This document shows, piece after piece, positions 1-64,000 of a stretch of 64,000 nt of DNA. Source of the stretch: Candidatus Woesearchaeota archaeon. Lineage in GTDB: Archaea; Nanobdellota; Nanobdellia; Woesearchaeales; 0-14-0-80-44-23. Each line of letters opens with the position of its first letter. Within the stretch, counting starts at the first letter, position 1. Below the pieces are notes generated by a model, which ran no database searches, had not been told where the DNA came from, and saw only the letters and a program-made list of their open reading frames with translations. Where the stretch lies: contig JAVZCZ010000001.1 in assembly GCA_038874135.1 (NCBI GenBank), positions 288,968 to 352,967 of the forward strand. The letters run 5' to 3'. A program made the translations under genes and the position numbers.

Positions 1-1793
1 CGTTTTATAAGTTGTGGAAACAACTTTTTATTTACCCAATAGGGATATGCATCAACATGCCACCACTTCTTATCTTCAGGAGAAGCATTTTGAAACAATT
101 CAAGATTCATATCTAAAATTCCTGCTTTGTAACCTTTGGCCCTCAAATAAGCTGATAAATAAGCTAGACTAAGAGGTGGAAATATTCCCCATGGAGGTGG
201 CATAATTAGAAGAACATCAACTCCGTCAAATCTTTTTTTGAAATCAAAATCTATCGGTATAATATTTGAATCTTTTGCTGGATCATAAAAATATTTTGAG
301 GTATCCCCGGTTGTATTTGAGTATTTATCTGAAACTTTTGAAACATTTGTTTTTTTATTGATGAGAGAATGTATTCTATTGAGTGTATATATTAAACCAT
401 TGTCTTTTATGAGTCTAAAAATCGTTTTAAGAGTTCTATTTCTACGATTGCAGTGTTCATGCCATTTTGTTTCAATATTTTTGACGGCCATTTCAAGTTC
501 TTGAGCTGAGAGGTAGTCTGTGCTTATTACGCTTTTGATGCTGCCATTATACTCACTCAGATTTTCAGTTATGAGTTTTTGCTGTTGTTTTAATTGTTCA
601 TAAAACTCAGTTCCTGGAAAGGGGGTAGCTATTGAAAACTGTGCTGAAAAAGGATCTATTTCATATAGGAATTTCTCAGTTTGAGATATGGTATCGTAGC
701 TTTCTCCAGGAAGTCCAAAAGTAAATGTTAAGTGGACTCTTATTCCAAGCTTTTTAGTGAATAGAATATTCTTCTTAGCTATCTTCAAATTAAGATTTTT
801 TTTAGAATTATCAACTATTTTTTGTGAGCCTGATTCAATCCCGTATTTAATTGCCCACAACCCTGCCTTTTTCATTGCAATCAATATTTCTTCATCCATT
901 AGGTCAGGTCTTGCCATTATTGCCCAGGGAACATTCAATTTTCTACGCTCAATTTCTCTGCATAGTTCCAGCATTCTTTCTTTACCGATATTGAATGTAT
1001 CGTCGTCAAAATAGATTGATTTGAAGCCCATTTTTTTGACTAGAAATTCCATCTCATTAACAACATCCTGTACACTTCTAATTCGGTAATTTCTTCCACT
1101 GTAAGCTATTTGAGGCCAGGCGCAGAATATGCAGTTAAAAGGGCATCCTCTACTCGCAAGCATTTGAGCACAGGGAAGAGGCATTTCTCCAGGAGAATCA
1201 AGGTATTTGTAAATAGGCACATCTCTTCTTTCAGGCCAGGGGAGCTCATCTAATCTACAAAGGGGACGCCGGTCTGTTCTTATTATAGATTCTGTTGTCC
1301 GGTATATTAAACCTTTTATTTTTTTGAAATCTGTTGTTTTTGTTTTTAGAGCTTCTGCAAGTTCTAGTAATGTGAATTCATACTCACCAAAAATGGCGAA
1401 ATCTATAAAAGGGTAAGAGATGAGGAACTCATCCCTTATCTCTATGCTTGGAGCTGCAACCGCTATATAAGTGTTGATATCTTTCTTTATTTTTTCCAAT
1501 AAGCACATATCATATTTTAAAGAGGGGGCTGAGGTTTCTGTGAATATCAGGTCTGGTCGGAATTCTCTTATTCTTTCTAAAAATTGGGCTTCGCTGATAT
1601 CTTCAGCTATTGCATCGATAAGTTTTGCTTCAAAACCATATTTTTTTAGAAGTGATGTAGCATATCCTAAAAAGAAGGGATAGGGTAGATAATCGCCTTC
1701 TTCATTAGTTTTGAGGTGGGGCCATCTGCTACCTGCCCGCACGCCTTTTCTGCCTTCTTGCTCCCACGGAAGGTTTGCTAAAAGTATTTTCAT
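1..1793 (-). CDS. Cobalamin (B12)-binding radical SAM protein, tandem-module form; C-terminus lies beyond the window start (partial)
   Basis: ATG at 1793 (minus). N-term MKILLANLPWEQEG... B12-binding signature, radical SAM motif SRGCPFNCIFC. I translated the minus frame down to position 1 without a stop, and the ORF track lists no complete minus ORF here. A second B12-binding-like start (VDVLLIMPPPWGIFPPLSLAYLSAYLRAKGY) begins near nt 220. Confidence 0.6.
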   Translation of the reverse strand, partial: MKILLANLPWEQEGRKGVRAGSRWPHLKTNEEGDYLPYPFFLGYATSLLKKYGFEAKLIDAIAEDISEAQFLERIREFRPDLIFTETSAPSLKYDMCLLEKIKKDINTYIAVAAPSIEIRDEFLISYPFIDFAIFGEYEFTLLELAEALKTKTTDFKKIKGLIYRTTESIIRTDRRPLCRLDELPWPERRDVPIYKYLDSPGEMPLPCAQMLASRGCPFNCIFCAWPQIAYSGRNYRIRSVQDVVNEMEFLVKKMGFKSIYFDDDTFNIGKERMLELCREIERRKLNVPWAIMARPDLMDEEILIAMKKAGLWAIKYGIESGSQKIVDNSKKNLNLKIAKKNILFTKKLGIRVHLTFTFGLPGESYDTISQTEKFLYEIDPFSAQFSIATPFPGTEFYEQLKQQQKLITENLSEYNGSIKSVISTDYLSAQELEMAVKNIETKWHEHCNRRNRTLKTIFRLIKDNGLIYTLNRIHSLINKKTNVSKVSDKYSNTTGDTSKYFYDPAKDSNIIPIDFDFKKRFDGVDVLLIMPPPWGIFPPLSLAYLSAYLRAKGYKAGILDMNLELFQNASPEDKKWWHVDAYPYWVNKKLFPQLIK

Positions 1794-1849
1794 TTTTCAG
1801 AGAAAAAAGCACTATGCTTATATATAAAACTTATTTTTATTATTTAAAA

Positions 1850-2698
1850 ATGAAAAAAGTAAAAAAGGTTTCCTTATACATCCCTGTTCTAAATCAGGAG
1901 AAATATCTAAAAAGGTGTCTTAAGGGCGTCCTATCACAAGATTATCCTATTTCAGAGATCATAATAGTGGATAATGGTTCAACAGATAGCTCAATTAAAA
2001 TCGTAAATCATTTTAGAAGAATAGATAAAAGAATTAAGGTAGTTAGGGAAAAAGAGAGGGGATTGGCTAATGCGAGAAATGCTGCATTAAAAGCAGCTAA
2101 ATCAACATTTATAGCGGCGGTAGATGCTGATTGTTTTCTAGAAAAGGATTGGCTTTCTAGAATTATGGCTAATTTTTCTGATAGAAAGATCGTTGGGGTT
2201 GGAGGTAAGCTTGTTGAAAATGATAAGTGGCGTGCTATTCATCTGAAACAGGAATGGGGAGAAGAGAAGTTGATAAATCCACCATTTCTGTTCGGATCAA
2301 ATACTGTATTCAGAACAAAGGTGCTTAAGAGCGTTGGTGGATATAATCCCATTTTTAAAACAAATTATGAAGATGTAGACATGTCTAGAAAGTTATTATC
2401 TAAAAATTTCAAACTAGTGTATGAGCCTAAAGCAGTTGCTCATCATATGAAAGTGGACAAAACTTTTTCTCTTTTACGCACTGTTTGGGCTTGGGGGTTT
2501 TACGGAAATGAGCCTAAGAACTTTGCGGATATACTGAAAAGAGTCATCTTTAATATCAAGATGCCCAGCAGTTTACTGTTTGAAGATTTAATAAATGGAA
2601 GGTTTACTTTTATTTTAACTGATCTACTCATATTTTTTTCTAACCCTTTTTTTGATTTAAAATATTATGTAGAGTACATCAAAAACAGATATTTTTAA
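1850..2698 (+). CDS. Family 2 glycosyltransferase (GT-A fold)
   Basis: MKKVKKVSLYIPVLNQEKYL...IIVDNGSTDSS...AVDADCF motifs typical of GT2. Longest ORF starts at TTG 1775; ATG at 1850 fits the usual GT2 N-terminus. Confidence 0.75.
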   Translation: MKKVKKVSLYIPVLNQEKYLKRCLKGVLSQDYPISEIIIVDNGSTDSSIKIVNHFRRIDKRIKVVREKERGLANARNAALKAAKSTFIAAVDADCFLEKDWLSRIMANFSDRKIVGVGGKLVENDKWRAIHLKQEWGEEKLINPPFLFGSNTVFRTKVLKSVGGYNPIFKTNYEDVDMSRKLLSKNFKLVYEPKAVAHHMKVDKTFSLLRTVWAWGFYGNEPKNFADILKRVIFNIKMPSSLLFEDLINGRFTFILTDLLIFFSNPFFDLKYYVEYIKNRYF

Positions 2699-2701
2699 AT
2701 A

Positions 2702-4672
2702 ATGCATAAATCTAAATGCCAGATTATGAGCAGAGTAATATTTTTTTCGCACAAAAAGATTTTTGAAAACGGGAATAATTCTGCTTCAGACATTAGATTT
2801 TTAGAAATGGCAAAAGTTCTTGTTCAAAATAATCATAAAGTAACGATTGCTGAAAAATTAAGAGAAAACGAAGAAGTCTTACTTGGAATAAGATTTGTTG
2901 GATGGAAAAATGTGCTTAGTTCTGACCTTTCAAAAGAGTATGATGTTGCAATAGTGCCAATTTGGACTACTGAGAAAGAAGTTCTAGACAGAATAAAAAA
3001 TATAGCGATTGTAGTAGACGCGTATGCTCCAATAGTTTTAGAGCAATCGAGTAGATATGCAAATAAAACGCCTAGTAGAAGAGAAGTTTCTGATTTTGTA
3101 AATTATGTTCTAACCAAATCCAATGTTTTATTATCAATGGCTGATTTTATTATGTGTGCTGGAGATAGACAAAAATTGTACTATACAGGAATATTAAGCG
3201 CCCTTGGAAGGATCAACCCGTTTTCATATGAAGAAAAGCTTATTGAATCAGTTCCATCAGGAGTTCATCTCAAAAGACCAGTTAATAAAAAAGAAGTATT
3301 TAAGAAAATAATTGGTGAAAATAAAAGAATAGTTTTGTGGCCCTCTACAATATTTCCTTGGTTTGATGCAGAAACTGCAATAAGAGCAATGAAGATAGTT
3401 GCAGAGGAAGAAAAAGAAGCGGTACTGGTATTCTTAGGCGCAACTGGTTTACCGAAAGACAGTTTAGGATATGAGGAAGCTGAGGAAGCGAAAAAACTTG
3501 CTGAAAAAGAAGGAATTTTGAATAAAAATGTTTTCTTTATAGAAAGAATTCCGTATCAAGATGTGGAATCTGCTTATTTAGAGTCGGAGATAGCATTAAT
3601 AACTTATCCGCCCGGATTTGAAACAGAGTTCGCATTTAGAACTAGAACTATTCATTGTATGTGGGCGGGTTTGCCGGTTATCTGCTCTGAAGGTGATGAA
3701 CTGGCTGAGATCATAAAAAGAGAAGGGCTCGGCGTAGTGGTTAAGCCTAAAGACCCTGAAGTACTTGCGAATTCAATAATAAGATTATTGAAAAATGAAC
3801 AACTAAGAGCTGAAATTGCAAAGAATGGACAAGAATATGTGTTTAAGAATTTTAGTTGGGAAAAAGTGTGTAAGCCATTAGAAGATTTTTGCAGTAAGCC
3901 CCGGATTAGTGAGTCAAAAAACTTTTTGACACCCTATGCAATAATAGATGAAAAGAATAGATTAATATGGCAGTTAGAGGAACATCTTGAGGACTATAAA
4001 TCAAAAGATGAAAAATCAAAACAAATAATACTGAAGAACGAGATGGAGATAGAAAAAGAGCAAAGAATAATTGAAGAGCAAAGTAAAGAAATAAAAAGAA
4101 TAAGCAGAAAATCTGAGCAAGTTATAAATGAGTTAAATAAAGAGATCAAGAATAGAGTTAAACACATAGAAAGTTTAGAAATAACAATACAACAACAAAA
4201 CCAAACAATCAAAAACCTAGAAAAAGAAATACAAAACAAAGAACAAACAATACAACAACAAAACCAAACAATCAAAAACCTAGAAAAAGAAATACAAAAC
4301 AAAGAACAAACAATACAACAACAAAACCAAACAATCAAAAACCTAGAAAAAGAAATACAAAACAAAGAACAAACAATACAACAACAAAACCAAACAATCA
4401 AAAACCTAGAAAAAGAAATACAAAACAAAGAACAAACAATACAACAACAAAACCAAACAATCAAAAACCTAGAAAAAGAAATACAAAACAAAGAACAAAC
4501 AATACAACAACAAAACCAAACAATCAAAAACCTAGAAAAAGAAATACAAAACAAAGAACAAACAATACAACAACAAAAAGAAAAACTAGATGAGATATTA
4601 AACTCGCGATGGTATAAGTTCGCTTCTAAAATTGATTCATTAAGCAAGAAATTAGGAATCATTAAAAAATAA
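2702..4672 (+). CDS. GT4-type glycosyltransferase with a C-terminal coiled-coil repeat extension
   Basis: Glycos_transf_1-like core (IERIPYQDVESAYLESEIALITYPPGFETEF...GLPVICSEGDELAEII) followed by about 6 perfect copies of a 21-aa unit TIQQQNQTIKNLEKEIQNKEQ. Confidence 0.7.
   Translation: MHKSKCQIMSRVIFFSHKKIFENGNNSASDIRFLEMAKVLVQNNHKVTIAEKLRENEEVLLGIRFVGWKNVLSSDLSKEYDVAIVPIWTTEKEVLDRIKNIAIVVDAYAPIVLEQSSRYANKTPSRREVSDFVNYVLTKSNVLLSMADFIMCAGDRQKLYYTGILSALGRINPFSYEEKLIESVPSGVHLKRPVNKKEVFKKIIGENKRIVLWPSTIFPWFDAETAIRAMKIVAEEEKEAVLVFLGATGLPKDSLGYEEAEEAKKLAEKEGILNKNVFFIERIPYQDVESAYLESEIALITYPPGFETEFAFRTRTIHCMWAGLPVICSEGDELAEIIKREGLGVVVKPKDPEVLANSIIRLLKNEQLRAEIAKNGQEYVFKNFSWEKVCKPLEDFCSKPRISESKNFLTPYAIIDEKNRLIWQLEEHLEDYKSKDEKSKQIILKNEMEIEKEQRIIEEQSKEIKRISRKSEQVINELNKEIKNRVKHIESLEITIQQQNQTIKNLEKEIQNKEQTIQQQNQTIKNLEKEIQNKEQTIQQQNQTIKNLEKEIQNKEQTIQQQNQTIKNLEKEIQNKEQTIQQQNQTIKNLEKEIQNKEQTIQQQNQTIKNLEKEIQNKEQTIQQQKEKLDEILNSRWYKFASKIDSLSKKLGIIKK
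4184..4580. repeat. Perfect 63-bp tandem repeat (about 6.3 copies) inside the GT4 gene, in frame
   Basis: The unit atacaacaacaaaaccaaacaatcaaaaacctagaaaaagaaatacaaaacaaagaacaaaca repeats head-to-tail with no mismatches visible. Confidence 0.9.
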
Positions 4673-4676
4673 GTGA

Positions 4677-5843
4677 TTAATGTTTTCTAAGAGACATTGC
4701 AGTTTCATACGCTTTTATAAGATTGTCTGTTGTAACATCCCAATTGTATTCCAACTCGGCTCTTTTTCTCGCTTCTTTTCCAAGCGTCTTTCTCATCTTT
4801 TCATCGTTTAAAAGAATTTTTATTCCTTTTGAAAGAGCTTCAACATCGCCTGCTTTAACCAGTATCCCTGCATTCCCCACCATTTTTTTAACTTCACCGA
4901 CATCACTAGCCACTATCGCTTTTCCTGCTGCCAAGTATTCAACTATTTTAAGAGGGCTCTTACACCTTGTTATCCCATTATCCTCAAAGCATGCCACTGC
5001 AATATCTGAAGCTGCAAGGTATTTTGGAACTTCCTCATGAGTCACATAACCAGTAAAAATTATCCTATCGGAAATTTCTAATTTTTCTGCCAAAGAAGTT
5101 AGTTTATGGGCTTCAGTTCCCCAGCCTACTATCATAAATGCTGCATCAGTTTTTTCATCAATAAGTTTTTTTGCAGCTCTTACAAAAAGCTCAGCATATT
5201 GAGCGCCATGCAATTGTCCTAGATATATTACAACAGGAGTGTTATGTTTTATTTTGTATTTATCCCTAATTTCACTCCCATCTATTTTTGGATTAAACTT
5301 ATTGAGATCTGCACCTACGTGAGCATCAAATATTCTTTCTTCCCTAACACCTAAAGAGAGAGCCAGATTTTTAATACCATCACTCGCAACTGAAACAGTA
5401 TCCACAAGCTTGGGAATAGTTCTTTCAACTAGGTTAAGATACTTTCCATAAAGCTGCGATGGAGGACTAAATAGATAAATTTGGTATTCCCAGTCATCCC
5501 AATCATAATGAACAGGCTTTCCAGCAAAATATGCCGCAAATATTGCCGGAAGAGATGCTATAGTAAAACATTTCTGGAAATGAATTACATCAGCCCACCT
5601 AGCAAGTTTATACATTTTATAAATATTTTTGAATATTGCCCATTTGCGTCTTTTAAAAGGAATCACTTCAAAATTGAAACGGTAATTGTTTAGCAGTCCT
5701 CTCTCCTGTTCAGGTAGTGGAAAATATACCAGCTTAACCTCATGTCCCTTCTCAGTCAACTTTTGTGCAATTTCAGTTATCCTAACAGTCCAGGGCTCTT
5801 TAGTTGAATAGATATCGTGAGGATGAACCATCAATATCTTCAT
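4677..5843 (-). CDS. GT4-type glycosyltransferase
   Basis: MKILMVHPHDIY... N-term, C-terminal GT1/GT4 signature (EDNGITRCKSPLKIVEYLAAGKAIVASDVGE). Longest ORF start is 5858. Confidence 0.7.
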   Translation of the reverse strand: MKILMVHPHDIYSTKEPWTVRITEIAQKLTEKGHEVKLVYFPLPEQERGLLNNYRFNFEVIPFKRRKWAIFKNIYKMYKLARWADVIHFQKCFTIASLPAIFAAYFAGKPVHYDWDDWEYQIYLFSPPSQLYGKYLNLVERTIPKLVDTVSVASDGIKNLALSLGVREERIFDAHVGADLNKFNPKIDGSEIRDKYKIKHNTPVVIYLGQLHGAQYAELFVRAAKKLIDEKTDAAFMIVGWGTEAHKLTSLAEKLEISDRIIFTGYVTHEEVPKYLAASDIAVACFEDNGITRCKSPLKIVEYLAAGKAIVASDVGEVKKMVGNAGILVKAGDVEALSKGIKILLNDEKMRKTLGKEARKRAELEYNWDVTTDNLIKAYETAMSLRKH

Positions 5844-5993
5844 TTTTAAACATCTCATTTATGAGCCGGGAAATAAGCTAAATCCTTTTCGCTTCTCCCA
5901 AAGCCACATATAAACATCTACTACCAATGTGAGTATAAGCAGGTAAATTAAAACAAAAAACCCAATAATTCTGGAATAATTTTTCATTTGTAA

Positions 5994-7106
5994 CTACCTA
6001 ATTAATCCTTTTGCTTTTGCTTCAGCATATGCCTTATCAAACTCATCCCGGGAATTAACTGAATTAGACCACCTAACCAGATCTTTTAAACCTTCCTCAA
6101 GAGTAACTCTCGGCATAAAATCTAGTCTGGATTTTAATTTGGATATGTCGGCAAAACAGTGCCTGACATCGCCCGGTCTAAATGTTTCTCTAATATCCGG
6201 CTTTAGATTGGCTCCATAGATTGAGATAAGCCTTTCAGCAACTTCTTTTATCGGAGTTGGAGTTCCTGAACCAACATTAAAAATCTGGTAATCCGCATTT
6301 TTTGATTCAAGAGAACGCACACAAACTTCTGCAACATCATATACTGATATGAAATCTCTAGTCTGAAGCCCGTCTTCATTAATTACGGGCGGGTTTCCAC
6401 TTTTTATTCTACTCATAAAAATAGCAGTAACTCCAGTATAAGGATTGTTAAGAGATTGCCTGGGACCATAAACATTAAAGAACCTAAGCGAAACAGATTT
6501 TATTCCATAAGTTGAACCAACTGTCATCACCATATCCTCCTGAGTTCTCTTGTTAATTGAATAGATTGAATTAGGAAAAGTATAATCATCTTCTGAAATG
6601 GCTACCGGAGTAATCTTACCATTGCATTTAGGACATAAAGGCTCCCAGATTTTTCTTTGAAGCTGCTCAACACTACGCAGCCCAGGCCTAACAAAGCCGC
6701 ACTTCTCGCAGTAATACTTTCCCTCACCATAACTGCTCATACTGGCAGCCACTATTATTTTTTTAACATTATTTTTTTTATTTATGATAAAATCAAGAAG
6801 GTTAGCTGTTCCCAGTACAGTATTATCTACATAATCATAAATTTTATACATGCTCTGAGCCACTCCAACAGAAGCCGCAAAATGAAAAACTGCATCAACA
6901 TCTTTCAGTGCCTTTTTCACATCATTTTTATTTCTCACATCTCCCCGAATAAACTCAGCATTCTGGTTTAAATAATCCGGCACCCCGCTGGGATGAACCT
7001 GCGGATCTAAGTTGTCTAAAATTCTCACATCATAACCACGCTCAACAAGTTTGTCCACTACGAAGCTACCTATAAAGCCTGCTCCACCTGTAACGAGAAC
7101 ATTCAT
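5994..7106 (-). CDS. NAD-dependent sugar epimerase/dehydratase (SDR family) with an internal CxxC...CxxC zinc-ribbon insertion
   Basis: MNVLVTGGAGFIGS Rossmann motif (ATG 7106; longest ORF starts at TTG 7127). Catalytic YxxxK region. Inserted segment YCEKCGFVRPGLRSVEQLQRKIWEPLCPKCNG. Confidence 0.7.
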   Translation of the reverse strand: MNVLVTGGAGFIGSFVVDKLVERGYDVRILDNLDPQVHPSGVPDYLNQNAEFIRGDVRNKNDVKKALKDVDAVFHFAASVGVAQSMYKIYDYVDNTVLGTANLLDFIINKKNNVKKIIVAASMSSYGEGKYYCEKCGFVRPGLRSVEQLQRKIWEPLCPKCNGKITPVAISEDDYTFPNSIYSINKRTQEDMVMTVGSTYGIKSVSLRFFNVYGPRQSLNNPYTGVTAIFMSRIKSGNPPVINEDGLQTRDFISVYDVAEVCVRSLESKNADYQIFNVGSGTPTPIKEVAERLISIYGANLKPDIRETFRPGDVRHCFADISKLKSRLDFMPRVTLEEGLKDLVRWSNSVNSRDEFDKAYAEAKAKGLIR

Positions 7107-7123
7107 TTTTTCACCTTCCCAAT

Positions 7124-8170
7124 TCAAACATTAAGAGATTCTTGAATAGTTGAGATATTCTGTTTTATCCATGCTAACATTATCTTAACGCCTTTTTGTG
7201 GCGAAGTAGAAGGCTTCCATGAAAAATGCTTTTCTGCCTTTCTTATGTCACTAATGTAAACCTTCTGGTCTCCTGCTCGCCAGGGCCCAAACTTATATGA
7301 AATCTTTTTTGAAAGAAGCTTCTCAAGAATTGAAATCAGCTCTAACAGAGAAAGCGTATTCTTTGGGCCTCCACCAATGTTATAGATTTGTCCCGCAGTT
7401 TTTTTACTCTTCAGAGCAAGTTCATAAGCTCTAACTAAATCCTTAACAAACAACACATCCCTAACCTGTTTGCCGTCTCCATAAAGAGTAAGAGGCAGGT
7501 TTAATGATGCAGCTATTGCAAACCAAGCCACCCAGCCCTGGTCTTCAATACCAAACTGCCTTGGACCATAAATGCAGGACTGCCTAAAAACAACTGTGGG
7601 CAGGCCATAAATGCGATAGTAATCTCTCACATACTGATCTGCACACCCCTTGCTGCAACCATAAGGACTGTGAAAGTCAATAGGCCTATGCTCGTCAATT
7701 GCAGTTATATTTTTATAAACATAGCGGCTCTGAGTTTCCGTTACCTTAACATCTTCCATCTGTCCATACACCTTGTTTGTGGAAGAGAAAATAAGCTTAG
7801 GGGTTTTCTTTGACTTTCTCGCCGCTTCAAGCACATTGAAAGTTCCTAATGCGTTGCTTTCAAAATCATATCTCGGATCAATTATTGAAGAAGTCATCGC
7901 TGTTTGTGCCGCCAAATGAATTACATAGTCTGTATTTCTAGTTTCTTTTTCAAGAAGCTTAATGTCAGTTCTTATGTCGGCTTTAACAAATCTGATCATA
8001 GGATAATCTTTTTTCAAAATTAAGAGATTATTCTTAGAACCTTTTCTTGAGAGATTATCTAACACGGTTACATCATATCCCTTATTAATGAAATATTCTG
8101 CAGTGTTAGAACCTATAAAGCCCGCTCCCCCCGTTATTAATATTCTAGGCCCATTCATTTTAGCGAACAT
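7124..8170 (-). CDS. NAD-dependent sugar epimerase/dehydratase (SDR family)
   Basis: RILITGGAGFIGSNTAEYFINKGYDVTVLDNL. Stop overlaps the downstream epimerase start, suggesting an operon. Confidence 0.7.
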   Translation of the reverse strand: MFAKMNGPRILITGGAGFIGSNTAEYFINKGYDVTVLDNLSRKGSKNNLLILKKDYPMIRFVKADIRTDIKLLEKETRNTDYVIHLAAQTAMTSSIIDPRYDFESNALGTFNVLEAARKSKKTPKLIFSSTNKVYGQMEDVKVTETQSRYVYKNITAIDEHRPIDFHSPYGCSKGCADQYVRDYYRIYGLPTVVFRQSCIYGPRQFGIEDQGWVAWFAIAASLNLPLTLYGDGKQVRDVLFVKDLVRAYELALKSKKTAGQIYNIGGGPKNTLSLLELISILEKLLSKKISYKFGPWRAGDQKVYISDIRKAEKHFSWKPSTSPQKGVKIMLAWIKQNISTIQESLNV

Positions 8171-8239
8171 ACATTTTTTAAGTAAACTTCCATTTCTATT
8201 TTTAAAACTTTTGATTTTTACAAGCTCTTGTGAAAAATC

Positions 8240-8935
8240 TCACTTTTTAATATATATCTTTACATTCCCAATCTGGTAAAGTGTGCTGTTTGCTATAAAA
8301 TCTTGAAATAGTTTTTTGCCATTACACTCAAGAGGGTATTGGGGCATGACTATAAGAAGACGCGGATTCCATGAATTAAGTTCAGCATCATGATTGACTG
8401 AGGAAGAGAACATAGGGTCACCTTCATAGCATACAAATCTGATAAAGTTGAATGGCTCACGATTGGAGAGTAAGTAAATCTCTCCATTCCAACCATAAAC
8501 TAAGATTCTATCTGTTGAGTTGGTATGCTCTTTTATAAAACTGATCACTCTAGTCTGTTCTTCTGCTCCCGAAAAATCGCTGTATGGGAAGTGAAATATC
8601 TTATAATTGATGTTATAATCAGGATATTGTTTAGAAGCGAAGAAAAATGTTGTAAACGATGTGATTAGAAGTAATATTACAAGTACTGATTTTTTATATC
8701 CATTCTTTGATTGAATTAAAAACTTCAATCCCCGTGCAGAGTAAAAGGCTATTGGTGGAAGTACAATTATAAAGTAGTGCCCGAATGAAGGAGGAATAAA
8801 ACAGATTAACAAACCAAACAGTAACCAAGATAAAAACAAAAAATTTATTTGTTTAGAATCTTTGCCATTCTGTATGAGAGATAAAATTCCTAAAAGGGAT
8901 AAGAACAAAAAACATAAAGATTCAAGGATTATCAT
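8240..8935 (-). CDS. Membrane protein, GT-C-like C-terminal module (paralog of the C-terminal third of 12910..14394)
   Basis: Shares the motif IPPSFGHYF plus ...QYP(D/N)xNINxK... with the 494-aa polytopic protein at 12910..14394. About 3 TM segments followed by a soluble domain. Confidence 0.4.
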   Translation of the reverse strand: MIILESLCFLFLSLLGILSLIQNGKDSKQINFLFLSWLLFGLLICFIPPSFGHYFIIVLPPIAFYSARGLKFLIQSKNGYKKSVLVILLLITSFTTFFFASKQYPDYNINYKIFHFPYSDFSGAEEQTRVISFIKEHTNSTDRILVYGWNGEIYLLSNREPFNFIRFVCYEGDPMFSSSVNHDAELNSWNPRLLIVMPQYPLECNGKKLFQDFIANSTLYQIGNVKIYIKK

Positions 8936-8997
8936 AAAATAACCTTCTGCTATTTATTTAGAAAAATTTTTATATGAACACCTTCTTTTTTAGTATA

Positions 8998-10494
8998 ATG
9001 AAAATTTTGCTCATAAACCCGCTTTTTTATTTTAATGGACATCTGTTTAAAAAGAATTACAAAGAGATTAATCTGGGATTATTATACTTAGCATCTGTTG
9101 CGCAAAAAGAAGGTTTTTCTGTTAAAATAATAGCTTTAAATAAACTAGAGACTGAGCGCATAATAAAAAGAGAAAAACCAGACATTGTTGGAATAAGTTG
9201 TATGATAGGACAACAACGGGCCGGTCTTACTATTGCAAAAAAGGTTAAAAAAGTCAATAAGAAGATTATCGTGATAGTGGGAGGGTATTATCCTACTTTC
9301 AGGTATAAAAAGATTTTGGAACAAATACCTGAAGTAGATGTAGTAGTGATAGGTGAAGGTGAAGAATCTTTTAGTGAACTATTAAGATTAATAAATCAGA
9401 AAAAGTTTAATTATAACAATCTAAAAAAGATTAAAGGGATTGCATTTAAAGAGAATAAAAAAATTGTTTTTACAGGAAATCGCGAATTACCGAATTTAGA
9501 TAAATTGCCTTGGCCTAGTAGGACGCTTTGGAGAACAGTTAATTTCTTTGCTTCTCGAGGGTGTAGATTTCGATGTAGGTACTGTTCAATAACCAAATTT
9601 TATAGAAAAGTTGAAAGGTTTAGATCAGTAAAAAATGTTATAGAAGAATTAAAGTGGTTAGAAAAGTTGGGGGAAAAAGATGTTAGTATTAATGACGATA
9701 ATTTCTTAGATAATTTGGATTGGTTTTATAAATTTAGGATATTTTATGTAAAGCAAAGATTAAAGATAAGGAGTGGGATAATGAGTAAACTATTAAATGT
9801 TTTAAGATTAAAAAAACTTAGGTATCTAAAGGAGTGTAATATTAATGAAATCAGTATAGGTTTGCAAGGGATAGGAGATGAAGAAAATAAATTTTTTAGA
9901 ACTGGACACACACTTAAATTATTAGAAGAATTTAATAAAAAACTAATAAGAGAAAACGTTGAATTTGATGCTATTAGTATATTTCTAATAATTAATAGTG
10001 GTGTCAAGCATGAGAACGAGGAATCAATTTTTAATAAGGTAAAGAGAGTAGTAGATCTTTTACCTGAAGGGGCTATCCCTAAGAAAAATAAGCTTGCATT
10101 GTACCCGGGAACAGATATTGCTGAATATTTCATAAAAAAGGGATACTACACAGAGAGTGAAAGCGTATTTAAAGATGATGACTATTTTAATTATTCTTAT
10201 GCAGACCTCAATGAAAGAAAACTTACTGACTTGATAGCTACTGTTGATCAACTATATGAAGAAAGAGCAAAAAGAGAAAGATGGAAAAAGATACCAAAGA
10301 GAATAAGTGCAAATTTTCTTAGTACGGTGAATGCTTACTTGATTATGCTAATGCGCTCTTCTATGAGTTTATGGTTGAAGATCCGTATACTTATGTTCAT
10401 AATATATATAGTTATTAAAGAGTTTGTTTCGTTCAGAAATCCAATTAAAAATGATTATAAATTGGGAAGAATGATCAAAATTAAATATTTCTGA
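8998..10494 (+). CDS. Cobalamin (B12)-binding radical SAM protein
   Basis: MKILLINPLFYF... B12-binding N-term. Radical SAM motif FASRGCRFRCRYCS (Cx3Cx2C). Longest ORF starts at 8974. Confidence 0.7.
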   Translation: MKILLINPLFYFNGHLFKKNYKEINLGLLYLASVAQKEGFSVKIIALNKLETERIIKREKPDIVGISCMIGQQRAGLTIAKKVKKVNKKIIVIVGGYYPTFRYKKILEQIPEVDVVVIGEGEESFSELLRLINQKKFNYNNLKKIKGIAFKENKKIVFTGNRELPNLDKLPWPSRTLWRTVNFFASRGCRFRCRYCSITKFYRKVERFRSVKNVIEELKWLEKLGEKDVSINDDNFLDNLDWFYKFRIFYVKQRLKIRSGIMSKLLNVLRLKKLRYLKECNINEISIGLQGIGDEENKFFRTGHTLKLLEEFNKKLIRENVEFDAISIFLIINSGVKHENEESIFNKVKRVVDLLPEGAIPKKNKLALYPGTDIAEYFIKKGYYTESESVFKDDDYFNYSYADLNERKLTDLIATVDQLYEERAKRERWKKIPKRISANFLSTVNAYLIMLMRSSMSLWLKIRILMFIIYIVIKEFVSFRNPIKNDYKLGRMIKIKYF

Positions 10495-10530
10495 AGAAGG
10501 GTTAGATGGGACTTGGACTTTAAATAAGTG

Positions 10531-10641
10531 CTATCCCAAACTGCTACTACCGGTAACGTGATAATTACACGAGCTAGTTATAGTATCAGTCATTGCAATC
10601 TTTCTAAGAGTGGGCTTTTTCCATACAATCTTGCGTTTCAT
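10531..10641 (-). CDS. Candidate RiPP precursor peptide (36 aa), unannotated small ORF
   Basis: My own translation: MKRKIVWKKPTLRKIAMTDTITSSCNYHVTGSSSLG. It lies 95 nt downstream of the HprK-like gene on the same strand. A TATA-like element (gtttatttataaac, 10661-10674) sits about 26 nt upstream of the ATG. The WKKP leader resembles the PqqA N-terminus. Confidence 0.35.
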   Translation of the reverse strand: MKRKIVWKKPTLRKIAMTDTITSSCNYHVTGSSSLG

Positions 10642-10736
10642 TTTATAAAAAATAATTATTGTTTATTTATAAACTTTTCGCAATAGCTTGGTTTAAACTT
10701 TTATGCTATTTTTAAACATGAAGATAAGCTAACCTT

Positions 10737-11588
10737 TTAAAGATTTGATGAATTGTTTGTAACAAAATTTGTTACGAAGGATACGACAGAATTGTCTTTT
10801 TTGAATTTAAGAGTATACGCTTTAACTGAGTTAACACACGACATCACCAATTTTATGAATTTGGCCTTTGATTCAAAGCTGTAAGGTATTATTGAATTTT
10901 TTAATAAATTATTCAAAAAACTATTTATTCTTATATCTTGTATACTATTATGATTAGATTTTTTAATGAAGAATATATATGCGAGTTCTCCTTTTTTATT
11001 AGAAAAAGATTTCGCACTGCTCTGTGCAGGAGTTCCATAACAGTAAAATTTTCCATTTTTTTTAATGATTATATTAAGTTCGTCGCTAAAACAATTAAAT
11101 CCTGATTTTTTAAACAGTTTACATAGAGTACTTTTTCCTGTTCCGCAGGGACCGACAAATAGAACTACTCTTTTGCGATTGTGCAAATCAAACATAACTC
11201 CGGAGGAATGAACTAAAAAGCTATTTTTTTTCGTCAAATACATCGCCAGTATTCTTTTATTAAAAATGTTTTCAATATCTGTCTTATTAGAAAAGAAGCT
11301 AACTTTATTTTTTTCCTTTATTACGCCCCACTCGCCAGTTTTAGGTTTTATAATTAACTTAGAATTATATTCTAAAAATTTAACTGCAAAGTCTCTGCTC
11401 ACAAGTTTAGATCCTGGAGGGACACAAAAATATCTATAATTCTTCATTAAGAAGGTATAATCCTCTTTTTTATTAGTTCTAAATTGAGCAAATCTATTTA
11501 AGTTAAGATTTTTTTCAGAAACTACCTTAACTACTACTGGACCTATTTTTATTTTAAATTTTTTCATATAAATCACAGTTAATAACAA
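10737..11588 (-). CDS. HPr kinase-related P-loop protein (HprK-like, peptide-maturation associated)
   Basis: Walker A FVGPCGTGKSTLCKLF, in HprK C-terminal-domain-like context. Same strand as the rSAM/SPASM and PqqD genes, and overlaps the rSAM stop. Confidence 0.55.
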   Translation of the reverse strand: MLLTVIYMKKFKIKIGPVVVKVVSEKNLNLNRFAQFRTNKKEDYTFLMKNYRYFCVPPGSKLVSRDFAVKFLEYNSKLIIKPKTGEWGVIKEKNKVSFFSNKTDIENIFNKRILAMYLTKKNSFLVHSSGVMFDLHNRKRVVLFVGPCGTGKSTLCKLFKKSGFNCFSDELNIIIKKNGKFYCYGTPAQSSAKSFSNKKGELAYIFFIKKSNHNSIQDIRINSFLNNLLKNSIIPYSFESKAKFIKLVMSCVNSVKAYTLKFKKDNSVVSFVTNFVTNNSSNL

Positions 11589-12580
11589 TTGTTAAAAAAG
11601 AGTTTAGCAAGTTTACACAAGCGTGGAATCTTTGCTGAGTTAGATGATTTTGGATCGAAGGATTTGATTTCTTGTTCTGCAAAGCCAGGACACCAAAAAC
11701 ATATATTACGGTATTTACAACTAGCACACTTTTTGAATTTCTTTATGTAACTTTGTCTAATGTATTTTAAAGTTTTAAAAGCAATTCTCAGATTCGGAAG
11801 AGCTTTTACTCTTTTTTTTCTTAAGAGGAAGCAGAGCCCCATATTTCCTTTTGAATCAATATGAAAAGAGCGGATACCTGCACTGCAATTAAAAACTTCA
11901 GCTGAATGTTTTAATACTTTTAAGTTTATTTTGTATCTATTACAAAACAAATCAAAAAGATCGTGTGTTGATAAACTAACCTTTCTAGCATTTTTTCCGA
12001 TGATAATTGGATTAAACTCTATCCTTTTTTTTGTAAAGTTCAAACTAAGATTATCAAGTTTTTTAAAGTATTTCTTTAACTGATAAAGAGGAAGCGTTCT
12101 GAGTTCTAGATTAAATTTCTTTAAGGATTTAAGATTATTTAGTACAGTAGTGTATGCTGCTTTTCCAGTTATTTTTCTATACGTAATGTTATCGACTCCG
12201 TACAATGTGATTCTTATAAGCATAGGAGGTTTTTTCTTAAAAGTATCTAATATTTTTTTTGTAACAAAAGACCCATTTGAGTTTATAGTTATTCTATTAC
12301 CAAACAGGGTGTACGCATAATTATAAATTTCTAAAAAGTTTGGATGAAGTAGAGGTTCTCCTCCTGTTAGAATTATATTTGTAACACCGAGTCGATAGGC
12401 CTGTTTAAGAATCTTTTTAAATTTGATCACGGGTAATTCTGAGCTAGTAGCTTGTTTAATATTCTTAAAATAGCAATGTTTACATTTGAAGTTGCATTTC
12501 TGTGTTATTTCCAAATGAAGAAGATTAGGGGGAAATTCCTGATTTAAGATAGTTTCAGATTCTTTATCGTAGCTGTACAT
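11579..12580 (-). CDS. Radical SAM peptide maturase with C-terminal SPASM-type Cys cluster
   Basis: LEITQKCNFKCKHCYF (Cx3Cx2C), TGGEPLL. C-terminal CASCKYRNICFWCPGFAEQE auxiliary cluster motif. Confidence 0.7.
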   Translation of the reverse strand: MYSYDKESETILNQEFPPNLLHLEITQKCNFKCKHCYFKNIKQATSSELPVIKFKKILKQAYRLGVTNIILTGGEPLLHPNFLEIYNYAYTLFGNRITINSNGSFVTKKILDTFKKKPPMLIRITLYGVDNITYRKITGKAAYTTVLNNLKSLKKFNLELRTLPLYQLKKYFKKLDNLSLNFTKKRIEFNPIIIGKNARKVSLSTHDLFDLFCNRYKINLKVLKHSAEVFNCSAGIRSFHIDSKGNMGLCFLLRKKRVKALPNLRIAFKTLKYIRQSYIKKFKKCASCKYRNICFWCPGFAEQEIKSFDPKSSNSAKIPRLCKLAKLFFNNCY

Positions 12581-12581
12581 T

Positions 12582-12854
12582 TTAGGATTTTATTAAGATT
12601 TTTAAAGACAGTGCTTTTTTAATAAAGTTCATAAAATCTTTATCTAATTTACTTGCACTAATATCAAATTTCCGGCTTAGAATTTTTTTAGTTTTAGAAA
12701 TCCCATTTTTTACAACACCTTTTAATATGATCGATGCAGTTTTATTTAAGATAAAGTAATTAGGAGAATTTTTTCTAGTTAGTATCAGAAAGTACTGATT
12801 ATTATTAACTGAATAGAATCTGGCTTTTCCATTAAAAAAATATTTTTTTGACAT
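12582..12854 (-). CDS. PqqD-family RiPP recognition element (peptide chaperone)
   Basis: 90 aa. YFILNKTASIILKGVVKNGISKTKKILSRKFDISASKLDKDFMNFIKKAL matches the PqqD fold pattern. The radical SAM gene starts 1 nt downstream. Confidence 0.6.
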   Translation of the reverse strand: MSKKYFFNGKARFYSVNNNQYFLILTRKNSPNYFILNKTASIILKGVVKNGISKTKKILSRKFDISASKLDKDFMNFIKKALSLKILIKS

Positions 12855-12909
12855 AATTAATATTAAAAAGGCAGTAAGCTTTTTAAATATTGCTATTTTA
12901 ATTTTTAAA

Positions 12910-14394
12910 GTGAATAAGATAAATAATACAAAAGAAAGAATTGATAAAGAACTAGTTTTTCTAATAATCTTATCAATTTTTTTAAGATTTATATGGCTAT
13001 ATGCTGCTATAGAACGAGATGAAGGAATTTTTGGTTATAGTGCATTTAAACTATCGATTAATGAATTAAAAATTGTGGATAATAAAATTCCTATTGTTTA
13101 TATCATCTATTTATTAATAATGATTATACACAAATTACTTTCCTTTAATTTTCCTGTAATTATTAGTGTACGAATTGTTAATAACCTCCTATTCCTAATA
13201 GCAGTAGTTTGCTTATATAGGTTTTTTTCAGAGGAAAAAAGAGAAATTGCCTTTTTTTCTACTATCTTTTTCATAATATTCATGAATCTTCCTGTTTTTG
13301 AAGGACAACTTGCTATGACTGAATCATTGGGAATGAATTTTTTTGTGTTAGGATTAATATATATGCTTAGATATGCTAAACATTATGAACCTGCTTATTT
13401 TAGAATATCATTTTTTTTCTTTTTACTGGCCGCTTTATTAAAGTACCCTTTTTTGTTCCTTTCAGTTCATACGATTATATTTTTTATAAAAAACAGAACA
13501 GGTTTTAAAAAAGTTGCTCTTTTTTTAATTACTTATTTTATAACAGCGATTCTGATGCTTGGTTTCTATTTTATTGCATTTCCTGAAAATGTTTTATTTT
13601 TTATTATTGAAAGTATAAACGTATTAAATGAGGTCCCTGAAATTTACAGTTTTAGTAGTCTTAAGTTAGTTCTTATCGAGGGTTTCTTTTTTATAATTTT
13701 AGTTGTTTTAGGTGTTTTAGAGTATTATAAAGTAGAGAAAAAGGAGAAAATTTTTTATTTGTTTAAGAATATGTTGCTTATCTCATTGGTACTCTCATTG
13801 ATTCCTCCTTCGTTTGGTCATTATTTTCTGATAAATTCAATAGCTGTAGCATTTTTTGCTGGAGTTGGAATACTATCCTTAAAAAGGTTTAGCATTAAAT
13901 TAGTGAAGTATATCATAATTGTAATTCTTTTCCTTGCAATTATAATCTCAGTTTATTTTTCAATGTTACAATATCCTAATCTTAACATTAATTTTAAAGG
14001 AATTAACGTAGTATATAATGATTTCTTAGATTTGAAACAGCAGTTAGAAGTTTCAAAATTTTTAGAAAATCATATTAAACAAAACGAGAGCTTTGCCATG
14101 TGTGGTTTTGATGGAACTTTAGGTTGGCTGTCAGAACGGCGTATTTTTTCTGGAGTTAGAAAATTTTGTTATATTCCAAACGGAAAAGAAAATGAAAATA
14201 AAGTTTTAAAAATATTAAAAGATAGATACCTTTCAAGAATTATAATTTATGATGTAGCTAAAATTTTAAGTTGCGAACTACCAGATAATATTAAATATCT
14301 GGTTCTATTTACTAATGCATATGATGAAACTTTGTTTAAATGTACTGGTAAGATTGAGATGAAATATGATAATTTATTGATTTGCAAATGTTAA
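12910..14394 (+). CDS. Polytopic membrane protein, GT-C (PMT/ArnT-like) glycosyltransferase candidate
   Basis: About 11 predicted TM helices followed by a C-terminal soluble domain. GTG start. Shares the IPPSFGHYF module with 8240..8935. Confidence 0.45.
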   Translation: MNKINNTKERIDKELVFLIILSIFLRFIWLYAAIERDEGIFGYSAFKLSINELKIVDNKIPIVYIIYLLIMIIHKLLSFNFPVIISVRIVNNLLFLIAVVCLYRFFSEEKREIAFFSTIFFIIFMNLPVFEGQLAMTESLGMNFFVLGLIYMLRYAKHYEPAYFRISFFFFLLAALLKYPFLFLSVHTIIFFIKNRTGFKKVALFLITYFITAILMLGFYFIAFPENVLFFIIESINVLNEVPEIYSFSSLKLVLIEGFFFIILVVLGVLEYYKVEKKEKIFYLFKNMLLISLVLSLIPPSFGHYFLINSIAVAFFAGVGILSLKRFSIKLVKYIIIVILFLAIIISVYFSMLQYPNLNINFKGINVVYNDFLDLKQQLEVSKFLENHIKQNESFAMCGFDGTLGWLSERRIFSGVRKFCYIPNGKENENKVLKILKDRYLSRIIIYDVAKILSCELPDNIKYLVLFTNAYDETLFKCTGKIEMKYDNLLICKC

Positions 14395-15548
14395 GTGACA
14401 AAATGATAGTAAAGAATTACAGACGGCTAAGATTCATCATTGTGTTACTTTTTATTGAAATGATTATCATATTAATGTGGTTATCACATTATGAGATTGA
14501 GAGATATCAACAGCAACAGATTAATAAGTTGAATGAAAAGATTGAAAAATTACTCGAGTATTCAAAGCATTTAAATAACAACTGTACAGTTATTGTTTAT
14601 GAAGATAACAGTTTAATATGTGAAAAAACTGCTGGGCCATACACAATTTATGATTACATAAAATTATACGAATTCACAGGAGAACTGGATTTTTTTAATA
14701 CTGCTAAAAGATTAAGTGCTTGCTTGGAAAATTCAAATTTTTCATATATTAAAGATAGATGTGATTTAAATCTGTGGGATGGCAAAAATTATAAAATTGC
14801 CTGGATGTTTTCTGAATATTATTATTATAATCATTTGAACAAATCGGCAGGAGACATTTATAAAAAAATGTTAGAAGATTTAAAAATGAATATTTCTAAT
14901 AACCAGAATATATCTGAAAATTTAATATTAACCCAGTTTAAAATAAGGGAGCTTAGAGCATTAGAACAACAAGCCATTAATAAATGTATTATAAACAAAG
15001 AATGCAATATAACCGAGGAATATAAAAAGATAATTCAAGCATATCTAGAGATTGAAAGTATTTCTGAAACAAATTTTTTTTACATAAACCCTCAATGGTT
15101 ACAAGGAGCATGTTCTGCATTAAAAGGATTTAAAATGTATGGAGACCCTAAAAATTTTGAAACAAATATTATAATAAAAGAAATTGAAATTAGAGTATTT
15201 CACAGAATCAGTAGACTTTTAAGTGATCAAAGAATAGAAGGATATTTTAATGAAAAATTTTTTTCAAAAAAAGATGATGTAGATAGTACAATCTATACAT
15301 ACAAAGCAGTATTAGCGTTAGACGCCTGTCTTGATGCAAAATTAGCACCTTACAGCTTAAATGCAATAATTAATCAAAGTATAAAAAAAGGTTTAATCTA
15401 TTTACTAAATCAACAGGATGAAAAAGGAGGAATAATTGAAAGATATAAAGTTCCACATAAAACAGAAAGTTTAAACGATGAGATCCTTGTACTCGCTATA
15501 AAATATTTTGGTCTTCCCTACAAAAAAATAAATGAAAAAATCAAGTAA
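14382..15548 (+). CDS. Hypothetical N-terminally membrane-anchored protein
   Basis: Single N-terminal TM (FIIVLLFIEMIIILMWL), then a soluble domain with Cys pairs. 13-nt overlap with the upstream gene. No confident family assignment. Confidence 0.4.
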   Translation: MQMLSDKMIVKNYRRLRFIIVLLFIEMIIILMWLSHYEIERYQQQQINKLNEKIEKLLEYSKHLNNNCTVIVYEDNSLICEKTAGPYTIYDYIKLYEFTGELDFFNTAKRLSACLENSNFSYIKDRCDLNLWDGKNYKIAWMFSEYYYYNHLNKSAGDIYKKMLEDLKMNISNNQNISENLILTQFKIRELRALEQQAINKCIINKECNITEEYKKIIQAYLEIESISETNFFYINPQWLQGACSALKGFKMYGDPKNFETNIIIKEIEIRVFHRISRLLSDQRIEGYFNEKFFSKKDDVDSTIYTYKAVLALDACLDAKLAPYSLNAIINQSIKKGLIYLLNQQDEKGGIIERYKVPHKTESLNDEILVLAIKYFGLPYKKINEKIK

Positions 15549-15624
15549 GTAGATTAGAATGATTTTAGATAACAATTTAAATATGAAAAATATTTTATAA
15601 TCCATACCTAAAAGAGGAAAATTT

Positions 15625-17430
15625 ATGAAATTTAAAAGATCTCCAAAAGTATATCAAAATTATAAGTGTGACAATCCTAAGAATACAATAAGAAAAATTG
15701 ATAGTGGCTTTAGAAGAGTTGGTCTTGCGGTAGTGTACAGATGTAAAGAAATTAAATTAAAAAATTTAAATTATTTCACGGGTAGTGTGAGGCTTCCTTA
15801 CTTAAATCTTACAAGTAATGGGAAAGGCTGGAATTATTATTTAAGCAAAGCCAGTGCATGTGGAGAAGCTGTTGAACGATTTTCAGCTGAGATGCATTCT
15901 CCTGCATCTTATCTATTTATGAAGAGTATTATAAAAAATTTCTGGGCAGATGATATTAAATATTATTCTTCTTTTTATTTTAAATCTTTTACAAAAAATA
16001 AAGGGAATAGTAATAAAGCAAGTTATACAAATGATAAAGTCACTAATAATTGGTTGAGAGAAATTAAAAAACAGATGAACAGTGTGAGAAGGAATAGTAA
16101 AAATGTTTATGCATTCTCTCTAATTCATAAAAAATATATAAGAATTCCTGCAACAAAGGTTAAATTATTATCATTTTCGAATGGGCTAGCTGCTGGCAAT
16201 ACCCTAGAAGAAGCAATTGTTCAGGGAGCTAATGAAATTTTTGAAAGATATATTTTAGCAAGAGTTATTAATAATAAAAAGAAGATATGGCCAACGATTG
16301 ATAAAACCAGTATAAAAAGTAAGAGGATAATTAATTTTATTAAGTTATTTGAAAGTAACAATTTTGACATAATTTTAAAAGATTTTTCATTGAATGGCGA
16401 ATTTCCCTGTTATGGTGTATTATTTGTTAATAACAATTTAAAGAATACAAAAAATAAAATAAAAAAAAGGTATTTTTTTAGAAGAGTAAGAATTGCATCA
16501 GATTTTAATCCTGAGATTGCTATTCTAAGATGCTTTATGGAAGAATTACAAGGTAAAGATTTAAAAGATCTAAAAAAACATAAATATTTAGACTCAATTT
16601 GGGAGTTGGGCCTAAAGGAAAATTTAAAGTTTGTATTCAATACGGATCTATCAAACTTAAGATATTACCATTATCCTAAGAGTTTAAGACATCTAGAAGA
16701 AGGTAAAATAGAAAAGTTTGACCATTTAAAAAATAAGAAATTTAGTGATTTCTATGATGAACTAGAAGAAATTAAAAAAATAATAGAAAAACAGAAAAGA
16801 GATATCTTAATTATCGATTATACCCATCCGAAAATAAGGTTTCCTGTTGTGCGAGTAATAATTCCAGGCATGTCAGATATGGTAAATTTGTTTTCATCAA
16901 TTAGACTAACAAAAGCATCAGATGAAGAGATATATTCTCTAATGTATCCTTATTTTAAGTATATGAAAAGATTTATTTTAAATAATATGTGGGTCAAATC
17001 ACAAGAAGGAGTTAAAGAGTTTGTTGAAGCGCTCAGATCATATATTTCAAATTATCCGCTTATGGAAGAGATTCCAACTCCGGTTTTCCCATTAAAAGAA
17101 AATTCAGTTTATATGCTAATGCTATTTTCCTATTTGCGAATAAGAAAGTATGAATCAGCTCTTAATTATCTAAAAACAATAATAAAAATTTATCCAAAAA
17201 ACAAAAAACTTTTTGATAAACTGTACCGATATTTAAAAAGTGTAAAAAAAGATAATATAAACTATGAGAGAATTAAAGTAATGGTTAAAGATCTACCATT
17301 TCAGGAAAAAGTTATACTTTTAGAACCACATAGAAACCCATTAGACCCAAATTTTTTCCTAAGTAAAGAAAATGAATTTTTTACTAAATTAGTTTTGATT
17401 AGAGCAATGAAATCTTTTGAGGGGTCATAA
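15625..17430 (+). CDS. YcaO-domain protein with C-terminal TPR-like extension (E. coli YcaO-like architecture)
   Basis: ATP-binding YcaO motifs SNGKGWNYYLSKASACGEAVERFSAE and SFSNGLAAGNTLEEAIVQGANEIFERYI. 601 aa. Shine-Dalgarno-like aagagga lies upstream. Confidence 0.8.
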   Translation: MKFKRSPKVYQNYKCDNPKNTIRKIDSGFRRVGLAVVYRCKEIKLKNLNYFTGSVRLPYLNLTSNGKGWNYYLSKASACGEAVERFSAEMHSPASYLFMKSIIKNFWADDIKYYSSFYFKSFTKNKGNSNKASYTNDKVTNNWLREIKKQMNSVRRNSKNVYAFSLIHKKYIRIPATKVKLLSFSNGLAAGNTLEEAIVQGANEIFERYILARVINNKKKIWPTIDKTSIKSKRIINFIKLFESNNFDIILKDFSLNGEFPCYGVLFVNNNLKNTKNKIKKRYFFRRVRIASDFNPEIAILRCFMEELQGKDLKDLKKHKYLDSIWELGLKENLKFVFNTDLSNLRYYHYPKSLRHLEEGKIEKFDHLKNKKFSDFYDELEEIKKIIEKQKRDILIIDYTHPKIRFPVVRVIIPGMSDMVNLFSSIRLTKASDEEIYSLMYPYFKYMKRFILNNMWVKSQEGVKEFVEALRSYISNYPLMEEIPTPVFPLKENSVYMLMLFSYLRIRKYESALNYLKTIIKIYPKNKKLFDKLYRYLKSVKKDNINYERIKVMVKDLPFQEKVILLEPHRNPLDPNFFLSKENEFFTKLVLIRAMKSFEGS

Positions 17431-17571
17431 AAAGGGAATGGCTGAATTAGAGATAAATAAAGCAAAGATTACCAGAAAGACCTGTGAACTAAAAATGCAT
17501 GAAATTTAGAAACCTTTTTAAACCCTTCCCTTTACTCCCTTGTGAGGTAAAGATTTTGAAGGGGAATTTAA

Positions 17572-18174
17572 ATGGTTGAAATAAAGGCTTTTAACAGGTG
17601 GAGCACGCAGGGCATCGTAGTTAGTGATCCTGGCTTGAAGGATTATATTACTCTTGAGCCCAAGATTGCTCCTAGGAGTAACGGCACATATGCTGGAAAC
17701 AAGTTTTACAAGTCTAAGATTTTTATTGTTGAGCGCCTTATGAATAAGCTGATGGTTGCTGGGCATAGGGCTAAGAAGCACACTTTTACTTCTTCCCTGC
17801 TTACTGGGAAGAGCCAGAGCGCTTACAAGCTTACTGAGAGAGCTTTAGAGATTATTGAGCAGAAGACCAAGAAGAATCCCATTCAGGTTTTGGTTACTGC
17901 TATTGAGAACGCTGCTCCCCGTGAGGGCATAGTTTCTATAGAGTATGGAGGTGCCAGGTATCCTAAGGCAGTGGATGTGAGTCCTCAGCGCAGGATTGAC
18001 TTAGCGCTTAGGCTTATGGTGCAGGGTGCTTATGCTAAGACTTTTAACAATCCTAAGAAGAAGTTTGAGGAGATGCTTGCTGCTGAGATAATAGACGCTT
18101 ATAATCTCAGTCCGAACTCAAATGCGATATCTAAGAAGCTTATGACTGAGAGGCAGGCTGAAGCTTCAAGGTAA
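17572..18174 (+). CDS. rps7: 30S ribosomal protein uS7 (S7P)
   Basis: MVEIKAFNRWS...LMVAGHRAKKHTF...IENAAPREG typical archaeal S7. GC content higher than upstream block. Confidence 0.85.
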   Translation: MVEIKAFNRWSTQGIVVSDPGLKDYITLEPKIAPRSNGTYAGNKFYKSKIFIVERLMNKLMVAGHRAKKHTFTSSLLTGKSQSAYKLTERALEIIEQKTKKNPIQVLVTAIENAAPREGIVSIEYGGARYPKAVDVSPQRRIDLALRLMVQGAYAKTFNNPKKKFEEMLAAEIIDAYNLSPNSNAISKKLMTERQAEASR

Positions 18175-18190
18175 TTTGGGATGTTTTCTT

Positions 18191-19084
18191 TCATTTTTTT
18201 AAGTTCTTAATTGATTTAATCTGATGCCAGAGTACATCTTCCGATTTTCTGGTTGTATAGTCTATAAATCCTAGTGCTCGCGATATAATCCCTAAGAATA
18301 TTATGCCTAATATTTGGGGAATATTTCGGATTGTTATATTCTGTGACATTGTTTTTAGAATACTCCAACTTTTTAAGGTTGCCGCATTGTATTTATATCT
18401 CTTGGCTAGGATTAGATGCCCGCAGTAGTTTCTCTTCTGCTGGTTTATGAAATCAGCTATTGTTTCAGGTGACTTGTTATAAACAATTGCTTCTGGTTCA
18501 TATTTTAGGAGTAGTCTCTTTTGTTGGATTAATCGTGCAATTTCTTCTTCGTCAACTGTTGTTGGTCTTATTCTTTTTATTAGGTTGTTTCTAAACGCTA
18601 TCATTTCTCCAAATTTTGGCTGTTTTAGGGATAGCTCGTGATGTATTTTGTATATGAGGTGTGCTGTGAATCCGAAGAATGTGTTTTTTTTATTTAGAGG
18701 GATTATTCTTGAGGCTACGGCGCCCACTTTATTGTTTTTGAAGTTTCTTGCCAGTTTTTCGTATGCGTCTCTTTTCGGGATTGTGTCTGCACTTTCCATT
18801 ATTAGAACGGGGCTTTTTGCGATTTTTAGGAATAGGTTTATTGCATAATATTTTCCCTTGCGCGACTTGAAGGTTATAAGCTTGAGTTTGTCTTTCAGAA
18901 TTTTGTGTGCTATTGCTTTTTTTACTTCTCTTTCCGTGTTGTCTGTGCTCCCGTCATTTATTACTATGACCTCTTTTATTTCTGCTGTTTTAAGCTTCTG
19001 TTTTGCTATCTCGCTTAGAAGGATGTATATGTTTTGTTCTTCGTTGTAGGCTGGTACCAGCACGCTTATTTTTATCTTCTTCAC
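18191..19084 (-). CDS. Family 2 glycosyltransferase (dolichyl-phosphate sugar synthase-like)
   Basis: KISVLVPAYNEEQNI...VIVINDGSTDNT. Confidence 0.7.
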   Translation of the reverse strand: MKKIKISVLVPAYNEEQNIYILLSEIAKQKLKTAEIKEVIVINDGSTDNTEREVKKAIAHKILKDKLKLITFKSRKGKYYAINLFLKIAKSPVLIMESADTIPKRDAYEKLARNFKNNKVGAVASRIIPLNKKNTFFGFTAHLIYKIHHELSLKQPKFGEMIAFRNNLIKRIRPTTVDEEEIARLIQQKRLLLKYEPEAIVYNKSPETIADFINQQKRNYCGHLILAKRYKYNAATLKSWSILKTMSQNITIRNIPQILGIIFLGIISRALGFIDYTTRKSEDVLWHQIKSIKNLKK

Positions 19085-19158
19085 AGAGCTGTGATGCCTT
19101 CTTATTTTTTAAAGGTTTTTGAAAAGGCTTTTAAATATTGGATTCGCTTTTTTAGAAT

Positions 19159-19572
19159 ATGAATGGGTTTGAGATTTTTTTAGTAAAAGGTAAGAGTATG
19201 CGTCCCTTATTAAGAGAGGGTGATAGTTGTATTGTTGTGAAAGATAAGAATTATGGTCTTTTTGATGTGGTGGCATTTCGGAGGAAAGGAAAGGTTATTA
19301 TTCACAGAATTGTAAAATTTCGCAGGGACGGCAGGGTTACTACTCACGGGGATAATTCAGCAAGTTTTTTTAGAGCACTTGCCTCTTTTGAAGTTATTAG
19401 AAGGAAGGATATTATTGGGAGAGTTGTCTGCATTGTAAGGTCTAGAAGGAAGGTTGAAGGGTTTCGTTTGAAGCTTCTTTCGTTTTTCTCACTTGTTTTG
19501 GGAATTTTTAGGATGCTTCCGTTTCTTTTTAAAAGGTATGTTTTTGGCTTTAAGCCTCGTAAGGCTCTTTAA
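19159..19572 (+). CDS. S24/S26-family serine peptidase (signal peptidase / LexA-catalytic-domain-like)
   Basis: KGKSMRPLLREGDSCIVV ... VVAFRRKGKVIIHRIV (Ser/Lys dyad pattern). Small, 137 aa. Confidence 0.5.
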   Translation: MNGFEIFLVKGKSMRPLLREGDSCIVVKDKNYGLFDVVAFRRKGKVIIHRIVKFRRDGRVTTHGDNSASFFRALASFEVIRRKDIIGRVVCIVRSRRKVEGFRLKLLSFFSLVLGIFRMLPFLFKRYVFGFKPRKAL

Positions 19573-21487
19573 GCTCAATTATGCCCGGGTTTTTCTCGTT
19601 CCTTATCTTGTTACCATATATGTATATGTACTGCCAGAATAGTCCCTGCTTCCTTTCAACCTGGACATAAAATCCGCATTCTCTGAATATCTCCTTTATC
19701 CTGTTATCATCGGAAAGCCATTCTATGTTTGGGAGTATCCAGAAGAATTTGTCATATTCTAAGAATACTATCCTGCCGTGCTTTTTGAGTCTGCTGTTTA
19801 TCTCTTTTAGAACATATTTCAGGTCTTGTATATAGCCTAAGGCTGCTACTGATACTGCAGCGTCAATTTTCTTTATTTGGCGGTGTATTGAGTCCTTCTT
19901 TTCGTGGAGCACGATTACATGTTCATGTCCAGCTCTTTTGAGTCTGCCCCGAGTTATTTTTATCTCTCTTTCAGAGATGTCTGTAGCGTATACTCTTCCT
20001 TTTTTTGTGACTGCTTCTGCCAGGTGCATTGTAAGGGTGCCTACTCCGCATCCGAACTCTAGTACTTTTTTATCCTTTATATTCCCTAGAAGTTCTAGTA
20101 TTTCGTCGCGAACTCCTCTTGGGAGAAAGTAGTTTTCAGTAAGAAATGCTAGATAAGCAAAGAAGTCGTTTACGAGGATGATTGCCTTAGGGTTGTAATA
20201 AAGTTGTAAGAGGAAGTATACTGGAATTCCTGAGGCTGTGAGTGATATGCCTAGAAGGAATAAGTTTATTGATGAAGGCATGCTTTGCAGCCAGTTCCAG
20301 ATTATAAATATGAAGAATATGCTTATGAGTATTGGTCCTATAACTCCGAAAGGGGCTTTGAACTTTCTTTCTAAGAATGGTTTTTTGAATCTCAGTATGG
20401 TTACTGCAAGTATTATTGGGATGTACATTATTAGGGAGAGAGGAACTACTAAGCTTAGGAACACTTGGTATTTTCCCATTCCTATGAAGAGCATTAGTAT
20501 TCCTACTATTGTTTGAAAGATTATTGCATTGTAGGGTGTCTTATGTGTGGGGTGTATCTTAACCATTTGGGAAAGGAAGAGTCTGTCTCTGGCGAGAGCG
20601 TATATCAATCTGGGTGTGGTGATTATGCCAACTGCTGCTGAGCCCATCATTGTGAAGTATACTCCCAAGCCTATTATTATTCTGCCAGTTTCTCCAAACA
20701 GAGATTCTGCCATCGTTGCTAATGGCGCATTAAGTCCTGAGAGGAACTGCCAGCCGAACATTCCTAGCGATACGAACGCGAGGAGTAGTCCCATTATTGC
20801 CATTGTTGCTGAGCCGAGCACTAATGCCCTGGGCACAACCCTTTCTGGCTCTTTTGTTTCTTCTGCTAGGAATGTTGCTGCTTCCCATCCAAAGTAGGTT
20901 TCTAAGAGGAAGAACATTGTTAGGAATATCGAACTGATTGGATGTGTGAAGAATGGGGAGAAGTTGGAGAGTTGAATGCGGAATGCTCCGGGTATTATTA
21001 CTGCAATTGCTACTGATATTGTTATGGCTGAAAAGGTTATGAGTGTTACTGAGCTTGCCTCAATGCCGAGGTATGTTATGTAGTTCATGAGCAGAATGAA
21101 AAGGATGCTGATTGCCATTCTGATTATGTTGTAGTAGGGCGTTGTGGGTGATATCAAGTAGTCTAGTGCAACTAGTATGAGCATCGCAAATTCTATGTTT
21201 GCAACCAGCCAGACCAGCCATCCTATTATAAATGATACTGGTCTTCCGTACGCCTGCTTGCTGTATTCATAGGCGCCTCCGGCTTTAGGGAATAGCGCAA
21301 CAAGCTCTCCGAAAAGTGAGGATATATATACTGAGATGAGTCCGAGAATTGCCCAGGCAATTATTGAAAGGTTTCCCGCATAGCCTGCTGCTATTGAGCT
21401 TCCGAAGAAGAATCCGCTTCCAACAAGTGAGCCCAGCACCAGTGCAAATACCTGCCAGAAGCCCAGCTCCTTTTTCAGTTCGCTCAT
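19550..21487 (-). CDS. Fusion protein: APC-family amino acid permease (N-terminal) + class I SAM-dependent methyltransferase (C-terminal)
   Basis: About 12 TM helices with APC signature (GSGFFFGSS...EYSKQAYG), then VLEFGCGVGTLTMHLA...VYATDISE methyltransferase motifs I/II. Confidence 0.65.
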   Translation of the reverse strand: MSELKKELGFWQVFALVLGSLVGSGFFFGSSIAAGYAGNLSIIAWAILGLISVYISSLFGELVALFPKAGGAYEYSKQAYGRPVSFIIGWLVWLVANIEFAMLILVALDYLISPTTPYYNIIRMAISILFILLMNYITYLGIEASSVTLITFSAITISVAIAVIIPGAFRIQLSNFSPFFTHPISSIFLTMFFLLETYFGWEAATFLAEETKEPERVVPRALVLGSATMAIMGLLLAFVSLGMFGWQFLSGLNAPLATMAESLFGETGRIIIGLGVYFTMMGSAAVGIITTPRLIYALARDRLFLSQMVKIHPTHKTPYNAIIFQTIVGILMLFIGMGKYQVFLSLVVPLSLIMYIPIILAVTILRFKKPFLERKFKAPFGVIGPILISIFFIFIIWNWLQSMPSSINLFLLGISLTASGIPVYFLLQLYYNPKAIILVNDFFAYLAFLTENYFLPRGVRDEILELLGNIKDKKVLEFGCGVGTLTMHLAEAVTKKGRVYATDISEREIKITRGRLKRAGHEHVIVLHEKKDSIHRQIKKIDAAVSVAALGYIQDLKYVLKEINSRLKKHGRIVFLEYDKFFWILPNIEWLSDDNRIKEIFRECGFYVQVERKQGLFWQYIYIYGNKIRNEKNPGIIELKEPYEA

Positions 21488-21588
21488 ACTTATTAAACTC
21501 CCTTGAAGGTTTAAAAATAGTTGTCTAAACTTTTAAGTGGTTTAAATTTTAGATTTTTAGTTGTTTATGTCTTCGTTGCGCTTAGAGA

Positions 21589-22299
21589 ATGTTTTTAAAT
21601 TGTATTGTTTTTTTACTGCTTATGAGAGTCATATTTGCTGAGGCGAGGGCTGTTGACAAGATTAAGATTAGAAAAGGGGAAGTGGATAAGCTTCCTAAGA
21701 AGGTTGGACTTTTAACTACTGTTCAACTCATAGGACAGGTTAAGGATGTAAGGCGTAAGATTGAAGATTCTGGCAGAGTTGTGATTTTGGGAAGGGGAGA
21801 GCATTCTAAGTATGATGGACAGATTTTGGGGTGCGATGCTGTTCCTCCTAAAGATGTTGAAGCTTATCTGTATGTGGGTGAGGGACTATTTCACCCGCTG
21901 GGAATTGCACTTAAAACTGACAAGCCGGTTTTCATACTTGATCCAACAACCGGTAGGCTAAGTAGGCTGAATAGTGAACTTGTTGAGAAGGAAAAAAAGA
22001 GGAAGAAGGGCGCCCTGCTGCGCTTCTTAGACGCCAAAAGTGTAGGAATACTCGTGTCAACAAAGCCGGGTCAGTTGAGGTTAGAGCAGGCATTCTCACT
22101 TAAAAAACAGCTTAAGAGCCTCGGAAAGGATGCTTATGTACTGATATTTGACACTTTAGATCCGTCAGAGCTTGGAAACTTTACATTTATTGAATGCTTT
22201 GTTAACCTGGCTTGTCCGAGGATTTCAGAAGATGCTGAAAAGCTCGGCAGGCCTGTGGTTAATTATGAAGACATCCTCAGCTATCTCAAATACAAATAA
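21589..22299 (+). CDS. Dph2-like (diphthamide synthase family) protein, short form lacking the first domain
   Basis: ILGCDAV...YVGEGLFHPLG...NLACPRISEDAEKLGRPVVNYEDI resembles Dph2 domains 2-3. Only 236 aa. Confidence 0.45.
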   Translation: MFLNCIVFLLLMRVIFAEARAVDKIKIRKGEVDKLPKKVGLLTTVQLIGQVKDVRRKIEDSGRVVILGRGEHSKYDGQILGCDAVPPKDVEAYLYVGEGLFHPLGIALKTDKPVFILDPTTGRLSRLNSELVEKEKKRKKGALLRFLDAKSVGILVSTKPGQLRLEQAFSLKKQLKSLGKDAYVLIFDTLDPSELGNFTFIECFVNLACPRISEDAEKLGRPVVNYEDILSYLKYK

Positions 22300-22329
22300 T
22301 TTTTAAACTCTTAAACAATTCATAATTGG

Positions 22330-22953
22330 GTGGTGTTCATGGTTAAGAGTAAGGGAAGTTTAAAAAGGGCTTCAGCCAGAAGATTAGGCAAAGATGTAGA
22401 GGTTAAGCGCAGGGTTCTTGCTGTGAATGCAGGGTTTCTTGTTAGGGGCGTGGCTCTACTTGTGGACTTATTGCTGCTCAGATTTACAATAGCTATTCCA
22501 TTCGTTAATAAGCTTTTATCCTTTTATGAAATGGCGGGAATTCCTGTTCATGAGACGAATTCAACCTTGAACTCTTCTGAAATTTTTAATGTCAGCCAAG
22601 CATATTTTGAGTCGCATCCCGAAGTTCTAAATCAGTTCTTCCTATGGCTGTTCGGCATGTTTGCAGCATTCTGGCTGTACTTCTCACTTATGGAGTTCTT
22701 TTTTGGACAGACATTTGGTAAGATGCTGATAAAGCTTGCTGTGATAAAGGATGAAAAGGAAGAGGTTAAAGATGGCAAGTCGCTCAAGCCCAGCATATTT
22801 AAATGTCTCTTAAAAAATGTGAGATTCTTGACAATTTTTCCATTCTTCTTAATATGGCTTTTTGACCTGCTTTTCCTGCTGTTTAGGAAGGACAGACGGA
22901 CATTCAGTGAGGTTATTAGCGGTACAAAAACTGTGCAGTATGTTGAGTATTGA
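22330..22953 (+). CDS. RDD-family membrane protein
   Basis: RVLAVNAGFLVRGVALLVDLLLL start and ...RRTFSEVISGTKTV end, typical of the RDD domain. Confidence 0.55.
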   Translation: MVFMVKSKGSLKRASARRLGKDVEVKRRVLAVNAGFLVRGVALLVDLLLLRFTIAIPFVNKLLSFYEMAGIPVHETNSTLNSSEIFNVSQAYFESHPEVLNQFFLWLFGMFAAFWLYFSLMEFFFGQTFGKMLIKLAVIKDEKEEVKDGKSLKPSIFKCLLKNVRFLTIFPFFLIWLFDLLFLLFRKDRRTFSEVISGTKTVQYVEY

Positions 22954-22964
22954 GGTGAGCGTGC

Positions 22965-24110
22965 TTGAATTTCGTCAGACGTGAAGTTCGTGCAGAATTT
23001 TTTTGTTTATTCTTCCTTGTTCTTCTTGTTTTATTTTCTTTAAGCGGCGAGGCTGCATTCAAGATAAGCTATGAGTGTCTTGCTCCCAACTGTGTAGAAG
23101 GCGAAACGATTGTTTGGAAGGTTAACATTTCCAATGTTGAAAGAGAGAGCATAAGGGTTTACAAGATTGAGATTAAGAATTTTGACGGTACAATTGCTTC
23201 ATATTCTGAACCTTTTGAGGTGCCATTCTCCCAAAGTAGGATTGTTACCTTTTTAGGCAAGGTTCCTGCACCTTATAATTTTACAACTGCGTATTATTAT
23301 CCATGCTTTACATTTTTTAGGATTGAAAATAAAACAGTCATTCCTGACGAGGAAAGGTGCTATAATGTTGTTGAGAACCTTACTGTGATGCCCAGCAGGA
23401 TTTTGCGTTGCTCTTCTGATGCCGATTGCCCTTCAGATTCCAGGTGTGAGCAGGGGCTGTGTTTTATGATAAGATGCGAGGGATGCACTCATGCTGAGGA
23501 GCACAAGTGTGTAAGTTATGAATGCTGTTCTAACGCTGAGTGTGCTTCTCGTATGGTGTGTAAGAATCATTCGTGTTCACTGCTGAACTGCCCAGAGGAT
23601 TATTACGCTGATGAGCACATCTGTAAGAAGCTTTCCTGCGGCATTTTTGAGGTTCCTAGGAGGAATGTGTGCGCGCCTAACTATATAATGTATATAAGTG
23701 CTGCTGCAGCTTTCTTAATAATTTTGGGAATTTCTACGATTGTGTTCCTCAAAAACTTCCGTGTTGGCGGAAAGACTTTGTGGAAGAAGATTAATGACAG
23801 TAGAGAAGTTAAGAAGTACAGAATGAGAGAGCAGAGATATCTCAAAGAGGCTGAGATTCATAGAGAGCTTCTTAAATATGAAAAAGGCAGGGAAGAAATT
23901 AAGTTTCACACTGCTGAGATGAAGAAGTACGAGCTGCTGGCATCTAAGGAGAGGAGTAAGTGGGAGAAGATTTTGGGATTGCAGACTTGTCCGGAGTGTC
24001 ACGCGCAGGTTGATGCTAAGCTTAGGATATGTCCGAAGTGCGGGGCACGCCTAAAGGACAGGAGCATCCGGGAAGAGGATTTTATTAGGGGAAGCCAGTA
24101 TGAAAGATAG
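22965..24110 (+). CDS. Cys-rich extracellular domain / single-TM / cytoplasmic zinc-ribbon protein
   Basis: Signal peptide, many Cys (CPSDSRCEQGLCFMIRCEGC...), TM near aa 245, C-terminal CPECHAQVDAKLRICPKCGARL. Confidence 0.4.
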   Translation: MNFVRREVRAEFFCLFFLVLLVLFSLSGEAAFKISYECLAPNCVEGETIVWKVNISNVERESIRVYKIEIKNFDGTIASYSEPFEVPFSQSRIVTFLGKVPAPYNFTTAYYYPCFTFFRIENKTVIPDEERCYNVVENLTVMPSRILRCSSDADCPSDSRCEQGLCFMIRCEGCTHAEEHKCVSYECCSNAECASRMVCKNHSCSLLNCPEDYYADEHICKKLSCGIFEVPRRNVCAPNYIMYISAAAAFLIILGISTIVFLKNFRVGGKTLWKKINDSREVKKYRMREQRYLKEAEIHRELLKYEKGREEIKFHTAEMKKYELLASKERSKWEKILGLQTCPECHAQVDAKLRICPKCGARLKDRSIREEDFIRGSQYER

Positions 24111-25587
24111 GGTTCATAGGGCTGATAAGGATTCAAAAGTTAAAGCAGTTCTGCTTGCCCTAGCAGTTTTTACATGTTTTTTCTCAGCATATGTTCCACA
24201 TTTAAAGAATCCCTTTCCAATTCATGTGGACGAGTGGCAGCATCTAGCTCAGATAATCGCGATTTCCGAAGGAAAGCCGAACTTGAATCCGTATGTTGGA
24301 GAGAGACATTTTGATTTTGAAATTTTGTTTCATCTAATTTGGGCTTTTCCAGCATTACTTATGGGACGGGTTGGTTTCATACTTTTCAGCAGGTTTATAC
24401 CTGCAATTCTTGCAGCCTTGTCTGGCTTTTGTCTTTACTTTTCTCTCAGAAAGATGAAGTTTTCATATATTGAAGCACTACTCTCAATTTTTATATTTGC
24501 AACTTTGAAGAGTGGACTTAACTTACTAGGAACTGCCTACTTCGTGCCGATGTCAGCAGCTTTCCCATTGATGTTTCTATTCCTGGGCTACTTTTCAGAA
24601 AGTGTTGCTGAGGGTAAGAATATTCTTATTTCCACCCTGCTGTGGGTTCTTCTTTTTATGATTTATCCGCCAAGTGCAACCATACTACTCCCAGCAATTA
24701 TTACCTATCCGCTTTTCTTTCCAAATTTTATCAAGAAGAGGGCTAAGCTTCTTTTAGTATTTGGGATAATTCTAACATGCATGATTATCACATCTCTGCT
24801 AATAAGATTAAATGGAGAGGTAGCTTTTTTTCTAATCTTAAAAAATCTGGTGTTCAAGTTCGGATGGGGAGGGTATGAGCTGAAATATTCAATTCCGTTG
24901 CTATTCACAATTCCAGGATTTATACTGGCGCTTATGGGAGCATATTTAAAAAAGGGGGAGGATAGGCCGCGCCTTCTGCTCTTGGCAGCATTTTTTTCAA
25001 TACTAATTTCTTTCATATTTCAGATTTTTAATGTGAGCTTTCTAGCACCTTATCAGAGAGTGGTTTATTATGTTATGATTTTTATGGTTCCACTCGCCGG
25101 GGTCGGATTATCTAAGGTTTACTTGTTCCTATATTCAAGGGTTGGGTCAACTTTTGCTGTTATTGCAGTCGTCCTAATTTTAGGTTTAATGTTCCAGCTT
25201 AAATATCCTTCTAAGAGTTTGAGCATTGACTATGCAAAGCCGATAATGAATATGGATGCTTGGAATGCTCTTCTATGGGCTAGGGATAATCTTCCTAATG
25301 ATTCAGTTATCCTCTCAGATTTTATGCTGTCTAGTGCAGTTACCCCTATAGCTGGGAGAGTAGTGCAGGCAGTTCTTCCCGCGCAGCTCGGCACATTTGA
25401 CAGGCAGGAGGAAAGGCTTGTAGATGCTATTAAGTTTTTTAATAATGGAGAGTGTTCTGAAAAATTGGGAATTATTGATAAGTGGAATGTGAGCGTGGTC
25501 ATCTCAGACAAGAGGGAAACCTGCCTTGAATTTGAGGGCTTTCAGTTAGCATATGCAAAAAATTATTTCATATATAGAAAGTATTAA
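24100..25587 (+). CDS. Polytopic membrane protein (possible GT-C-like)
   Basis: 10 or more hydrophobic helices. Start overlaps the upstream stop (ATGAAAGATAG). Confidence 0.4.
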   Translation: MKDRVHRADKDSKVKAVLLALAVFTCFFSAYVPHLKNPFPIHVDEWQHLAQIIAISEGKPNLNPYVGERHFDFEILFHLIWAFPALLMGRVGFILFSRFIPAILAALSGFCLYFSLRKMKFSYIEALLSIFIFATLKSGLNLLGTAYFVPMSAAFPLMFLFLGYFSESVAEGKNILISTLLWVLLFMIYPPSATILLPAIITYPLFFPNFIKKRAKLLLVFGIILTCMIITSLLIRLNGEVAFFLILKNLVFKFGWGGYELKYSIPLLFTIPGFILALMGAYLKKGEDRPRLLLLAAFFSILISFIFQIFNVSFLAPYQRVVYYVMIFMVPLAGVGLSKVYLFLYSRVGSTFAVIAVVLILGLMFQLKYPSKSLSIDYAKPIMNMDAWNALLWARDNLPNDSVILSDFMLSSAVTPIAGRVVQAVLPAQLGTFDRQEERLVDAIKFFNNGECSEKLGIIDKWNVSVVISDKRETCLEFEGFQLAYAKNYFIYRKY

Positions 25588-25610
25588 ATATAATAAGTCA
25601 TTTTGTTATT

Positions 25611-25922
25611 ATGTTATTAAAGAATTATGGAGGTGTGTTTATGGCGTTTTACCAACCGTATATGATGTGGCCCTTTTATCTTAGCCCAGGAATTTTTGCA
25701 CTGTTAATTCTAATTTTGATATGGAGCGCCGTCTGGAAGGCGATTGCACTTTGGAAGTCTGCAAGAAATGACGATCTGGCTTGGTTTATAGTATTCCTAA
25801 TAATAAATACAGCAGGCATTCTAGAGATTATTTACATATTCCTAATAAGTAAGAATAGGAAGTGCTGCGAGTGCGAAGAGGAAAGGAAGCCTGAAAAAAA
25901 GGTAAGAGCTAAAAAGAGATAG
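25611..25922 (+). CDS. Small membrane protein with CCECEEE tail
   Basis: Two TM helices. ORF only. Confidence 0.3.
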   Translation: MLLKNYGGVFMAFYQPYMMWPFYLSPGIFALLILILIWSAVWKAIALWKSARNDDLAWFIVFLIINTAGILEIIYIFLISKNRKCCECEEERKPEKKVRAKKR

Positions 25923-25979
25923 TAATTTTGGAATGTCCCATTTTTTATTGATTATATTTTTTGTTTAGATTGCATATTG

Positions 25980-26573
25980 TTAAATTGCTGTGGGCACGCT
26001 GATAAAGAATTCTGAGATTATGAGCAGTATTAAGGAAGCTGCAAGCATGACTGCGAAGGCAGTTCTACTCCAGTAGAAAACCTTTCTTCCGTCAAAGTTG
26101 AAAAAGGGGAGCATGTTGAAAAGGGATAACCAGGCATTGACAGTTAAGGCTGCTGATGCAAATGCCTTCACCTGCAGGCTTGTTGAAGAGAGTAGGAGCA
26201 CTAGGAAGAACAGGGCTAGGATTATGTTGGCAAGTGGGCCTGCCGATGCGATTGAGCCGATCTCCCTTTTCTTCATTGGCCTGCTGTTCAGTATTATCAC
26301 TGCGCCGGGGGCTGCGAACACTACTCCTAAGAGTGATAAAAGCACTGCAAGGATTAGCATTCTGAAGTCTGCTCTGAACTCTGCAAAACAGCCGTAGTGT
26401 TGAGCAACAATCTTGTGGGCTATCTCGTGAATTACGAAGCCAATTCCTATTGTTAGTAGCGCTATTAAGATGTTTATCTGATAAGCTATTGAAAAAGCTA
26501 GGCCTACACCTACTGTTGAGATTAGTATGTGAAGTGTTTCAATTCCTGAAAATCTTAATGGAAGATTTCGCAT
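25980..26573 (-). CDS. M50-family (site-2 protease-like) membrane metalloprotease
   Basis: HEIAHKIVAQHYG (HExxH) within a TM helix. ATG at 26573 avoids overlap with dnaJ; longest ORF starts at TTG 26609. Confidence 0.6.
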   Translation of the reverse strand: MRNLPLRFSGIETLHILISTVGVGLAFSIAYQINILIALLTIGIGFVIHEIAHKIVAQHYGCFAEFRADFRMLILAVLLSLLGVVFAAPGAVIILNSRPMKKREIGSIASAGPLANIILALFFLVLLLSSTSLQVKAFASAALTVNAWLSLFNMLPFFNFDGRKVFYWSRTAFAVMLAASLILLIISEFFISVPTAI

Positions 26574-26577
26574 TTTT

Positions 26578-27663
26578 TTACTCCTTTTCAAATTTGGCGA
26601 GTTTTTCAAGTATTGCCCTCTCTTCAGAGGAGATGTGCTCTGGAACCTTAACTTCCACTGTTACATACTCATCGCCATAGCCGTAGCCGTTAAGCCTGGG
26701 CATGCCACTCCCTTTTAGCCTGAACATTGTGCCTGGCTGCGTATGTGGTGGAATCTTTATTGAAACATTCCCGCTTGTAAGCGTTGGGACCTGTGCGGTG
26801 CCTCCCAATACCAGTTTGGTGTATGGAATACTCACTCTAGTGTATAGGTCGTCTCCCTTCCTTTCAAATATTGGGTGGGGTTTTACAAATACTCTTATAT
26901 AAAGGTCTCCGGGCCTTCCCCCGTGCGAGCCTGGCTCTCCCTCACCCTGAACTCTTAATTCTGCTCCAGAGTCAATCCCTGCAGGTATTTTCACTTCTAT
27001 TTTCTTCTTTTTAAGGACATATCCCGAGCCATGACATACTCGGCATCTCTTTTCAGCAATTCTTCCAGTTCCGTTACAGCTTCTGCACGGCCCGCTCGTG
27101 CTGAACATTCCGAATGGGGTTCTTCTTGTTGAGCGTACATATCCTGTGCCGTTGCAGGCTTCACACACTTTGAATTCGCCGTTTTCTGCTCCTGTTCCCT
27201 TGCAGGCTTCGCACTCCTCGTTTTTTTCCAGTATAAATGATTTTACAAGTCCCGAAGCTGCTTCTTCCAGAGTTATTTCTACATCGTGGTATATGTCTGC
27301 GCCACGCTTGGGACGAGTTCTGCTACTTCTTCCTCCCATGCTGAAGTCTTCAAAGAAGCTTCCGAAGCCGCTGAATAGGTCTTCAAAGTCGGAGAAGTCA
27401 AAGTCTCGGAAGTCAAATCCTGAGGAGCCAGCTTGGAAGCCGCCTGCTTCTGCAGAGCCGAACTTATCATAGTTTGCGCGTAGGTTGTCATCAGAAAGCA
27501 CTCTGTATGCTTCATTTATCTCTTTGAACTTTTCTTCCTTTTCTTTGTCTCCCCGGTTAAGATCGGGATGGTACTTCTTGGCTAATTCCTTATATGCCCG
27601 CTTTATTTCTTCCTTGGAAGCATTGGGAGGCACTCCTAATATTTTATAGTAGTCTTTAGACAT
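26578..27663 (-). CDS. dnaJ: Chaperone DnaJ
   Basis: J-domain YYKILGV...HPD, G/F-rich region, four CxxCxGxG zinc-finger repeats. Confidence 0.9.
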
Positions 27664-28291
27664 CTGAACCCACCTCCCCTTCTTCTTTCATTATTTCTAT
27701 TAATTCGTCAGGACTTCTTCCTATTTTTGAAAAGATCTCATTTTCTAAACTTTCAACACCTGCTCTGGTGCGGAGTATTGCTTCTCTCCTTTTAGGAGTG
27801 GTCCCGTACCTTTTCAGCAGGTAATCATACCTCTCAGGAAGTCCTACTATCGTTGAGTCGTTAAGACGCTTATCAGCATAAAAGACAAGCTTTTCTTCCC
27901 AAGTTTTAAGGCCTTCAGGGTCTTCATAAATGGTTTCAAGTCTGTGCTTTCGAACTATCTGTCCAACTTCCGGATAGCCCTTCTCTGTCAGTATCTTCTG
28001 AGAGAGGTAGCCGTGCTCGTGCCCATTTTCAAGTGTTAGAAACTTGTCCAGGTCGTGCAGCAGTGCGGCTGAGCGGAGCAGTTCCAGGTTTATTGTTTCT
28101 CCTTTTTTCATTAGCTTTTTGGCAAGCGCGGTTGATATTCTCATTACGAGCATGGAGTGCCTCTTCATGTTGCTGGTGAGTTTTGTCTCATCTAGCAGTT
28201 TGAGGCACTCTGCTATTGTTGGAATTTTCATTCCAAGTTCGCTTTCAGCTGGGATTTTTAAAGCTTTCCCAGCTTCATGTTTTGATGTCAT
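27656..28291 (-). CDS. HD-domain phosphohydrolase
   Basis: LLHDLDKF motif. Lies between dnaK and dnaJ with 8-nt overlap. Confidence 0.65.
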
Positions 28292-28304
28292 TAATGCTCC
28301 TCAT

Positions 28305-30167
28305 CTATTTTTTGTCTTCATCTACCTTATATTCTGCATCATAGACCCTGCTTCCTCCATTTTTCTTATTATCATCTTCAGCTCCCGAATTGGAAGAAGC
28401 AGAGGCGCCTGCCTTCTGGTAGAGTTCTGTTGAGGCTTCCTGAAGTAGTCTGTTAAGCTCGTCAAATAAGGATTTCACTCTTGACTCGTCAGCGTTTCTG
28501 TCTTTTATCAGCTCCTTGAGTTCTGAATTCTTTTCACTTATGCGCTTCAGCTTCTCATCTGATACTTTACCCTTCATCTCTTCAAGGAGCTTTTCAGTTG
28601 AGTAGACTGTTGCTTCCGCGTTATTGAATAATTCTGCCCTCTCCTTTCGTCTCTTATCTTCTTCTGCATGCAGTTCAGCCTCTCTCCTCATTCTTTCAAT
28701 GTCAGCTTCGCTGAGCTTGGTAGGAGCAGTTATTGTCATTGCCTGCTGCTTTCCCGTTCCTAGGTCTTTAGCTGAAACATGCAGTATCCCATTTGCATCT
28801 ATGTCAAAGGTAACTTCAATCTGTGGTACCCCGCGAGGTGCCGGCGGTATTCCGATAAGGTCAAAGGTTCCCAGCAGTTTATTGTCTTCAGCCATCGGCC
28901 TCTCTCCTTGGAAAACCCTTATTGAAACTGCCGGCTGGTTGTCTGTCGCAGTTGTGAATATCTGAGACTTTTTGGTTGGGATTGTTGTGTTCCTCTCAAT
29001 AAGCTTTGTAAAGATTCCTCCAAGTGTTTCTATACCTAAGCTAAGTGGAGTTACATCTAATAGTAGTATGTCTTTCACTTCTCCCGCCAGAACTGCGCCC
29101 TGGATTGCAGCTCCCATCGCTACGCACTCCATCGGGTCTACGCCCCTTTCAACCTTCTTGCCTACGATGTCCTCTACAAACCTCTGCACTATCGGCATTC
29201 TGGTTGGACCGCCAACTAATATTATCTTGTCAATGTCGTTCTTTGTAAGCTTTGCATCTGCTAATGCTTGCTCTATCGGCTTTCTGCACCTCTCAACTAT
29301 AGGCCTTACAAGCTCTTCCAGTTTTGCTCTTGTTATCTTCATCTGTAAGTGTTTGGGCCCCTCATTTGTGGCTGAGATGAAAGGCAGGTTTATCTCTGTT
29401 TCAAGCACACTTGAAAGCTCTATTTTTGCCTTTTCAGCTGCTTCCCTGATGCGCTGCATTGCCATCTGGTCTTTTGAGAGGTCTATGCCTTCCATCCTCT
29501 TGAACTCTTTAACTATGTAATCTATGAGGGCGTTGTCCATGTCCGTGCCGCCGAGCTGGGTGTCTCCAGATGTTGATTTTACTTCAAATACCCCCTGGCC
29601 GTACTCCATTATTGTTACATCTAAGGTTCCTCCTCCGAGGTCAAACACCATCACCTTGTGCTCCTTATCCGCCTTGTCCAAGCCGTATGCTAGGCAGGCT
29701 GCTGTGGGCTCATTAATTATGCGTACTACTTCCAGCCCAGCGATTGTTCCAGCGTCCTTTGTGGCTTGCCTCTGATTGTCGTCAAAGTATGCTGGAACTG
29801 TTATTACTGCCTTCTTTACCGGCTGGCCAAGGTATGCTTCTGCATCCTTCTTTATCTTTTGAAGTATGAATGCTGAGATCTGCTGCGGCGTGTAAGTCTT
29901 TCCCATTATTTCGTACTTGTAGTTAGTTCCCATCTTTCTCTTTACTGCCATTATTGTGTTTTTAGGGTTTGAGATCGCCTGTCTTCTCGCTGGCTCTCCA
30001 ACGAGTACAGTTCCGTCTGGTGTGAAGGCCACCACGCTGGGCACTGTTTTGCCGCTGACTGTGGCTCCTTCTGCGCTTGGAATTATGACTGGCTTGCCGC
30101 CTTCCATTACTGCGGCGCAGCTGTTGGAAGTTCCAAGGTCTATTCCTATGATTTTTTCTGTTGCCAT
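28305..30167 (-). CDS. dnaK: Chaperone DnaK (Hsp70)
   Basis: [22 protein letters not shown], full-length Hsp70. Confidence 0.95.
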
Positions 30168-30180
30168 TTTGATTACCTCC

Positions 30181-30519
30181 TTAATCGTTTTTTATACTGT
30201 TCGGCGTGCTTCCTGAGAGGGCTATTCTCCTCAGCTCTTCAACCCTTTCCTCTTTTAGGATTGGGCGGCTGGTGCCCTCTAAGGGAAGTATCTTTACTAC
30301 CTCTAAGAGTTTTACCAGTCGGGCGAGCTTGAAGGTGTCATAAGGCTTTATGCTGCCGACTGCCTCGTAGAGGTTGTAATCGTAAGTGCTTATCTCAAAT
30401 TCTGAGCCTCTGCAGCTTATCATAGTGTCTATGTAGTCGTCTGTCCCGAGCAAGTATTTCAATATTGACTCGGGGCTCAGGAATATTTTTTGTTTTACAT
30501 GGTTGATTTCCATGTTCAT
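30181..30519 (-). CDS. Hypothetical protein in heat-shock operon
   Basis: ORF with 4-nt overlaps on both sides. No recognisable motif. Confidence 0.35.
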
Positions 30520-31085
30520 TTTGATTCCTCCTTTGCTTTGTAATTTTTTAAATCGTCTTTGGTCATTATCTCGTATGATAATATTTTAAATCTCAAATCT
30601 TTGTCAGGAATGATTTCCTCTATTGAAGCCCCAACTATCCTTTTTGGAGTGTGGAGCATGAGCTGGTTCCACTGGCGAAGGGCTTCAGGGTCTTCCTTGT
30701 CAAGCAGCATGTTAAATCTGAACCATTGCAGAGCCTCTCCATCCCTGTCTGAGCAGCTGGCTATCTTGCAGTAAAGCGGCTTGACCTCATGTACGAGGCA
30801 GCCTATGCGCTCGTCATAAAGGATGCAGGGCCCGAAGGGCTTGTTTCCCCCATGTTTTAACTTATAAACTGTCCTGTTCAGCTCCTGTCTTTCTTCAAGG
30901 TAGTGCCTCTTGAACTCTTCTGGCTCTACTGCCAGGTATTTGGCAACTAAATGGAGCTCCTCATCTAGGATGTATGCTGAGCCGTACTTGCAGCAATGGC
31001 CGCACCTTTCACATTTGGCTCCAAGGCTTATCATTACCTCCTGCGGGGTTGAGGTTGATATTATTGGTCTGACTTTTTGGCTCAT
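30516..31085 (-). CDS. YkgJ/UPF0153-like putative Fe-S or zinc-chelating protein (CxxCxxCC)
   Basis: KCERCGHCCKYGSAYI motif. Confidence 0.5.
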   Translation of the reverse strand: MSQKVRPIISTSTPQEVMISLGAKCERCGHCCKYGSAYILDEELHLVAKYLAVEPEEFKRHYLEERQELNRTVYKLKHGGNKPFGPCILYDERIGCLVHEVKPLYCKIASCSDRDGEALQWFRFNMLLDKEDPEALRQWNQLMLHTPKRIVGASIEEIIPDKDLRFKILSYEIMTKDDLKNYKAKEESK

Positions 31086-31600
31086 TCTTCCATCTTTTTT
31101 ATCTTAACCTTGCTCGTTCTGAGCACTGCACCCTTTAGGAGGTAGCCCTTCTGGAGCTCTTCAACAACTTTGTTGTCCTCCTCTTTGTTCTGGGTGCGCT
31201 CTACGATTAGGACTTCTTGAGTGTAAGGGTCAAACTTCTTGTTTAGGCAGTCTACTCTTTGAAGGCCCTCTTCTTCCAGCACCGAGTAGAGCTGTGCGTA
31301 TATTAGCTCTACGCCTTTTAGGAGCTTTTCCCTGTCGCTTCCATTTTTGATTGCAAGCTCCATGCTGTCCAGCACTGGAAGCAGCTTCTTGATTAAAGCG
31401 CTGTTGCTCATTGCTTGCAGCTCTGCATTGCGCTTCTCAACCATCTTTCTATAATTTTCAAATTCGGCCTGAATTCGCTTGGCAGTCTCTGTTAGTTCCT
31501 GTATTCTGGCTTCTTTCTCTTGAAGCTGCGTTTTTAGGGAGTTAAAGTCTTCCTGCTGTTGTGTCTGTTCAATATGCTCTTTCTCTTCTTTCTTGTTCAT
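31082..31600 (-). CDS. grpE: Nucleotide exchange factor GrpE
   Basis: Coiled-coil N-term, LLPVLDSMELAI..., C-terminal beta domain. Confidence 0.8.
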   Translation of the reverse strand: MNKKEEKEHIEQTQQQEDFNSLKTQLQEKEARIQELTETAKRIQAEFENYRKMVEKRNAELQAMSNSALIKKLLPVLDSMELAIKNGSDREKLLKGVELIYAQLYSVLEEEGLQRVDCLNKKFDPYTQEVLIVERTQNKEEDNKVVEELQKGYLLKGAVLRTSKVKIKKMEE

Positions 31601-31648
31601 GCTTTCCCTCCAAAAAAATCTTAAATTAAAAAATTAAAAATAGTTGAA

Positions 31649-32125
31649 TTACTTGATGGCAATTTTCTTCTTTTCTGAAAGTTCTGGGTGCGCTTTCGGA
31701 ATCTCTACTTCCAGGACGCCGTTCTCAAACTTCGCGTCTGCCTTGTCAGGAATTACCTCTTTAGGCAGAGGTATGTGTCTGTAGAAGCTCTGGCTCCTGG
31801 ACTCGTAAAGATAAGTGCCCTTTCGCTCTTCTTTCTTTTCCACCTTCTTCTCAACTTTTACTTCAATGTCCTTTGGGCCTACATTAAGTTGGATGTCTTC
31901 CTTTTTTACTCCAGGAAGCTCAAACCTTACATTAACTGACTTGTCTGTTTCAGTAATGTCTGTAGTAGGCCTTCTGAAGAAGGTGGCTAGCTCATTTCCG
32001 TTGCTCTTTCCAGCAGGCAGAGCTTTGGGACCTTCTAGCTGGTAGAGCCTGTTGAAGAGTCTGTCAAACTCCTTTTGCATTTGATAAATCTCTTCAAAGA
32101 GGTCGTCAAAATACATAGGCACCAC
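31649..32125 (-). CDS. Small heat shock protein (Hsp20/alpha-crystallin)
   Basis: Alpha-crystallin domain VNVRFELPGVKKEDIQLNV...FYRHIPLP...ENGVLEVEIPK. Confidence 0.8.
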   Translation of the reverse strand: MVPMYFDDLFEEIYQMQKEFDRLFNRLYQLEGPKALPAGKSNGNELATFFRRPTTDITETDKSVNVRFELPGVKKEDIQLNVGPKDIEVKVEKKVEKKEERKGTYLYESRSQSFYRHIPLPKEVIPDKADAKFENGVLEVEIPKAHPELSEKKKIAIK

Positions 32126-32370
32126 CTCCTATTTGTTTATTTAAAATCAACAAAAATATATTTAAATGAACTAATATATAAATATTTTTATTCTTAAAAA
32201 TAATTTTTTTAATATATATTTAATAAATCAATAGTTTTGTATGTTCTGTTAAATTTAAAAAATATTTAAATTAAAAATCCGAAAATTCAAAAAAATTTAG
32301 TTTAACCAACAGGCTTAAGAGTACATGAACAGAACATTTTATAAATTACCAGAAATTCCAGATTGGCAGA
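32126..32370. promoter_or_regulatory. AT-rich divergent promoter region (hsp20 operon leftward, cysS rightward) with several TATA-like boxes
   Basis: 245-nt extremely AT-rich spacer. ttttataaatt at 32337-32347 lies about 29 nt upstream of the cysS ATG, consistent with a leaderless archaeal transcript. Confidence 0.3.
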
Positions 32371-33771
32371 ATGCTGCGATTTTACAACGACCTGACAAAA
32401 AGAAAAGAAGAATTTGTTCCAATACATCCGGGACAGGTAGGAATATATTCCTGCGGGCCTACTGTTTATAATTACGCCCACATTGGAAACCTTAGAAGCT
32501 TCGTCTTTGTAGATCTTCTAAAAAGGTTTCTAAAGTATGAAGGCTACTCTGTTAAGCATGTGATGAACATAACTGATGTGGATGATAAGACCATAAAGGG
32601 CTCTCAGCAGGAGGGTGTGCCCCTCAGAGAGTTCACTCTTAAGTATGAGAAGGCATTCCTTGAAGACTTAAAAGCGTTAAACATTCAAATTCCAGATGTG
32701 ATGCCGAGAGCCACTGAACACATAAAAGAGATGACTGAACTTATAAGAAAGCTCTATAAGAACGGCTACGCTTACAGGGCAGAGGATGGCTCAACATATT
32801 ACTCAATTGCAAAGTTCAAAGATTATGGAAAGCTTTCAGGAATAAAAAAGGAAGAGCTAAAAATAGGCGCCAGGGTTAGGAGTGATGAGTACGCTAAGGA
32901 GCAGGCAGAAGACTTCGCACTCTGGAAGGCATGGACTCCTGAAGACGGAAGCGTATTCTGGGAAACAGAATATGGCAGGGGAAGGCCTGGCTGGCATATT
33001 GAGTGCTCTGCAATGTCTTCAAAGTACCTTGGAGAAACATTTGACATACACACTGGCGGCATAGACCTGATATTTCCGCATCATGAGAACGAGATTGCCC
33101 AGTCAGAAGGTGCAAATGGAAAGAAGTTTGTTAACTATTGGCTGCACTGCGAGCACCTGATAGTTGATGGGAGAAAGATGTCAAAGTCTCTGGGCAATGT
33201 GTACACTTTAAGAGACATAACTGCCATGGGCTACAGCCCGATTGCCTTGAGATATTTGCTATTATCCACACACTATAGAAGTCAGCTGAACTTCACCTTT
33301 GATGGGCTAAAAGCAGCCTCAGAAGCTGTTGAACGCCTTAACAACCTGCTTTGGAATCTAAAACAAGTGCCCATAAATAGGGCTGGCTCTGAGTATGGCT
33401 CAATCTCAGAACTTCTTAAGAATGCCGAAACGAGTTTCAGAAACGCATTAGAAGACGATCTCAACATCTCAGAAGCGTTGGATGATATATTCAATCTCGT
33501 AAGAGAATTAAATAAGAGGATTGGAAGCATCTCAAAAAATGAGGCAGAAGAAGCAATCCAACTCTTTAAGAGAATAGACTCAGTGCTGGGTGTTATGACC
33601 TGGAACTGGGAAGAAACACTTCCCGAAGAGATTCAAAAATTGATAGTAGAGAGAGAAGACGCCAGAAGAAAAAGGGATTACAAAAAAGCTGATGAGATAA
33701 GAGCTGAAATTGAAAAGAGGGGAATAATACTCATAGACACGAAAGATGGCGTCAAATGGAAGAGAAAGTGA
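32371..33771 (+). CDS. cysS: Cysteinyl-tRNA synthetase
   Basis: [13 protein letters not shown] (HIGH), KMSKSLGN, zinc-binding Cys/His. Confidence 0.9.
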
Positions 33772-33781
33772 ACTAGTTTAA

Positions 33782-34264
33782 CTACTTCCAATTCTTATGA
33801 TAATGATGCTGCTGCATCTCATTATTATTTTGCTGCTGAACTAACTTTGGTTGGGCGTGCGGAAGCTTGGGAACAAGTAGGGCAAAAGCAGTCAGAAATA
33901 CGCTTATCAAATACCAACCTAGAGCAATGCTCATTCCTATTGCTGTTGAGTACCAGATGCTTGCAGCAGTTGTAAGATTTGTGACGCGGCCGCCCTTGGA
34001 TTTCATTATCATACCTGCACCCAGGAAGCCTACTCCTACTATGATGTTTGAAGCAATCCTCATAGTATTGTTAGGCTCAACAAGTATTGAAATGTAAGTA
34101 AAAGTCATAGCGGCAACTATAACTAATGACTGAGTAGCAACTCCAGCGTCCTTGCCGCGTGACTCTCGCTCTCTGCCTATTAGAAATCCTGCAACTCCTG
34201 AAATCAGAAGGTTCAAGAGAAAAACCAGTTCTCTACTGCCAAAAGGCACTGACACCATTTTCAA
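33782..34264 (-). CDS. MgtC/SapB-family membrane protein
   Basis: GFLIGRERESRGKDAGVATQSLVIVAAM matches the MgtC N-terminal domain. Confidence 0.6.
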   Translation of the reverse strand: MKMVSVPFGSRELVFLLNLLISGVAGFLIGRERESRGKDAGVATQSLVIVAAMTFTYISILVEPNNTMRIASNIIVGVGFLGAGMIMKSKGGRVTNLTTAASIWYSTAIGMSIALGWYLISVFLTAFALLVPKLPHAQPKLVQQQNNNEMQQHHYHKNWK

Positions 34265-34893
34265 ATCTTCCTCTTAGCCTTTAAGATTAGGATTGATGCA
34301 GCAAGCACCAACGCAAGCACAATTATTATTACTAAGGCTGGCCAAAGCTTACTCTTTTTATTCGTTGTTGCATCTTTGTTCATCTTTGACTCTGCACTGG
34401 AATTCTCAACAGAAACTTTCACTTCTTGGCTAACATTTTTTTCAGGCGCTGGCGGTTTGGCTTCCTGTTGAGAAGGCTGTTCCTGCTGAGTGGTTGTCTC
34501 ATTAATCTTGATTGAGATTGGTGTAGCATAAACAGTTGCGCCCGTAGTGTAAACTGTTTTTACGAAGATGTCCAGGTCAAGTATTCCGTCAGAGTTGCTG
34601 TCAAAGTAGTGAGATGTGCCTTCTGATATGGCTACTAACTCTTTGTTCGGAGTTAAGAAGACCACTTCCTTCCCGGAAAAGTGGTCCAGAACATAAAGAT
34701 AACCTGCATCAGTTGGCTTAAATTGAAATTTTATTATGTCTCCCTTAGCCAGTGTTATTGTGGTATTTAGAAATATTATCTCATTCTGCCCATCCACAAC
34801 TCGGCCGCTGTAAGCCTTCCTTAAAAGGTATGTGTTGGCGCTTACAAAGGGTATGAGCAGTAAAAAAAACAGCAAAAAGTATACTCTTCTCAT
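34261..34893 (-). CDS. Secreted protein with C-terminal TM anchor
   Basis: Signal peptide, Thr/Pro-rich linker, C-terminal hydrophobic helix followed by KAKRKI. Confidence 0.35.
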   Translation of the reverse strand: MRRVYFLLFFLLLIPFVSANTYLLRKAYSGRVVDGQNEIIFLNTTITLAKGDIIKFQFKPTDAGYLYVLDHFSGKEVVFLTPNKELVAISEGTSHYFDSNSDGILDLDIFVKTVYTTGATVYATPISIKINETTTQQEQPSQQEAKPPAPEKNVSQEVKVSVENSSAESKMNKDATTNKKSKLWPALVIIIVLALVLAASILILKAKRKI

Positions 34894-34927
34894 TTAAACA
34901 CCTCAAAAAAAGTTTAATACCTAAAAA

Positions 34928-36217
34928 TTAATAAAATTTTCTATTTGGATCTGCTCTGCTTTTTCTTTGAAGCTCTCTTTCTGTAATCCTGTTTTCAAAT
35001 CCTTCCCGCTGCTGAGTTTTTCCAGTAAACTTTCGCTTATTAAAAGATTTGTCAAATGGTTCACGCTTTCTCATGTTGTCTCTTATAAATGGAAGCCGTT
35101 TCACAGTAGGGGTGTGCTGCTCTTCAATCTTTAATTCCCTATCTGAGAGTACGTTATTAAAATTTTCATAGTCCCTCTCAGAAAGCAGAGTTATTGCCTC
35201 GCCACTCTTTCCAGCTCTAGCTGTCCTTCCGATGCGGTGCACATACTCTTCAGATGTTTTTGGTACATCATAATTGTATACATGCTTTACTGCTGGAATG
35301 TCCAAGCCCCTTGCTGCAACGTCTGTAGCTATTAAGGCTTGTATTCTGCCCTCTTTTAAAGAGGTCAAGGCTCTTATCCTCTGTGCTTGGGAGAGCCCGC
35401 CGTGTATTGCCTCTGCCCTTACGCCCTGCCGTCTAAGGTTTCGTGAAAGTATATCAACCTCGTTTCTCGTAGCGCAGAATATCAGGCTTAGTCCGTCATT
35501 TTTAATCTTTAGCAGGTGTATCAAAAGTGAAAACTTCTCTCTAGGACTCACCTGGTAGTATGTCTGTTTTAGCTTGTCTTTTGATACGTAGGATTCAGTT
35601 ATTATCTTAACCGGATTTCTTGAGTACGACTCAGCCAGCTTGTCTACCTCTTCGGAGAGGGTGGCGCTGAACAGCAGGGTTTGCCTATGCTTAGGAACAC
35701 GGCTGATTATTCTCTCAACCTGCTCCATGAAGCCCATCTCAGCCATCTTATCAACCTCATCAACTATCAGAACTTTGATTCTTGAAAAGTTTAGGGTTTT
35801 TCTATCACCGTGGTCTATAATCCTTCCAGGAGTGCCCACGACTATTTCACATCTTCTCAGCTCTTCTGCCTGAGGGTTTATGGAAACTCCTCCATAGATG
35901 CTAGCAGTTCTCAGCCCTAAAGCCATTCCGAAGTGTCTAAAAACTTCCGAAACTTGTATGCAGAGCTCCCTGGTTGGAGTTAAAACGAGGACTTGTATTC
36001 CCTCTCCCCTTTTCACCTTTTCTAAGGATGGTATTGCAAATGCTGCTGTCTTTCCAGAACCAGTTTCCGACTGGGCAACTAGGTCAATTCCCTCTTTTAT
36101 TATAGGGATGCACTTCTGCTGGATTGCTGTTGGCTCAGTGTATCCAGCATTCTTCACCTGCTGTAATATGAGCGGATGTAGGTTTAGTTCTTCAAATTTC
36201 ATAAGGTTCACTTCCAA
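34928..36217 (-). CDS. DEAD-box ATP-dependent RNA helicase
   Basis: Q motif, SETGSGKT, DEVD, SAT, HRIGRTAR. Confidence 0.85.
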   Translation of the reverse strand: MEVNLMKFEELNLHPLILQQVKNAGYTEPTAIQQKCIPIIKEGIDLVAQSETGSGKTAAFAIPSLEKVKRGEGIQVLVLTPTRELCIQVSEVFRHFGMALGLRTASIYGGVSINPQAEELRRCEIVVGTPGRIIDHGDRKTLNFSRIKVLIVDEVDKMAEMGFMEQVERIISRVPKHRQTLLFSATLSEEVDKLAESYSRNPVKIITESYVSKDKLKQTYYQVSPREKFSLLIHLLKIKNDGLSLIFCATRNEVDILSRNLRRQGVRAEAIHGGLSQAQRIRALTSLKEGRIQALIATDVAARGLDIPAVKHVYNYDVPKTSEEYVHRIGRTARAGKSGEAITLLSERDYENFNNVLSDRELKIEEQHTPTVKRLPFIRDNMRKREPFDKSFNKRKFTGKTQQREGFENRITERELQRKSRADPNRKFY

Positions 36218-36342
36218 TAATTAAATTTTGGACAGAGGAGATGCCCTGCGCATTCCAACTGTAAATTCCCCCACAGGACACGCCTAATGTGAGAATTCGC
36301 TTTCCGTCCTAAATGCAAGGAAACCTAAAAGAGTATTTAAAT

Positions 36343-37122
36343 CTACTGCTTATCTAAGAATTCTTTAAGCTTATCATAAAAGACATCCCGCTCAAAATCC
36401 AGATAGGGTAGATGTCCTGAGTTGTTAAGGGTGAATATTTCGCTGTTAGGCGCAACTGAAGCAAGCATCTTAACTCCAGAATAAGGTGCTCTTATGTCAT
36501 TTTTTGAATGGAAGATAAGCATAGGAACTGTCGTATTAAGTCTTACAGTGTCCCTATACCTTTTTTGGTCTCTCAGAAAGTTTGTTGGGTATTTATGAAA
36601 TCTGGGAACTCTGGAGAGCTGACTCTTATCCTTCAGCAGTCCGATGTCAAATCTTGGAAGATAAGGGAGAATTAGCCAGGTTATCAGCTCATATTTAGCG
36701 TTCAGGGGAGGATTAATTAAAACCAAAGGAAGCTTCAGCTCGTCAGCAAGTTTTAGGGCGATTAAAGAGCTTGAGCACTCTGCTACAATTATTGTCTTCT
36801 CAGAAGAGCTATTAATTATTGTGCGGACCTGTTCTTCTAATTCCTGTATGCTTGTCCTTCTAAGTTGCGAAAGTGTTTCCCCGTGATTTTTGAAGAGGGG
36901 CACCACTACTGAGTAGCCGTCGTTGTTAAGTTTTTTAGCGAGCTCTTCAAAGGGCAGAGGAGTGCCGGTCATTCCGGGAAGTATTATCACTCTTTTAGAA
37001 TTGTTTCCCTTAAGAACTATGTCTGAATAGTTTCCCTTAAGATGTTCATCTGAGAAGAGGAATATAACTAAAATGATAAGGCATAATAAGCATGCTGAAA
37101 TTAAGAGTGTTCCCATCTTCAT
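36343..37122 (-). CDS. Putative alpha/beta-hydrolase fold protein, N-terminally anchored
   Basis: Single TM, then VIILPGMTGTP...GYSVVVP pattern. No canonical GxSxG seen. Confidence 0.4.
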   Translation of the reverse strand: MKMGTLLISACLLCLIILVIFLFSDEHLKGNYSDIVLKGNNSKRVIILPGMTGTPLPFEELAKKLNNDGYSVVVPLFKNHGETLSQLRRTSIQELEEQVRTIINSSSEKTIIVAECSSSLIALKLADELKLPLVLINPPLNAKYELITWLILPYLPRFDIGLLKDKSQLSRVPRFHKYPTNFLRDQKRYRDTVRLNTTVPMLIFHSKNDIRAPYSGVKMLASVAPNSEIFTLNNSGHLPYLDFERDVFYDKLKEFLDKQ

Positions 37123-39581
37123 TTTTCTATTTTTATCTTTACTGCGAGGTTCTGATTCAGCTCACCGTCGTTCGCTGAGAAGTATATACTTTTTACCTTT
37201 CCGCCAGCCATTACATGCTTAGCAATTTTTTGAATCTTTTTCTGCATCTGTTCATCACATTCTATTATCATCCTGGAAAGTTCTGTTTTTAGAGGCAGCT
37301 GACGGCTTGTTTTGAACTTTCTAGTTTCAGAGATGAGTTCTATAGCTATTCCACCAAGTTCTTCGGCTTCCGGATTTATTAGCTCTTCACGAAGTTTTGG
37401 CCATCCTGACTCGTGGATGCTTCTCTTTCCCTCAGTGTTGGCGTACATCCTGCTGAATATCTCTTCTGTTATGTGCGGGATTATGGGAGCAAATATTTTC
37501 AAGAGTGTCAAGTGTGAGGTGTAGAGCGTGTATCTTGCAGAGTTGACTTCCTCTTCACTATAGTTTGCCGAGTTGTAAAGCCTGTCTTTTATGAGTTCAA
37601 GATATTCATCGCAGAATTCGTGCCAGAAGAACGCTGCAGCTTCAAGGCGAACCTGCACGAAGTCATAGTTTTCGTATGCTTCAGTACATCGCTTGACCAG
37701 CTGGTTAAGTTTAGAGAGCATCCAAGCGTCAAGCTCATCATACCTTTCAGGCTCTTTTGGAGCGTAGCCTCTGAGGTTTTGAGCGCAGAACTTGGAAGCG
37801 TTCCATAGTTTTGTCATAAGCTTTGAGGCAACTATGAACTCCTTTTCTGAGAAGCTTATGTCATCACCTAGTTTTGCGCTGGCAGCCCAGAATCTTAATG
37901 CGTCGGCAGAGTATTTGGAAATCATCTCAAGCGGGTCTATTCCATTGCCCTTGCTCTTGCTCATCTTTCTTCCGTGAGCATCAAGGGCCCAGCCGTTTAT
38001 CATTATGTCCTTCCAAGGCACCTGGTTGGTGTGCAGAGTCCCTTTAACTATGGTGGTGAAAGCCCAGAAGTTTATTATGTCGTGCCCCTGAGGCCTTAAG
38101 CTCATCGGATACATTTTATTGAAGAATTGCCTGTCAGTGTCCCAGTTTAGAGCTATTTCTGGGGTTAAAGAGCTTGTTGCCCAGGTGTCCAAAACATCCT
38201 TTTCAGGTATGAACTCTTTTGAACCGCACTTTGGACAGGGCTTTTCGGGACTTGATTCTGTAGGATCAACCGGAAGCTTATCCTCTTCAGCAATTATTAT
38301 CTCTCCACAATTTTTGCAGTACCATACGGGGAATGGAACTCCGAAGAAGCGCTGTCTTGAAATACACCAGTCCCACTGAAGCCCCTTTACCCAGTTGTCA
38401 TAGGTATTCCTCATGTATTCAGGATGCCACCTTATCTTTCTTGCAGCTTCTAACAGGCTATCTTTCAGGTCAAGATACCTTATAAACCATTGGGGCGTTA
38501 CTAAGAATTCTATCTCAGTACCGCACCTCTCGTGAACATTCACAGTGTGGGTTATGCTGGTTTGAGAAACGAGCAGCCCGTTGCTGGCTAAGTCCTCAAT
38601 TATTTTCCTGCGCGCCTCTTTTATCGGCAGCCCCTTATAAACTCCAGCTATATCACTCATCACTCCTTCTGAAGTTATCGCCATCTTAAGCGGAAGTTCA
38701 TACTTCTTCCACCATTCTATGTCTGTCTGGTCTCCGAATGTGCAGCACATAACTACGCCTGTGCCCTTCTCAGGGTCCGCCTTTTCATCTCCAAGAATTG
38801 GAACATAATAACCGAATAGGGGAACCTTGGCTTTCTTTCCAATTAGGTGAGAGTGCCTCGCATCTTCAGGATTCACAAAAACAGCCACGCAGGCTGGAAG
38901 CAGCTCGGGCCTTGTTGTTGCAATGTGTATCTTTTCTCCACTTTCCAATTCAAACAGGATCTCGTTGAACTGTGAATGCACTTCCTTGTCATTAAGCTCT
39001 GCCTGCGCTATTGCGGTCCTGCACTCTGGGCACCAGAGGGTTGGTGAATTTTTTCTGTATTCGCGGCCCATCTTGTAGAGCTCTATGAATGAAAGCTGAC
39101 TAACCCTCTGGCAGTGCTTGTCTATTGTTCTATATGTTAGACGCCAATCACAGGCAAGCCCTAAAGAGCGCCAGGACTGCCTGAGAACTTTTTCAACTTC
39201 TTCTGTTTCTCTAAGGCAGAGCTGCACAAACTCTGAACGGGCCATCTCAACTGCCTTCTTCCCAGTTTTCTTTTCTACAAATCGCTCAGTAGCAAGGCCG
39301 TTGTCATCTAAGCCGAATGGGTAGAATAGGTTTTCTCCTTTTAGGAGGTGGTATCTGGCTATTATATCCATCTGGGAGTAGGAGAATGCGTGCCCCATGT
39401 GCATCTCGCCAGAGACTGTTGGGGGCGGAGTGTCTATTGAGAATACTGGCTTTGTTGATTCCGGGTCAAAGCCGCCTATGTGGGCTTCCTGCCAGTATTC
39501 CTGCCACTTTTTTTCCACTGAGTGCGGCTCGTAGAACTTATCAAAGCCGTCAGCAGGTCCCTCAATATTGGTCTCTGCCAT
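37119..39581 (-). CDS. valS: Class Ia aminoacyl-tRNA synthetase, most consistent with valyl-tRNA synthetase
   Basis: PPPTVSGEMHMGHAF (HIGH), CISRQRFFGVPFP, KMSKSKGN. Length about 820 aa from ATG 39581. The longest ORF extends to 39713. Confidence 0.55.
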   Translation of the reverse strand: MAETNIEGPADGFDKFYEPHSVEKKWQEYWQEAHIGGFDPESTKPVFSIDTPPPTVSGEMHMGHAFSYSQMDIIARYHLLKGENLFYPFGLDDNGLATERFVEKKTGKKAVEMARSEFVQLCLRETEEVEKVLRQSWRSLGLACDWRLTYRTIDKHCQRVSQLSFIELYKMGREYRKNSPTLWCPECRTAIAQAELNDKEVHSQFNEILFELESGEKIHIATTRPELLPACVAVFVNPEDARHSHLIGKKAKVPLFGYYVPILGDEKADPEKGTGVVMCCTFGDQTDIEWWKKYELPLKMAITSEGVMSDIAGVYKGLPIKEARRKIIEDLASNGLLVSQTSITHTVNVHERCGTEIEFLVTPQWFIRYLDLKDSLLEAARKIRWHPEYMRNTYDNWVKGLQWDWCISRQRFFGVPFPVWYCKNCGEIIIAEEDKLPVDPTESSPEKPCPKCGSKEFIPEKDVLDTWATSSLTPEIALNWDTDRQFFNKMYPMSLRPQGHDIINFWAFTTIVKGTLHTNQVPWKDIMINGWALDAHGRKMSKSKGNGIDPLEMISKYSADALRFWAASAKLGDDISFSEKEFIVASKLMTKLWNASKFCAQNLRGYAPKEPERYDELDAWMLSKLNQLVKRCTEAYENYDFVQVRLEAAAFFWHEFCDEYLELIKDRLYNSANYSEEEVNSARYTLYTSHLTLLKIFAPIIPHITEEIFSRMYANTEGKRSIHESGWPKLREELINPEAEELGGIAIELISETRKFKTSRQLPLKTELSRMIIECDEQMQKKIQKIAKHVMAGGKVKSIYFSANDGELNQNLAVKIKIEK

Positions 39582-39675
39582 AGAATGTTTTAGGAGTAAA
39601 TATTGGTTTATAAAACTTTTGTGTTGAAAGAAATAAATAGAAAGTTTAATAATAATATAGACATTTTTAAGATTT

Positions 39676-40485
39676 GTGAAACGAAGAGTTGGGAATAAAT
39701 TTTTTGATGACATAAGCGCAAAGTATGGCAGGCCAGATTACTATGACATTGAATATCATTTAAGGAACTCAACATTTAAAGAAATAAAAGAGCTCATTAG
39801 ATATTATAGGATAAAAAATGTTTTGGAGGCTGGCTGCGGCAACGGAATTCTAACTGAACAAATTTCTAAGCTTAAATTTAAGATAACTGCTGTGGACTTC
39901 TCTATTGGTATGCTGAGAGAAGCTAAAAAGAGAGTTGGCAGTATATGCAGTGTAAGTTTCGTTAGGGCAAATTTAAAGAGGATTCCTTTTAAGAATGAGA
40001 GTTTTGATTTGGTTATACTCTCAAATGTGCTTATAAATCAGAACGATGAAGATGCTAAAAAAATTATAAGAGAGTGCTGCAGGGTGTTAAAGCCGGGCGG
40101 ATTTTTAGTACTAAACTTTGAAAAGAGAAGAAGTATCTGGTCATTATGCTTAGGATTGGGAAGGAGCGATAAGTTTTTTGCACGGGCATACAATTCTGGT
40201 TTTATAATGGGAATACTGAACGAAGAAAAACTTTCTGTTGCCAAGATTTTAGATGTGGGCTTTGAAAGGTATAAAAATGTTAAGGGGCTTGGACTAATAA
40301 TGAGAAAGGAAGAAAAATTCAAAGAGAAGATTAAAAGAATTTTTTCAAGTCGGAAATCCTTCATCGGGACAGTAAAATATATAATGATAAGGCTATGCTT
40401 AAAGGTGAGCATATCTTTAAGAGAGAGTCCTGCAAGGATAATTGTTGCGAAGAAGCATGAAAGAAACAAACCTGCCCTGGAGTGA
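39676..40485 (+). CDS. Class I SAM-dependent methyltransferase
   Basis: VLEAGCGNGILT...AVDFS...LKPGGFLVL. Confidence 0.65.
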   Translation: MKRRVGNKFFDDISAKYGRPDYYDIEYHLRNSTFKEIKELIRYYRIKNVLEAGCGNGILTEQISKLKFKITAVDFSIGMLREAKKRVGSICSVSFVRANLKRIPFKNESFDLVILSNVLINQNDEDAKKIIRECCRVLKPGGFLVLNFEKRRSIWSLCLGLGRSDKFFARAYNSGFIMGILNEEKLSVAKILDVGFERYKNVKGLGLIMRKEEKFKEKIKRIFSSRKSFIGTVKYIMIRLCLKVSISLRESPARIIVAKKHERNKPALE

Positions 40486-41695
40486 GAAGTACAGGCCTGA
40501 AAGAGCTTCTGAAGTGATTGGCCAGGATGAGGCTCTTGGCAAGCTTAAAAAGTTTATTTTGAACTTTGGCAGGGGCAGAGAGAAGGCAGCACTCTTATAT
40601 GGGCCTTCAGGAACTGGGAAGACCTGCTCTGTTTATGCTATTGCGCAAGAGCACGACTTTGAGGTTTTGGAGGTTAATGCTTCTGATTTCAGGAGTGACG
40701 AGCAGCTCAGGGCAACTGTTGGAATCGCTTCCAGGCAGGCCTCCCTCTTCGGCAGGAAGAAGATAATCTTAGTGGATGAGATTGAGGGCATAACCGGCTC
40801 TGAGGATCGAGGGGGGCTGCAGGAGCTTGCTAGGATTATTGAAAGTACCAATTTTCCGATTGTTATGACTGCATCCTTTAAGGAGAGTCCTCAGGAAGTG
40901 CATTGGGATTCAAGGTTTAACGCTGTAAGAAAGTCGGCTCTTCTAATAAGATTTTACAGGTTGAAAAATGAGGATGTTTTAAAAATTATTTTAAAGGTTG
41001 CTAGGGCTGAAGGATTGAACATTAAGATGGATTCTCTTTTGAGGATAGCGAGCATGTCCGGCGGGGATGCTAGGGCTGCTATTAATGACCTTCAAACCTG
41101 TTCTTCTGATTATAATAACTTAGAGAGCTTTTCTTCAGTTGCTGGAGACAGGCTTCAAGAGGAAAGTATGTCTTCAGCACTAATAAGAGTTTTTAAGGGT
41201 ACAAATCTGGAAATAGCTTCGGCTGCCTTCTCCAGGGTTAATGAAGATCCGGATACACAGTTCCTCTGGGTTGAAGAGAACCTTCCTAGAGAGTATAAGC
41301 TCATTGAAGATTTGTTCAGGGCTTATGACGCCCTCTCAAAGGCAGATGTTTTTCGGGGTAGAATTGTTAAGAGGCAGTATTGGGGATACCTGCGCACTGT
41401 TGAGCTCTTAATGACCGCGGGTGTTGCTGCTGCTAAGGATGCTAAGTATTCTGGAGAGCCAGATTTTAAAGAGCCAAAGAGGGCTCTGTATGAGTGGATT
41501 ATGAATTCAAGATATGCTAAGAGGAAGTCAATAGCGCAGAAGCTTGCTTTGAAGACGCACTGCTCAACTGCTGAGGCAGTTCAGCTAATTCCATTTATCA
41601 GTTTCATTTTTCGATATGGCAGGAAATTTTCAGAACAGGTTTCTTCCGAGCTGGGTTTGGAAGAAGAAGAAGTAGAATGGTTAAAGTCAAGATAA
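40442..41695 (+). CDS. rfcL: Replication factor C large subunit
   Basis: LPWSEKYRP..., YGPSGTGKT Walker A, DEIE. Archaeal/eukaryal clamp-loader architecture. Confidence 0.75.
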   Translation: MLRRSMKETNLPWSEKYRPERASEVIGQDEALGKLKKFILNFGRGREKAALLYGPSGTGKTCSVYAIAQEHDFEVLEVNASDFRSDEQLRATVGIASRQASLFGRKKIILVDEIEGITGSEDRGGLQELARIIESTNFPIVMTASFKESPQEVHWDSRFNAVRKSALLIRFYRLKNEDVLKIILKVARAEGLNIKMDSLLRIASMSGGDARAAINDLQTCSSDYNNLESFSSVAGDRLQEESMSSALIRVFKGTNLEIASAAFSRVNEDPDTQFLWVEENLPREYKLIEDLFRAYDALSKADVFRGRIVKRQYWGYLRTVELLMTAGVAAAKDAKYSGEPDFKEPKRALYEWIMNSRYAKRKSIAQKLALKTHCSTAEAVQLIPFISFIFRYGRKFSEQVSSELGLEEEEVEWLKSR

Positions 41696-41717
41696 AAAGA
41701 AAAAGATTTTAAAAATT

Positions 41718-41930
41718 TCAGATCATATCTCCTATGGTTATGTCTGAAGAGTCTTCTATCATCCCTACAGTTGCCTGCTCAGGCGCCTCAGCTTCTTGAG
41801 CGGAGTTAGTCTGCTGATAGCTCTCGCCTTTAATGTTGGTTGATTTGCACCCTGAAATTAATGTTATTGCAAAAAGTCCCACTGCTATGAGTCCAAATAG
41901 GATTATTGCGTAGAGGATTTTCATACTCAT
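41718..41930 (-). CDS. Small lipoprotein-like secreted protein
   Basis: Signal peptide followed by Cys (LISGCKS). 4-nt overlap with the upstream ORF. Confidence 0.3.
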   Translation of the reverse strand: MSMKILYAIILFGLIAVGLFAITLISGCKSTNIKGESYQQTNSAQEAEAPEQATVGMIEDSSDITIGDMI

Positions 41931-42895
41931 CGCCTCCTGCTATTTTCATTCTTAGAGTTCCCAACTGGAATTGAAGAGCTGTTTTTATACCTGCTGTATA
42001 TTCTTTCAATTCTCTGACCTATACTCTCATTCCTTTGACGTAGCTGGTTAATTCTCTTTTCCAGGTTAAGCTGTCTCTCTTGAAGCCGCTCAGTCCTTCT
42101 TTCTAAAATCCTGTTCTTCACCGCCATATTATATACTGAGATTCTCTTCATATTTTCGTTTATCTTGCTCAAAAGCTTAACCCTCTCGCTCGGAGGTGCG
42201 GATTGGATTATGCCTTTGAGGTATTCGTGAACCTCTTTCTGCGATGCATTCCCACTTCTAACTGCTTCTATTAAAGAGTCATTATTGACTCCCAGCTTTT
42301 GAAGTGTAATGTTTAGGAACTGCGCATTGTAAGCTCTTCTCATCTGCTGTATCTGGTCACTTATGTTCTGAAGCTGTGTTCTTTCCATATCTTGAATCCT
42401 TAAGCGTATCCTATCCCTCGTTGCTTCTTTTAGCATTGGCGAAGCCGTCTTTCTGAACTCCTGAGTTAGGTTTATTGCTTGCGCCTTTATGTCCACAAAC
42501 TGCTGAGCAAGCTCATCAGCTGATTTAGTGGTTGTGTTAAGCTCGCTTATTAGCTCATTAACTTCGTCGCTAAGAGCGCGCAGCCCGTCCAGCTTTGCTT
42601 CCAGCATTGAAGTGTCTGTGCTGGAATTTGCACTCTTAATCTGTTCTATTATATATTCTCCTGCAGCTATGTTTCTCAGTATGCTCTTTTGCAGTTGAAG
42701 AAGCCTGACCTCTGCACCCAAGGGGTATAAAAAGGGGGTTATCTCGCTCTCATTAACCTCGGTGCTGTTGTCAGGCTGTGCTTCTTCTGCAAAGGCAACT
42801 CCTGATAATACTGCCAGGAGCCCGAGCATAAATATGACATACGCCAGTTTTCTATCCATGTTTTTCATCCTCCAGCCAGCATTCTCTGTAAGCAT
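41927..42895 (-). CDS. Secreted coiled-coil protein
   Basis: Signal peptide plus heptad-rich sequence. Confidence 0.35.
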   Translation of the reverse strand: MLTENAGWRMKNMDRKLAYVIFMLGLLAVLSGVAFAEEAQPDNSTEVNESEITPFLYPLGAEVRLLQLQKSILRNIAAGEYIIEQIKSANSSTDTSMLEAKLDGLRALSDEVNELISELNTTTKSADELAQQFVDIKAQAINLTQEFRKTASPMLKEATRDRIRLRIQDMERTQLQNISDQIQQMRRAYNAQFLNITLQKLGVNNDSLIEAVRSGNASQKEVHEYLKGIIQSAPPSERVKLLSKINENMKRISVYNMAVKNRILERRTERLQERQLNLEKRINQLRQRNESIGQRIERIYSRYKNSSSIPVGNSKNENSRRR

Positions 42896-42993
42896 TTCAT
42901 CTTGGCTGCTGGCCCAATTATAATTATTTATGTGGAACCGTTTAATAATTTAATCCGGAACCCTGCGGAACATTCCGGAACAATCAGAAAGGT

Positions 42994-43764
42994 TTAATGC
43001 TCCTTTTCCCTTTTTATTGAAAGCAGGTTTGTCATTCCGTACCTGTCCTTCTGCACGAGACCCTTGCTTATCAACGCCTGGATGTTTCTGGATAGTGAGG
43101 ATTTTGGAATTTTAAGTTCTTGCATTATTCTTGCTTGAGTTGCTGAACCTCCCGATTTAAATATGATTTTCATTATCTGCGCCTGTCTGACTGGAAGCTT
43201 CTTTATCTTTTCTGTCATATCTGAGTTGTTTTCAGCCTTGTGGTTTTCTGTAGTTTGAGCTGGAAAATTTCGCCTCTTTTTTATTATAAGCATGATAATA
43301 GTTATCATTGCAAGTACTAGTATGAGGCCCAGTGCAGTTTCAAGGATTATGTTGTTCTCTCTTTTGTTTTCCAGGGAATATTGCACTAGCAGGTATGGTT
43401 TTTCAGAGTTGCCCAGCACAGTTACTTCCAGGCGGTCTCCTACAGATTCTATCCTAAATGGTGAGGATGCCTTAACATAGTTTATTTTAGAATTCTGCGG
43501 AAGCTGGGCTGAGAATATGTATTCTGAAAATTCTGCATCTGGACTTATGTTCAAAAGCCAGTATGCTCCACTCTTTGAAGTCAAAGTGTCATAAACTCCT
43601 GGCTTAAGCCCTTCAAAGTTTGTTCTTCCCGAGACTGTAGCTTTTCCAGAATTATCAATTGAAAATTGTAGGTCTGCGTAGTAGCTCGTAGCAGCTGCAT
43701 AAGTGCTGGTGGAAGCAAGCATTGTGAATATTATGATTGTTAAGATCCACGCTCTCATTTTCAT
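42994..43764 (-). CDS. Membrane-anchored transcriptional regulator (extracellular domain - TM - cytoplasmic winged HTH)
   Basis: Signal peptide, about 150-aa ectodomain, TM (ALGLILVLAMITIIMLII), then C-terminal HTH IMKIIFKSGGSATQARIMQELKIPKSSLSRNIQALISKGLV. Confidence 0.45.
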   Translation of the reverse strand: MKMRAWILTIIIFTMLASTSTYAAATSYYADLQFSIDNSGKATVSGRTNFEGLKPGVYDTLTSKSGAYWLLNISPDAEFSEYIFSAQLPQNSKINYVKASSPFRIESVGDRLEVTVLGNSEKPYLLVQYSLENKRENNIILETALGLILVLAMITIIMLIIKKRRNFPAQTTENHKAENNSDMTEKIKKLPVRQAQIMKIIFKSGGSATQARIMQELKIPKSSLSRNIQALISKGLVQKDRYGMTNLLSIKREKEH

Positions 43765-43835
43765 TCCACCTTGAATGTATCTGCTCATATTTATAAATAT
43801 TACAGAATATTTTATAAAGTGGTAAGAGATAACCA

Positions 43836-45329
43836 TTGCAAGTGATATTCATGAAAAATGGAGAAGAGTCCAGCATCACAATAAGCGACCTGGCAGTTTT
43901 CTGCAAAAAGAAGGGCTTCGTTTTCCAGAACTCTGAGCTCTATAACGGCCTCTCAGGATTCTGGGACTTCGGGCCTTTAGGGGTTGAGCTCTTTAACAAC
44001 ATCAAGGCTAGCTGGTGGAAGCGCTTTGTGCAGAGCAGGTCTGATGTTGTAGGTATGGACGGCAGCATAATTTCGCACGGCAGGGTTTGGAAGGCTTCTG
44101 GCCATATTGAAAGCTTTTCTGACATATCAGTTAAGTGTTCCAAGTGTGGTAAGATTAACAAGATTGACAAGTCTGAGCTTGGAAAAGCTAAATGCGAGTT
44201 CTGCGGCGGCAGTTTAGATAAGAGCACTGCTAAGGAGGTCAAGCTACTCTTTCCAGTTTCAGTCGGATCAGAAGGTACTATTGCTTACCTCAGGGGAGAA
44301 ACTGCTCAGGAGATGTTCATCAATTTTAAGATGATCGCTGAAACTATGAGAATGAAACTTCCATTTGGCATTGCTCAGGTAGGAAGGTGCTTCAGAAATG
44401 AAATTGCCCCGAGGGACTTTCTTTTCAGGTGCAGGGAATTTCACATTGCCGAGTTTGAATATTTCATAAATCCTAGGAGTGATAAGTGTTCAATTATGGA
44501 TGCAGAGCACCTTAATTTGAGAGTAATGCTTTTAGATGCCAATACTCAGGAGCAGGGTTCAAAGGAGATGCGAGAAGTAACCATAAGTCAGATGGTCTCT
44601 GAGGGCATTTTAGATGAGTGGCACGCCTACTGGCTGGCTGAGCAATTTCTGTGGTACTTGTCTTTAGGGCTTAGCTGGGATAGGCTTAGAGTTAGAGAGC
44701 ATGTTAAGAGCGAGCTGGCGCACTATTCTACTGCAACATTTGATATTGATTACAAGTTTCCGTTCGGATTTAAGGAGATAAGCGGAATTGCTAATAGGGG
44801 TCAGTATGATCTTACTAGGCACATGAAGGAGAGCGGGAAAAGTTTGGAGTATTTTGATGAGGAGACTAGGGAGAATATAGTTCCAAGGGTGATTGAGCCC
44901 TCTTTTGGCATGGAGAGGGCTTTCCTCGCAGTACTCTCTGAAGCATATTCTTATGATAAGGAAAGGGAGAATGTTGTGCTGAAAATAATTCCCGAGCTAG
45001 CGCCTGTGAAGGTTGCAGTTCTGCCCCTGCTTTCTAACAGGCCTGAACTTCTGAAACTTGCACTGCAGGTTTATGACAAGTTAAGGAAGAGGTTTGTCTG
45101 CACTTATGACAAGTCAGGCTCTATAGGCAGGAGGTATGCCCGTCAGGACGAGATTGGAACTCCTTTCTGCGTCACCATAGATTTTGAGAGTGTTTCAAAT
45201 GGCGATGTGACTGTTAGGGACAGAGACACTACAAGGCAGGTTAGAGTAGGAATTTCTGAGTTGGAGGATGTGCTTTCTGCGCTGATTTCTGGAAGTAAGA
45301 GTTTTGAAGAGCTGGCGCAGAAGAAGTAA
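43836..45329 (+). CDS. glyS: Glycyl-tRNA synthetase, archaeal/eukaryotic alpha2 type
   Basis: Class II motifs (FRNEI...), Zn-ribbon-like insertion CSKCGKINKIDKSELGKAKCEFCGG, C-terminal anticodon-binding domain. Confidence 0.85.
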   Translation: MQVIFMKNGEESSITISDLAVFCKKKGFVFQNSELYNGLSGFWDFGPLGVELFNNIKASWWKRFVQSRSDVVGMDGSIISHGRVWKASGHIESFSDISVKCSKCGKINKIDKSELGKAKCEFCGGSLDKSTAKEVKLLFPVSVGSEGTIAYLRGETAQEMFINFKMIAETMRMKLPFGIAQVGRCFRNEIAPRDFLFRCREFHIAEFEYFINPRSDKCSIMDAEHLNLRVMLLDANTQEQGSKEMREVTISQMVSEGILDEWHAYWLAEQFLWYLSLGLSWDRLRVREHVKSELAHYSTATFDIDYKFPFGFKEISGIANRGQYDLTRHMKESGKSLEYFDEETRENIVPRVIEPSFGMERAFLAVLSEAYSYDKERENVVLKIIPELAPVKVAVLPLLSNRPELLKLALQVYDKLRKRFVCTYDKSGSIGRRYARQDEIGTPFCVTIDFESVSNGDVTVRDRDTTRQVRVGISELEDVLSALISGSKSFEELAQKK

Positions 45330-45403
45330 ATTCTTCTTTTTAGTATCCGCATATTGTTCCAAACAAATAAATTTATAAATAACCCTCTGATTTCCTGCAG
45401 TTT

Positions 45404-45796
45404 ATGAAAATCAAAGATATAAAGGCGAATCAGGGAAAGATTGAAGTTTCAGGAACTGTGAGCAACAAGAGTGAAGTTAGAACTTTTAACAAGTTTGGAA
45501 GGGAAGGCAGGGTTGCTAGCGCAACGCTGAGTGACGAGTCTGGATCTATAAAGCTGACCTTGTGGAACGAGCAGGTAGACCAGGTTGGAGATAATGATAA
45601 GATAAAGATTGAAAACGGCTATGCTTCAGAGTATCAGGGCGAAGTTCAGCTCTCCACTGGAAAGTTTGGGAGGCTTTCCATTATTGAAAAAGCAGAACCT
45701 GGCGATAAGGCAAAATCTGGAAAGGCAGGCAAGATTGAAGATTTGGAAGAAGACGAGTTTGAAAGTGCTGAAGAGGAAAGCTTTGACGATTTTTAA
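45404..45796 (+). CDS. ssb: Single-stranded DNA-binding protein (OB fold, acidic C-tail)
   Basis: OB-fold pattern GTVSNKSEVRTFNKFGREGRVASATLSDESGSIKLTLWNEQ and acidic tail EDLEEDEFESAEEESFDDF. Confidence 0.6.
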   Translation: MKIKDIKANQGKIEVSGTVSNKSEVRTFNKFGREGRVASATLSDESGSIKLTLWNEQVDQVGDNDKIKIENGYASEYQGEVQLSTGKFGRLSIIEKAEPGDKAKSGKAGKIEDLEEDEFESAEEESFDDF

Positions 45797-45853
45797 TCTT
45801 CACCTTTGCTTCCAAAAAGTTTATAAGCACTCCTTGTTTGGTTTTTTGTTGAT

Positions 45854-45927
45854 GGGTCGGTAGCTCAGCCTGGGAGAGCACCACGCTGAAGACGTGGGTG
45901 TCCGGGATTCAAATTCCCGCCGACCCA
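45854..45927 (+). tRNA. tRNA-Phe (anticodon GAA)
   Basis: Hand-folded cloverleaf: acceptor GGGTCGG/CCGACCC, D-arm GCTC..GAGC, anticodon stem CCACG/CGTGG with loop CTGAAGA, T-arm CGGGA TTCAAAT TCCCG, discriminator A. No CCA encoded. Confidence 0.85.
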
Positions 45928-45970
45928 CTTTGAAATTTTCTGCAAAATTTTTTTACGCTGCTTTGAAGCA

Positions 45971-46693
45971 ATGGTTAAATTATTAAAAGGCAAACTCATT
46001 TTAGCTGTTATGGAAGGGCAGAATGAGAAAGTAAAAAAAGATGAAAATGAAAAAAAGAGTTTACTTATAATATGCGCTCATCCTGATGATGAAGTTTTCG
46101 GTGCCGGAGCTACAGTGGCAAAGTATGTAATGGACGGCTGGAAGGCGAGGGCGATAATTTTTTCATACGGTGAGAAGAGTCACATCTGGCTGCAGAAGAG
46201 AGTCACTATTGAGATGCGTGTGAATGAGGCAAAAAATGCTGACCGAATAATAGGGTGCAGCGAGCCGCCAATATTTCTTGGCCTGGAAGAGGGGAAGTTT
46301 TTAACTCAGCTGAAGGAGAAGGGCCTTGATAAGAAGATTGAAGAGGTGATAATTCAGGAAAGGCCGTCTAAGATTTTTACTCACTCCTATGATGATCCGC
46401 ATCCGGATCATAGGGCTGTGGAGAGGGCTGTTAGAGAAGCTGTTAAGAATTCGGGATTGAATTGTGAGGTTCTGATGTTTGAGGTTTGGAATCTGATAAA
46501 CTTCCGAAAGAGGGACAAGCCCAGGATATATGTAAATGTTTCTAACACTTTTGATATTAAGATGGCTGCGCTGAGAGAGTTTAAGAGTCAGTGGATAGCT
46601 ATGATTCCGCTGCTTCCTAAAGTGTTTATATCAACCTTGGTAAATGGCGTTTATGCGGGCTGTCTTTATGCTGAAAAGTTTTATAAGGGATAA
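45971..46693 (+). CDS. PIG-L/LmbE-family N-acetylglucosaminyl deacetylase
   Basis: LLIICAHPDDEVFGAG motif. Confidence 0.7.
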   Translation: MVKLLKGKLILAVMEGQNEKVKKDENEKKSLLIICAHPDDEVFGAGATVAKYVMDGWKARAIIFSYGEKSHIWLQKRVTIEMRVNEAKNADRIIGCSEPPIFLGLEEGKFLTQLKEKGLDKKIEEVIIQERPSKIFTHSYDDPHPDHRAVERAVREAVKNSGLNCEVLMFEVWNLINFRKRDKPRIYVNVSNTFDIKMAALREFKSQWIAMIPLLPKVFISTLVNGVYAGCLYAEKFYKG

Positions 46694-46695
46694 AA

Positions 46696-47862
46696 ATGGA
46701 GGAAGGAGTTAGAAAGAAGAATCTCTTAATAGCTACGGACACATTTCCTCCGAGAGTTGATGGGGTAAGCAAATTCTTACAGCAGGCAGTTCCAAAGCTT
46801 ATAAAAGATTTTAATATCACGATACTTGCACCTGACTTCGGTCCAAGCGGTTCTGAGTTGGAAGGAATTGAAGGCGTTAGAATAGTTAAGTTTAGAGTTG
46901 GGAAGAAAAGTTGGGGCGAGCTAAAACTGGCACACCCTTCATTTTTTAAAATTTTAAAAGAGGTTAAGAATTCCGACATCGTTTTCGTGCAGTCCATAGC
47001 CCCTGTTGGAATTCTAACTGTATTCGCAGCTAAAATTCTGAGGAAGAATGTTGTAGCTTACACGCATGTAATTGAGTGGCAGATCGTTGTTGAACATTTA
47101 GGCTTTAAGGGATTGCTCAGGACATTAGTGCAGTGGTTTGTTAAGATAGTGGCTATTGCCACATACAGAAATTGCTCTCTAATTCTTACACCTAGCCAGG
47201 AGATTGCTGAGATATTTTCTCAGCAGCATATAAGTGTAAGGAAGGAGATAGTCCCATTAGGAATTGATACTTCAAAATTCTCTCCACCCGTTGATAGAAG
47301 AGCTGCTAAGCTGGAGCTATCAATAAATCCTGACAGCGTTGTTGTAGGATATTGTGGAAGGCTGGCTAAGGAGAAGGATCTTGTAACACTTTACAGAGCA
47401 TTTATTCACTTAAGAAGAAGATACCCGAATGTAATACTGCTAATAGTTGGCGACGGACTCCCAGAAATAAGAAACTTGTTCAAGGATAGAGAAGGGGTAT
47501 ATCTCACAGGCGTTAGAAATGACCCCGTTCCGTTCTATCAGGCGATGGACATATTTGTGATGCCATCAATAACTGAAACTTCATCCCTAGCAACTATGGA
47601 AGCAATGTCCTGTGAGGTTGCAGTAATCGCTACTAGAGTTGGGAATATAAGTGACTACTTAATAAATTATGAGACTGGACTGTTTTTCAAAAAGAGAAAC
47701 TCTTTTGATTTGGTAAAAAAGCTTGAGACTCTGATAAAGAGGGAAGACCTCAGAATAAGGTTGGGAAAAAATGCCAGGCGTGAGATTTCAGCCAAGTTCT
47801 CTCTGGATAGTTCCATAGCAAGAATTTCTAAAACTCTTAAGGAACTATGCGTTAAGGGTTAG
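46696..47862 (+). CDS. GT4-type glycosyltransferase
   Basis: C-terminal Glycos_transf_1 pattern (FVMPSITETSSLATMEAMSCEVAVIATRVG). Confidence 0.7.
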   Translation: MEEGVRKKNLLIATDTFPPRVDGVSKFLQQAVPKLIKDFNITILAPDFGPSGSELEGIEGVRIVKFRVGKKSWGELKLAHPSFFKILKEVKNSDIVFVQSIAPVGILTVFAAKILRKNVVAYTHVIEWQIVVEHLGFKGLLRTLVQWFVKIVAIATYRNCSLILTPSQEIAEIFSQQHISVRKEIVPLGIDTSKFSPPVDRRAAKLELSINPDSVVVGYCGRLAKEKDLVTLYRAFIHLRRRYPNVILLIVGDGLPEIRNLFKDREGVYLTGVRNDPVPFYQAMDIFVMPSITETSSLATMEAMSCEVAVIATRVGNISDYLINYETGLFFKKRNSFDLVKKLETLIKREDLRIRLGKNARREISAKFSLDSSIARISKTLKELCVKG

Positions 47863-50800
47863 AATTTTGCGATGCCTTTGCCTGCTCTTCTTTGACTATC
47901 TGTTTTGCCTCTTCAAAATTTAGAGAAACTGCAGTGCTTATAGCCTTGTCTACATCCATGGATATCCCGTAAAGCACGTCCCCCTCAGAGATTATTGCAT
48001 CGTTGTGGCTTATAACTATGTACTGAGCCCTTGCAGAATACTGCTTTATCAGCTTCGCTAGCTTTTCTGAATTGCGCTTGTCAAGGGCTGCATCTACCTC
48101 ATCAAACAGATAAAATGGAGCTGGTTCAAATTCCTGTATTGCAAATATGAATGCCAGCGCTGTAAGAGACTTTTCTCCTCCTGAAAGTGATCTTATATCT
48201 AGAAACTTGTTTTGGGTTATTTTAACTTTTATTGTTACTCCAGAGTCTTCTGCTATCGGGTTTTCCTTGTTCTCAATTTCTAAGAATGCTTCTCCCTTAA
48301 CCGTTAATGCTGAGAAGAACTTTTTGAAGTTAGCATCCAAAGCCTCGTATGTTTTCATGAACAAGCCAAGTTTCTTTCCTTCAATTTCCTGAATCATCTT
48401 TATTACTGATTCCTTCTCTTCAGATAGCTTTGACTTTTTTTCAAGAAGCTCATTGTATTGTTTTTCAGCAGCGTCATATACCTCTATGGCTTTGAGATTT
48501 ATCGCTCCCATCTCAAGAATTAACTTCTCGTATTTTTCAAACTCGTATTTCAGCTCCGCTTCTGATTTGCCGGTTGCAGGCACAACATTCTTGTATGGTT
48601 CAAACTCCTTCTCCAGCCCTATGAGTTCTCCTGTAAGAGAAGCTTTTTTGAGGGACAGGTTGTTGGACTGCATTTCAATCTGTCTTATGCGATCTTCTTT
48701 TATCTGAATCTCCGCTTCTGCCTTAGAGATTTCCTCGGATAGGGTCTGCTGCTGCTCGTACAGCTTTCTGAACTTTATCCTGAAGCCCCGTTGCAGCTCC
48801 TCTTTTTCTTTAAGAGTGGCTGTGCTTGTCTTTAGTTCAGAAGACATCTTTTCAATTTCATTCTGGAAGGTGTCAATCTCCTTTTCAGTCTGCCTTATCG
48901 CCTTCTCAATCTTCTCATTTGAGTTTTTCAGTATGTCCAGCTGCGCTAAGAGTGAGTTCATTTTTATTTCAAGCTGAACATTCTCCTCGCGTATTGAAGA
49001 TTTATTCTGCTCAAATGCTGTGAGTTCTGCTATGAGCACTGGATCTTGAAGGCTGTTTATCTGAATTCTTAGCTCCTGCTTTCTGCTCTTTATCTTAGCA
49101 AGAGTGCTGCTCGTTTTGGATATTTCCGCATCTTTGGCTTTAATTTCCTGCTCTTTCTTTTTGATGTCTTCTTGAAGAAGCTCCTTGGTCCTCTTAGAAA
49201 CTTCCAGGTCTGAAGATTCAAGGTGCAGGCTCTTTTCCGTCCTTATTATCTCCCCCTCAAGGGATGCTTTCTTTTCTCTCAGCTCAGCTATTCTGTCTTC
49301 CAGCGCCTTCTTCTGGCCCTCAAGTTTTGTGACTTCTTCTGTTGCTTCAGAATAAGACTTTTCCAGCTTTTGAAGTTCTTCTACTGACTCCTTTTCTGCA
49401 AAGCCACCTCTGTTCTCGCGCTGTCTGAATCCGCCTGTGATAAGACCACTTCTCTCAAACAGGTCGCCTTCCAGGGTTACCATTCGTGCATTTCCTATGC
49501 CAAGACGCTTTGCAGTTTCAGAGTTTTCAACAACTAATGTGTCTGCAAAAACGTGCTCAAATACCTTTTTGAACTTCTTATCGCATTCAATTAGTTCGTA
49601 TGCGAAGCCGAAGACGCCTTTGGCTGAGGCTAGCTGCTTGGTGTTATTGTCAATTTCGGGAACCTTTATCTTAGAAAGCGGTATGAATGTTGCCACTCCA
49701 AATTTGTTTTCTCTGAGGAATCTTATGCATCTTATTGCAGAGTCCTCATTTTCTACAACTATGCTTCTGATCCTGTTTGCTGCTGCTACTTCAAGCGCCA
49801 ATGCATATTTGGAAGGCGCGTTTCCCAGTTCTGCAACGCTTCCTATTATTCCGGGAATTTTTCCCTTCTGTTCAAGAACCTTCTGAACTGCTGCGTCTGC
49901 TCGTGAGCCCTCTTTGGCTATTGTGCTCTTTATTCGGGCTCTCTGAAGCGCTTGGCTTACGCTTTCCATCCGAGCTCTGGCTTCTGCCAGGCGTGCTGAT
50001 GTTGAAGATGCTTCAGTTAAAAGCCTGTTTATTTCAAGGATTGTGCGTTTGAATTCTTCTTTCTTGTCTTTTAATTTTTCAAGCTCATCCGCATGCTCCT
50101 TTTCAATCTGTATTACCTTTTGAATCTGCTGCTCAATTGTTGAAATTTGAACTTCCAGCTTGTCCTTCTCTCTCAATAAAGACTGTTTTTCCTCGTTGAG
50201 CTTTTGAATCTGCTGAGTGATTGCTTCTGATTCAGAGTCAATCTTTTCCATCTCCTTCTGAAGCTCTGCCACGTCTTCCAGCTTGTGTTTCTTTCTGAAC
50301 TCTTCTATGCTGCGGTTTATTTTTTCAATCTGTTTAAGGTTTTCCTGGTGTTTTGCCCGTGCAGATTCTACTTCAGAGTTGAGCTGGCTTATCTTTTGAG
50401 TGTTCTCTTCAACTTCTTTTTTTGATGAAGAAATTTTTTCCTGAAGCTTTTCAATCTCTTTTTTGTGTGATTCAATTCCTGTTTGAAGAGTAGCAATCTT
50501 AACCTTAAGCTCTTCAACTTCTCTGTTCAGCGCCAACTCGTCAGTTTCTGCCTTTTCGTTAATCTCATTTCTTATTTTTTCTATTAGCTTCTTCTTTTCT
50601 TCAATCTGGCTTCTGACTTCAGAGATTTCTTTTTGGATGCCTTCAATCTCCTTGGCCGCTTCAGAAATCTTTGCTTCTGCCTTTTCTATCTCCTTTTTTC
50701 TCTTTTCTATTATCAAAGACAAGTATGCTGCCTTGTGGCTGTCTATCTTCTCTTTAAGGTCTTTATACTTGAGCGCCTGCTCCCTATCCTTCTTGAGCTC

Positions 50801-51412
50801 AGAAAGAGCTGCCTCCTTTTCTGCAAGGATTATCTCCGCCTGTTTTATTCTCTCATCCACCTTTTGAAGTTCGGATATTGCCTTCTGCTTTTTTTCTTCA
50901 TAAACAGATATTCCTGCAATCTCTTCAATAAGCATCCTTCTCTGGATTGGGCTCATTTCCACAAAGTCGTTTATTTCGCCCTGAAGGACTATGTTATAGC
51001 CGTCAGGGTCTATTCTGGCTGCTGCGAGGAGTTCTAAAACCTCATTACGGGTGACTCTTCTGTCATTTATTTTGTAAGTTCCTTGGCCGTTCTGTTTAAC
51101 AATCCTGGTTATCTTAACCTCTTTTGTGTCTACTGGGAATGATTTGTCTGAGTTGTCAAAGAATATTGATACCTCTGCCTTGGGTGCAGGGTTTTTCAGT
51201 TTTCCCCCGTTATAGATGAGGCTGGAGCTCTTTTCTGCTCTCATACTCTTAGCAGACGCCCTTCCGAGAACAAAGCAGAATGCATCCAGAACATTTGATT
51301 TTCCGGAGCCGTTTGGGCCAAGCACGACATTGAATCTCTCTCCGAAGATGAATTCAGTTCGCTTGGCAAATGTTTTAAACCCTTCCAAAACTAACCTTGT
51401 TACTCGCGTCAT
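47852..51412 (-). CDS. smc: Chromosome segregation protein SMC
   Basis: N-terminal Walker A GPNGSGKSN, long coiled coils, hinge, C-terminal LSGGEK signature and Walker B DEVDAALD. Confidence 0.9.
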   Translation of the reverse strand: MTRVTRLVLEGFKTFAKRTEFIFGERFNVVLGPNGSGKSNVLDAFCFVLGRASAKSMRAEKSSSLIYNGGKLKNPAPKAEVSIFFDNSDKSFPVDTKEVKITRIVKQNGQGTYKINDRRVTRNEVLELLAAARIDPDGYNIVLQGEINDFVEMSPIQRRMLIEEIAGISVYEEKKQKAISELQKVDERIKQAEIILAEKEAALSELKKDREQALKYKDLKEKIDSHKAAYLSLIIEKRKKEIEKAEAKISEAAKEIEGIQKEISEVRSQIEEKKKLIEKIRNEINEKAETDELALNREVEELKVKIATLQTGIESHKKEIEKLQEKISSSKKEVEENTQKISQLNSEVESARAKHQENLKQIEKINRSIEEFRKKHKLEDVAELQKEMEKIDSESEAITQQIQKLNEEKQSLLREKDKLEVQISTIEQQIQKVIQIEKEHADELEKLKDKKEEFKRTILEINRLLTEASSTSARLAEARARMESVSQALQRARIKSTIAKEGSRADAAVQKVLEQKGKIPGIIGSVAELGNAPSKYALALEVAAANRIRSIVVENEDSAIRCIRFLRENKFGVATFIPLSKIKVPEIDNNTKQLASAKGVFGFAYELIECDKKFKKVFEHVFADTLVVENSETAKRLGIGNARMVTLEGDLFERSGLITGGFRQRENRGGFAEKESVEELQKLEKSYSEATEEVTKLEGQKKALEDRIAELREKKASLEGEIIRTEKSLHLESSDLEVSKRTKELLQEDIKKKEQEIKAKDAEISKTSSTLAKIKSRKQELRIQINSLQDPVLIAELTAFEQNKSSIREENVQLEIKMNSLLAQLDILKNSNEKIEKAIRQTEKEIDTFQNEIEKMSSELKTSTATLKEKEELQRGFRIKFRKLYEQQQTLSEEISKAEAEIQIKEDRIRQIEMQSNNLSLKKASLTGELIGLEKEFEPYKNVVPATGKSEAELKYEFEKYEKLILEMGAINLKAIEVYDAAEKQYNELLEKKSKLSEEKESVIKMIQEIEGKKLGLFMKTYEALDANFKKFFSALTVKGEAFLEIENKENPIAEDSGVTIKVKITQNKFLDIRSLSGGEKSLTALAFIFAIQEFEPAPFYLFDEVDAALDKRNSEKLAKLIKQYSARAQYIVISHNDAIISEGDVLYGISMDVDKAISTAVSLNFEEAKQIVKEEQAKASQNSNP

Positions 51413-51518
51413 GCTCGCAATACCTTAAATTTGAGATTAGCTGGGAGTATTTAAAAATTATTCGGATTGTGTGGGCATCTAAAAAAGATTTAAATATTCT
51501 TAAGAGTTTCGTAATTTC

Positions 51519-51965
51519 ATGAGGGCTCAGGTTCAGAATCAGGTATTTGTTTATATGATGGCAGCAGTAATAATGGGATTAGTAGTATATTTTGGTGCTA
51601 AGGGAGTTTGGATGATGACTAAAACTTCAAACGATGCTGCGATTTTAAAAATTGAAAGGGAAGTTTCCGACATTATCAGCAGACTCAACTATGGAGAGGA
51701 AAGAGAATACTCATTAAATGCCCCTTCTGGATATGAACTCTGTTTCATAAGCAGTCCAAGCTCTAACCAGAAGTATAGCCTTTTAAGTGAGGCGTTCAAA
51801 GAGCAGGGCAGCGGGGCATACTTAGTGGATATCAAGAGCAGGGTTCCAAAAAGAATAAGCAGCATTGAAAGGCCCTTGGAAGTTGCTGCAGGTTTGATAT
51901 GTTTCAGCACTTCTCAAAGTTTAAGGTTCTCGTATGATGGGAGAATTGTTTCTGTAAGCAAGTGA
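51519..51965 (+). CDS. Hypothetical N-terminally anchored protein
   Basis: ORF with a single N-terminal hydrophobic helix. Confidence 0.3.
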   Translation: MRAQVQNQVFVYMMAAVIMGLVVYFGAKGVWMMTKTSNDAAILKIEREVSDIISRLNYGEEREYSLNAPSGYELCFISSPSSNQKYSLLSEAFKEQGSGAYLVDIKSRVPKRISSIERPLEVAAGLICFSTSQSLRFSYDGRIVSVSK

Positions 51966-52020
51966 GCTGTAGCTCTTTTTCTCAAAATATTTTTATACTA
52001 AGGATAAAGCACACTGTCTT

Positions 52021-53307
52021 ATGAAGAAGACTCAGAACAAGAACCTACTTATTAGGAAGGTTCTTAGAGATGTTTTGGAAAGGATAAAACCTGAAGCTTC
52101 TGTTAAGAGGGGATGTTTAAAAGTCCTAGCATCTGTAAGAACAGCACTTAAGAAGAGCCGCTTAGATGCAGATGCAATTCTCGGAGGCTCAGTTGCAAAG
52201 GGCACTTTCCTTAAGGACAATTATGACTGCGACATATTTGTCAGATTTGACAGGAAGAAGTATGAAGGTAAGGACATTTCTGAACTGCTTAAAAAAGCGC
52301 TTTCTGGTTTCAAGCTGGAAAGGATTAAGGGCTCTAGGGACTACTTCCAATTTGAAATGCAAGGCATACACTTTGAGATTGTGCCTGTCATTAGAATAAG
52401 TAAGCCTGAAGATGCTGTTAATGTTATTGATGTAAGCCCGCTGCATATAAAATGGGTAAAGAATAAGATCTCAAAGAAGCCGAAGCTTGCTGAGGAAGCC
52501 ATGCTTACTAGGGCATTCTGTAAGGGCATAGGAGTTTATGGTGCAGAATCATTTATAAGGGGATTTTCAGGGCATGTGCTGGACATACTTACAATACACT
52601 ATGGCGGATTTCTAAAACTCTTAAAAGCGTCTAAGAAGTGGAAGGAGCAAACAGTTATAGACCCTGAAAATTATCATAAGGGAATGGCACTACTGAATCT
52701 TAACGCATCTAAGAGGGAAGGGCCGCTCGTACTTATAGACCCGGTGCAGCCTGATAGGAATGCTGCTGCAGCCCTGTCGTACGAAAAGTTTAGAACATTC
52801 AAAAAGAAAGCGCAGGAATTTTTAGAAGAGCCTTCCCTCTCATTTTTCTTCCCAAAAAAAATAGTTTTGAAGCCCTCTGAAAGTGTTCTTCTGATTGAAG
52901 CAGAGCCCGTTGAAGGAAATGTGGACAGGGCGGGCTGCAAGCTACTTAAAGCCTTGGAATTCATAAGAAAAGGACTTGAGCAGAACTACTTCAAGGTTGA
53001 AAAAGCTGAGCTGCACTGGGAAAAAATGGGAAATGCAATTTTTGAATTCAAAATTAGCAATCAATCAATAATGGAAGCTGCGCTGGGCAGGCCTGTGCTG
53101 AGGAGGGGACCGCCTGCTGAGTTGAAGAAGCATGCTGATGAGTTTAGAAAGAAGCATGGGGACTGTTACGAGAAGGACGGCTTTGTTTGGGCAAGGATTG
53201 AGAGGAAGTATTCTTCTTTTGTGGAGTGTGCCGAGCATCTTATTGATAAATTATACTTGCAGGATAAGGCGCGCGGCTTTAGAATTTTGAATAAAGAAAA
53301 AAATTGA
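52021..53307 (+). CDS. cca: CCA-adding enzyme (archaeal class I tRNA nucleotidyltransferase)
   Basis: GGSVAKGTFLKDNYDCDIFVRF nucleotidyltransferase motif. Length typical of archaeal Cca. Confidence 0.8.
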   Translation: MKKTQNKNLLIRKVLRDVLERIKPEASVKRGCLKVLASVRTALKKSRLDADAILGGSVAKGTFLKDNYDCDIFVRFDRKKYEGKDISELLKKALSGFKLERIKGSRDYFQFEMQGIHFEIVPVIRISKPEDAVNVIDVSPLHIKWVKNKISKKPKLAEEAMLTRAFCKGIGVYGAESFIRGFSGHVLDILTIHYGGFLKLLKASKKWKEQTVIDPENYHKGMALLNLNASKREGPLVLIDPVQPDRNAAAALSYEKFRTFKKKAQEFLEEPSLSFFFPKKIVLKPSESVLLIEAEPVEGNVDRAGCKLLKALEFIRKGLEQNYFKVEKAELHWEKMGNAIFEFKISNQSIMEAALGRPVLRRGPPAELKKHADEFRKKHGDCYEKDGFVWARIERKYSSFVECAEHLIDKLYLQDKARGFRILNKEKN

Positions 53308-53511
53308 AGAAGAGAAAAAAAGAGAGAAAGAATAAGAAAGAATGAAAAATAAAACAAATATAATACACATAAGTAAATACTTTTAAATATTTGTAAATAT
53401 TTTTTTTCATGGATTAGATGGCAAAATTTATATATTAAATCAATATTAGTATTGCTTTATATGATAAAGTATGCATTAATGTTTATGTAAGTGTATTAGG
53501 GGTTGTTGGGT

Positions 53512-53664
53512 TTGAAAAAGAGAATAACTATAACTATTGAAGAGGAGCTCTTTGAAAGATTCAGGAGTTATTGTTCTCAAAACGCTATGAAAGTATCCTC
53601 AAAGATTGAAAAGCTTATTGAAGAATTTCTTAACAGTGAGAACAATGAGAGCTCTGTGAAATGA
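53512..53664 (+). CDS. Small ribbon-helix-helix (CopG/Arc-like) DNA-binding protein, unannotated, TTG start
   Basis: My own translation: (M)KKRITITIEEELFERFRSYCSQNAMKVSSKIEKLIEEFLNSENNESSVK. This is the beta-strand-then-helices RHH pattern. The stop overlaps the ATG of the giant ORF (ATGA). Confidence 0.4.
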   Translation: MKKRITITIEEELFERFRSYCSQNAMKVSSKIEKLIEEFLNSENNESSVK

Positions 53665-56600
53665 GAAGAAAAAAGAAAACCGGACTGGGAAAAAAGAGGT
53701 GGATTTTTGAGATTAGAAAAATTCAGCTGCTATACTTGTTAATAGCGTTCCTGCTCATAATATACGGATTTTTCCCATCTGATAAGGAGGCTTACTTCGG
53801 CTTTAAGGCATTTGCCTACACCTGCACCATTTCAAGCATAACAGAATCCTCAAATTATGCCTACGCTTCTGGAACGAATGTGTATTATGCAAATTTGGGA
53901 ACTGGAACATTCACAGTGAATGTTGATGCTGCAACTAACATTGGAGACTGCGAGGGAGGAACTGCAACTGTTTATAATGTTCAGTTTCCTAATACTGTAA
54001 GCTCCGGAGGATTAGACAGTGCAAGCCCGTGGGCTTGGAGTTATACTTTTACCTCTGGAAACACGAACAGCTATCTGTCTCAGTGGGTAACTTGCACCTA
54101 TCAATGCACATATAATGGAGATGTGTGGTATCCCAGCATGAACAGCATAAACACTTTCAATGTTTATTACGATAGTGCAGCTCCAACAATTGGCGCACCA
54201 GTAATGTATGCTGGGACAAGAACTGGAGACTCTTCAGGAAGCTACTTTAAGGGCACAATAAGCATTAGAAGCACAATCTCAGATTCTGGCTCGGGAATAC
54301 TAAATCCGAGCTGTATGGTGAGCATAAACGGGGGGGCCTGGACAAGCAGTGGAGTAACACAGGATGCTAGCTACTGCTACTATAATAACTATGCTCCTGG
54401 AGCAGATTTCAATATCAAATTTAATGTGAGCGACAACACCGGAAGGACTTCTGCCAGCAGCACTTCAACATTTTATTATGATGCAACAGCTCCGACAACT
54501 AGTGTTTCAGCTGTTCTGAAGGGCACCTCAACATCATACACTTTTAACACCTGGACCAAGAGCAACATAACTGTAAATGGGTCCTACTGTTCTGACGCTG
54601 GCTCGGGATGCTATGCTACTCATGTATGCGTTGATTCAAGCAACAGCTGCATTCCCTCATCAAATCCAATTCCAATAGATGTAACCTGCAGTGCTGGAAG
54701 CGTCTGCACGCAATATGTAAGATACAACAGCACTGACGCTCTTGCAAATTATGAAATTACTAAAAGCTCAACAATACTAATAGATATGCAAAGCCCGACA
54801 ACCACGGCAACAGCAGTAAACAGCACCGGAGCAAGCTACACCTTCAACACCTGGACAAAAAGCCCATACGTAAACGTAACACTAACATGCAACGACGCCT
54901 CAGGCTCAGGATGCTCACTCACACAATACTGCACAGACACAACAAACACCTGCACGCCAACCACAACATACACCACACCGGTACAAATAAACGCCCAGGG
55001 AATATCATACATAAGATACAACAGCACAGACAACGCCGGAAACACAGAAACAACCCAAAGCAAAACAATCAAAATAGACACAACAGCGCCTACAACAAGC
55101 ATAAACCCTAACGGACAGAGCTGCTCAGCAACCCAGCCGTCAGTAACTCTCTCGTGCTCAGACTCTTACTCCGGATGCTCAGCAACATACTACAAGATTG
55201 TAAGTGCTGCAACAACCTGTGATACAACAGGCATGAGCCTCGCAGCTGGAAACGTCCCTGTTAATTGCACACAGGGCTCATACTGCACAAATAAGATATG
55301 CACATACTCAGTAGATAATGTAGGCAACTCTGAAAGCGTCGTATCCTCAAACATTTACTATATAGACCTTGCAGGTCCAAATGCGCCAACAGGGCTTTCG
55401 CCATCTGGCTCCTGTCTTGGAACTTCAACTCCTTCATTATCTTGGAGTGCACCCTCAGATGTTGGCTGTTCCTCAGTTGCCGGCTATCAGGTTGAGATTT
55501 ATACAACTTCTGACTGCAGCGGAACTGCGCTCCAAACTGGCTATCCGAGTTCAAACAGCTGGACTCCAAGCGCTCTATCAACAGGCACATATTCGTGGAG
55601 AGTAAAGGCAAAAGATGCTCTAAACAATTGGGGTTCCTGGAGCGCCTGCGCATTAATGTATATTGATGTAAGCGCTCCGAGCACTACAATAAGTCCTAAC
55701 GGAAGAGCTTGGAACAACACTGATGTTACAGGAATAATCCTTTCAGCTTCGCAGGTGGGCTGCGGTTCTGCAGGCTCAACATATTATAAGGTTGTAAGCT
55801 CAGGAACGGTTTGCAACACTTCAGGAATGAGTACTTATGCAGCTCCATTTGACATAACCTGCCCAGCCGGTTCAGTATGCACATATAAGGTCTGCTATTA
55901 CAGCACTGACATCTATGGAAATACTGAAACCTTGAAGTCATCAAACATCTACTATATAGACAAGCAGAACCCGAATTGTTCAGTATCAGCCATATCAGAA
56001 GATTCTGGAAATTCGTATCAGTATGTTTCTGGAACCACAATATATTACAGCAATACCGACTCGCGCGCTGGAAGCTTCACTGTTAATGTTTCTGCTTCAG
56101 ACGGCTCTGGCTCTGGAATTGCTAAGGTTTATTTCCCCGAAACTGTCTCATCTGGCTTTAATGATACTGCCGCACCATACTCTCTACAGTACAGCTGGGA
56201 TTCCTCAGACACTTATTCTGGAACTGCCACGATATATGTATATGACAGTGTAAACAATTACAATAGCTGTACATTCACAATAGTTAGAGACATAAGTGCT
56301 CCATCAGGGGGTAGCATAAACTATTTCAGCGGAGTTACAAATGTTGTAAATCAGCAAATCAATGTTAGCTCCGGTTCTGATTCAGAATCTGGAGTATACA
56401 CTGCACAGCTTTACAGGCAGTCCGCAGTCCTCAACATTGGAGATTACACTTGCGGTGCTTATGGAGCCCTTACAGCAGTAGGTAACAGCTCTCCAATTAA
56501 GGATTATGTCCTTGACACTTTAAGTTCGGGTTACTGCTACAAGTACATCTATAATGTTAGCGATAATGTCGGTAATGTTGTGAGCTACACTTCAAGCAAT

Positions 56601-59600
56601 GAGATTAAAGTTGATACTAATACGCCGAGCATAATTTTTGTACCTCCAACAGATGGGGATGGAACTGCTACAAATAGAAATTACACTTTCATAAATGTAA
56701 CTTCTGACAAGGTATTGAGTTCTGCAGTTTTGGAGTGGAGCGGCACAAATGAGAGCATGTTAGGCTCGGGAAATAACTGGTACAAGAACAAGACAGGACT
56801 TGCTCAGGGATTATATACTTATAAAGTGTATGGTAACGATTCTGTAAATAATTGGGGAGAATCTTTGCAGAGGAGCATAATGATTGACTGGACCTCGCCA
56901 GCTACATCATTCAATCCCTTAAATCAGAGCTGCTCAGCAGCACAGCCGACAGTAAACATAACCTGCACAGACAACCTAGCAGGATGCAACAAAACATACT
57001 ACAAAATAATAAACTCCACACAAACCTGCAACAACACAAACATCATAGAATACACAACACCCATACAAATAACCTGCCCAGCAGGAGAATACTGCCAACA
57101 GAAAATATGCGCCTACTCCACAGACCTTGCAGCAAACCAGGAAACAATAAAACAATCGGGAAACTACACAACAGACCTCGCAGGACCAAACCCGGTAACA
57201 GGACTAAACCCAACAAACAACACACTACTAAACCAAAGCAGCATAACCTTCTCTTGGAATTCGGCGTCTGACATTGGATGCGCAGGTATAAGCAACTACA
57301 CTATCAACATCTACTCTGATGAAGCGTGCACAAGCCTAACACACACCAATACTACTACACTCACAACCTATGCTATAATACTAAGCGACGGAACATACTA
57401 TTGGAAAGTTGCAGCAGCAGATGCATTAGGCAACATGGGAAGCTGGAGCAACTGCACAAAATTAATAGTGGATACTACTCCGCCGAACACTTCATTTGTT
57501 CCAAACAGTCAGAGCTGCTCAGCAGCACAGCCGACAATAAACATAACCTGCACAGACAACCTAGCAGGATGCAACAAAACATACTACAAAATAATAAACT
57601 CCACACAAACCTGCAACAACACAAACACCATAGAATACACAACACCCATACAAATAACCTGCCCGGCAGGACAATACTGCCAACAGAAAATATGCGCCTA
57701 CTCCACAGACCTTGCAGCAAACCAGGAAACAATAAAACAATCAGGAAACTACACAACAGACCTCGCAGGACCAAACCCGGTAACAGGACTAAACCCAACA
57801 AACAACACAATGACTAATGATGACACTCCAACACTATCCTGGAACGCAGCCTCTGACATTGGATGCGCAGGTATAAGCAGCTATCACCTAGAAATATATA
57901 ATGGAAGCGGATGCTCGCAGCTGCTCATCTCAACTTCAACAACCTCAACAGAATATAACACGGCACATCTTGAAGATGGAAACTATTCCTGGAGGGTTTA
58001 TGCTGTAGACGCATTTGGAAATATTGGAGCCTGGAGCAACTGCAGTATAATAAAAATACACACTCAGGGACCGCCATGCGCTGTTACTAGCATAAGTGAA
58101 AATTCAGCATTTGCCTATACTCTTCAAAGCACAATATATTACAATAACAAGTCCTCAGGAGCCTACACTGTAAATGTTGAGGTCAATAATTCTGGAAGCG
58201 GAATTGCAAATGTTACATTCCCGGCAGCCACAAGCCCTGGCGGCGTAGACTCTGTAAGCCCGTATTTCTGGGATTACAATTTTAATTTGGCATCATCCTA
58301 CTCTGGAACTGCCACGATATACGCGTATGACACAATTGGAAACAATGAAAGCTGCTCATTCAGCGTTTATCTAGATAATGTAAACCCCGCACTAACTATC
58401 TTAGGAGTGCCAACACAGTGGCAGGCCTCAGATGCAACCATAAGCATTGAATGCTCTGATTCTGGAGCAGGATGCAATAACTCAAGGATTTATTATTTCA
58501 TGAACCAGAGCGGCGCCCACTGCCCTCCATTTTCAGAAGCACAATACCATCAGTATAATACTCCATTCTCAGTCAGTGCTCACACCTGGATGTGCGGCTA
58601 TGTTGAGGACTATGTAAATAATTCAAATCTCTCCTCCCCAATTGAGATAAGGGTTGATGAAATCCCGCCAACATCTTTAATAACAGGCCCTGCTGCTGGA
58701 AGCTGGTTCTCTTCTGACTTTGAAGTTTCAACAGCGAGTTCAGATAGCGGCGGTTCTGGATTGAACAAGTGTTATTATAAGGTTATTAGCAGTGGAGTAC
58801 AAACTGTGGATTATACAGAGTATCCTTGCAATTCGAACATTACAATAACTGTTGGGAGCGGCAAAGATTGCAGGTATGATGGTGTTGATGCTTGTGAAGT
58901 TCAGATTTATTCTGAGGATGTTGCAGGGAATCCTTCTGAGGTGGACTCAAGAAATTTCAGCATAGAGTTTGGAGCTCCACAAATCACGATTTACGACCCA
59001 GGCTGTTCTTTTGATTTAACTACAATATATTATGACATTTGGACTCTCAATGCGGGCATAAGCTCGTGCTCTTATGAGTGGAGTGCTGACGGCGTTTCTT
59101 GGAATCAGACCGGATTCAGCAGCTCAGGCTGCGTAAGGGGAGAAAATAATGTTTTGTTCAACACCTCATTATGTCGTGCTTCAGAATTTGGAAACTGTAC
59201 TGTAAGAATAAATGCTACAAGTGTAGCGGGAGTTACTGGAAGCGCGAACTTCACATTTGAAGTTGATAACAAAGCGCCTCAGATTACAATTTTGTCAACA
59301 AGCTCAACTGAGATCTGGTATGGTAATCTATCAACAGCAAACATAACTACTGCTATTTCAGAGAACGGCTGTCTGGCTAACTCGTGCTATTATGCCTTAA
59401 GCACTAATAATGGTTCAAGCTACGGGCTTTGGAAGCCGATGTCTTGCAACTCTGTAAAGAACATAAGCATTGCTGAAGAGTGCCCTGTTGAAGGACTGGA
59501 CATTTGCAAGGTTAAGGTGTATGCTAACGATTCAGAACATTCGGGAAATGAAGATGAAATGGCTGGTGCTTGGGATATTGACTTTACACCCCCAACAACT

Positions 59601-62600
59601 GTAGATGATGTAAAGGTTCCCAGTTGGGACAACTGGATAGTATATCTTGACACTTATTACTCAAATTATTACTCAAATGTTACTCTGAATTGCTCTGACT
59701 CTGCATCTGGTTGCAATAGGACTTATTACTGTACTTATAACATTGGAAACGAGAGCGAATGCAGCCCCAATATTGAGTCTTACCATAATCCAACTCAGTT
59801 TAACATATCCTGCGCCTTCAATTCCATCTGCACTAAAAAAGTCAGGTATTACAGCGTAGACACAGCTGGAAACTCAGAACAGATTAAGACGAGCGAGCCA
59901 ATATACATAGCAGTTAACTCTTATGTTAATAATACTAACGCTTCCAACTCCCAAGTGTATAATTGGTCAGATGTAAGGTATGCAAACCTTGAAAACTCAG
60001 TAGTAGATGGATGCTATGTCAGAAATTCCGTAATAATTAATTCAACAATAGTTAAAAATGCAGATTATACTACGCAGTGCAGAATAATTAATTCTGTAAT
60101 TACAAATTCAAAGATTGTAAGTTCAGAAGTTGTTGATAGTGTTGTAGATGAGTCAGACATTACAGGCAGCAGAATTGAATATTCAAATGTATTCCAAACT
60201 ATTGCATACTACAGTATAATCCGAATTACACAGATGCCCTGCGGCGGATTCGGAATGGTTGGCTCAGTAATAAGAGATGGAATACTTACCTCAGGATATG
60301 TGCGATATGGGGACTATGTTTATTACGCTCCAAAGAACATATCTGAAATATGCACGGGAATGCTGCCGAGGCCTGTTGGAACCTTGATTGCCAGCCCAGC
60401 TGTTGTTAGGAATGGAAGCGTGGTTAATTTAACTTACATTGGTAACGATGTCGGCTTTTCAGTGTTTGTAAATTATAGCGAGTTGAATTATGAGGAAAGC
60501 CTTATTGAATTGAAGGATGATGGCATTTATCCTGATTTGAGAAAGGATGATGGAGTATACACTGGCAGCATAGTTGTTAACATGGATGGAGACGGCGTTA
60601 AGATATTGAGGGCAGAGATTAATGACAATGTCAGAAATGTACTGCACACCAACACCGCTGTGATTTTGGACAATACCCCGCCGTATGTTCAGTTTAAAAT
60701 AGATGGCGGAAAAACAAATACTACTACAAGACATGTAGTTTTAAATATTGAATTTAGAGATGCCAATGGGGTATCTGCCTGCAGGTATGCTAATGAAGAC
60801 CTAAACTGGACTGCTTGGGAAGCGTGCTCTTCAACTAAGGCTTGGCTGCTCAGTGCTGGAAGCGGGGTTAAGGGTGTATTTGTTGAAGTTATGGATGTTG
60901 CTGGTAATATTGCTACCGTTAATGATTCAATACTGCTTATGGAAGGAGTGTACGATACTACGCCTCCTGAGAATCTTACTGTAATTGATGATGGTAATTA
61001 TACTAATAGCAATTCCACCTTGCATGCAAGGTGGAGTGCATTTGACCGCGAGTCAAAGGTGTTCTACCTTTACAGGATTGAAGAAGCAGATGGCGCTTGC
61101 GTGCCAATTTCTGGAAGCTGCGGTTGGCAGGACGCATTAGATGCTTCTGAAGTTACTGTTAACAATTTGACATTGGAAGAGGGACGCACTTACAGGTTCT
61201 GCGTTATAGCTCAGAATGCTTACTTCATAAACAGTTCTGAAGTTTGCTCTGACGGCATAACAACCGACTTTACTAATCCGCGAATTGATTATCTGCACGG
61301 AAGCATTCCTGAAGGCAGCTGGAGCAATTCAAACCTTGTGTTATTCTCCTGGAATGCTACTGATCCTGAATCAGCTGGAGTTTCAAGCGGAATATATGCT
61401 TACAGCTATGTCTTGGATTCAAAAAATGACACTACTCCTGACGAGGTGCCTGAAGGGGTTTTGGGAATGTTAAACAATGAGACTAATACTGCATTTTCAA
61501 ACCTGAAAGATGGAATATACTACTTCCATGTGAGAGCCAGAGACCTTGCAGGAAACTGGGGACCGGCCAGGCATTATGAAATTAGAATAGACAGAACACC
61601 TCCCACTACGCCTTTTATGCTGAATTCAAACCAGAGCACTAACACTAATGTAGTAATATTTAACTGGCTTCCGGCAATGGACTATGCTAGCGGCGTTGCT
61701 GGCTACTATCTCTCAGTGTACAGGACTGATACTGGAGCTTATATTCTTAACAACTCCTGGATTGGAAATGTCACTACATATCATGTTTCAGCAATAAATG
61801 GGGTTACATATCACGCATATGTCAGAGCAGCTGATAATGCTGGAAACATCGGTTTTGATTCGGACGTGGCTGGTGCAACTTATGATAATGAGCCGCCTAA
61901 GATAACTTTTAAGAAGCCAATCCCTGAAGGAATAGTGGTTAGCAATCAGCCAATTTTAACCTTAGATACTGATGAATATGCAAGTTGCAGTTATAATGGA
62001 GTTGAGTTTGCATATACCAACTCTACACATCACGAATCAAGAGTTACTGTTCTAGAAGGCCAAACTACAACATTTTCAATAATCTGTAGCGACAGGGTTG
62101 GCAATCAGGTGTCTGACTTCATAACTTTCACGGTCAATACAAGTGTAACTCCTGATTCAATTGAGATCATCTCTGTTGAGTCTCCTGCATATGCTAACAT
62201 TCCCGTAAGGGTTGTGATTCAGGTTAAAAAAAGCGGAGTTGTATTACAAGAATTGGACAGAGATAGGTTCCACCTGTGGCTTAACGGGAGTGAGCTTAAA
62301 GAGTTTAGCATAATCTCAATGGGTGCAAATTATACTCTTACATTCCTGGCTCCTGCCAAATCCGGGCTCTATTCCCTAGTAGTAGGAGTAGACTCTTTAA
62401 AGAGCAGCTCCAAGAGTCTGGAGGTTAGCGATTTAAGTTTGCTTTTGATGTATGAAGGCGCACTCTCATCCACCAAGACAACTGAAAAGATGACCTACGC
62501 TGTTGAGAGCAATCACAGCATAGGAATTGCTTCTGACAGCTCAAAAGTTATCACTGAGAGCTCTTCAGGACAGCTTTCTGTCTATTCAGATGCTTCGGGA

Positions 62601-62870
62601 AGCGCTTACATATTTATAGTGAAGCCTGAGGAGAAGCCCGAAAGCAGGACTGGTTATCTTAAGAGTGGAAAGTTCCAGGAGATACAGTCGCCGGCCTTTG
62701 GATATAGAATTACGGCTGACAAGTATTTCATTAAGAATATACTCTCATACTCTGACATATTGCTGAATATGCCCCGAGAGCTTGGTCCTGGAACTCACAC
62801 TTTGATAATTAAGAATAATGGGCTGCTTCCGGATGGAAGGGTGAATATTAGCATAAGTGTGGTGAGCTGA
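53661..62870 (+). CDS. Giant (3069 aa) secreted/cell-surface protein with repeated Cys-pair Ig/Fn3-like modules, very many N-x-S/T sequons and a beta-helix-like segment
   Basis: N-terminal signal anchor. Recurring about 100-aa modules (..TTS.. YTFNTWTKS .. C..C) and Fn3-like segments (SWSAPSDVGCSSVAGYQVEIY...YSWRVKAKDALNNWGSWS). Short IxNSxI-type repeats near aa 2110-2180. Confidence 0.7.
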   Translation: MRRKKKTGLGKKRWIFEIRKIQLLYLLIAFLLIIYGFFPSDKEAYFGFKAFAYTCTISSITESSNYAYASGTNVYYANLGTGTFTVNVDAATNIGDCEGGTATVYNVQFPNTVSSGGLDSASPWAWSYTFTSGNTNSYLSQWVTCTYQCTYNGDVWYPSMNSINTFNVYYDSAAPTIGAPVMYAGTRTGDSSGSYFKGTISIRSTISDSGSGILNPSCMVSINGGAWTSSGVTQDASYCYYNNYAPGADFNIKFNVSDNTGRTSASSTSTFYYDATAPTTSVSAVLKGTSTSYTFNTWTKSNITVNGSYCSDAGSGCYATHVCVDSSNSCIPSSNPIPIDVTCSAGSVCTQYVRYNSTDALANYEITKSSTILIDMQSPTTTATAVNSTGASYTFNTWTKSPYVNVTLTCNDASGSGCSLTQYCTDTTNTCTPTTTYTTPVQINAQGISYIRYNSTDNAGNTETTQSKTIKIDTTAPTTSINPNGQSCSATQPSVTLSCSDSYSGCSATYYKIVSAATTCDTTGMSLAAGNVPVNCTQGSYCTNKICTYSVDNVGNSESVVSSNIYYIDLAGPNAPTGLSPSGSCLGTSTPSLSWSAPSDVGCSSVAGYQVEIYTTSDCSGTALQTGYPSSNSWTPSALSTGTYSWRVKAKDALNNWGSWSACALMYIDVSAPSTTISPNGRAWNNTDVTGIILSASQVGCGSAGSTYYKVVSSGTVCNTSGMSTYAAPFDITCPAGSVCTYKVCYYSTDIYGNTETLKSSNIYYIDKQNPNCSVSAISEDSGNSYQYVSGTTIYYSNTDSRAGSFTVNVSASDGSGSGIAKVYFPETVSSGFNDTAAPYSLQYSWDSSDTYSGTATIYVYDSVNNYNSCTFTIVRDISAPSGGSINYFSGVTNVVNQQINVSSGSDSESGVYTAQLYRQSAVLNIGDYTCGAYGALTAVGNSSPIKDYVLDTLSSGYCYKYIYNVSDNVGNVVSYTSSNEIKVDTNTPSIIFVPPTDGDGTATNRNYTFINVTSDKVLSSAVLEWSGTNESMLGSGNNWYKNKTGLAQGLYTYKVYGNDSVNNWGESLQRSIMIDWTSPATSFNPLNQSCSAAQPTVNITCTDNLAGCNKTYYKIINSTQTCNNTNIIEYTTPIQITCPAGEYCQQKICAYSTDLAANQETIKQSGNYTTDLAGPNPVTGLNPTNNTLLNQSSITFSWNSASDIGCAGISNYTINIYSDEACTSLTHTNTTTLTTYAIILSDGTYYWKVAAADALGNMGSWSNCTKLIVDTTPPNTSFVPNSQSCSAAQPTINITCTDNLAGCNKTYYKIINSTQTCNNTNTIEYTTPIQITCPAGQYCQQKICAYSTDLAANQETIKQSGNYTTDLAGPNPVTGLNPTNNTMTNDDTPTLSWNAASDIGCAGISSYHLEIYNGSGCSQLLISTSTTSTEYNTAHLEDGNYSWRVYAVDAFGNIGAWSNCSIIKIHTQGPPCAVTSISENSAFAYTLQSTIYYNNKSSGAYTVNVEVNNSGSGIANVTFPAATSPGGVDSVSPYFWDYNFNLASSYSGTATIYAYDTIGNNESCSFSVYLDNVNPALTILGVPTQWQASDATISIECSDSGAGCNNSRIYYFMNQSGAHCPPFSEAQYHQYNTPFSVSAHTWMCGYVEDYVNNSNLSSPIEIRVDEIPPTSLITGPAAGSWFSSDFEVSTASSDSGGSGLNKCYYKVISSGVQTVDYTEYPCNSNITITVGSGKDCRYDGVDACEVQIYSEDVAGNPSEVDSRNFSIEFGAPQITIYDPGCSFDLTTIYYDIWTLNAGISSCSYEWSADGVSWNQTGFSSSGCVRGENNVLFNTSLCRASEFGNCTVRINATSVAGVTGSANFTFEVDNKAPQITILSTSSTEIWYGNLSTANITTAISENGCLANSCYYALSTNNGSSYGLWKPMSCNSVKNISIAEECPVEGLDICKVKVYANDSEHSGNEDEMAGAWDIDFTPPTTVDDVKVPSWDNWIVYLDTYYSNYYSNVTLNCSDSASGCNRTYYCTYNIGNESECSPNIESYHNPTQFNISCAFNSICTKKVRYYSVDTAGNSEQIKTSEPIYIAVNSYVNNTNASNSQVYNWSDVRYANLENSVVDGCYVRNSVIINSTIVKNADYTTQCRIINSVITNSKIVSSEVVDSVVDESDITGSRIEYSNVFQTIAYYSIIRITQMPCGGFGMVGSVIRDGILTSGYVRYGDYVYYAPKNISEICTGMLPRPVGTLIASPAVVRNGSVVNLTYIGNDVGFSVFVNYSELNYEESLIELKDDGIYPDLRKDDGVYTGSIVVNMDGDGVKILRAEINDNVRNVLHTNTAVILDNTPPYVQFKIDGGKTNTTTRHVVLNIEFRDANGVSACRYANEDLNWTAWEACSSTKAWLLSAGSGVKGVFVEVMDVAGNIATVNDSILLMEGVYDTTPPENLTVIDDGNYTNSNSTLHARWSAFDRESKVFYLYRIEEADGACVPISGSCGWQDALDASEVTVNNLTLEEGRTYRFCVIAQNAYFINSSEVCSDGITTDFTNPRIDYLHGSIPEGSWSNSNLVLFSWNATDPESAGVSSGIYAYSYVLDSKNDTTPDEVPEGVLGMLNNETNTAFSNLKDGIYYFHVRARDLAGNWGPARHYEIRIDRTPPTTPFMLNSNQSTNTNVVIFNWLPAMDYASGVAGYYLSVYRTDTGAYILNNSWIGNVTTYHVSAINGVTYHAYVRAADNAGNIGFDSDVAGATYDNEPPKITFKKPIPEGIVVSNQPILTLDTDEYASCSYNGVEFAYTNSTHHESRVTVLEGQTTTFSIICSDRVGNQVSDFITFTVNTSVTPDSIEIISVESPAYANIPVRVVIQVKKSGVVLQELDRDRFHLWLNGSELKEFSIISMGANYTLTFLAPAKSGLYSLVVGVDSLKSSSKSLEVSDLSLLLMYEGALSSTKTTEKMTYAVESNHSIGIASDSSKVITESSSGQLSVYSDASGSAYIFIVKPEEKPESRTGYLKSGKFQEIQSPAFGYRITADKYFIKNILSYSDILLNMPRELGPGTHTLIIKNNGLLPDGRVNISISVVS
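56924..57818. repeat. Near-perfect direct duplication with 588-bp period (two about 310-bp near-identical cores) inside the giant gene
   Basis: cagagctgctcagcagcacagccgaca... recurs at 56924 and 57512 with only a handful of substitutions over about 300 bp. Antisense and shifted-frame ORFs (56984..57271, 57326..57817) give identical peptides. Confidence 0.8.
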
Positions 62871-63391
62871 TGGTTCACAAGGTTAAGAGGGGACAGGTGT
62901 ATGTATTTGCTGCTCTTGTGATTTGCGTTTTACTCTACGCCCTCTATGCTGAAACTGGTTCAAAGAGTGTAAAGCTTAAGCAGTATAACAAATGCTCAGA
63001 ACTTGCGCGGGAGATTCCCAAGATGTTTGATTATGCGCTTTATTCAAACCAGAATGGGTTAAGCGTGCTTTCTGAGTTTAATAATAAATTTTCAGAGTAT
63101 GCTTTGGCATCTGGAGAGCCTCTTGGATTCGTATACGGAGCAGCCATTGATAGGAAGATTTATCTTGCAAGTAACTCTTGTAATGGCTGCGAACTCATAG
63201 TTTATTATTCAGACGGAAACGCTTCAGTTGTTGAAAACAACTGCTCTTATGAAGTTGAGGCTGAAAACATAAGCGGAATTGAACTGGTATTTCAAGGAAG
63301 AAACTACAGCATGATGCCAGAATCAATTTCGGGAATAAAGATTTTTTGCTATTCAGGAGATTCAAACAACTTACAGATAAATTATCAATAA
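62870..63391 (+). CDS. Putative archaeal type IV pilin-like protein (class III signal peptide)
   Basis: MVHKVKRGQ|VYVFAALVICVLLYAL fits a K/R-G-Q cleavage motif followed by a hydrophobic helix. The start overlaps the giant gene stop (TGATG). Confidence 0.35.
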   Translation: MVHKVKRGQVYVFAALVICVLLYALYAETGSKSVKLKQYNKCSELAREIPKMFDYALYSNQNGLSVLSEFNNKFSEYALASGEPLGFVYGAAIDRKIYLASNSCNGCELIVYYSDGNASVVENNCSYEVEAENISGIELVFQGRNYSMMPESISGIKIFCYSGDSNNLQINYQ

Positions 63392-63411
63392 GAAAAAAGA
63401 GGGGTTAGAAA

Positions 63412-63876
63412 ATGCGTTTTGGAAGAGGCAGCAGGAAGGGAGAGTCCGCCTGGATTGCCTGGGTGATGATAACTGCATTTATGGTCGTGATGGGCGCTCT
63501 TATCTATAAGTGGAGCTCCTCATATGCAGCAGCCTCTGCAGAGCAGGTTGAGGAAAATGCTTATAGAGAAAATTGTAGGGATGTTAGCGTAAATATTAAG
63601 GAAGCCTGCCAGGACAACTATACATTAACACTAAATATTGAAAATGTTGGAAGCGTTAATGTGGATAAGGTAATCATAAACATGTTTGACGCTTTTGGTT
63701 ATGGAGCGTCCAGAGAGCAAATGCTTAGAATAAAGCCTGGTTTGAGCAGCATGTGTACTTTTGTAAAGCAGTATGCAATCAGCACAGTTAAAGTTGTGCC
63801 CGCGATAAGAGTGAAAAACAAGTGGATAGTATGCTCTGAAAGGGAGGTGGAATTTACAGGGGTAAAGTATTGTTAA
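63412..63876 (+). CDS. Hypothetical small N-terminally anchored protein (possible pilin-like)
   Basis: MRFGRGSRKGESAWIAWVMITAFMVVMGALI N-terminus. Confidence 0.3.
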   Translation: MRFGRGSRKGESAWIAWVMITAFMVVMGALIYKWSSSYAAASAEQVEENAYRENCRDVSVNIKEACQDNYTLTLNIENVGSVNVDKVIINMFDAFGYGASREQMLRIKPGLSSMCTFVKQYAISTVKVVPAIRVKNKWIVCSEREVEFTGVKYC

Positions 63877-63933
63877 AAGAAAAAATATAAAAATAAAAAA
63901 AAGAAGTGAATAATTAAAAAGAGGTGGTATGAA

Positions 63934-64000
63934 ATGCCTGAAAAATTTAAAAAGGAATTTATAGATTTAGAAAAGAAGATTGTGGATGTCCAGCTTGAGA
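63934..64000 (+). CDS. ORF start running off window end (MPEKFKKEFIDLEKKIVDVQLE...), function unknown
   Basis: ATG preceded by the Shine-Dalgarno-like sequence gaggtgg. Only 22 codons are visible. Confidence 0.2.
   Translation, partial: MPEKFKKEFIDLEKKIVDVQLE

What the first reader, a model, noticed from the sequence alone, without database searches (positions are those of the whole stretch)
1..1793. Tandem fusion of two cobalamin-binding radical SAM modules in one ORF
Reading the minus strand from the ATG at 1793, a complete B12-binding plus radical SAM unit of about 480 aa (MKILLANLPW..., GCPFNCIFC) is followed without a stop by a linker. The frame was checked by hand down to nt 1. After the linker comes a second N-terminal B12-binding signature (VDVLLIMPPPWGIFPPLSLAYLSAYLRAKGYKAGILDMNLE) that continues past the window edge. 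Two B12-rSAM catalytic modules in a single polypeptide is uncommon. The gene sits at the edge of a glycosylation locus, so it could be a bifunctional methyltransferase acting on a glycan, lipid or peptide.
Basis: seen in the sequence. Interest (0 to 1): 0.55.

Follow-up and report, generated by a model that had tools for sequence, protein, structure and literature searches.

The report
Fused double radical-SAM glycan-tailoring enzyme
This is a real, conserved gene that joins two different B12-type radical SAM enzyme units into one 1004-residue protein inside a sugar-polymer export locus, and it belongs to a large family, which I could not find described in the literature, where such units are strung together in many combinations.

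Summary
Window 1-1793 (minus strand) is an uninterrupted 597-codon frame: a complete B12-binding/radical SAM unit, a linker, and the start of a second unit.

The full protein (P0001, 1004 aa, one residue different) is in three other assemblies. Its second unit is complete and has its own CxxxCxxC motif. Fourteen orthologues (40-69% identity, archaea and Omnitrophota) keep both cysteine triads invariant. An assembly artefact is therefore excluded.

The two units share only 27% identity. Module 1 is HpnJ/BchE/AprD4-like (non-methylating relatives). Module 2 resembles class-B methylases. Neither reaches any curated family cutoff.

The gene lies in the middle of a conserved cassette, not at its edge: glycosyltransferases, mod1-mod2, three SPASM/twitch radical SAM genes, a Wzt_C protein, and Wzt/Wzm.

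In other genomes the two modules are separate adjacent genes. Elsewhere they are fused to SPASM modules, to Wzt_C, or to a new galactose-mutarotase-fold domain that also decorates the transporter ATPase. Chains of up to five radical SAM modules exist.

The most likely role is consecutive radical tailoring of a lipid-linked glycan before ABC export. "Bifunctional methyltransferase" is not established. I found no literature on this system.

The parts
1..1793 (-). 5' part (codons 1-597 of 1004) of the two-module radical SAM gene. It runs off the window's left edge.
   Evidence: Open frame. Differs by one residue from P0001, 1004 aa. 99.95% DNA identity to L001/L002/L003.
1716..1745 (-). N-terminal signature GVRAGSRWPH of module 1 (residues 17-26).
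   Evidence: At least 90% conserved in 14-15 two-module orthologues, and present in single-module relatives.
1359..1664 (-). Module 1 Rossmann-type B12-binding domain (residues 44-145).
   Evidence: Pfam PF02310, 39.8 bits, cutoff 32.1. Beta-alpha repeats in the AF2 model.
666..1154 (-). Module 1 radical SAM core (residues 214-376). The CxxxCxxC motif is at nt 1122-1145 (C217, C221, C224).
   Evidence: Pfam PF04055, 74.6 bits. The three Cys are invariant in 14 orthologues.
399..665 (-). Module 1 C-terminal region (residues 377-465).
   Evidence: Covered by the HpnJ-model alignment, residues 20-465. Folded up to about residue 450 in the AF2 model.
219..398 (-). Inter-module linker (residues ~466-525).
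   Evidence: Varies in length by 0-75 residues across orthologues. pLDDT below 50 for residues 451-501. The motif FYDPxK..IxPIDFD..RF is conserved among the four closest orthologues, so the junction is translated.
3..218 (-). Start of module 2 (residues 526-597): first strands and helices of the second B12-binding domain.
   Evidence: Local mod2 HMM, 93 bits. Pfam B12-binding E 0.014 on the fragment. In full-length P0001 the domain spans 537-683.
1794..1849 (.). 56-nt divergent intergenic region, with TATA-like TTTATATATAA at about nt 1818-1829.
   Evidence: Read from the sequence. The GT2 gene starts at 1850 on the + strand.
1850..2698 (+). GT2-family glycosyltransferase, divergent neighbour.
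   Evidence: Pfam Glycos_transf_2 on the identical L001 gene.
2702..4672 (+). GT1/GT4-family glycosyltransferase. Its C-terminal region carries a perfect 63-bp x 6.3 repeat at 4183-4578.
   Evidence: Pfam on the L001 homologue. Tandem repeat. Translations compared.
4677..8170 (-). GT4 glycosyltransferase (4677-5858) and two NAD-dependent sugar epimerase/dehydratase genes (5994-7127, 7124-8170).
   Evidence: Pfam on the L001/L003 homologues. ORFs.
8974..10494 (+). Another B12-binding radical SAM gene (506 aa), of neither the mod1 nor the mod2 type.
   Evidence: Pfam B12-binding 83.9 bits and Radical_SAM 57.5 bits. Local HMM scores 90 and 86 bits.
11579..12580 (-). Radical SAM gene (333 aa).
   Evidence: Pfam Radical_SAM 80.9 bits and Fer4_12.
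12910..14394 (+). Weak match to the PMT_2 family of GT-C type glycosyltransferases. Probable far end of the glycan locus within the window.
   Evidence: Pfam PMT_2, 23.2 bits, E 8.7e-5, below the 26.1-bit cutoff. PMT_2 genes recur in related loci.

Best explanation
The ORF encodes a genuine 1004-residue enzyme made of two different, individually complete class-B (B12-binding-domain) radical SAM modules joined by a flexible linker. It is the fused form of a gene pair (mod1, mod2) that in other genomes sits as two adjacent genes in the same order. The pair belongs to a conserved cassette: Wzm/Wzt ABC exporter, a carbohydrate-binding domain (Wzt_C or the new 'domain X'), mod1, mod2, and one to about ten SPASM/twitch radical SAM genes, surrounded by glycosyltransferases and sugar-nucleotide enzymes. 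[quoted passage not shown] The two modules, each using its own [4Fe-4S]/SAM site, then carry out two consecutive radical modifications of sugar C-H positions. Module 1 probably performs a non-methylating rearrangement, dehydration or ring contraction, as proposed or shown for HpnJ and AprD4. Module 2 probably performs a cobalamin-dependent C-methylation. The downstream, translationally coupled SPASM/twitch enzymes add further steps. The tailored glycan, possibly its non-reducing-end cap, is then read by the Wzt C-terminal carbohydrate-binding domain and exported. Shown here: the fusion, the intact motifs, the cassette and the domain sharing. Inferred: the glycan substrate, the order of steps and the chemistry.
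Against: No biochemical or genetic data exist for any member. Neither module reaches a curated family cutoff, so the chemistry is extrapolated from distant relatives. AprD4 carries a B12-like domain but, to my knowledge, does not use cobalamin, so cobalamin use by either module is unproven. Many hosts (DPANN archaea, Omnitrophota) are, to my knowledge, poor cofactor producers. SPASM enzymes and module 2's second-best family are typical of peptide maturation. This protein itself carries neither Wzt_C nor domain X. The domain-type matching statistic rests on only one independent Wzt_C-type lineage (L001 and L002 are the same organism). Galactose-mutarotase-like folds also occur in non-carbohydrate proteins such as the YidC periplasmic domain. 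The rest of the cassette lies outside the window and is known only from near-identical contigs.
Confidence: 0.55

Rival explanations
1. Assembly or sequencing artefact: two adjacent genes were merged because a stop codon or frameshift was lost.
For: Split versions do exist in nature. In L010 the two modules are in the same frame and separated by a single TAA, so one base change converts one form into the other.
Against: The open junction is identical in three other assemblies. Fourteen orthologues at 40-69% identity keep one ORF, and the four closest conserve amino-acid motifs inside the linker. Longer fusions of the same modules occur.
Confidence: 0.02
2. Peptide (RiPP-type) maturase: the two modules and the SPASM enzymes hypermodify a ribosomal peptide, as PoyB/PoyC/PoyD do for polytheonamide, and the ABC-2 transporter exports it.
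For: Module 2 hits RiPP C-methyltransferase models: TIGR03975 at 138 bits and ApyD at 130 bits. SPASM domains are typical of peptide maturases. Small ORFs of 71-73 aa follow the SPASM gene in L004 and L007.
Against: All RiPP-model scores are far below their cutoffs. The SPASM proteins start their CxxxCxxC motif at residue 40-65, which leaves no room for an RRE-sized leader-binding domain. No small ORF is called in L001 or L005. The small ORFs in L004 and L007 look from their sequences like signal-peptide/transmembrane proteins. The partner domains are Wzt_C and a galactose-mutarotase fold. The constant neighbours are glycosyltransferases, sugar epimerases and UDP-glucose dehydrogenase.
Confidence: 0.1
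3. Membrane-lipid or glycolipid head-group tailoring, such as an HpnJ- or calditol-synthase-like ring contraction or ladderane/GDGT-type lipid chemistry, rather than tailoring of a polysaccharide.
For: Module 1's best model is HpnJ, and it also hits the ladderane B12 radical SAM model at 131 bits. The SPASM neighbours weakly hit tetraether synthase Tes at 40-58 bits. HpnJ and Cds act on sugar head groups of lipids.
Against: HpnJ scores 254 bits against a 577.6 cutoff. No hopanoid or isoprenoid-lipid gene is called within 10 kb of the gene in L001. The cassette is shared by archaea and bacteria, whose lipids differ. The exporter is TagH/Wzt-like and carries a carbohydrate-binding domain.
Confidence: 0.15
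4. The modules tailor soluble nucleotide-sugar precursors before glycosyl transfer (as, to my knowledge, DesII does), not the assembled lipid-linked glycan.
For: The locus contains NDP-sugar epimerase/dehydratase genes. Several known sugar-acting radical SAM enzymes work on small molecules; AprD4, for example, was solved with its substrate paromamine.
Against: Relatives of both modules are fused to polymer-reading domains shared with the exporter ATPase. That is hard to explain if the substrate is a soluble monomer.
Confidence: 0.15

Closest known systems
HpnJ (TIGR03471), hopanoid-associated B12-binding radical SAM protein
   Same: It is the best-scoring curated family for module 1, with an end-to-end alignment (residues 20-465, 254 bits). 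It has the same B12-domain plus radical SAM layout. It is proposed to act on a sugar (glucosamine ring contraction) attached to a lipid, and it is a non-methylase.
   Different: The score is less than half the equivalog cutoff of 577.6. There is no hopanoid gene context. The host is an archaeon. The module is fused to a second module and embedded in a Wzm/Wzt glycan cassette.
AprD4 (PDB 6fd2), radical SAM 1,2-diol dehydratase of apramycin biosynthesis
   Same: It is the closest solved structure by sequence (E 1.2e-27) and by fold (TM about 0.8 normalised to the target). It has an N-terminal B12-like domain plus a radical SAM barrel, and it acts on a sugar C-H.
   Different: About 21% identity. 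The NCBIfam AprD4 model scores 115 bits against a cutoff of 500. AprD4 is a single-module, small-molecule antibiotic enzyme that, to my knowledge, does not use cobalamin.
Class-B cobalamin-dependent radical SAM methylases (TokK, CysS, TsrM, PhpK, MgmA; also GenK and MoeK5)
   Same: Both modules share the domain order and fold. Module 2's best curated hits are the PhpK and RiPP C-methylase models. GenK and MoeK5 are listed among class-B methylases in gentamicin and moenomycin biosynthesis (PMC9204698); to my knowledge both methylate sugar carbons.
   Different: All scores are far below the cutoffs. All characterised members are single-module proteins. Cobalamin use and methyl transfer by either module are untested.
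FbiC (fused CofG+CofH F0 synthase)
   Same: It is a precedent for two radical SAM domains in one polypeptide that also occur as two separate genes in other organisms and act on the same pathway intermediate (PMC11917521).
   Different: It is not homologous beyond the superfamily level, has no B12-binding domains, works in cofactor biosynthesis, and is a fixed pair rather than part of a combinatorial set.
Cap-dependent Wzm/Wzt O-antigen export (E. coli O9a WbdD, A. aeolicus WzmWzt)
   Same: The locus encodes Wzm and a Wzt whose C-terminal domain is Wzt_C. The stand-alone Wzt_C protein matches the A. aeolicus carbohydrate-binding domain (E 1e-4). In that system a chemical modification of the glycan terminus is read by the domain and licenses export (PMC9445017; PMC3482155).
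   Different: The known caps are made by conventional kinases, methyltransferases or Kdo transferases. Here the candidate tailoring enzymes are radical SAM modules, the host is an archaeon, and many relatives replace Wzt_C with an unrelated galactose-mutarotase-fold domain.

Membership tests
Class B (B12-binding domain) radical SAM enzymes | N-terminal Rossmann-type B12-binding domain (PF02310) preceding the radical SAM core | tested here: met
   Module 1 scores 39.8 bits at residues 44-145. In P0001 there are two stretches totalling 73.1 bits, the best at 537-683.
Class B (B12-binding domain) radical SAM enzymes | Radical SAM core with a CxxxCxxC cluster motif | tested here: met
   C217/C221/C224 and C750/C754/C757 are all invariant in 14 orthologues.
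Class B (B12-binding domain) radical SAM enzymes | Fold similarity to solved class-B structures | tested here: met
   Foldseek hits to TsrM, OxsB, MgmA, CysS and TokK at E 1e-16 to 1e-20, and AprD4 at 3e-23.
Class B (B12-binding domain) radical SAM enzymes | Cobalamin actually bound and required | not testable with these tools
   I know of no sequence motif that is diagnostic. To my knowledge AprD4 shows the domain can persist without cobalamin.
HpnJ (TIGR03471) | Score at or above the equivalog cutoff (577.6 bits) | tested here: not met
   254 bits.
HpnJ (TIGR03471) | Hopanoid biosynthesis gene neighbourhood | tested here: not met
   The genes called within 10 kb of the gene in L001 are glycosyltransferases, epimerases, radical SAM genes and Wzm/Wzt.
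BchE (TIGR02026) | Score at or above the cutoff (481 bits) | tested here: not met
   170.6 bits for module 1 and 115.9 bits for module 2.
PhpK-family P-methyltransferase (TIGR04479) | Score at or above the cutoff (600 bits) | tested here: not met
   144.2 bits for module 2 and 130.3 bits for module 1.
RiPP maturation radical SAM C-methyltransferase (TIGR03975) | Score at or above the cutoff (281.85 bits), with a precursor peptide or RRE in the locus | tested here: not met
   137.6 bits. No small ORF is called in L001. There is no RRE-sized N-terminal extension on the SPASM neighbours.
AprD4-family diol dehydratase (NF033070) | Score at or above the cutoff (500 bits) | tested here: not met
   115.3 bits, although AprD4 is the closest solved structure.
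ABC-transporter-dependent (Wzm/Wzt) glycan assembly locus | ABC-2 permease, plus an ATPase with a C-terminal carbohydrate-binding domain, plus glycosyltransferases in one locus | tested here: met
   L001 has ABC2_membrane, ABC_tran+Wzt_C, GT2 and GT4. These genes lie beyond the window's left edge, on near-identical contigs.
ABC-transporter-dependent (Wzm/Wzt) glycan assembly locus | The product is a polyprenyl-linked glycan whose modified terminus is read by the binding domain | not testable with these tools
   This needs glycan chemistry. It is supported only indirectly by the domain sharing.
Fused two-radical-SAM enzymes of the FbiC type | Two radical SAM domains in one chain, with split homologues elsewhere | tested here: met
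   Fused in P0001 and split in L010 and L035. This is an analogy only, with no specific homology to CofG or CofH.

The most novel reading that the evidence does not exclude
The gene is one configuration of an undescribed modular system in which radical SAM modules (two class-B types plus SPASM/twitch types) are concatenated in many orders, with up to five catalytic modules per polypeptide and up to about ten further paralogues per operon. The system is physically keyed to a Wzm/Wzt exporter, because the enzymes and the exporter share the same carbohydrate-binding domain (Wzt_C or a new galactose-mutarotase-fold domain). It would make a surface glycan hypermodified by radical chemistry (C-methylated, rearranged or cross-linked sugars). 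That would be a glycan counterpart of polytheonamide-type peptide hypermodification, widespread in Omnitrophota, DPANN and other uncultured archaea.
Probability: 0.35. Interest if true: 0.8.

Novelty: new variant of a known kind. Interest (0 to 1): 0.6.

Why it matters
All characterised class-B radical SAM enzymes I am aware of are single-module proteins that work on small molecules, peptides or lipids. Here two different modules are fused, and across relatives they are recombined with each other, with SPASM modules and with carbohydrate-binding domains that are also found on the exporter ATPase.

If the glycan assignment holds, radical C-H chemistry is a routine way of tailoring exported polysaccharides in large uncultured groups: at least 582 species-representative genomes carry module 1 relatives.

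That would predict unusual sugars, such as C-methyl, deoxy or carbocyclic sugars, on the surfaces of ultra-small symbionts and archaea.

The Wzt cap-recognition model would also extend beyond O-methyl, phosphate and Kdo caps.

The fused proteins also give enzymologists natural two-to-five-site scaffolds in which partner enzymes and their order are written in the gene architecture.

Tried and rejected
- **Assembly artefact:** rejected.
- **Recent tandem duplication:** rejected. The modules share 27% identity and score on different families.
- **Membership of a curated family:** HpnJ, BchE, PhpK, AprD4, RiPP C-methylase and the ladderane model were all tested and all score below cutoff.
- **SPASM neighbours as anaerobic sulfatase maturases:** I considered this because sulfatase-family genes occur in L004, L005 and L007. 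No sulfatase-maturase model is among the 25 NCBIfam hits listed for each, and L001 has no sulfatase gene within 10 kb.
- **Small ORFs after the SPASM gene in L004 and L007 as RiPP precursors:** they are homologous to each other but look from their sequences like signal-peptide/transmembrane proteins, and no such ORF is called in L001 or L005.
- **Literature searches that found no description of the fusion or the cassette:** radical SAM + cobalamin + Wzt (0 papers); 'two/tandem/dual radical SAM domains' (only FbiC relevant); B12 radical SAM + polysaccharide; Omnitrophota + radical SAM; radical SAM + O-antigen + C-methyl; radical SAM + Wzm.
- **Homology search with domain X:** it returned only three close proteins. 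The model therefore used an alignment that included domX-mod1 fusion proteins.
- **Relative orientation of the two modules:** cannot be taken from the AF2 model (pTM 0.54).
Full report
**1. The observation**

Translating window 1793->1 on the minus strand gives 597 codons with no stop. The ATG at 1793 is the first ATG after an in-frame stop two codons upstream. An A/T-rich, TATA-like TTTATATATAA lies about 25-35 nt upstream, within a 56-nt divergent spacer that ends at a GT2 gene starting at 1850.

Pfam places a B12-binding domain at residues 44-145 and a Radical_SAM core at 214-376. The cluster motif is C217-x3-C221-x2-C224.

The last ~72 residues give only a weak B12-binding hit on their own (E 0.014). 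They score 93 bits against an HMM built from the second module of orthologues.

**2. The complete protein**

A database protein, P0001, is 1004 aa and is named by NCBI 'MAG: radical SAM protein [Nitrososphaeria archaeon]'. It matches the window fragment over its whole length with one substitution, T29N.

Its C-terminal half is a complete second module. B12-binding lies at 537-683, Radical_SAM at 745-907, and CISRCKFC at 750-757.

The gene is found on three other contigs: GCA_038871545.1, GCA_038880835.1 and a Logan assembly of SRR27170999. Window 1-4263 is 99.95% identical to them.

Fourteen full-length orthologues at 40-69% identity, from archaeal and Omnitrophota MAGs, keep the single ORF. 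All six cluster cysteines are invariant. The linker varies by 0-75 residues. The four closest orthologues conserve a peptide motif inside the linker, so the junction is translated.

The fusion is real.

**3. The two modules are different enzymes**

They share 27% identity over 319 residues.

- **Module 1** aligns end to end with the HpnJ model (254 bits, cutoff 577.6), then with BchE (171 bits).
- **Module 2** scores best on PhpK-type (144 bits, cutoff 600) and RiPP C-methyltransferase models (138 bits, cutoff 282).

No curated family is reached.

HpnJ and BchE are the textbook non-methylating class-B enzymes. HpnJ is proposed to contract a glucosamine ring on a glycolipid (PMC9204698, PMC13459092).

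By sequence and by fold, the closest solved structure is AprD4, a sugar 1,2-diol dehydratase, solved in complex with its substrate paromamine. It is followed by TsrM, OxsB, MgmA, CysS and TokK.

The AF2 model has mean pLDDT 82.6. It shows two well-folded Rossmann-plus-barrel modules and a low-confidence linker at 451-501. With pTM 0.54, the mutual orientation of the modules is not defined.

**4. Genomic setting**

The window edge cuts the locus in half. On the near-identical contig L001 the order is:

- radical SAM gene, B12 radical SAM gene, PMT_2, two epimerases, GT4
- GT1 and GT2 (divergent)
- mod1-mod2, then three SPASM/twitch radical SAM genes (416, 416 and 396 aa)
- on the opposite strand: a 395-aa Wzt_C protein, a nucleotidyltransferase, Wzt (ABC_tran + Wzt_C), Wzm (ABC2_membrane), GT2 and GT4

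The fusion gene and the first SPASM gene overlap by ATGA.

Inside the window, the locus continues to about 14.4 kb with a further B12 radical SAM gene (8974-10494), a radical SAM gene (11579-12580) and an ORF with a weak PMT_2 match, 23.2 bits against a 26.1 cutoff (12910-14394).

Orthologues in four other contigs show the same kind of neighbourhood. A GT4 gene lies upstream; SPASM genes or further B12 radical SAM genes lie downstream; Wzm/Wzt, PMT_2, sulfatase/phosphodiesterase-family genes and UDP-glucose dehydrogenase lie nearby.

**5. A combinatorial family**

They are mostly Omnitrophota and Woesearchaeota/Nanoarchaeota-type archaea.

An exhaustive HMMER search of 1.84 billion representatives gave 61,816 hits at E <= 1e-3 and 10,039 hits at E <= 1e-30.

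I classified the best 150 representatives, and the 240 proteins from the two homology searches, with HMMs I built for mod1, mod2, the SPASM neighbours, Wzt_C and an unknown ~230-aa 'domain X'. Roughly half of the top 150 carry two or more radical SAM modules. Examples:

| Architecture | Example or count |
|---|---|
| mod2-mod2 | 27 representative clusters |
| mod1-mod2 | 17 clusters at 90% identity |
| mod2 x 3, mod2 x 4 | P0242 (2096 aa, four CxxxCxxC) |
| SPASM-like + mod2 x 4 | P0241 (2331 aa, five CxxxCxxC) |
| mod1-mod2-SPASM | P0251, which equals this gene fused to its downstream neighbour |
| domX-mod1-mod2 | P0245 |
| domX-mod1-SPASM-mod2 | P0247 |
| mod1 + several SPASM | P0299 |

In L010 and L035, mod1 and mod2 are separate adjacent genes in the same order.

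Across 87 loci the recurrent operon is: wzm | ATPase-(domX)n or ATPase-Wzt_C | domX | mod1 | mod2 | SPASM x 1-10. Mod1 co-occurs with SPASM genes in 61 loci, with mod2 in 37 and with the transporter in 32.

Tandem class-B modules are therefore not rare in sequence space. I could find no paper that describes them or the cassette.

**6. What the substrate is**

Three lines of evidence point to a carbohydrate polymer handled by the exporter.

- **Wzt_C fusions.** Module-2-type enzymes occur fused to Wzt_C (P0201 62 bits, P0231 43 bits). The stand-alone Wzt_C protein of this locus matches the A. aeolicus Wzt carbohydrate-binding domain.
- **Matching domain types.** The binding-domain type on the ATPase and on the enzymes agrees in all 18 informative loci: 16 with domX and 2 with Wzt_C. 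The two Wzt_C loci are the same organism, so this evidence is suggestive only.

**7. Proposed mechanism**

A polyprenyl-linked glycan is built by the adjacent glycosyltransferases. It is then modified at sugar C-H positions by module 1, which is most likely non-methylating (rearrangement, dehydration or ring contraction). Module 2 follows, most likely with a cobalamin-dependent C-methylation. The translationally coupled SPASM/twitch enzymes add further steps. The Wzt binding domain then reads the product and the transporter exports it.

Fusion would fix a 1:1 stoichiometry and keep successive steps close together.

- **Shown:** the fusion, the intact motifs, the cassette, the split and fused variants, and the domain sharing and fold.
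- **Inferred:** the substrate, the order of steps, cobalamin use and the chemistry.

My confidence that the fusion is real is about 0.97. For a glycan substrate it is about 0.65, and for the specific chemistry about 0.25.

**8. Rivals**

- **Artefact:** about 0.02.
- **Peptide/RiPP maturation:** about 0.1. All RiPP-model hits are below cutoff, the SPASM proteins have no RRE-sized extension, and no precursor-like ORF is called in L001 or L005.
- **Lipid or glycolipid head-group chemistry:** about 0.15. The resemblance to HpnJ and the ladderane model supports it, but there is no lipid gene context and the cassette spans both domains of life.
- **Nucleotide-sugar tailoring:** about 0.15. It is disfavoured by the fusions to polymer-reading domains.

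**9. Verdict**

This is a new variant of a known enzyme kind (class-B radical SAM) and part of a modular, exporter-linked system that I could not find described. Interest is moderate to high: the protein is already deposited but uncharacterised, and its wider family makes concrete, testable predictions.

Noticed in passing
window 4183-4578 (inside the glycosyltransferase ORF 2702-4672, + strand): A perfect 63-bp tandem repeat of 6.3 copies (100% matches) encodes 21-residue units (TIQQQNQTIKNLEKEIQNKEQ) that I judge from the sequence to be coiled-coil-like. The other assemblies (L001, L003) have about 1.3 copies, giving a 543-aa protein against 656 aa here. It could be a collapsed repeat in short-read assemblies or a real length polymorphism. 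From memory, the WbdD coiled coil acts as a chain-length ruler in E. coli O9a, so a variable coiled coil on a glycosyltransferase in a Wzm/Wzt locus may set glycan length.
   Followed up: partly
L004:13001-15916 (next to P0007 at 10001-12895): Two two-module (mod1-mod2) genes lie back to back, giving four class-B modules in a row. The second gene has Ser in place of the middle Cys of the module 1 motif (GCLYHSSLC), so that module may be catalytically dead.
   Followed up: partly
L010:4716-7652: mod1 (stop TAA at 6207-6209) and mod2 (ATG at 6213) are in the same reading frame, separated by a single stop codon and one further codon. This could be a recent split, a sequencing error or stop-codon read-through.
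   Followed up: partly
Proteins P0241, P0242, P0243, P0246, P0285, P0299: These are polypeptides of 1,900-2,700 aa carrying three to five radical SAM modules, each with its own CxxxCxxC motif. Loci such as L022, L025, L039 and L045 hold eight to twelve SPASM radical SAM gene fragments in tandem.
   Followed up: partly
L004:17115-17336 and L007:14107-14322: Two homologous 71-73-aa proteins sit directly after the SPASM gene and before a phosphodiesterase-family gene. From their sequences they appear to have a signal-peptide-like N-terminus, a conserved AYIDPGTGGL motif and a hydrophobic segment.
   Followed up: no
window 53661-62870 (+): A 3069-aa ORF with several Ig-like domains (Ig_Rha78A_N, Big_3_3, Big_13, Y_Y_Y). 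It is probably a giant surface protein.
   Followed up: partly
window 19550-21487 (-): A single ORF fuses an amino-acid permease (residues 8-413) to a class I SAM methyltransferase domain (residues ~454-610).
   Followed up: no
window 15625-17430 (+): A YcaO-family gene (150 bits) lies between the glycan locus and ribosomal protein S7 (17572-18174).
   Followed up: no
window 8856 onwards, compared with L001: Beyond about 8.9 kb the window no longer aligns with the near-identical contig L001. Both carry a B12 radical SAM gene, a radical SAM gene and a PMT_2-like gene there, but in different sequence and arrangement. The far side of the locus appears to be a strain-variable region.
   Followed up: partly

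What the first reader, a model, noticed from the sequence alone, without database searches (positions are those of the whole stretch)
4184..4580. Perfect 63-bp x 6.3 in-frame tandem repeat forming a coiled-coil tail on a GT4 glycosyltransferase
Six head-to-tail copies of a 63-bp unit with no visible mismatches encode (TIQQQNQTIKNLEKEIQNKEQ)n, a heptad-like Gln/Lys/Glu-rich coiled coil appended to a GT4 catalytic domain. Perfect identity implies very recent expansion or ongoing copy-number change by slipped-strand or recombination events. This is a contingency-locus-like feature that could tune oligomerisation or localisation of a surface-glycan enzyme. Coiled-coil tails are not a standard part of GT4 enzymes.
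Basis: seen in the sequence. Interest (0 to 1): 0.5.

Follow-up and report, generated by a model that had tools for sequence, protein, structure and literature searches.

The report
Repeat-built stalk on a glycan enzyme
A sugar-adding enzyme of a tiny hot-spring archaeon carries a long rod-like stalk built partly from six identical 21-residue repeats; related genomes have only one copy, so the repeat probably varies the length of a "molecular ruler" that sets surface-sugar chain length.

Summary
Window 4183-4578 holds 6.3 perfect copies of a 63-bp unit, in frame in ORF 2726-4672 (648 aa). The protein is a GT4/GT-B glycosyltransferase (aa 1-395), then an all-helical stalk (aa 403-625) with Ile at every heptad 'a' position in the repeat, then a conserved basic C-terminal helix.

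The source is most likely a Woesearchaeales (DPANN) MAG from a Tengchong hot spring, assembled from short reads. Three other assemblies are 99.7-99.95% identical over about 8 kb but carry 1.3 copies. A k-mer test shows this is not a simple collapse at the final k. It also shows that only "at least 2.3 copies" is secure for the window.

Near-identical and 37-40%-identical loci place the gene beside Wzm/Wzt and Wzt_C genes. In bacteria, an extended coiled coil in that setting marks chain-length molecular rulers (WbdD, WbbB). Relatives keep both ends and vary the stalk from about 80 to 870 aa, often through their own tandem repeats. Some are fused as GT4-coil-GT2-GT2.

Best reading (inferred, confidence 0.5): a ruler stalk that changes by about 3.1 nm per unit without changing heptad register. 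This is a new variant of a known kind, and moderately interesting.

The parts
2726..4672 (+). Gene for the GT4 glycosyltransferase with a coiled-coil stalk. It is 648 aa from Met at 2726. An upstream in-frame ATG at 2702 would give 656 aa.
   Evidence: ORF. All orthologs start MSRVIFF/MSKVI. The 648-aa product is exactly NCBI MEM3370390.1.
2726..3910 (+). GT-B (GT4-type) catalytic domain, aa 1-395.
   Evidence: Pfam PF00534 E 8e-20 and PF13692. AF2 pLDDT is above 90 over 1-390. Foldseek matches MshA, BshA, WaaG and PimA at E 1e-17 to 1e-12.
3932..4600 (+). Helical stalk, aa 403-625 (predicted coiled coil, about 33 nm if straight).
   Evidence: AF2 gives helices 403-518 and 523-625. A single heptad register runs from about aa 454 to 632. 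The length is computed.
4183..4578 (+). Perfect 63-bp x 6.3 tandem repeat. It encodes 21 aa (3 heptads) per unit, at aa 487-617.
   Evidence: Ile occupies 19 of 19 'a' positions, and 'd' positions are Q/L/K.
4595..4669 (+). Conserved C-terminal motif ILNSRWYKFASKIDSLSKKLGIIKK, a basic amphipathic helix (aa 624-648). It is a putative membrane or partner anchor.
   Evidence: I, L, N, S, R, Y, K, A, D, G and K are invariant in 5 orthologs. AF2 gives a separate helix at 628-642. Hydrophobic moment is about 0.5.
1775..2698 (+). Adjacent GT2 glycosyltransferase, a candidate partner or polymerase.
   Evidence: Pfam PF00535 E 2e-32. A GT2 gene is next to the GT4-stalk gene in L001-L004 and L008. The two types are fused in P0142 and P0162.
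4677..5858 (-). Convergent second GT4 glycosyltransferase.
   Evidence: Pfam PF00534 and PF13439. It is conserved in L001-L003.
5994..8170 (-). Two NDP-sugar epimerase/dehydratase genes that supply sugar precursors.
   Evidence: Pfam Epimerase and GDP_Man_Dehyd; NCBIfam dTDP-glucose 4,6-dehydratase and GalE-like hits, below equivalog cutoffs.

Best explanation
The repeat lengthens a rigid alpha-helical coiled-coil stalk. The stalk separates an N-terminal GT4 catalytic head from a conserved basic amphipathic C-terminal helix, which I take to be the membrane or partner anchor. The enzyme belongs to an ABC-transporter-dependent (Wzm/Wzt with Wzt_C carbohydrate-binding module) glycan assembly cluster of a Woesearchaeales (DPANN) archaeon.

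By analogy with the bacterial rulers WbdD, WbbB and K. pneumoniae O4 ORF7 / O7 ORF6, the stalk holds the GT4 head at a fixed distance from the membrane-proximal polymerising enzymes. The head can then act only on lipid-linked chains that have grown long enough. Its most likely action is adding a terminating or capping sugar. Stalk length would therefore set glycan chain length.

Each 63-bp unit adds exactly three heptads (21 aa, about 3.1 nm), so copy-number change alters length without disturbing the coiled-coil register. Recombination or slippage between perfect 63-bp copies produces alleles of different stalk length: 1.3 copies (about 17.5 nm) against the assembled 6.3 copies (about 33 nm).

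Shown here: the repeat, the domain architecture, the heptad phasing, the gene context in relatives, the allele difference between assemblies, and the stalk-length variability across the family. Inferred: oligomeric coiled coil, membrane anchoring, terminator activity, and any effect on chain length.
For: (1) The repeat is perfect and in frame.
(2) The domain layout is a GT-B head, a long helix and a short terminal helix.
(3) Ile sits at every 'a' position, and 21 aa equals 3 heptads with one register through the array.
(4) Loci L001/L002, 99.95% identical to window 1-4263, carry Wzt (ABC_tran + Wzt_C) and a second Wzt_C protein 7-9 kb upstream of the gene.
(5) Orthologous loci at 37-40% identity (L004, L008) keep GT4-stalk, GT2, Wzm, Wzt and a Wzt_C protein together. 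A coil-less family member in Cellulomonas overlaps the end of wzm.
(6) Kelly et al. 2024 (PMC11231755) state that an extended coiled coil is 'a characteristic marker' of this assembly strategy. [quoted passage not shown] WbdD has N-terminal catalytic sites, a coiled-coil ruler and a C-terminal amphipathic membrane helix plus a polymerase recruitment site. WbdD's C-terminal domain is 249 aa (aa 460-708; PMC3482155), against 246 aa here.
(7) Both ends are conserved while the stalk varies: 126, 144, 174, 175, 231 and 245 aa in close orthologs, and 80-873 aa across the subfamily. Independent tandem repeats have periods of 7, 11, 18, 21, 23, 25, 28 and 46 aa.
(8) P0142 and P0162 are GT4-coil-GT2-GT2 fusions. 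This is the layout of the known terminator-coil-polymerase proteins.
(9) 1.3-copy alleles occur in three other assemblies that differ by fewer than 10 substitutions over about 8 kb. They are not explained by simple k-mer collapse at k = 99 or 127.
Against: There is no sequence homology to WbdD, WbbB or the GT99/GT137 terminators, so the analogy is architectural only. Donor, acceptor and terminator activity are unknown. Coil-less members of the same GT4 subfamily, and actinobacterial GT2-GT4 fusions without a coil, exist. The family's basic job may therefore be elongation rather than termination.

The repeat core is weakly hydrophobic (d = Q/L/K), and the oligomeric state was not tested. The AF2 monomer folds the helix back at aa 519-522. 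I read that as a monomer artefact because the break lies inside identical repeats, but an antiparallel hairpin is not excluded. Several orthologs' repeat units (18, 25, 46 aa) are not heptad multiples, so register conservation is not a general rule.

Wzm/Wzt lie outside this window, and linkage for this genome is inferred from near-identical contigs. The copy number 6 is not verifiable from a short-read assembly. Archaeal ABC-transporter-dependent glycan pathways have not been characterised experimentally: I found no paper on archaeal Wzm/Wzt coiled-coil systems and none on repeat-driven ruler variation.
Confidence: 0.5

Rival explanations
1. The helical tail is a neutral stalk. It is only an oligomerisation or scaffold element whose exact length does not matter. 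The A-rich low-complexity coding sequence is prone to duplication, and heptad-compatible insertions are simply tolerated.
For: The unit is 68% A. Tails in relatives vary enormously, by units that are often not heptad multiples (18, 25, 46 aa), which suggests weak constraint on length and phase. Coil-less family members function without any stalk.
Against: The stalk is retained in many lineages, with conserved sequence at both ends. It consistently co-occurs with Wzm/Wzt/Wzt_C. In the only experimentally studied systems, coiled-coil length determines chain length.
Confidence: 0.27
2. The GT4 head is a tethered elongating enzyme, part of the polymerase together with the neighbouring GT2. The stalk acts as a leash that lets it follow the growing non-reducing end, so stalk length would cap the maximum reach rather than gate termination.
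For: GT2-GT4 fusions without a coil are common in Actinobacteria. A GT2 gene is always adjacent. A coil-less homologue in Cellulomonas sits in a cluster where a separate coiled-coil methyltransferase looks like the terminator.
Against: A head on a rigid 17-33 nm stalk could not reach short lipid-linked primers. [quoted passage not shown] The GT4-coil-GT2-GT2 fusions place the GT4 where terminators sit.
Confidence: 0.15
3. The copy-number difference is an assembly artefact. Either the 6.3-copy array is over- or under-counted by SPAdes loop resolution, or the 1.3-copy contigs are collapses carried over from lower-k iterations, and there is no real polymorphism.
For: All four assemblies are Illumina/SPAdes with k = 21-127. 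The array (396 bp) probably exceeds the Illumina read length (read length assumed, not checked). Alleles with n>=2 are indistinguishable by k-mers at k<=127, and the 1.3 allele is a valid path at k<=77.
Against: At k = 99 and k = 127 the 1.3-copy allele needs 17 and 45 k-mers that do not exist in any allele with 2.3 or more copies. The same 1.3 allele was recovered independently from three samples. The window's array needs all-repeat 127-mers, which exist only with 2.3 or more copies. Diverged, imperfect repeats in orthologs cannot be collapse artefacts.
Confidence: 0.12

Closest known systems
WbdD of E. coli O9a / K. pneumoniae O3 (chain-terminating methyltransferase-kinase with coiled-coil molecular ruler)
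   Same: The order of parts is the same: N-terminal catalytic head, an extended coiled coil of about 250 aa, then a C-terminal membrane-proximal region. Both lie in a Wzm/Wzt pathway whose Wzt carries a C-terminal carbohydrate-binding module. In WbdD, coil length sets chain length.
   Different: The head here is a GT4 glycosyltransferase, not a kinase/methyltransferase, and no sequence homology was detected. The organism is an archaeon. The stalk is partly a perfect tandem repeat with natural copy-number alleles. Oligomeric state and function are untested.
WbbB (K. pneumoniae O12 / Raoultella terrigena), K. pneumoniae O4 ORF7 (GT137 Kdo transferase + coiled coil) and O7 ORF6 (terminator-coil-2xGT2)
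   Same: A glycosyltransferase or other terminator sits at the distal end of a coiled coil. Relatives of the window protein (P0142, P0162) have the single-polypeptide layout GT4-coil-GT2-GT2, like O7 ORF6 and WbbB.
   Different: The GT families differ (GT99 and GT137 against GT4). The window protein has no polymerase modules of its own. Its cap chemistry is unknown.
In-frame VNTR size variation of bacterial surface proteins (e.g. streptococcal alpha C protein, Mycoplasma Vlp); from my own knowledge, not tested here
   Same: Perfect in-frame tandem repeats give length alleles within a population by recombination or slippage.
   Different: Here the variable protein is a cytoplasmic biosynthetic enzyme, so the repeat would change a product (glycan length) rather than the exposed protein itself.
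PglH 'ruler helix' (Campylobacter GT4; PMC5792488, abstract and title seen)
   Same: A GT4 enzyme with a built-in counting device for glycan length.
   Different: As I recall from the paper (not read here), PglH uses a short helix within the catalytic domain to count three sugars. It has no long external coiled coil and no repeats.

Membership tests
GT4 / Glycos_transf_1 retaining GT-B glycosyltransferases | Pfam PF00534/PF13692 match above the gathering score | tested here: met
   PF00534 scores 71.4 bits (cutoff 26.4) and PF13692 scores 50.7 bits (cutoff 27).
GT4 / Glycos_transf_1 retaining GT-B glycosyltransferases | Two-Rossmann-domain GT-B fold resembling solved GT4 enzymes | tested here: met
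   AF2 pLDDT is above 90 for aa 1-390. Foldseek PDB matches MshA, BshA, WaaG, PimA and PglA with E 1e-17 to 1e-12 and TM (target) 0.7-0.79.
GT4 / Glycos_transf_1 retaining GT-B glycosyltransferases | Canonical E-x7-E motif | tested here: inconclusive
   E299 is invariant in 75 family members, but the position 8 residues on is R307. A nearly invariant D310 follows instead. The variant motif was read from the alignment only.
Coiled-coil molecular-ruler proteins of ABC-transporter-dependent glycan assembly (WbdD/WbbB class) | Encoded in a cluster with wzm/wzt | tested here: met
   Wzt lies 7-9 kb upstream in L001/L002, which are 99.95% identical to the window. Wzm, Wzt and Wzt_C lie within 5 kb in orthologous loci L004 and L008. 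These genes are not inside this window itself.
Coiled-coil molecular-ruler proteins of ABC-transporter-dependent glycan assembly (WbdD/WbbB class) | Transporter carries or is accompanied by a Wzt_C carbohydrate-binding module that reads a terminal cap | tested here: met
   PF14524 Wzt_C is present in L001/L002 (fused and stand-alone), L004 and L008 at 87.5 bits. Cap recognition itself was not tested.
Coiled-coil molecular-ruler proteins of ABC-transporter-dependent glycan assembly (WbdD/WbbB class) | Extended coiled coil between the catalytic head and the membrane-proximal end | tested here: met
   There are 223 helical residues, a heptad register with Ile at 'a' and a conserved basic terminal helix. 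Oligomerisation is not tested.
Coiled-coil molecular-ruler proteins of ABC-transporter-dependent glycan assembly (WbdD/WbbB class) | Catalytic head adds a chain-terminating residue | not testable with these tools
   This needs biochemistry. The only support is positional analogy with the GT4-coil-GT2-GT2 fusions.
Coiled-coil molecular-ruler proteins of ABC-transporter-dependent glycan assembly (WbdD/WbbB class) | Coil length determines glycan chain length | not testable with these tools
   This needs genetics and glycan sizing.
Coiled-coil molecular-ruler proteins of ABC-transporter-dependent glycan assembly (WbdD/WbbB class) | Sequence homology to WbdD/WbbB or shared C-terminal motif with bacterial coiled-coil terminators | tested here: not met
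   No WbdD or WbbB chain appears among the PDB sequence or fold hits. By eye, ILNSRGYKIA..IDR resembles GSVSWRVTRPLR of a Cellulomonas coiled-coil methyltransferase, but hhalign does not support this.
Contingency (phase-variable) loci | Repeat-number change shifts the reading frame or promoter spacing to switch expression on or off | tested here: not met
   The unit is 63 bp (3 x 21) and lies inside the ORF, so every copy number stays in frame.
Contingency (phase-variable) loci | Copy-number polymorphism among near-identical genomes | tested here: met
   The count is 6.3 (secure as at least 2.3) against 1.3 in three assemblies with fewer than 10 substitutions over about 8 kb. Read-level confirmation is lacking.

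The most novel reading that the evidence does not exclude
A natural, recombination-driven VNTR inside a glycan molecular ruler. Populations of a host-dependent DPANN archaeon would then carry stalk-length alleles (about 17 to 33 nm) that produce surface polysaccharides of different chain length. This would be a 'length-phase variation' of the cell surface, achieved by varying the measuring device rather than the surface protein. It would also be the first ruler-type ABC-transporter glycan pathway described in Archaea.
Probability: 0.3. Interest if true: 0.75.

Novelty: new variant of a known kind. Interest (0 to 1): 0.57.

Why it matters
In bacteria, coiled-coil rulers are the established way of setting chain length in ABC-transporter-dependent glycan synthesis, but their length has only been varied by engineering. 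This locus offers natural alleles that differ by whole three-heptad units in otherwise near-identical genomes, in a domain of life (Archaea, DPANN) where this pathway has not been studied.

If the ruler reading holds, three things follow. It gives a ready-made allelic series for testing the ruler model. It shows that tandem repeats can tune a biosynthetic product dimension. It also suggests that surface-glycan length is a variable trait in episymbiotic archaea, relevant to host attachment or virus defence.

The wider GT4 subfamily, with stalks of 80-870 aa built from repeats of 7-46 aa, shows this is a recurrent evolutionary solution.

Tried and rejected
(1) I scanned genome contigs and JGI metagenome contigs for the exact 63-bp unit and found nothing. 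No further copy-number alleles could be collected that way.

(2) Exact look-ups of the 648-aa product in the gene-position index failed. The source was identified instead through the cluster listing and a paper supplement.

(3) A profile search with the 45-aa C-terminal motif against 5.8 billion proteins gave 11 candidates, none scoring. The query was too short, and one capped search was wasted.

(4) hhalign of the archaeal C-terminal motif against the Cellulomonas coiled-coil methyltransferase did not detect the resemblance seen by eye. I treat it as a lead only.

(5) Pfam coiled-coil-like hits (AAA_13, CEP85, SMC and others) were rejected as compositional matches to any long helix.

(6) The minus-strand ORF 3994..4662 was rejected. 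Its translation is a Cys/Phe-rich low-complexity mirror of the repeat, while the plus strand has the conserved domain and motif.

(7) The AF2 helix break at aa 519-522 was rejected as a real hairpin loop, because it falls inside identical repeat units near the midpoint of the helix.

(8) tRNA and Rfam scans show nothing RNA-related at the locus.

(9) Hagelueken 2015 (PMC4650267) is not held, so ruler facts are cited from Kelly 2024 and Hagelueken 2012.
Full report
OBSERVATION. Tandem Repeats Finder finds one outstanding array in the window: 4183..4578, period 63, 6.3 copies, 100% matches, no indels, score 792. Exact unit copies start at 4184, 4247, 4310, 4373, 4436 and 4499, followed by a 17-bp partial copy. 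The array is codon-aligned in the + strand ORF 2702..4672 and encodes TIQQQNQTIKNLEKEIQNKEQ six times. All orthologs begin MSRVIFF, so the real start is Met at 2726 (648 aa). That exact product is NCBI MEM3370390.1. The unit is 68% A (A43 C13 T4 G3). The antisense ORF 3994..4662 is a low-complexity mirror image and is not credible.

THE PROTEIN. Residues 1-395 are a GT4-type GT-B glycosyltransferase. Pfam Glycos_transf_1 scores 71.4 bits against a cutoff of 26.4. The AlphaFold2 model has pLDDT above 90. Its best PDB fold matches are MshA, BshA, WaaG, PimA and PglA. No NCBIfam equivalog is reached, so donor and acceptor are unknown.

Residues 403-625 are modelled as helix, and a separate helix covers 628-642. 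The model has a break at 519-522. It lies inside identical repeat units near the helix midpoint, and I read it as the usual fold-back of a monomer model. A single heptad register runs from about aa 454 to 632. Within the repeat, all 19 'a' positions are Ile and the 'd' positions are Gln/Leu/Lys. Because 21 aa equals three heptads, adding or removing a unit leaves the register unchanged.

The last 25 residues (ILNSRWYKFASKIDSLSKKLGIIKK) are basic and amphipathic, with a hydrophobic moment of about 0.5. They are the most conserved part of the tail in orthologs.

SOURCE AND ALLELES. The 648-aa protein sits on a 909,956-bp contig labelled Candidatus Woesearchaeota. The supplement of Qi et al. 2024 lists a single-scaffold MAG of exactly that size: DRTY-6_201705_bins_90, JAVZCZ, GTDB Woesearchaeales family 0-14-0-80-44-23, GC 40.8%. 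It also lists a SPAdes node of that length. Window genes such as the archaeal-type CCA-adding enzyme and RFC fit an archaeon.

A 543-aa protein (P0001) differs by one substitution and lacks exactly five units. It is encoded on three other assemblies from the same spring field: JAVZHW (DRTY-6, 2019-01), JAVYQW (DRTY-1, 2019-12) and JAVZQY (DRTY-7, 2018-03). The first two are classified in the same genus. The third is an 8.5-kb contig in a Nitrososphaeria bin and is probably misbinned. Their DNA is unit + 17 bp, with flanks identical to the window. Outside the array the four assemblies differ by 2 substitutions in window 1-4263 and about 6 in 4498-8000.

All of these are Illumina/SPAdes assemblies with k = 21..127. 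A k-mer test gives two results.
- The 1.3-copy allele contains 17 (k = 99) and 45 (k = 127) k-mers that are absent from any allele with 2.3 or more copies. It is therefore not a simple collapse at the final k values, and it was obtained three times independently.
- All alleles with 2 or more full copies share the same k-mer set at k<=127. The '6' in the window therefore rests on paired-end loop resolution.

The polymorphism (1.3 against at least 2.3 copies) is reasonably secure. The exact number needs reads.

CONTEXT. The window begins 7.3 kb downstream of the start of L001/L002. In those near-identical contigs the region upstream of the window holds a 645-aa Wzt (ABC_tran + Wzt_C), a Pol-beta-type nucleotidyltransferase-like gene, a stand-alone Wzt_C protein, three rSAM/SPASM genes and a 1004-aa double B12-rSAM. 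These are followed by GT2, the GT4-stalk gene, a convergent GT4 and two sugar epimerase/dehydratases (window genes).

Two more distant Woesearchaeota-type loci keep the module together.
- L004 (40% identity) has GT4-stalk, GT2, nucleotidyltransferase-like, Wzm, Wzt, Wzt_C protein and GT4.
- L008, from a Kamchatka MAG (37% identity), has the same order.

A coil-less bacterial member of the subfamily in Cellulomonas terrae starts inside the end of wzm, with a Wzt+Wzt_C nearby. The subfamily is therefore a regular component of ABC-transporter-dependent glycan pathways.

FAMILY-WIDE PATTERN. A profile search of 1.84 billion representatives finds 861 proteins at E<=1e-30. The baseline form is about 445 aa with a 45-60-aa basic amphipathic tail.

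A subset, including the closest relatives, has Pro/Gly-poor helical tails of 80-270 aa, and one has 873 aa (P0131). These tails end in a conserved basic motif. In close orthologs the spacer between the FCxKP end of the GT domain and the ILNSR motif is 126, 144, 174, 175, 231 and 245 aa.

Tails carry lineage-specific tandem repeats of 7 (P0127, about 17 copies), 11, 18, 21, 23, 25, 28 and 46 aa. The stalk is therefore an insertion between a conserved head and a conserved end, and it has repeatedly changed length by tandem duplication.

P0142 and P0162 are GT4-coil/linker-GT2-GT2 single polypeptides, and P0145, P0161 and P0196 are GT4-GT2.

MECHANISM. Kelly et al. 2024 (PMC11231755) summarise the bacterial systems. 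An extended coiled coil is 'a characteristic marker' of ABC-transporter-dependent assembly with chain termination. [quoted passage not shown] Coil length and polymerase occupancy set the chain-length distribution. K. pneumoniae O7 ORF6 and WbbB have terminator-coil-polymerase-GT layouts. WbdD is trimeric with a 249-aa C-terminal coiled-coil domain (aa 460-708; PMC3482155).

The window protein has the same order of parts, a similar tail size (246 aa) and the same genetic company, and relatives are fused to two GT2 modules. I therefore propose that it is a ruler-type enzyme. The GT4 head, held 17-33 nm from its anchor (0.1485 nm per residue), would act only on chains long enough to reach it, most likely adding a terminal sugar that Wzt_C modules recognise.

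The 63-bp repeat changes the ruler in 3.1-nm, register-preserving steps. This is inference by architecture and context. No homology to WbdD or WbbB exists, and activity, oligomerisation and anchoring are untested. Confidence is about 0.5.

RIVALS.
(i) The stalk is a neutral scaffold that tolerates slippage in A-rich DNA (0.27). Non-heptad repeat units in relatives and the existence of coil-less members favour this. Conserved ends, persistent context and the bacterial precedent argue against it.
(ii) The GT4 is a tethered elongating enzyme working with the adjacent GT2 (0.15). Coil-less GT2-GT4 fusions in Actinobacteria favour this. So does a Cellulomonas cluster in which a separate coiled-coil methyltransferase, ending ...GSVSWRVTRPLR, looks like the terminator.
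(iii) The copy-number difference is an assembly artefact (0.12). See the k-mer argument above.

COMPARISON AND NOVELTY. The protein is a member of GT4 by sequence and fold. It works like, but is not homologous to, the WbdD/WbbB class. It is not a contingency locus in the strict sense, because every copy number is in frame.

I found no paper on archaeal Wzm/Wzt coiled-coil systems or on natural repeat-driven variation of a glycan ruler in the held library. My rating is a new variant of a known kind, with interest of about 0.57. The repeat itself is ordinary biology. A naturally length-polymorphic ruler in a DPANN archaeon would interest glycobiologists, and it is directly testable.

Noticed in passing
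window 8000-17500 (compare L001/L002 15000-21600): Similarity to the near-identical MAG contigs drops from about 99.8% to about 85% at 8000-8855 and then vanishes. The window-specific segment has very low GC (0.26-0.30). It carries a B12-rSAM, an HprK-related-kinase-like gene, an rSAM, a PMT_2-like membrane protein and a YcaO. The other strains carry PMT_2, rSAMs, ScmC and PqqD instead. It looks like a strain-variable island (glycan or RiPP-like) with a sharp recombination edge.
   Followed up: partly
L001/L002 1-2332; L004 12908-17387; L008 13186-17630: The Wzt carbohydrate-binding module (Wzt_C) also occurs as a separate protein of 272-440 aa with a helical N-terminal half. In L004 and L008 the ABC ATPase itself lacks the module. 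A Pol-beta-type nucleotidyltransferase-like gene is conserved next to wzm in L002 and L004. The gene at the same position in L008 had no Pfam hit. Its role, possibly cap chemistry, is unknown.
   Followed up: partly
proteins P0142, P0162 (also P0145, P0161, P0196): These are single polypeptides with the same GT4 head, a coil/linker with a S-x-R-G-W-[RK] motif, and one or two GT2 modules. This architecture matches K. pneumoniae O7 ORF6 and WbbB.
   Followed up: partly
proteins P0127, P0131, P0155, P0004, P0123, P0111: Other family members build their stalks from their own repeats. P0127 has a 7-aa unit EKEQIIN about 17 times. Others have 28-aa, 25-aa and 11-aa units. P0131 has an 873-aa tail, about 120 nm if it were a straight helix.
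   Followed up: partly
L006 3588-4898 (Cellulomonas terrae): A Methyltransf_24 protein next to Wzt has a C-terminal coiled coil ending GSVSWRVTRPLRAVRRNVGRG. By eye this resembles the archaeal ILNSRGYKIASKIDRLGRAIG motif, but hhalign does not support it.
   Followed up: partly
window 53661-62870 (+): This is a 3069-aa ORF with Ig-like domains (Ig_Rha78A_N, Big_3_3, Big_13, Y_Y_Y). It is a giant, probably surface-exposed protein, which is notable in a genome of about 0.9 Mb.
   Followed up: no
window 19550-21487 (-): An amino-acid permease (aa 8-413) is fused to a SAM-dependent methyltransferase domain (aa 454-610) in one 645-aa ORF.
   Followed up: no
public records of P0001 / L003: The taxon labels conflict. 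The 1.3-copy protein is named 'Nitrososphaeria archaeon' at NCBI, while two of its MAGs are GTDB Woesearchaeales. The 8.5-kb contig JAVZQY010000064 sits in a Nitrososphaeria bin (GC 35%, 400 scaffolds) and is probably misbinned.
   Followed up: partly

What the first reader, a model, noticed from the sequence alone, without database searches (positions are those of the whole stretch)
8998..17430. Extremely AT-rich 8.4-kb block carrying radical SAM, PqqD, kinase, YcaO and GT-C-like genes: probable horizontally acquired accessory island
By eye, GC content from about 9.0 to 17.4 kb is markedly lower than the flanking housekeeping genes; the eye estimates are roughly 25% here versus over 40% for uS7 and dnaK. 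Every gene in the block is a secondary-metabolism, modification or membrane function: a B12-rSAM, the RiPP-like operon, a GT-C-like membrane protein, an unknown membrane-anchored protein and YcaO. The block ends abruptly at a structured spacer before uS7. This is the part of the window most likely to encode a lineage-specific system.
Basis: seen in the sequence. Interest (0 to 1): 0.6.

Follow-up and report, generated by a model that had tools for sequence, protein, structure and literature searches.

The report
Strain-variable low-GC island in DPANN archaeon
The AT-rich block is real and is the right-hand part of a larger strain-variable accessory island in a tiny symbiotic-type (DPANN) archaeon, carrying very divergent peptide- and sugar-modifying enzymes; it is a good example of a known phenomenon, not a new kind of system.

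Summary
Observation confirmed. The seven genes at 8974-17430 have GC 0.268 and GC3 0.221, against 0.417 and 0.432 for 37 core genes (p = 5e-8).

The anomaly is wider than reported. The sugar-gene tier at 1-8.9 kb shares the block's codon usage (RSCU r = 0.92) and differs from the core (r = 0.71). The island therefore spans at least 17.5 kb and runs off the window's left edge.

The right edge is sharp, at about 17505, 67 bp before the uS7 start codon. A sister MAG is identical from there on (1 mismatch in 10,670 bp). To the left it carries unrelated low-GC DNA encoding a different HprK-like kinase and PqqD. None of 80 related uS7 loci carries any block gene; most show rpoB-rpoA'-rpoA''-L30e-NusA-uS12-uS7. 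No integrase, tRNA or flanking repeats were found. This fits a replacement-type flexible genomic island.

The content looks like three separate modules:
- a PqqD-like / rSAM-SPASM / HprK-like kinase operon with an unproven 36-aa candidate precursor;
- a B12-rSAM plus a ~600-aa YcaO, a pair that recurs elsewhere;
- a GT-C-like transferase plus an ORFan with a low-confidence alpha/alpha-toroid model.

All proteins are at most 39% identical to anything in the databases. The "structured spacer" is not supported. Interest is moderate.

The parts
3..1793 (-). HpnJ-like B12-binding radical SAM protein with the start of a second B12-binding-like domain. It is incomplete and runs off the window's left edge. 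Part of the low-GC tier.
   Evidence: Open frame found. Pfam Radical_SAM and B12-binding hits. NCBIfam HpnJ 254 bits against a cutoff of 577. Only 25% identical to the block's B12-rSAM.
1775..8170 (.). Sugar-gene tier: GT2 (1775-2698 +), GT1 with a coiled-coil tail (2702-4672 +), GT4 (4677-5858 -), and two NAD-dependent epimerase/dehydratases (5994-7127 - and 7124-8170 -). Intermediate GC (0.31-0.385).
   Evidence: Pfam and NCBIfam hits. GC3 0.24-0.35. RSCU r = 0.92 with the block and 0.71 with the core.
8240..8935 (-). 231-aa homolog of the C-terminal half of the GT-C-like protein. The N-terminal half is missing and would lie where the lowest-GC block begins, so this may be a remnant that marks an internal junction.
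   Evidence: BLASTP against residues 253-421 of the protein at 12910-14394: 32% identity, E = 2e-23. No Pfam or NCBIfam hit. Three predicted TM segments.
8974..10494 (+). Class-B (cobalamin-binding) radical SAM enzyme, 506 aa, with a C-terminal TM helix. Probably a C-methyltransferase.
   Evidence: PF02310 83.9 bits and PF04055 57.5 bits. No NCBIfam equivalog reaches its cutoff. Best PDB match is TokK, E = 5e-10. Homologs sit next to YcaO homologs in L092/L093 (32% identity, E = 7e-37) and in L102 and L103. TM segment at residues 463-481.
10531..10641 (-). Candidate precursor peptide, 36 aa: MKRKIVWKKPTLRKIAMTDTITSSCNYHVTGSSSLG. Unproven.
   Evidence: It is the only ATG-started ORF on the operon strand in the block's largest intergenic gap, 95 bp downstream of the kinase gene, with a TATA-like TTTATAAATA 26-35 bp upstream. 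Its W-x-K-P-x-L leader and SSC-x-Y core resemble precursors next to related rSAMs. However, a profile built from those precursors does not retrieve it (E = 29 and E = 8), and no curated precursor family matches.
10737..11588 (-). HPr-kinase-like P-loop kinase of the ScmC / HprK-related superfamily. 283 aa from the first start codon; gene callers give 276 aa.
   Evidence: Weak NCBIfam hits to HprK_rel_A and HprK_rel_B. 3,397 representatives at E <= 1e-3, all at most 38% identical. Of the 26 aligned sequences (the window kinase plus 25 relatives), 21, 18 and 16 hit HprK_rel_B, HprK_rel_A and ScmC. Walker A GPCGTGKS at residue 146, with H127, K152 and D169 conserved. 30% identical to the ScmC of L098 (E = 4e-15).
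11579..12580 (-). Radical SAM/SPASM peptide-maturase-type enzyme, 333 aa.
   Evidence: PF04055 80.9 bits. CX3CX2C at 29-36, Cx12Gx4C at 232-250 and Cx2Cx5Cx2C at 285-297. Best PDB matches are SkfB and PqqE. The nearest homologs (at most 31% identity) sit in clusters of the form precursor, PqqD, rSAM, ABC exporter.
12582..12854 (-). PqqD-like probable RiPP recognition element, 90 aa, directly upstream of the rSAM gene with a 1-bp gap.
   Evidence: PF05402 E = 0.0019, 18.9 bits against a cutoff of 23.4. The AF2 model has beta3-alpha3 topology at pLDDT 71. Foldseek against PDB gives no significant hit. It occupies the same position as the Pfam-recognised PqqD in L090 and L098.
12910..14394 (+). 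GT-C-like polytopic membrane glycosyltransferase candidate, 494 aa.
   Evidence: PF13231 PMT_2 E = 8.7e-5, 23.2 bits against a cutoff of 26.1. About 10-12 TM helices in residues 1-355 plus a C-terminal soluble domain of about 140 aa. ERDEG acidic motif in the first loop. No match to any PDB sequence.
14382..15548 (+). ORFan of 388 aa with an N-terminal TM anchor and a possible alpha/alpha-toroid domain (low-confidence model). Overlaps the end of the GT-C-like gene by 13 bp.
15625..17430 (+). YcaO-superfamily ATP-dependent amide-activating enzyme, 601 aa, with a C-terminal extension of about 170 aa. No TfuA, E1-like partner or dehydrogenase is present in the window.
   Evidence: PF02624 150.5 bits. 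The family of ~600-aa homologs is 27-39% identical with conserved acidic motifs. Best PDB match is E. coli YcaO, then MJ1094, then TruD/LynD.
17431..17504 (.). Strain-specific spacer on the island side of the breakpoint.
   Evidence: No similarity to the sister strain's sequence to the left of 17505.
17505..18174 (+). Conserved side: uS7 promoter and 5' region (17505-17571, with TTTTTAAA and a CCCTTC/GAAGGG hairpin) and the uS7 gene (17572-18174), detached from uS12.
   Evidence: 99.99% identity to L003 from 17505 onward. Independent contigs L001 and L002 end at 17534 and 17528. uS7 matches NF003106 at 233.7 bits. No uS12 or NusA anywhere in the window.

Best explanation
Window 1 to about 17505 is part of a low-GC, strain-variable 'replacement-type' flexible genomic island in the chromosome of a DPANN archaeon. 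NCBI labels the MAG Aenigmatarchaeota, but its uS7 is closest to Woesearchaeota. The island abuts the promoter of a uS7 gene that this lineage has detached from the ancestral uS12-uS7 operon. Different strains carry different low-GC cassettes of the same functional type at this site, most likely exchanged by recombination in the conserved flanks and not by a self-mobile element.

The flagged 8.4-kb segment is the lowest-GC part of the island and is a mosaic of three modules.

(i) A tightly packed operon (1-bp gap, then a 10-bp overlap) encoding a PqqD-like protein, an rSAM/SPASM enzyme and an HprK-like kinase, plus a candidate 36-aa precursor. Inferred mechanism: the PqqD-like recognition element binds the W-K-K-P-x-L leader, the rSAM/SPASM enzyme installs a radical cross-link at or near the single Cys of the core, and the kinase phosphorylates Ser or Thr in the Ser-rich tail.

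(ii) A cobalamin-dependent rSAM and a ~600-aa YcaO, a pair that recurs together elsewhere. Inferred mechanism: C-methylation plus ATP-dependent backbone amide activation (thioamide or azoline), acting either on the same peptide or on a protein.

(iii) A GT-C-like transferase with a membrane-anchored ORFan whose low-confidence model resembles an alpha/alpha toroid. Inferred role: an extracytoplasmic glycan step that belongs with the upstream sugar genes.

Shown here: the composition, the breakpoint, the strain polymorphism, the absence from relatives, the enzyme superfamilies and motifs, and the module co-occurrence. Inferred only: substrates, chemistry, the identity of the precursor, and the exchange mechanism.
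For: Composition: (GC3 0.221 in the block, 0.289 upstream, 0.432 in the core; RSCU r = 0.57 block-core and 0.92 block-upstream, against 0.94 for the core-half control).

Strain polymorphism with a sharp boundary: L003 is identical to the window from 17505 onward (1 mismatch in 10,670 bp). Its 809 bp to the left are unrelated at the DNA level, have low GC (0.295), and encode a 29%-identical kinase homolog and a barely related PqqD. Two other assemblies break 24-30 bp past the breakpoint, as expected at a de Bruijn graph branch.

Absence from relatives: none of 80 uS7 loci has a block gene. The canonical rpoB...uS12-uS7 order holds in most Woesearchaeota, and Dph2 or the permease recur downstream in some.

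No mobility hallmarks. This matches the published definition of replacement flexible islands (PMC4033161). The only SNP lies 75 bp from the boundary.

Module (i): SPASM motifs. The nearest rSAM relatives sit in precursor-PqqD-rSAM-ABC clusters. The PqqD / precursor / ScmC / rSAM / ABC arrangement recurs in L098 and L099. The kinase has an intact P-loop.

Module (ii): B12-rSAM homologs lie next to YcaO homologs in L092/L093, L102 and L103.

Module (iii): gene overlap, membrane topology and fold, and a homolog of the C-terminal half of the GT-C-like protein, lacking its N-terminal half, next to the sugar genes.
Against: - The left boundary of the island lies outside the window, so 'island' is defined on one side only.
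- Only 809 bp of the alternative allele are known.
- No donor lineage can be named. Every block protein is at most 39% identical to anything in the databases, so recent transfer from a sampled organism is excluded, and rapid in-situ divergence cannot be fully separated from transfer.
- The precursor is not statistically supported and matches no curated family.
- The PqqD and GT-C assignments are sub-threshold, and the PqqD model has no significant structural match.
- No exporter, leader peptidase, TfuA, E1-like partner or dehydrogenase is present in the block.
- YcaO relatives in Heimdall- and Bathyarchaeia stand alone, with no RiPP context.
Confidence: 0.72

Rival explanations
1. The YcaO and B12-rSAM (and possibly the rSAM and kinase) are protein-modifying enzymes, not natural-product enzymes. 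They would install a backbone thioamide and C-methyl groups on a folded cellular or surface protein, as YcaO and B12-rSAMs do on McrA in methanogens and as E. coli YcaO does on ribosomal protein uL16. This reading is compatible with the island interpretation and competes only with the assumption that everything acts on one secreted peptide.
For: The best PDB match of the YcaO is E. coli YcaO, with a similar length (601 versus 586 aa). EcYcaO acts without TfuA and without a nearby small ORF on uL16, and its authors expect further protein substrates (PMC13063428). The YcaO / B12-rSAM pair recurs as a two-gene unit with no obvious precursor (L103), and YcaO homologs stand alone in Heimdall- and Bathyarchaeia. 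No kinase or PqqD homolog lies near any of the 80 YcaO relatives. The B12-rSAM gives weak hits to the McrA glutamine C-methyltransferase family.
Against: NF040716 (EcYcaO type) scores 91 bits against a cutoff of 700, and methan_mark_1 scores 89 against 365, so it is a member of neither family. One relative (L092) sits in a TOMM-like cluster with a second YcaO and a nitroreductase. Its location on a strain-variable island argues against a core housekeeping target. No substrate has been identified.
Confidence: 0.25
2. The region is native, not horizontally exchanged. Its low GC would reflect relaxed selection or AT-biased mutation on weakly expressed accessory genes that have always been at this position.
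For: No integrase, transposase, tRNA or flanking repeats. No identifiable donor, and all proteins are highly divergent or orphan. The GC gradient across 1-17.5 kb could be read as a local mutational effect.
Against: A strain with only 1 mismatch in 10.7 kb of flank carries unrelated DNA to the left of a base-precise breakpoint, which local mutation cannot produce. GC1, GC2 and amino-acid usage are shifted, not only GC3. Codon usage differs far more than the internal control. The genes are absent at this position in all relatives.
Confidence: 0.08
3. The rSAM plus kinase form an antiviral defence module (prokaryotic viperin with an associated kinase), and the block is a defence island.
For: PADLOC pVip models hit the rSAM at E = 6e-19, and 'viperins associated with kinases' at E = 3e-13. 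The B12-rSAM hits a defence-candidate model. Defence islands are typically variable and low in GC.
Against: The hits cover only the generic rSAM core (residues 23-152). Non-viperin families score as well or better (NirJ2 E = 2.9e-20; viperin_w_prok 55 bits against a cutoff of 180). The C-terminal half carries a complete SPASM cysteine signature, which viperins lack. The kinase is HprK/ScmC-like, not a nucleotide kinase. Relatives sit in clusters with precursor peptides and ABC exporters. The other five block proteins and the 231-aa GT-C-like fragment give no PADLOC hit.
Confidence: 0.05
4. The block is an assembly or binning chimera, with low-GC DNA from another organism joined to the uS7 contig.
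For: There is an abrupt compositional change at one point. Two assemblies end within 30 bp of that point. MAG contigs can be chimeric at short shared k-mers.
Against: The identical YcaO is on a 910-kb contig. Independent assemblies reproduce 4549-17534 and 12345-17528 at 99.96-100% identity and extend 24-30 bp into the conserved uS7 promoter segment. The sister strain also has a low-GC kinase/PqqD cassette joined at exactly the same base, which would require two independent chimeras at one site.
Confidence: 0.03

Closest known systems
Replacement flexible genomic islands (Lopez-Perez, Rodriguez-Valera and co-workers; PMC4033161), for example O-antigen, glycosylation and cell-wall islands, including the Haloquadratum walsbyi cell-wall island (PMC4535781)
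   Same: The island sits at the same chromosomal position in near-identical strains, with completely different gene clusters of similar assigned function. There are no integrase or transposase hallmarks. Surface-glycan genes (GT2, GT1, GT4, sugar dehydratases, a GT-C-like protein) make up much of the island, and GC is atypically low. The one flank SNP lies beside the boundary.
   Different: The host is a DPANN archaeon. The island also carries RiPP-type enzymes (rSAM/SPASM, PqqD, kinase, YcaO, B12-rSAM). Only one boundary and 809 bp of the second allele were seen, and a SNP peak cannot be established from one SNP.
SynChlorMet (SCM) cassette and the HprK-related kinase A/B systems (NCBIfam TIGR04249-04251, TIGR04352, TIGR04355), which are defined bioinformatically and have no characterised product
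   Same: A PqqD homolog, PqqE-like rSAM/SPASM enzyme(s) and an HPr-kinase-like P-loop protein lie in one operon, and all are presumed to modify a ribosomal peptide. The sister strain's fragment hits Pfam ScmC weakly, and L098 has a clear ScmC next to an rSAM homolog.
   Different: There is one rSAM, not two (ScmE and ScmF). All scores are far below the curated cutoffs (58-63 bits against 400), and the window's kinase does not hit the ScmC model itself. No exporter is present, and the cassette is embedded between YcaO/B12-rSAM and glycan genes.
Lasso-peptide tailoring HPr-kinase homologs (paeninodin type; reviewed in PMC8498205)
   Same: An HprK-like kinase is encoded beside a PqqD-type recognition element and a small precursor with a Ser-containing C-terminus. 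By analogy, it would phosphorylate Ser on the peptide.
   Different: There is no lasso cyclase or leader peptidase (B/C proteins). The partner enzyme here is an rSAM/SPASM. Kinase identity to any characterised member was not established.
YcaO enzymes acting with or near cobalamin rSAMs: the McrA modification enzymes (PMC5589413, PMC7581889), E. coli YcaO acting on uL16 (PMC13063428), and TOMM/thiopeptide clusters
   Same: The YcaO ATP-binding acidic motifs are conserved. The protein has EcYcaO-like length and gives EcYcaO as its best PDB hit. It co-occurs with a class-B rSAM.
   Different: It is below the cutoff of every named YcaO subfamily. No TfuA, E1-like or dehydrogenase partner is present in the window. 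The host has no MCR in the window. The gene is strain-variable.

Membership tests
Replacement-type flexible genomic island | Same genomic location in closely related strains | tested here: met
   Both alleles join the conserved sequence at window 17505, 67 bp upstream of uS7. The flank is 99.99% identical over 10,670 bp.
Replacement-type flexible genomic island | Completely different gene clusters with negligible DNA similarity but similar assigned function | tested here: met
   L003 positions 1-809 give no blastn match to the window. Both alleles encode an HprK-like kinase (29% identity) and a PqqD-like protein (19% identity, E = 0.085). Only 809 bp of the second allele are available.
Replacement-type flexible genomic island | No integrase, transposase or att-type hallmarks at the boundaries | tested here: met
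   The only tRNA is at 45.8 kb. No flanking direct repeats. No integrase or transposase domains in the annotated ORFs. The left boundary was not seen.
Replacement-type flexible genomic island | Peak of mostly synonymous substitutions in the bordering conserved genes | tested here: inconclusive
   The only mismatch in 10,670 bp is synonymous and lies 75 bp from the breakpoint (uS7 codon 3, position 17580). One SNP cannot define a peak.
SynChlorMet cassette (TIGR04249/04250/04251) | Two PqqE-like rSAM/SPASM proteins (ScmE and ScmF) scoring above the curated cutoffs | tested here: not met
   There is a single rSAM. ScmF scores 63.2 bits and ScmE 58.4 bits against cutoffs of 400.
SynChlorMet cassette (TIGR04249/04250/04251) | ScmC protein | tested here: not met
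   The window's kinase hits HprK_rel_A and HprK_rel_B only weakly and does not hit TIGR04249 or PF27840. In alignment A1, 16 of the 26 sequences hit ScmC weakly, the window kinase not among them.
RRE-dependent rSAM/SPASM RiPP pathway | Radical SAM CX3CX2C motif plus SPASM auxiliary-cluster cysteine motifs | tested here: met
   CNFKCKHC at residues 29-36, Cx12Gx4C at 232-250, Cx2Cx5Cx2C at 285-297. PF04055 80.9 bits.
RRE-dependent rSAM/SPASM RiPP pathway | PqqD-like recognition element (winged helix, beta3-alpha3) | tested here: inconclusive
   PF05402 scores 18.9 bits against a cutoff of 23.4. The model has beta3-alpha3 topology at pLDDT 71. No significant Foldseek hit. Its position matches that of PqqD in L090 and L098.
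RRE-dependent rSAM/SPASM RiPP pathway | Adjacent gene for a short precursor peptide with a leader and a core | tested here: inconclusive
   A 36-aa ORF lies at 10641-10531 with a WKKPxL leader-like motif. A profile built from the relatives' precursors gives E = 29 and E = 8. A post hoc regex hits 2 of 82,655 residues. No curated family matches.
RRE-dependent rSAM/SPASM RiPP pathway | Leader peptidase and/or dedicated exporter in the cluster | tested here: not met
   None is present among the block ORFs, whereas the relatives have ABC exporters.
YcaO superfamily (PF02624) | YcaO ATP/Mg-binding domain scoring above the gathering score | tested here: met
   150.5 bits against 25.7. E81, E84, E204 and E207 are invariant within the family alignment.
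Thioamide-forming YcaO-TfuA and azoline-forming TOMM YcaO systems | Partner protein (TfuA, or an E1-like/Ocin-ThiF protein, with or without a dehydrogenase) encoded nearby, and a subfamily model above cutoff | tested here: not met
   No such domain occurs in the window ORFs scanned with Pfam (31 of about 50). methan_mark_1 scores 89 against 365, SagD-type 69.5 against 219, and YcaO_for_S12 91 against 700.
Class-B cobalamin-dependent radical SAM methyltransferases | N-terminal B12-binding domain plus a radical SAM core | tested here: met
   PF02310 83.9 bits and PF04055 57.5 bits. No specific equivalog reaches its cutoff, so the substrate class is undetermined.
GT-C fold glycosyltransferases (PMT_2 / ArnT-like) | Family HMM above threshold; polytopic N-terminal domain with an acidic motif in the first extracytoplasmic loop; C-terminal soluble domain | tested here: inconclusive
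   PF13231 scores 23.2 bits against a cutoff of 26.1. There are about 10-12 TM segments and a C-terminal domain of about 140 aa. ERDEG follows TM1. No PDB sequence match.
Prokaryotic viperin (pVip) defence | Full-length viperin homology including the C-terminal nucleotide-binding extension, with no auxiliary Fe-S domain | tested here: not met
   PADLOC hits cover residues 23-152 only. viperin_w_prok scores 55 bits against 180. A SPASM motif is present.

The most novel reading that the evidence does not exclude
The site upstream of the detached uS7 gene may be a hypervariable locus in which co-existing strains of a DPANN episymbiont each carry a different kinase-tailored rSAM peptide cassette together with surface-glycan genes. 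That would make it a diversifying interaction or antagonism locus for host or competitor recognition. In addition, the YcaO / B12-rSAM pair may be a portable two-enzyme unit that thioamidates and methylates a protein target outside methanogens.
Probability: 0.15. Interest if true: 0.7.

Novelty: new variant of a known kind. Interest (0 to 1): 0.42.

Why it matters
DPANN archaea have tiny genomes and depend on hosts, so whatever they keep in a variable island is likely to matter for interaction with the host or with competitors. This locus shows strain-level replacement at base-pair resolution, inside what is normally one of the most conserved archaeal gene strings (rpo-NusA-uS12-uS7).

It brings together surface-glycan genes and enzymes of the RiPP type that are orphans in sequence space: at most 39% identity to anything in the databases, plus one true ORFan. 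No archaeal rSAM or YcaO RiPP product has been characterised (PMC12144867), and no product is known for ScmC/HprK-type cassettes.

The cluster is compact and gives a candidate 36-aa substrate that can be tested directly. The recurring YcaO / B12-rSAM pair is a lead for new protein or peptide thioamidation chemistry. The island phenomenon itself is well known, which limits how surprising the finding is.

Tried and rejected
- Structured spacer before uS7: folding 17431-17580 gave z = -0.04 against shuffles. Rejected.
- Rfam and tRNA scans: only tRNA-Phe at 45.8 kb. No tRNA integration site.
- Flanking direct or inverted repeats at the block edges: only low-complexity AT-rich matches, plus the similarity between the two GT-C-like genes.
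- Finding the left boundary: the first exact-protein look-up failed because of the wrong start codon. The second returned only the 13-kb Logan contig. The left boundary remains unknown.
- The contig break near 4.55 kb was first considered a second variable junction. It is explained by a perfect 63-bp x 6.3 tandem repeat.
- Precursor validation by a profile HMM built from the relatives' precursors: not significant, twice. Curated precursor families including PqqA: no hit.
- PqqD fold confirmation with Foldseek against PDB: no significant match.
- ORFan function: no sequence homolog. The low-confidence model gives only a generic alpha/alpha-toroid fold. A LanC-like cyclase reading was considered and not adopted, because the protein is membrane-anchored, no LanC zinc-ligand motifs were evident, and the model is weak.
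- Defence-system reading (pVip plus kinase): rejected on the SPASM motif and the limited hit coverage.
- Mobile-element origin: no blastn match of the block to the plasmid or phage collections. Only one distant YcaO relative on a viral contig. The kinase alignment was too divergent to scan viral contigs.
- Exact-match search for other junction alleles in JGI metagenomes: no hits.
- Literature: no papers on 'SynChlorMet' and none combining HPr kinase, radical SAM, RiPP and PqqD.

Full report
**Observation**

The reported GC dip is real. In 1-kb windows, GC is 0.24-0.29 from about 8.5 to 17.5 kb and climbs to 0.36-0.40 immediately after 17.5 kb. Most of the remaining window is 0.39-0.47.

Per gene, the seven ORFs at 8974-17430 have GC 0.227-0.297 and GC3 0.192-0.251. 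uS7 has GC 0.443 and DnaK 0.463. Against 37 downstream genes (GC3 0.432, sd 0.053), the block (0.221, sd 0.026) differs with Mann-Whitney p = 5e-8. First and second codon positions and amino-acid usage are shifted too (FYMINK 0.43-0.55 versus about 0.30). These proteins have therefore been evolving in an AT-rich background for a long time.

**The anomaly is wider than reported**

The genes at 1-8935 are also atypical: GC 0.349, GC3 0.289, p = 1e-7 against the core. They comprise an HpnJ-like B12-rSAM that runs off the left edge, GT2, GT1, GT4, two sugar epimerase/dehydratases, and a 231-aa membrane protein.

Their codon usage matches the block (RSCU r = 0.92, close to the 0.94 of a core-half versus core-half control). 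It does not match the core (r = 0.71; block versus core r = 0.57). Tetranucleotide correlation with the core is 0.50-0.75 across the first 18 kb, against 0.85-0.94 elsewhere, apart from the gene for a 3,069-aa repeat protein.

The foreign-looking domain is therefore at least 17.5 kb long, and its left end lies outside the window. Position ~8.95 kb is a secondary step (block versus upstream tier p = 0.004). At that step sits a 231-aa ORF (8240-8935, - strand) that aligns with residues 253-421 of the block's GT-C-like protein (32% identity, E = 2e-23). It lacks the N-terminal half, which would have lain exactly where the lowest-GC DNA begins. This suggests a nested insertion or replacement, but does not prove one.

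**Host and normal context**

uS7 is of the archaeal type. Its closest relatives (57-81% identity) are in Woesearchaeota/Nanoarchaeota MAGs. NCBI labels the source MAG Aenigmatarchaeota. The identical YcaO is recorded on a 910-kb contig.

In most related Woesearchaeota the order is rpoB-rpoA'-rpoA''-L30e-NusA-uS12-uS7. In the window uS7 stands alone, and no uS12 or NusA is present anywhere in the 64 kb. None of the seven block genes occurs within 10 kb of uS7 in any of the 80 loci. Downstream genes (Dph2, the permease-methyltransferase, M50) do recur near uS7 in several relatives.

**The right boundary and strain polymorphism**

A contig from a sister MAG (L003, GCA_038872315.1) matches the window from 17505 to 28174 with a single mismatch in 10,670 bp. 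Its 809 bp to the left of that point have no DNA similarity to the window.

That alternative flank is also low in GC (0.295). It encodes the C-terminal part of a P-loop kinase that is 29% identical to the window's kinase, and a PqqD-family protein that is only marginally similar to the window's (19% identity, E = 0.085).

Two further independent assemblies reproduce window 4549-17534 and 12345-17528 at 99.96-100% identity. They stop 24-30 bp past the breakpoint, as expected at a de Bruijn graph branch where two alleles share one side.

The breakpoint lies 67 bp upstream of the uS7 start codon, leaving the TATA-like TTTTTAAA and a short hairpin on the conserved side. The spacer as a whole is not unusually structured (z = -0.04).

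No tRNA, integrase, transposase or flanking repeats were found, and the block has no DNA match in the plasmid or phage collections.

The pattern is the same site, unrelated DNA, the same kinds of genes and no mobility hallmarks. That is the published definition of a replacement flexible genomic island, which is thought to be exchanged by homologous recombination in the conserved flanks (PMC4033161). That model predicts extra synonymous changes at the borders. Here the only flank SNP is synonymous and lies 75 bp from the breakpoint. This is suggestive, but it is a single SNP.

**Module (i): a RiPP-type operon on the minus strand**

The 90-aa ORF (12854-12582), the 333-aa rSAM (12580-11579) and the 283-aa kinase (11588-10737) are separated by a 1-bp gap and a 10-bp overlap.

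- The rSAM has CX3CX2C at residues 29-36 and a full SPASM signature: Cx12Gx4C at 232-250 and Cx2Cx5Cx2C at 285-297. Its best solved relatives are SkfB and PqqE.
- The rSAM is nearly an orphan. Outside its own genome, the best hit among 5.8 billion proteins is about 30% identical.
- Those distant relatives sit in textbook RiPP clusters: one or two 34-aa peptides, a 96-aa PqqD-like protein, the rSAM and two ABC exporters. Others are a 77-aa peptide, PqqD and rSAM, or PqqD, a 134-aa peptide, ScmC, rSAM and ABC.
- The kinase has an intact Walker A motif (GPCGTGKS) and conserved His, Lys and Asp. It belongs to a large, distant HPr-kinase-like family whose members hit HprK-related A/B and SynChlorMet ScmC models weakly, never above the cutoffs.
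- The 90-aa protein is a sub-threshold PqqD (18.9 bits against 23.4) with a beta3-alpha3 model (pLDDT 71) but no significant structural match. I call it a probable recognition element, mainly on its position.

**The candidate precursor**

The largest intergenic gap in the block (10495-10736) holds a 36-aa ORF on the operon strand: MKRKIVWKKPTLRKIAMTDTITSSCNYHVTGSSSLG. A TATA-like element lies 26-35 bp upstream.

Its W-K-K-P-T-L leader and SSC-N-Y core resemble the relatives' precursors, for example Y-T-K-P-E-L ... GGC-W-Y and Y-T-K-P-D-L ... SSGC-E-Y.

An objective test failed, however. Profiles built from those precursors alone rank it 47th (E = 29) and 11th (E = 8) among 1,681 six-frame segments. 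No curated precursor family matches. A loose regex hits only 2 of 82,655 residues, one of them this ORF, but I wrote that regex after seeing the peptide. The precursor is therefore plausible (I estimate about 0.55-0.6) but unproven.

**Module (ii): B12-rSAM and YcaO**

The 506-aa class-B rSAM (PF02310 and PF04055; C-terminal TM helix; best solved match TokK) and the 601-aa YcaO (150 bits) lie 5 kb apart, at the two ends of the block. Their homologs are neighbours elsewhere:
- in L092/L093, within a cluster of B12-rSAM, a second YcaO, a nitroreductase and the YcaO homolog;
- in L102;
- in L103, where they are directly adjacent.

None of the 80 YcaO-relative loci contains a kinase, PqqD, GT-C or ORFan homolog. 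Modules (i) and (iii) are therefore not generally linked to this pair.

The YcaO belongs to a family of ~600-aa proteins, mostly from uncultivated archaea, at 27-39% identity with conserved acidic ATP/Mg motifs. It falls below the cutoff of every named subfamily. The window contains no TfuA, E1-like partner or dehydrogenase.

Its best solved match is E. coli YcaO, which has recently been shown to thioamidate ribosomal protein uL16 without TfuA and without a nearby small ORF (PMC13063428). I therefore keep a rival open in which this pair modifies a protein.

**Module (iii): glycan-type pair**

The 494-aa protein has a sub-threshold PMT_2 hit, about 10-12 TM helices, an acidic ERDEG loop after TM1 and a C-terminal soluble domain. 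It has no PDB sequence match.

Together with the homolog of the GT-C-like protein's C-terminal half and the GT2, GT1, GT4 and dehydratase genes upstream, the simplest reading is surface-glycan biosynthesis.

**Rivals considered**

- A defence reading (viperin plus kinase) is raised by PADLOC hits. It is contradicted by the SPASM motif, the restriction of those hits to the rSAM core, and the RiPP context of the relatives.
- A chimeric assembly is unlikely, given the 910-kb spanning contig, independent assemblies reaching into the conserved segment, and a second low-GC allele joined at the same base.
- A purely native, mutationally AT-enriched region cannot explain the allele replacement.

**Comparison with known systems, and verdict**

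The island behaves like a replacement flexible genomic island. The operon works like, but is not a member of, the SynChlorMet and HprK-related cassettes: it has one rSAM where they have two, and its scores are far below the cutoffs. RiPP clusters of rSAM and YcaO type have been predicted across archaea including DPANN, with no product characterised (PMC12144867).

The finding is therefore a new variant of known kinds. It is a well-delimited example (on one side) of strain-level island replacement in a DPANN genome, sitting where the uS12-uS7 linkage is broken and carrying unusually divergent modification enzymes.

I rate interest as moderate (0.42). The phenomenon is familiar, the chemistry is unknown but testable, and the most novel reading has perhaps a 15% chance. 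In that reading the site is a diversifying interaction locus and the YcaO / B12-rSAM pair is a portable protein-modification unit.

Noticed in passing
window 17572-18174, and loci L006-L028: uS7 stands alone. No uS12 or NusA is present anywhere in the 64-kb window, whereas most related Woesearchaeota keep rpoB-rpoA'-rpoA''-L30e-NusA-uS12-uS7. About a third of the 18 relatives examined also have uS7 without uS12 upstream, so this conserved operon has been broken more than once in the lineage.
   Followed up: partly
window 4183-4578 (inside the GT1 gene at 2702-4672): A perfect 63-bp x 6.3 tandem repeat (100% matches) encodes about seven copies of a 21-aa coiled-coil unit (QQQNQTIKNLEKEIQNKEQTI) at the C-terminus of a GT1 glycosyltransferase. 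It coincides with an AT-skew spike of 0.44 and with the end of a Logan contig near 4549.
   Followed up: partly
window 17580: The only difference between the two strains across 10,670 bp of shared flank is a synonymous GAA to GAG change in codon 3 of uS7, 75 bp from the island breakpoint. Under uniform placement the chance of that is about 0.7%.
   Followed up: partly
window 17526-17564: A short hairpin (CCCTTC ... GAAGGG) lies between the TATA-like TTTTTAAA and the uS7 start codon, and it is conserved in both strains. It could be a 5'-UTR regulatory element of uS7. The spacer as a whole is not significantly structured.
   Followed up: partly
window 3-1793 (- strand): An HpnJ-like B12-binding radical SAM protein (254 bits, cutoff 577) continues into what looks like a second B12-binding domain and runs off the left edge of the window. 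The accessory region therefore contains at least three radical SAM genes.
   Followed up: partly
window 53661-62870: A gene for a 3,069-aa protein with Ig-like repeats (Big_3_3, Big_13, Y_Y_Y), probably a giant surface protein. Its tetranucleotide signature also departs from the core (r = 0.61-0.74), although its GC is normal.
   Followed up: no
window 19550-21487 (- strand); L019 14470-16386: An amino-acid permease fused to a SAM-dependent methyltransferase domain (645 aa). It is conserved at 41% identity near uS7 in one Woesearchaeota relative.
   Followed up: no
L098 and L099, 1-10500: A cassette of PqqD, a 134-aa peptide, ScmC, rSAM and an ABC exporter sits among polysaccharide-export genes (Wzz, a BY-kinase-like ATPase, CpsB/CapC). 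The window's cassette likewise sits among glycosylation genes, so these cassettes may be associated with surface-polysaccharide loci.
   Followed up: no
L103 595-3773; L102 25-3879: A ~600-aa YcaO and a B12-rSAM form a tight two-gene unit (directly adjacent in L103) in AT-rich uncultivated genomes, with no evident precursor gene nearby.
   Followed up: partly
window 26578-32125 (- strand): A complete chaperone cluster (Hsp20, GrpE, DnaK, DnaJ) together with a CxxCxxCC protein and an HD-domain protein, in a DPANN genome.
   Followed up: no
loci L004-L024 (record titles): Several MAGs titled 'uncultured Methanosarcinales archaeon' (binchicken co-assemblies) have uS7 sequences and gene orders that cluster with Woesearchaeota. 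The source MAG is labelled Aenigmatarchaeota, although its uS7 is only 47-51% identical to the Aenigmatarchaeota entries. The taxonomic labels in these records look unreliable.
   Followed up: no
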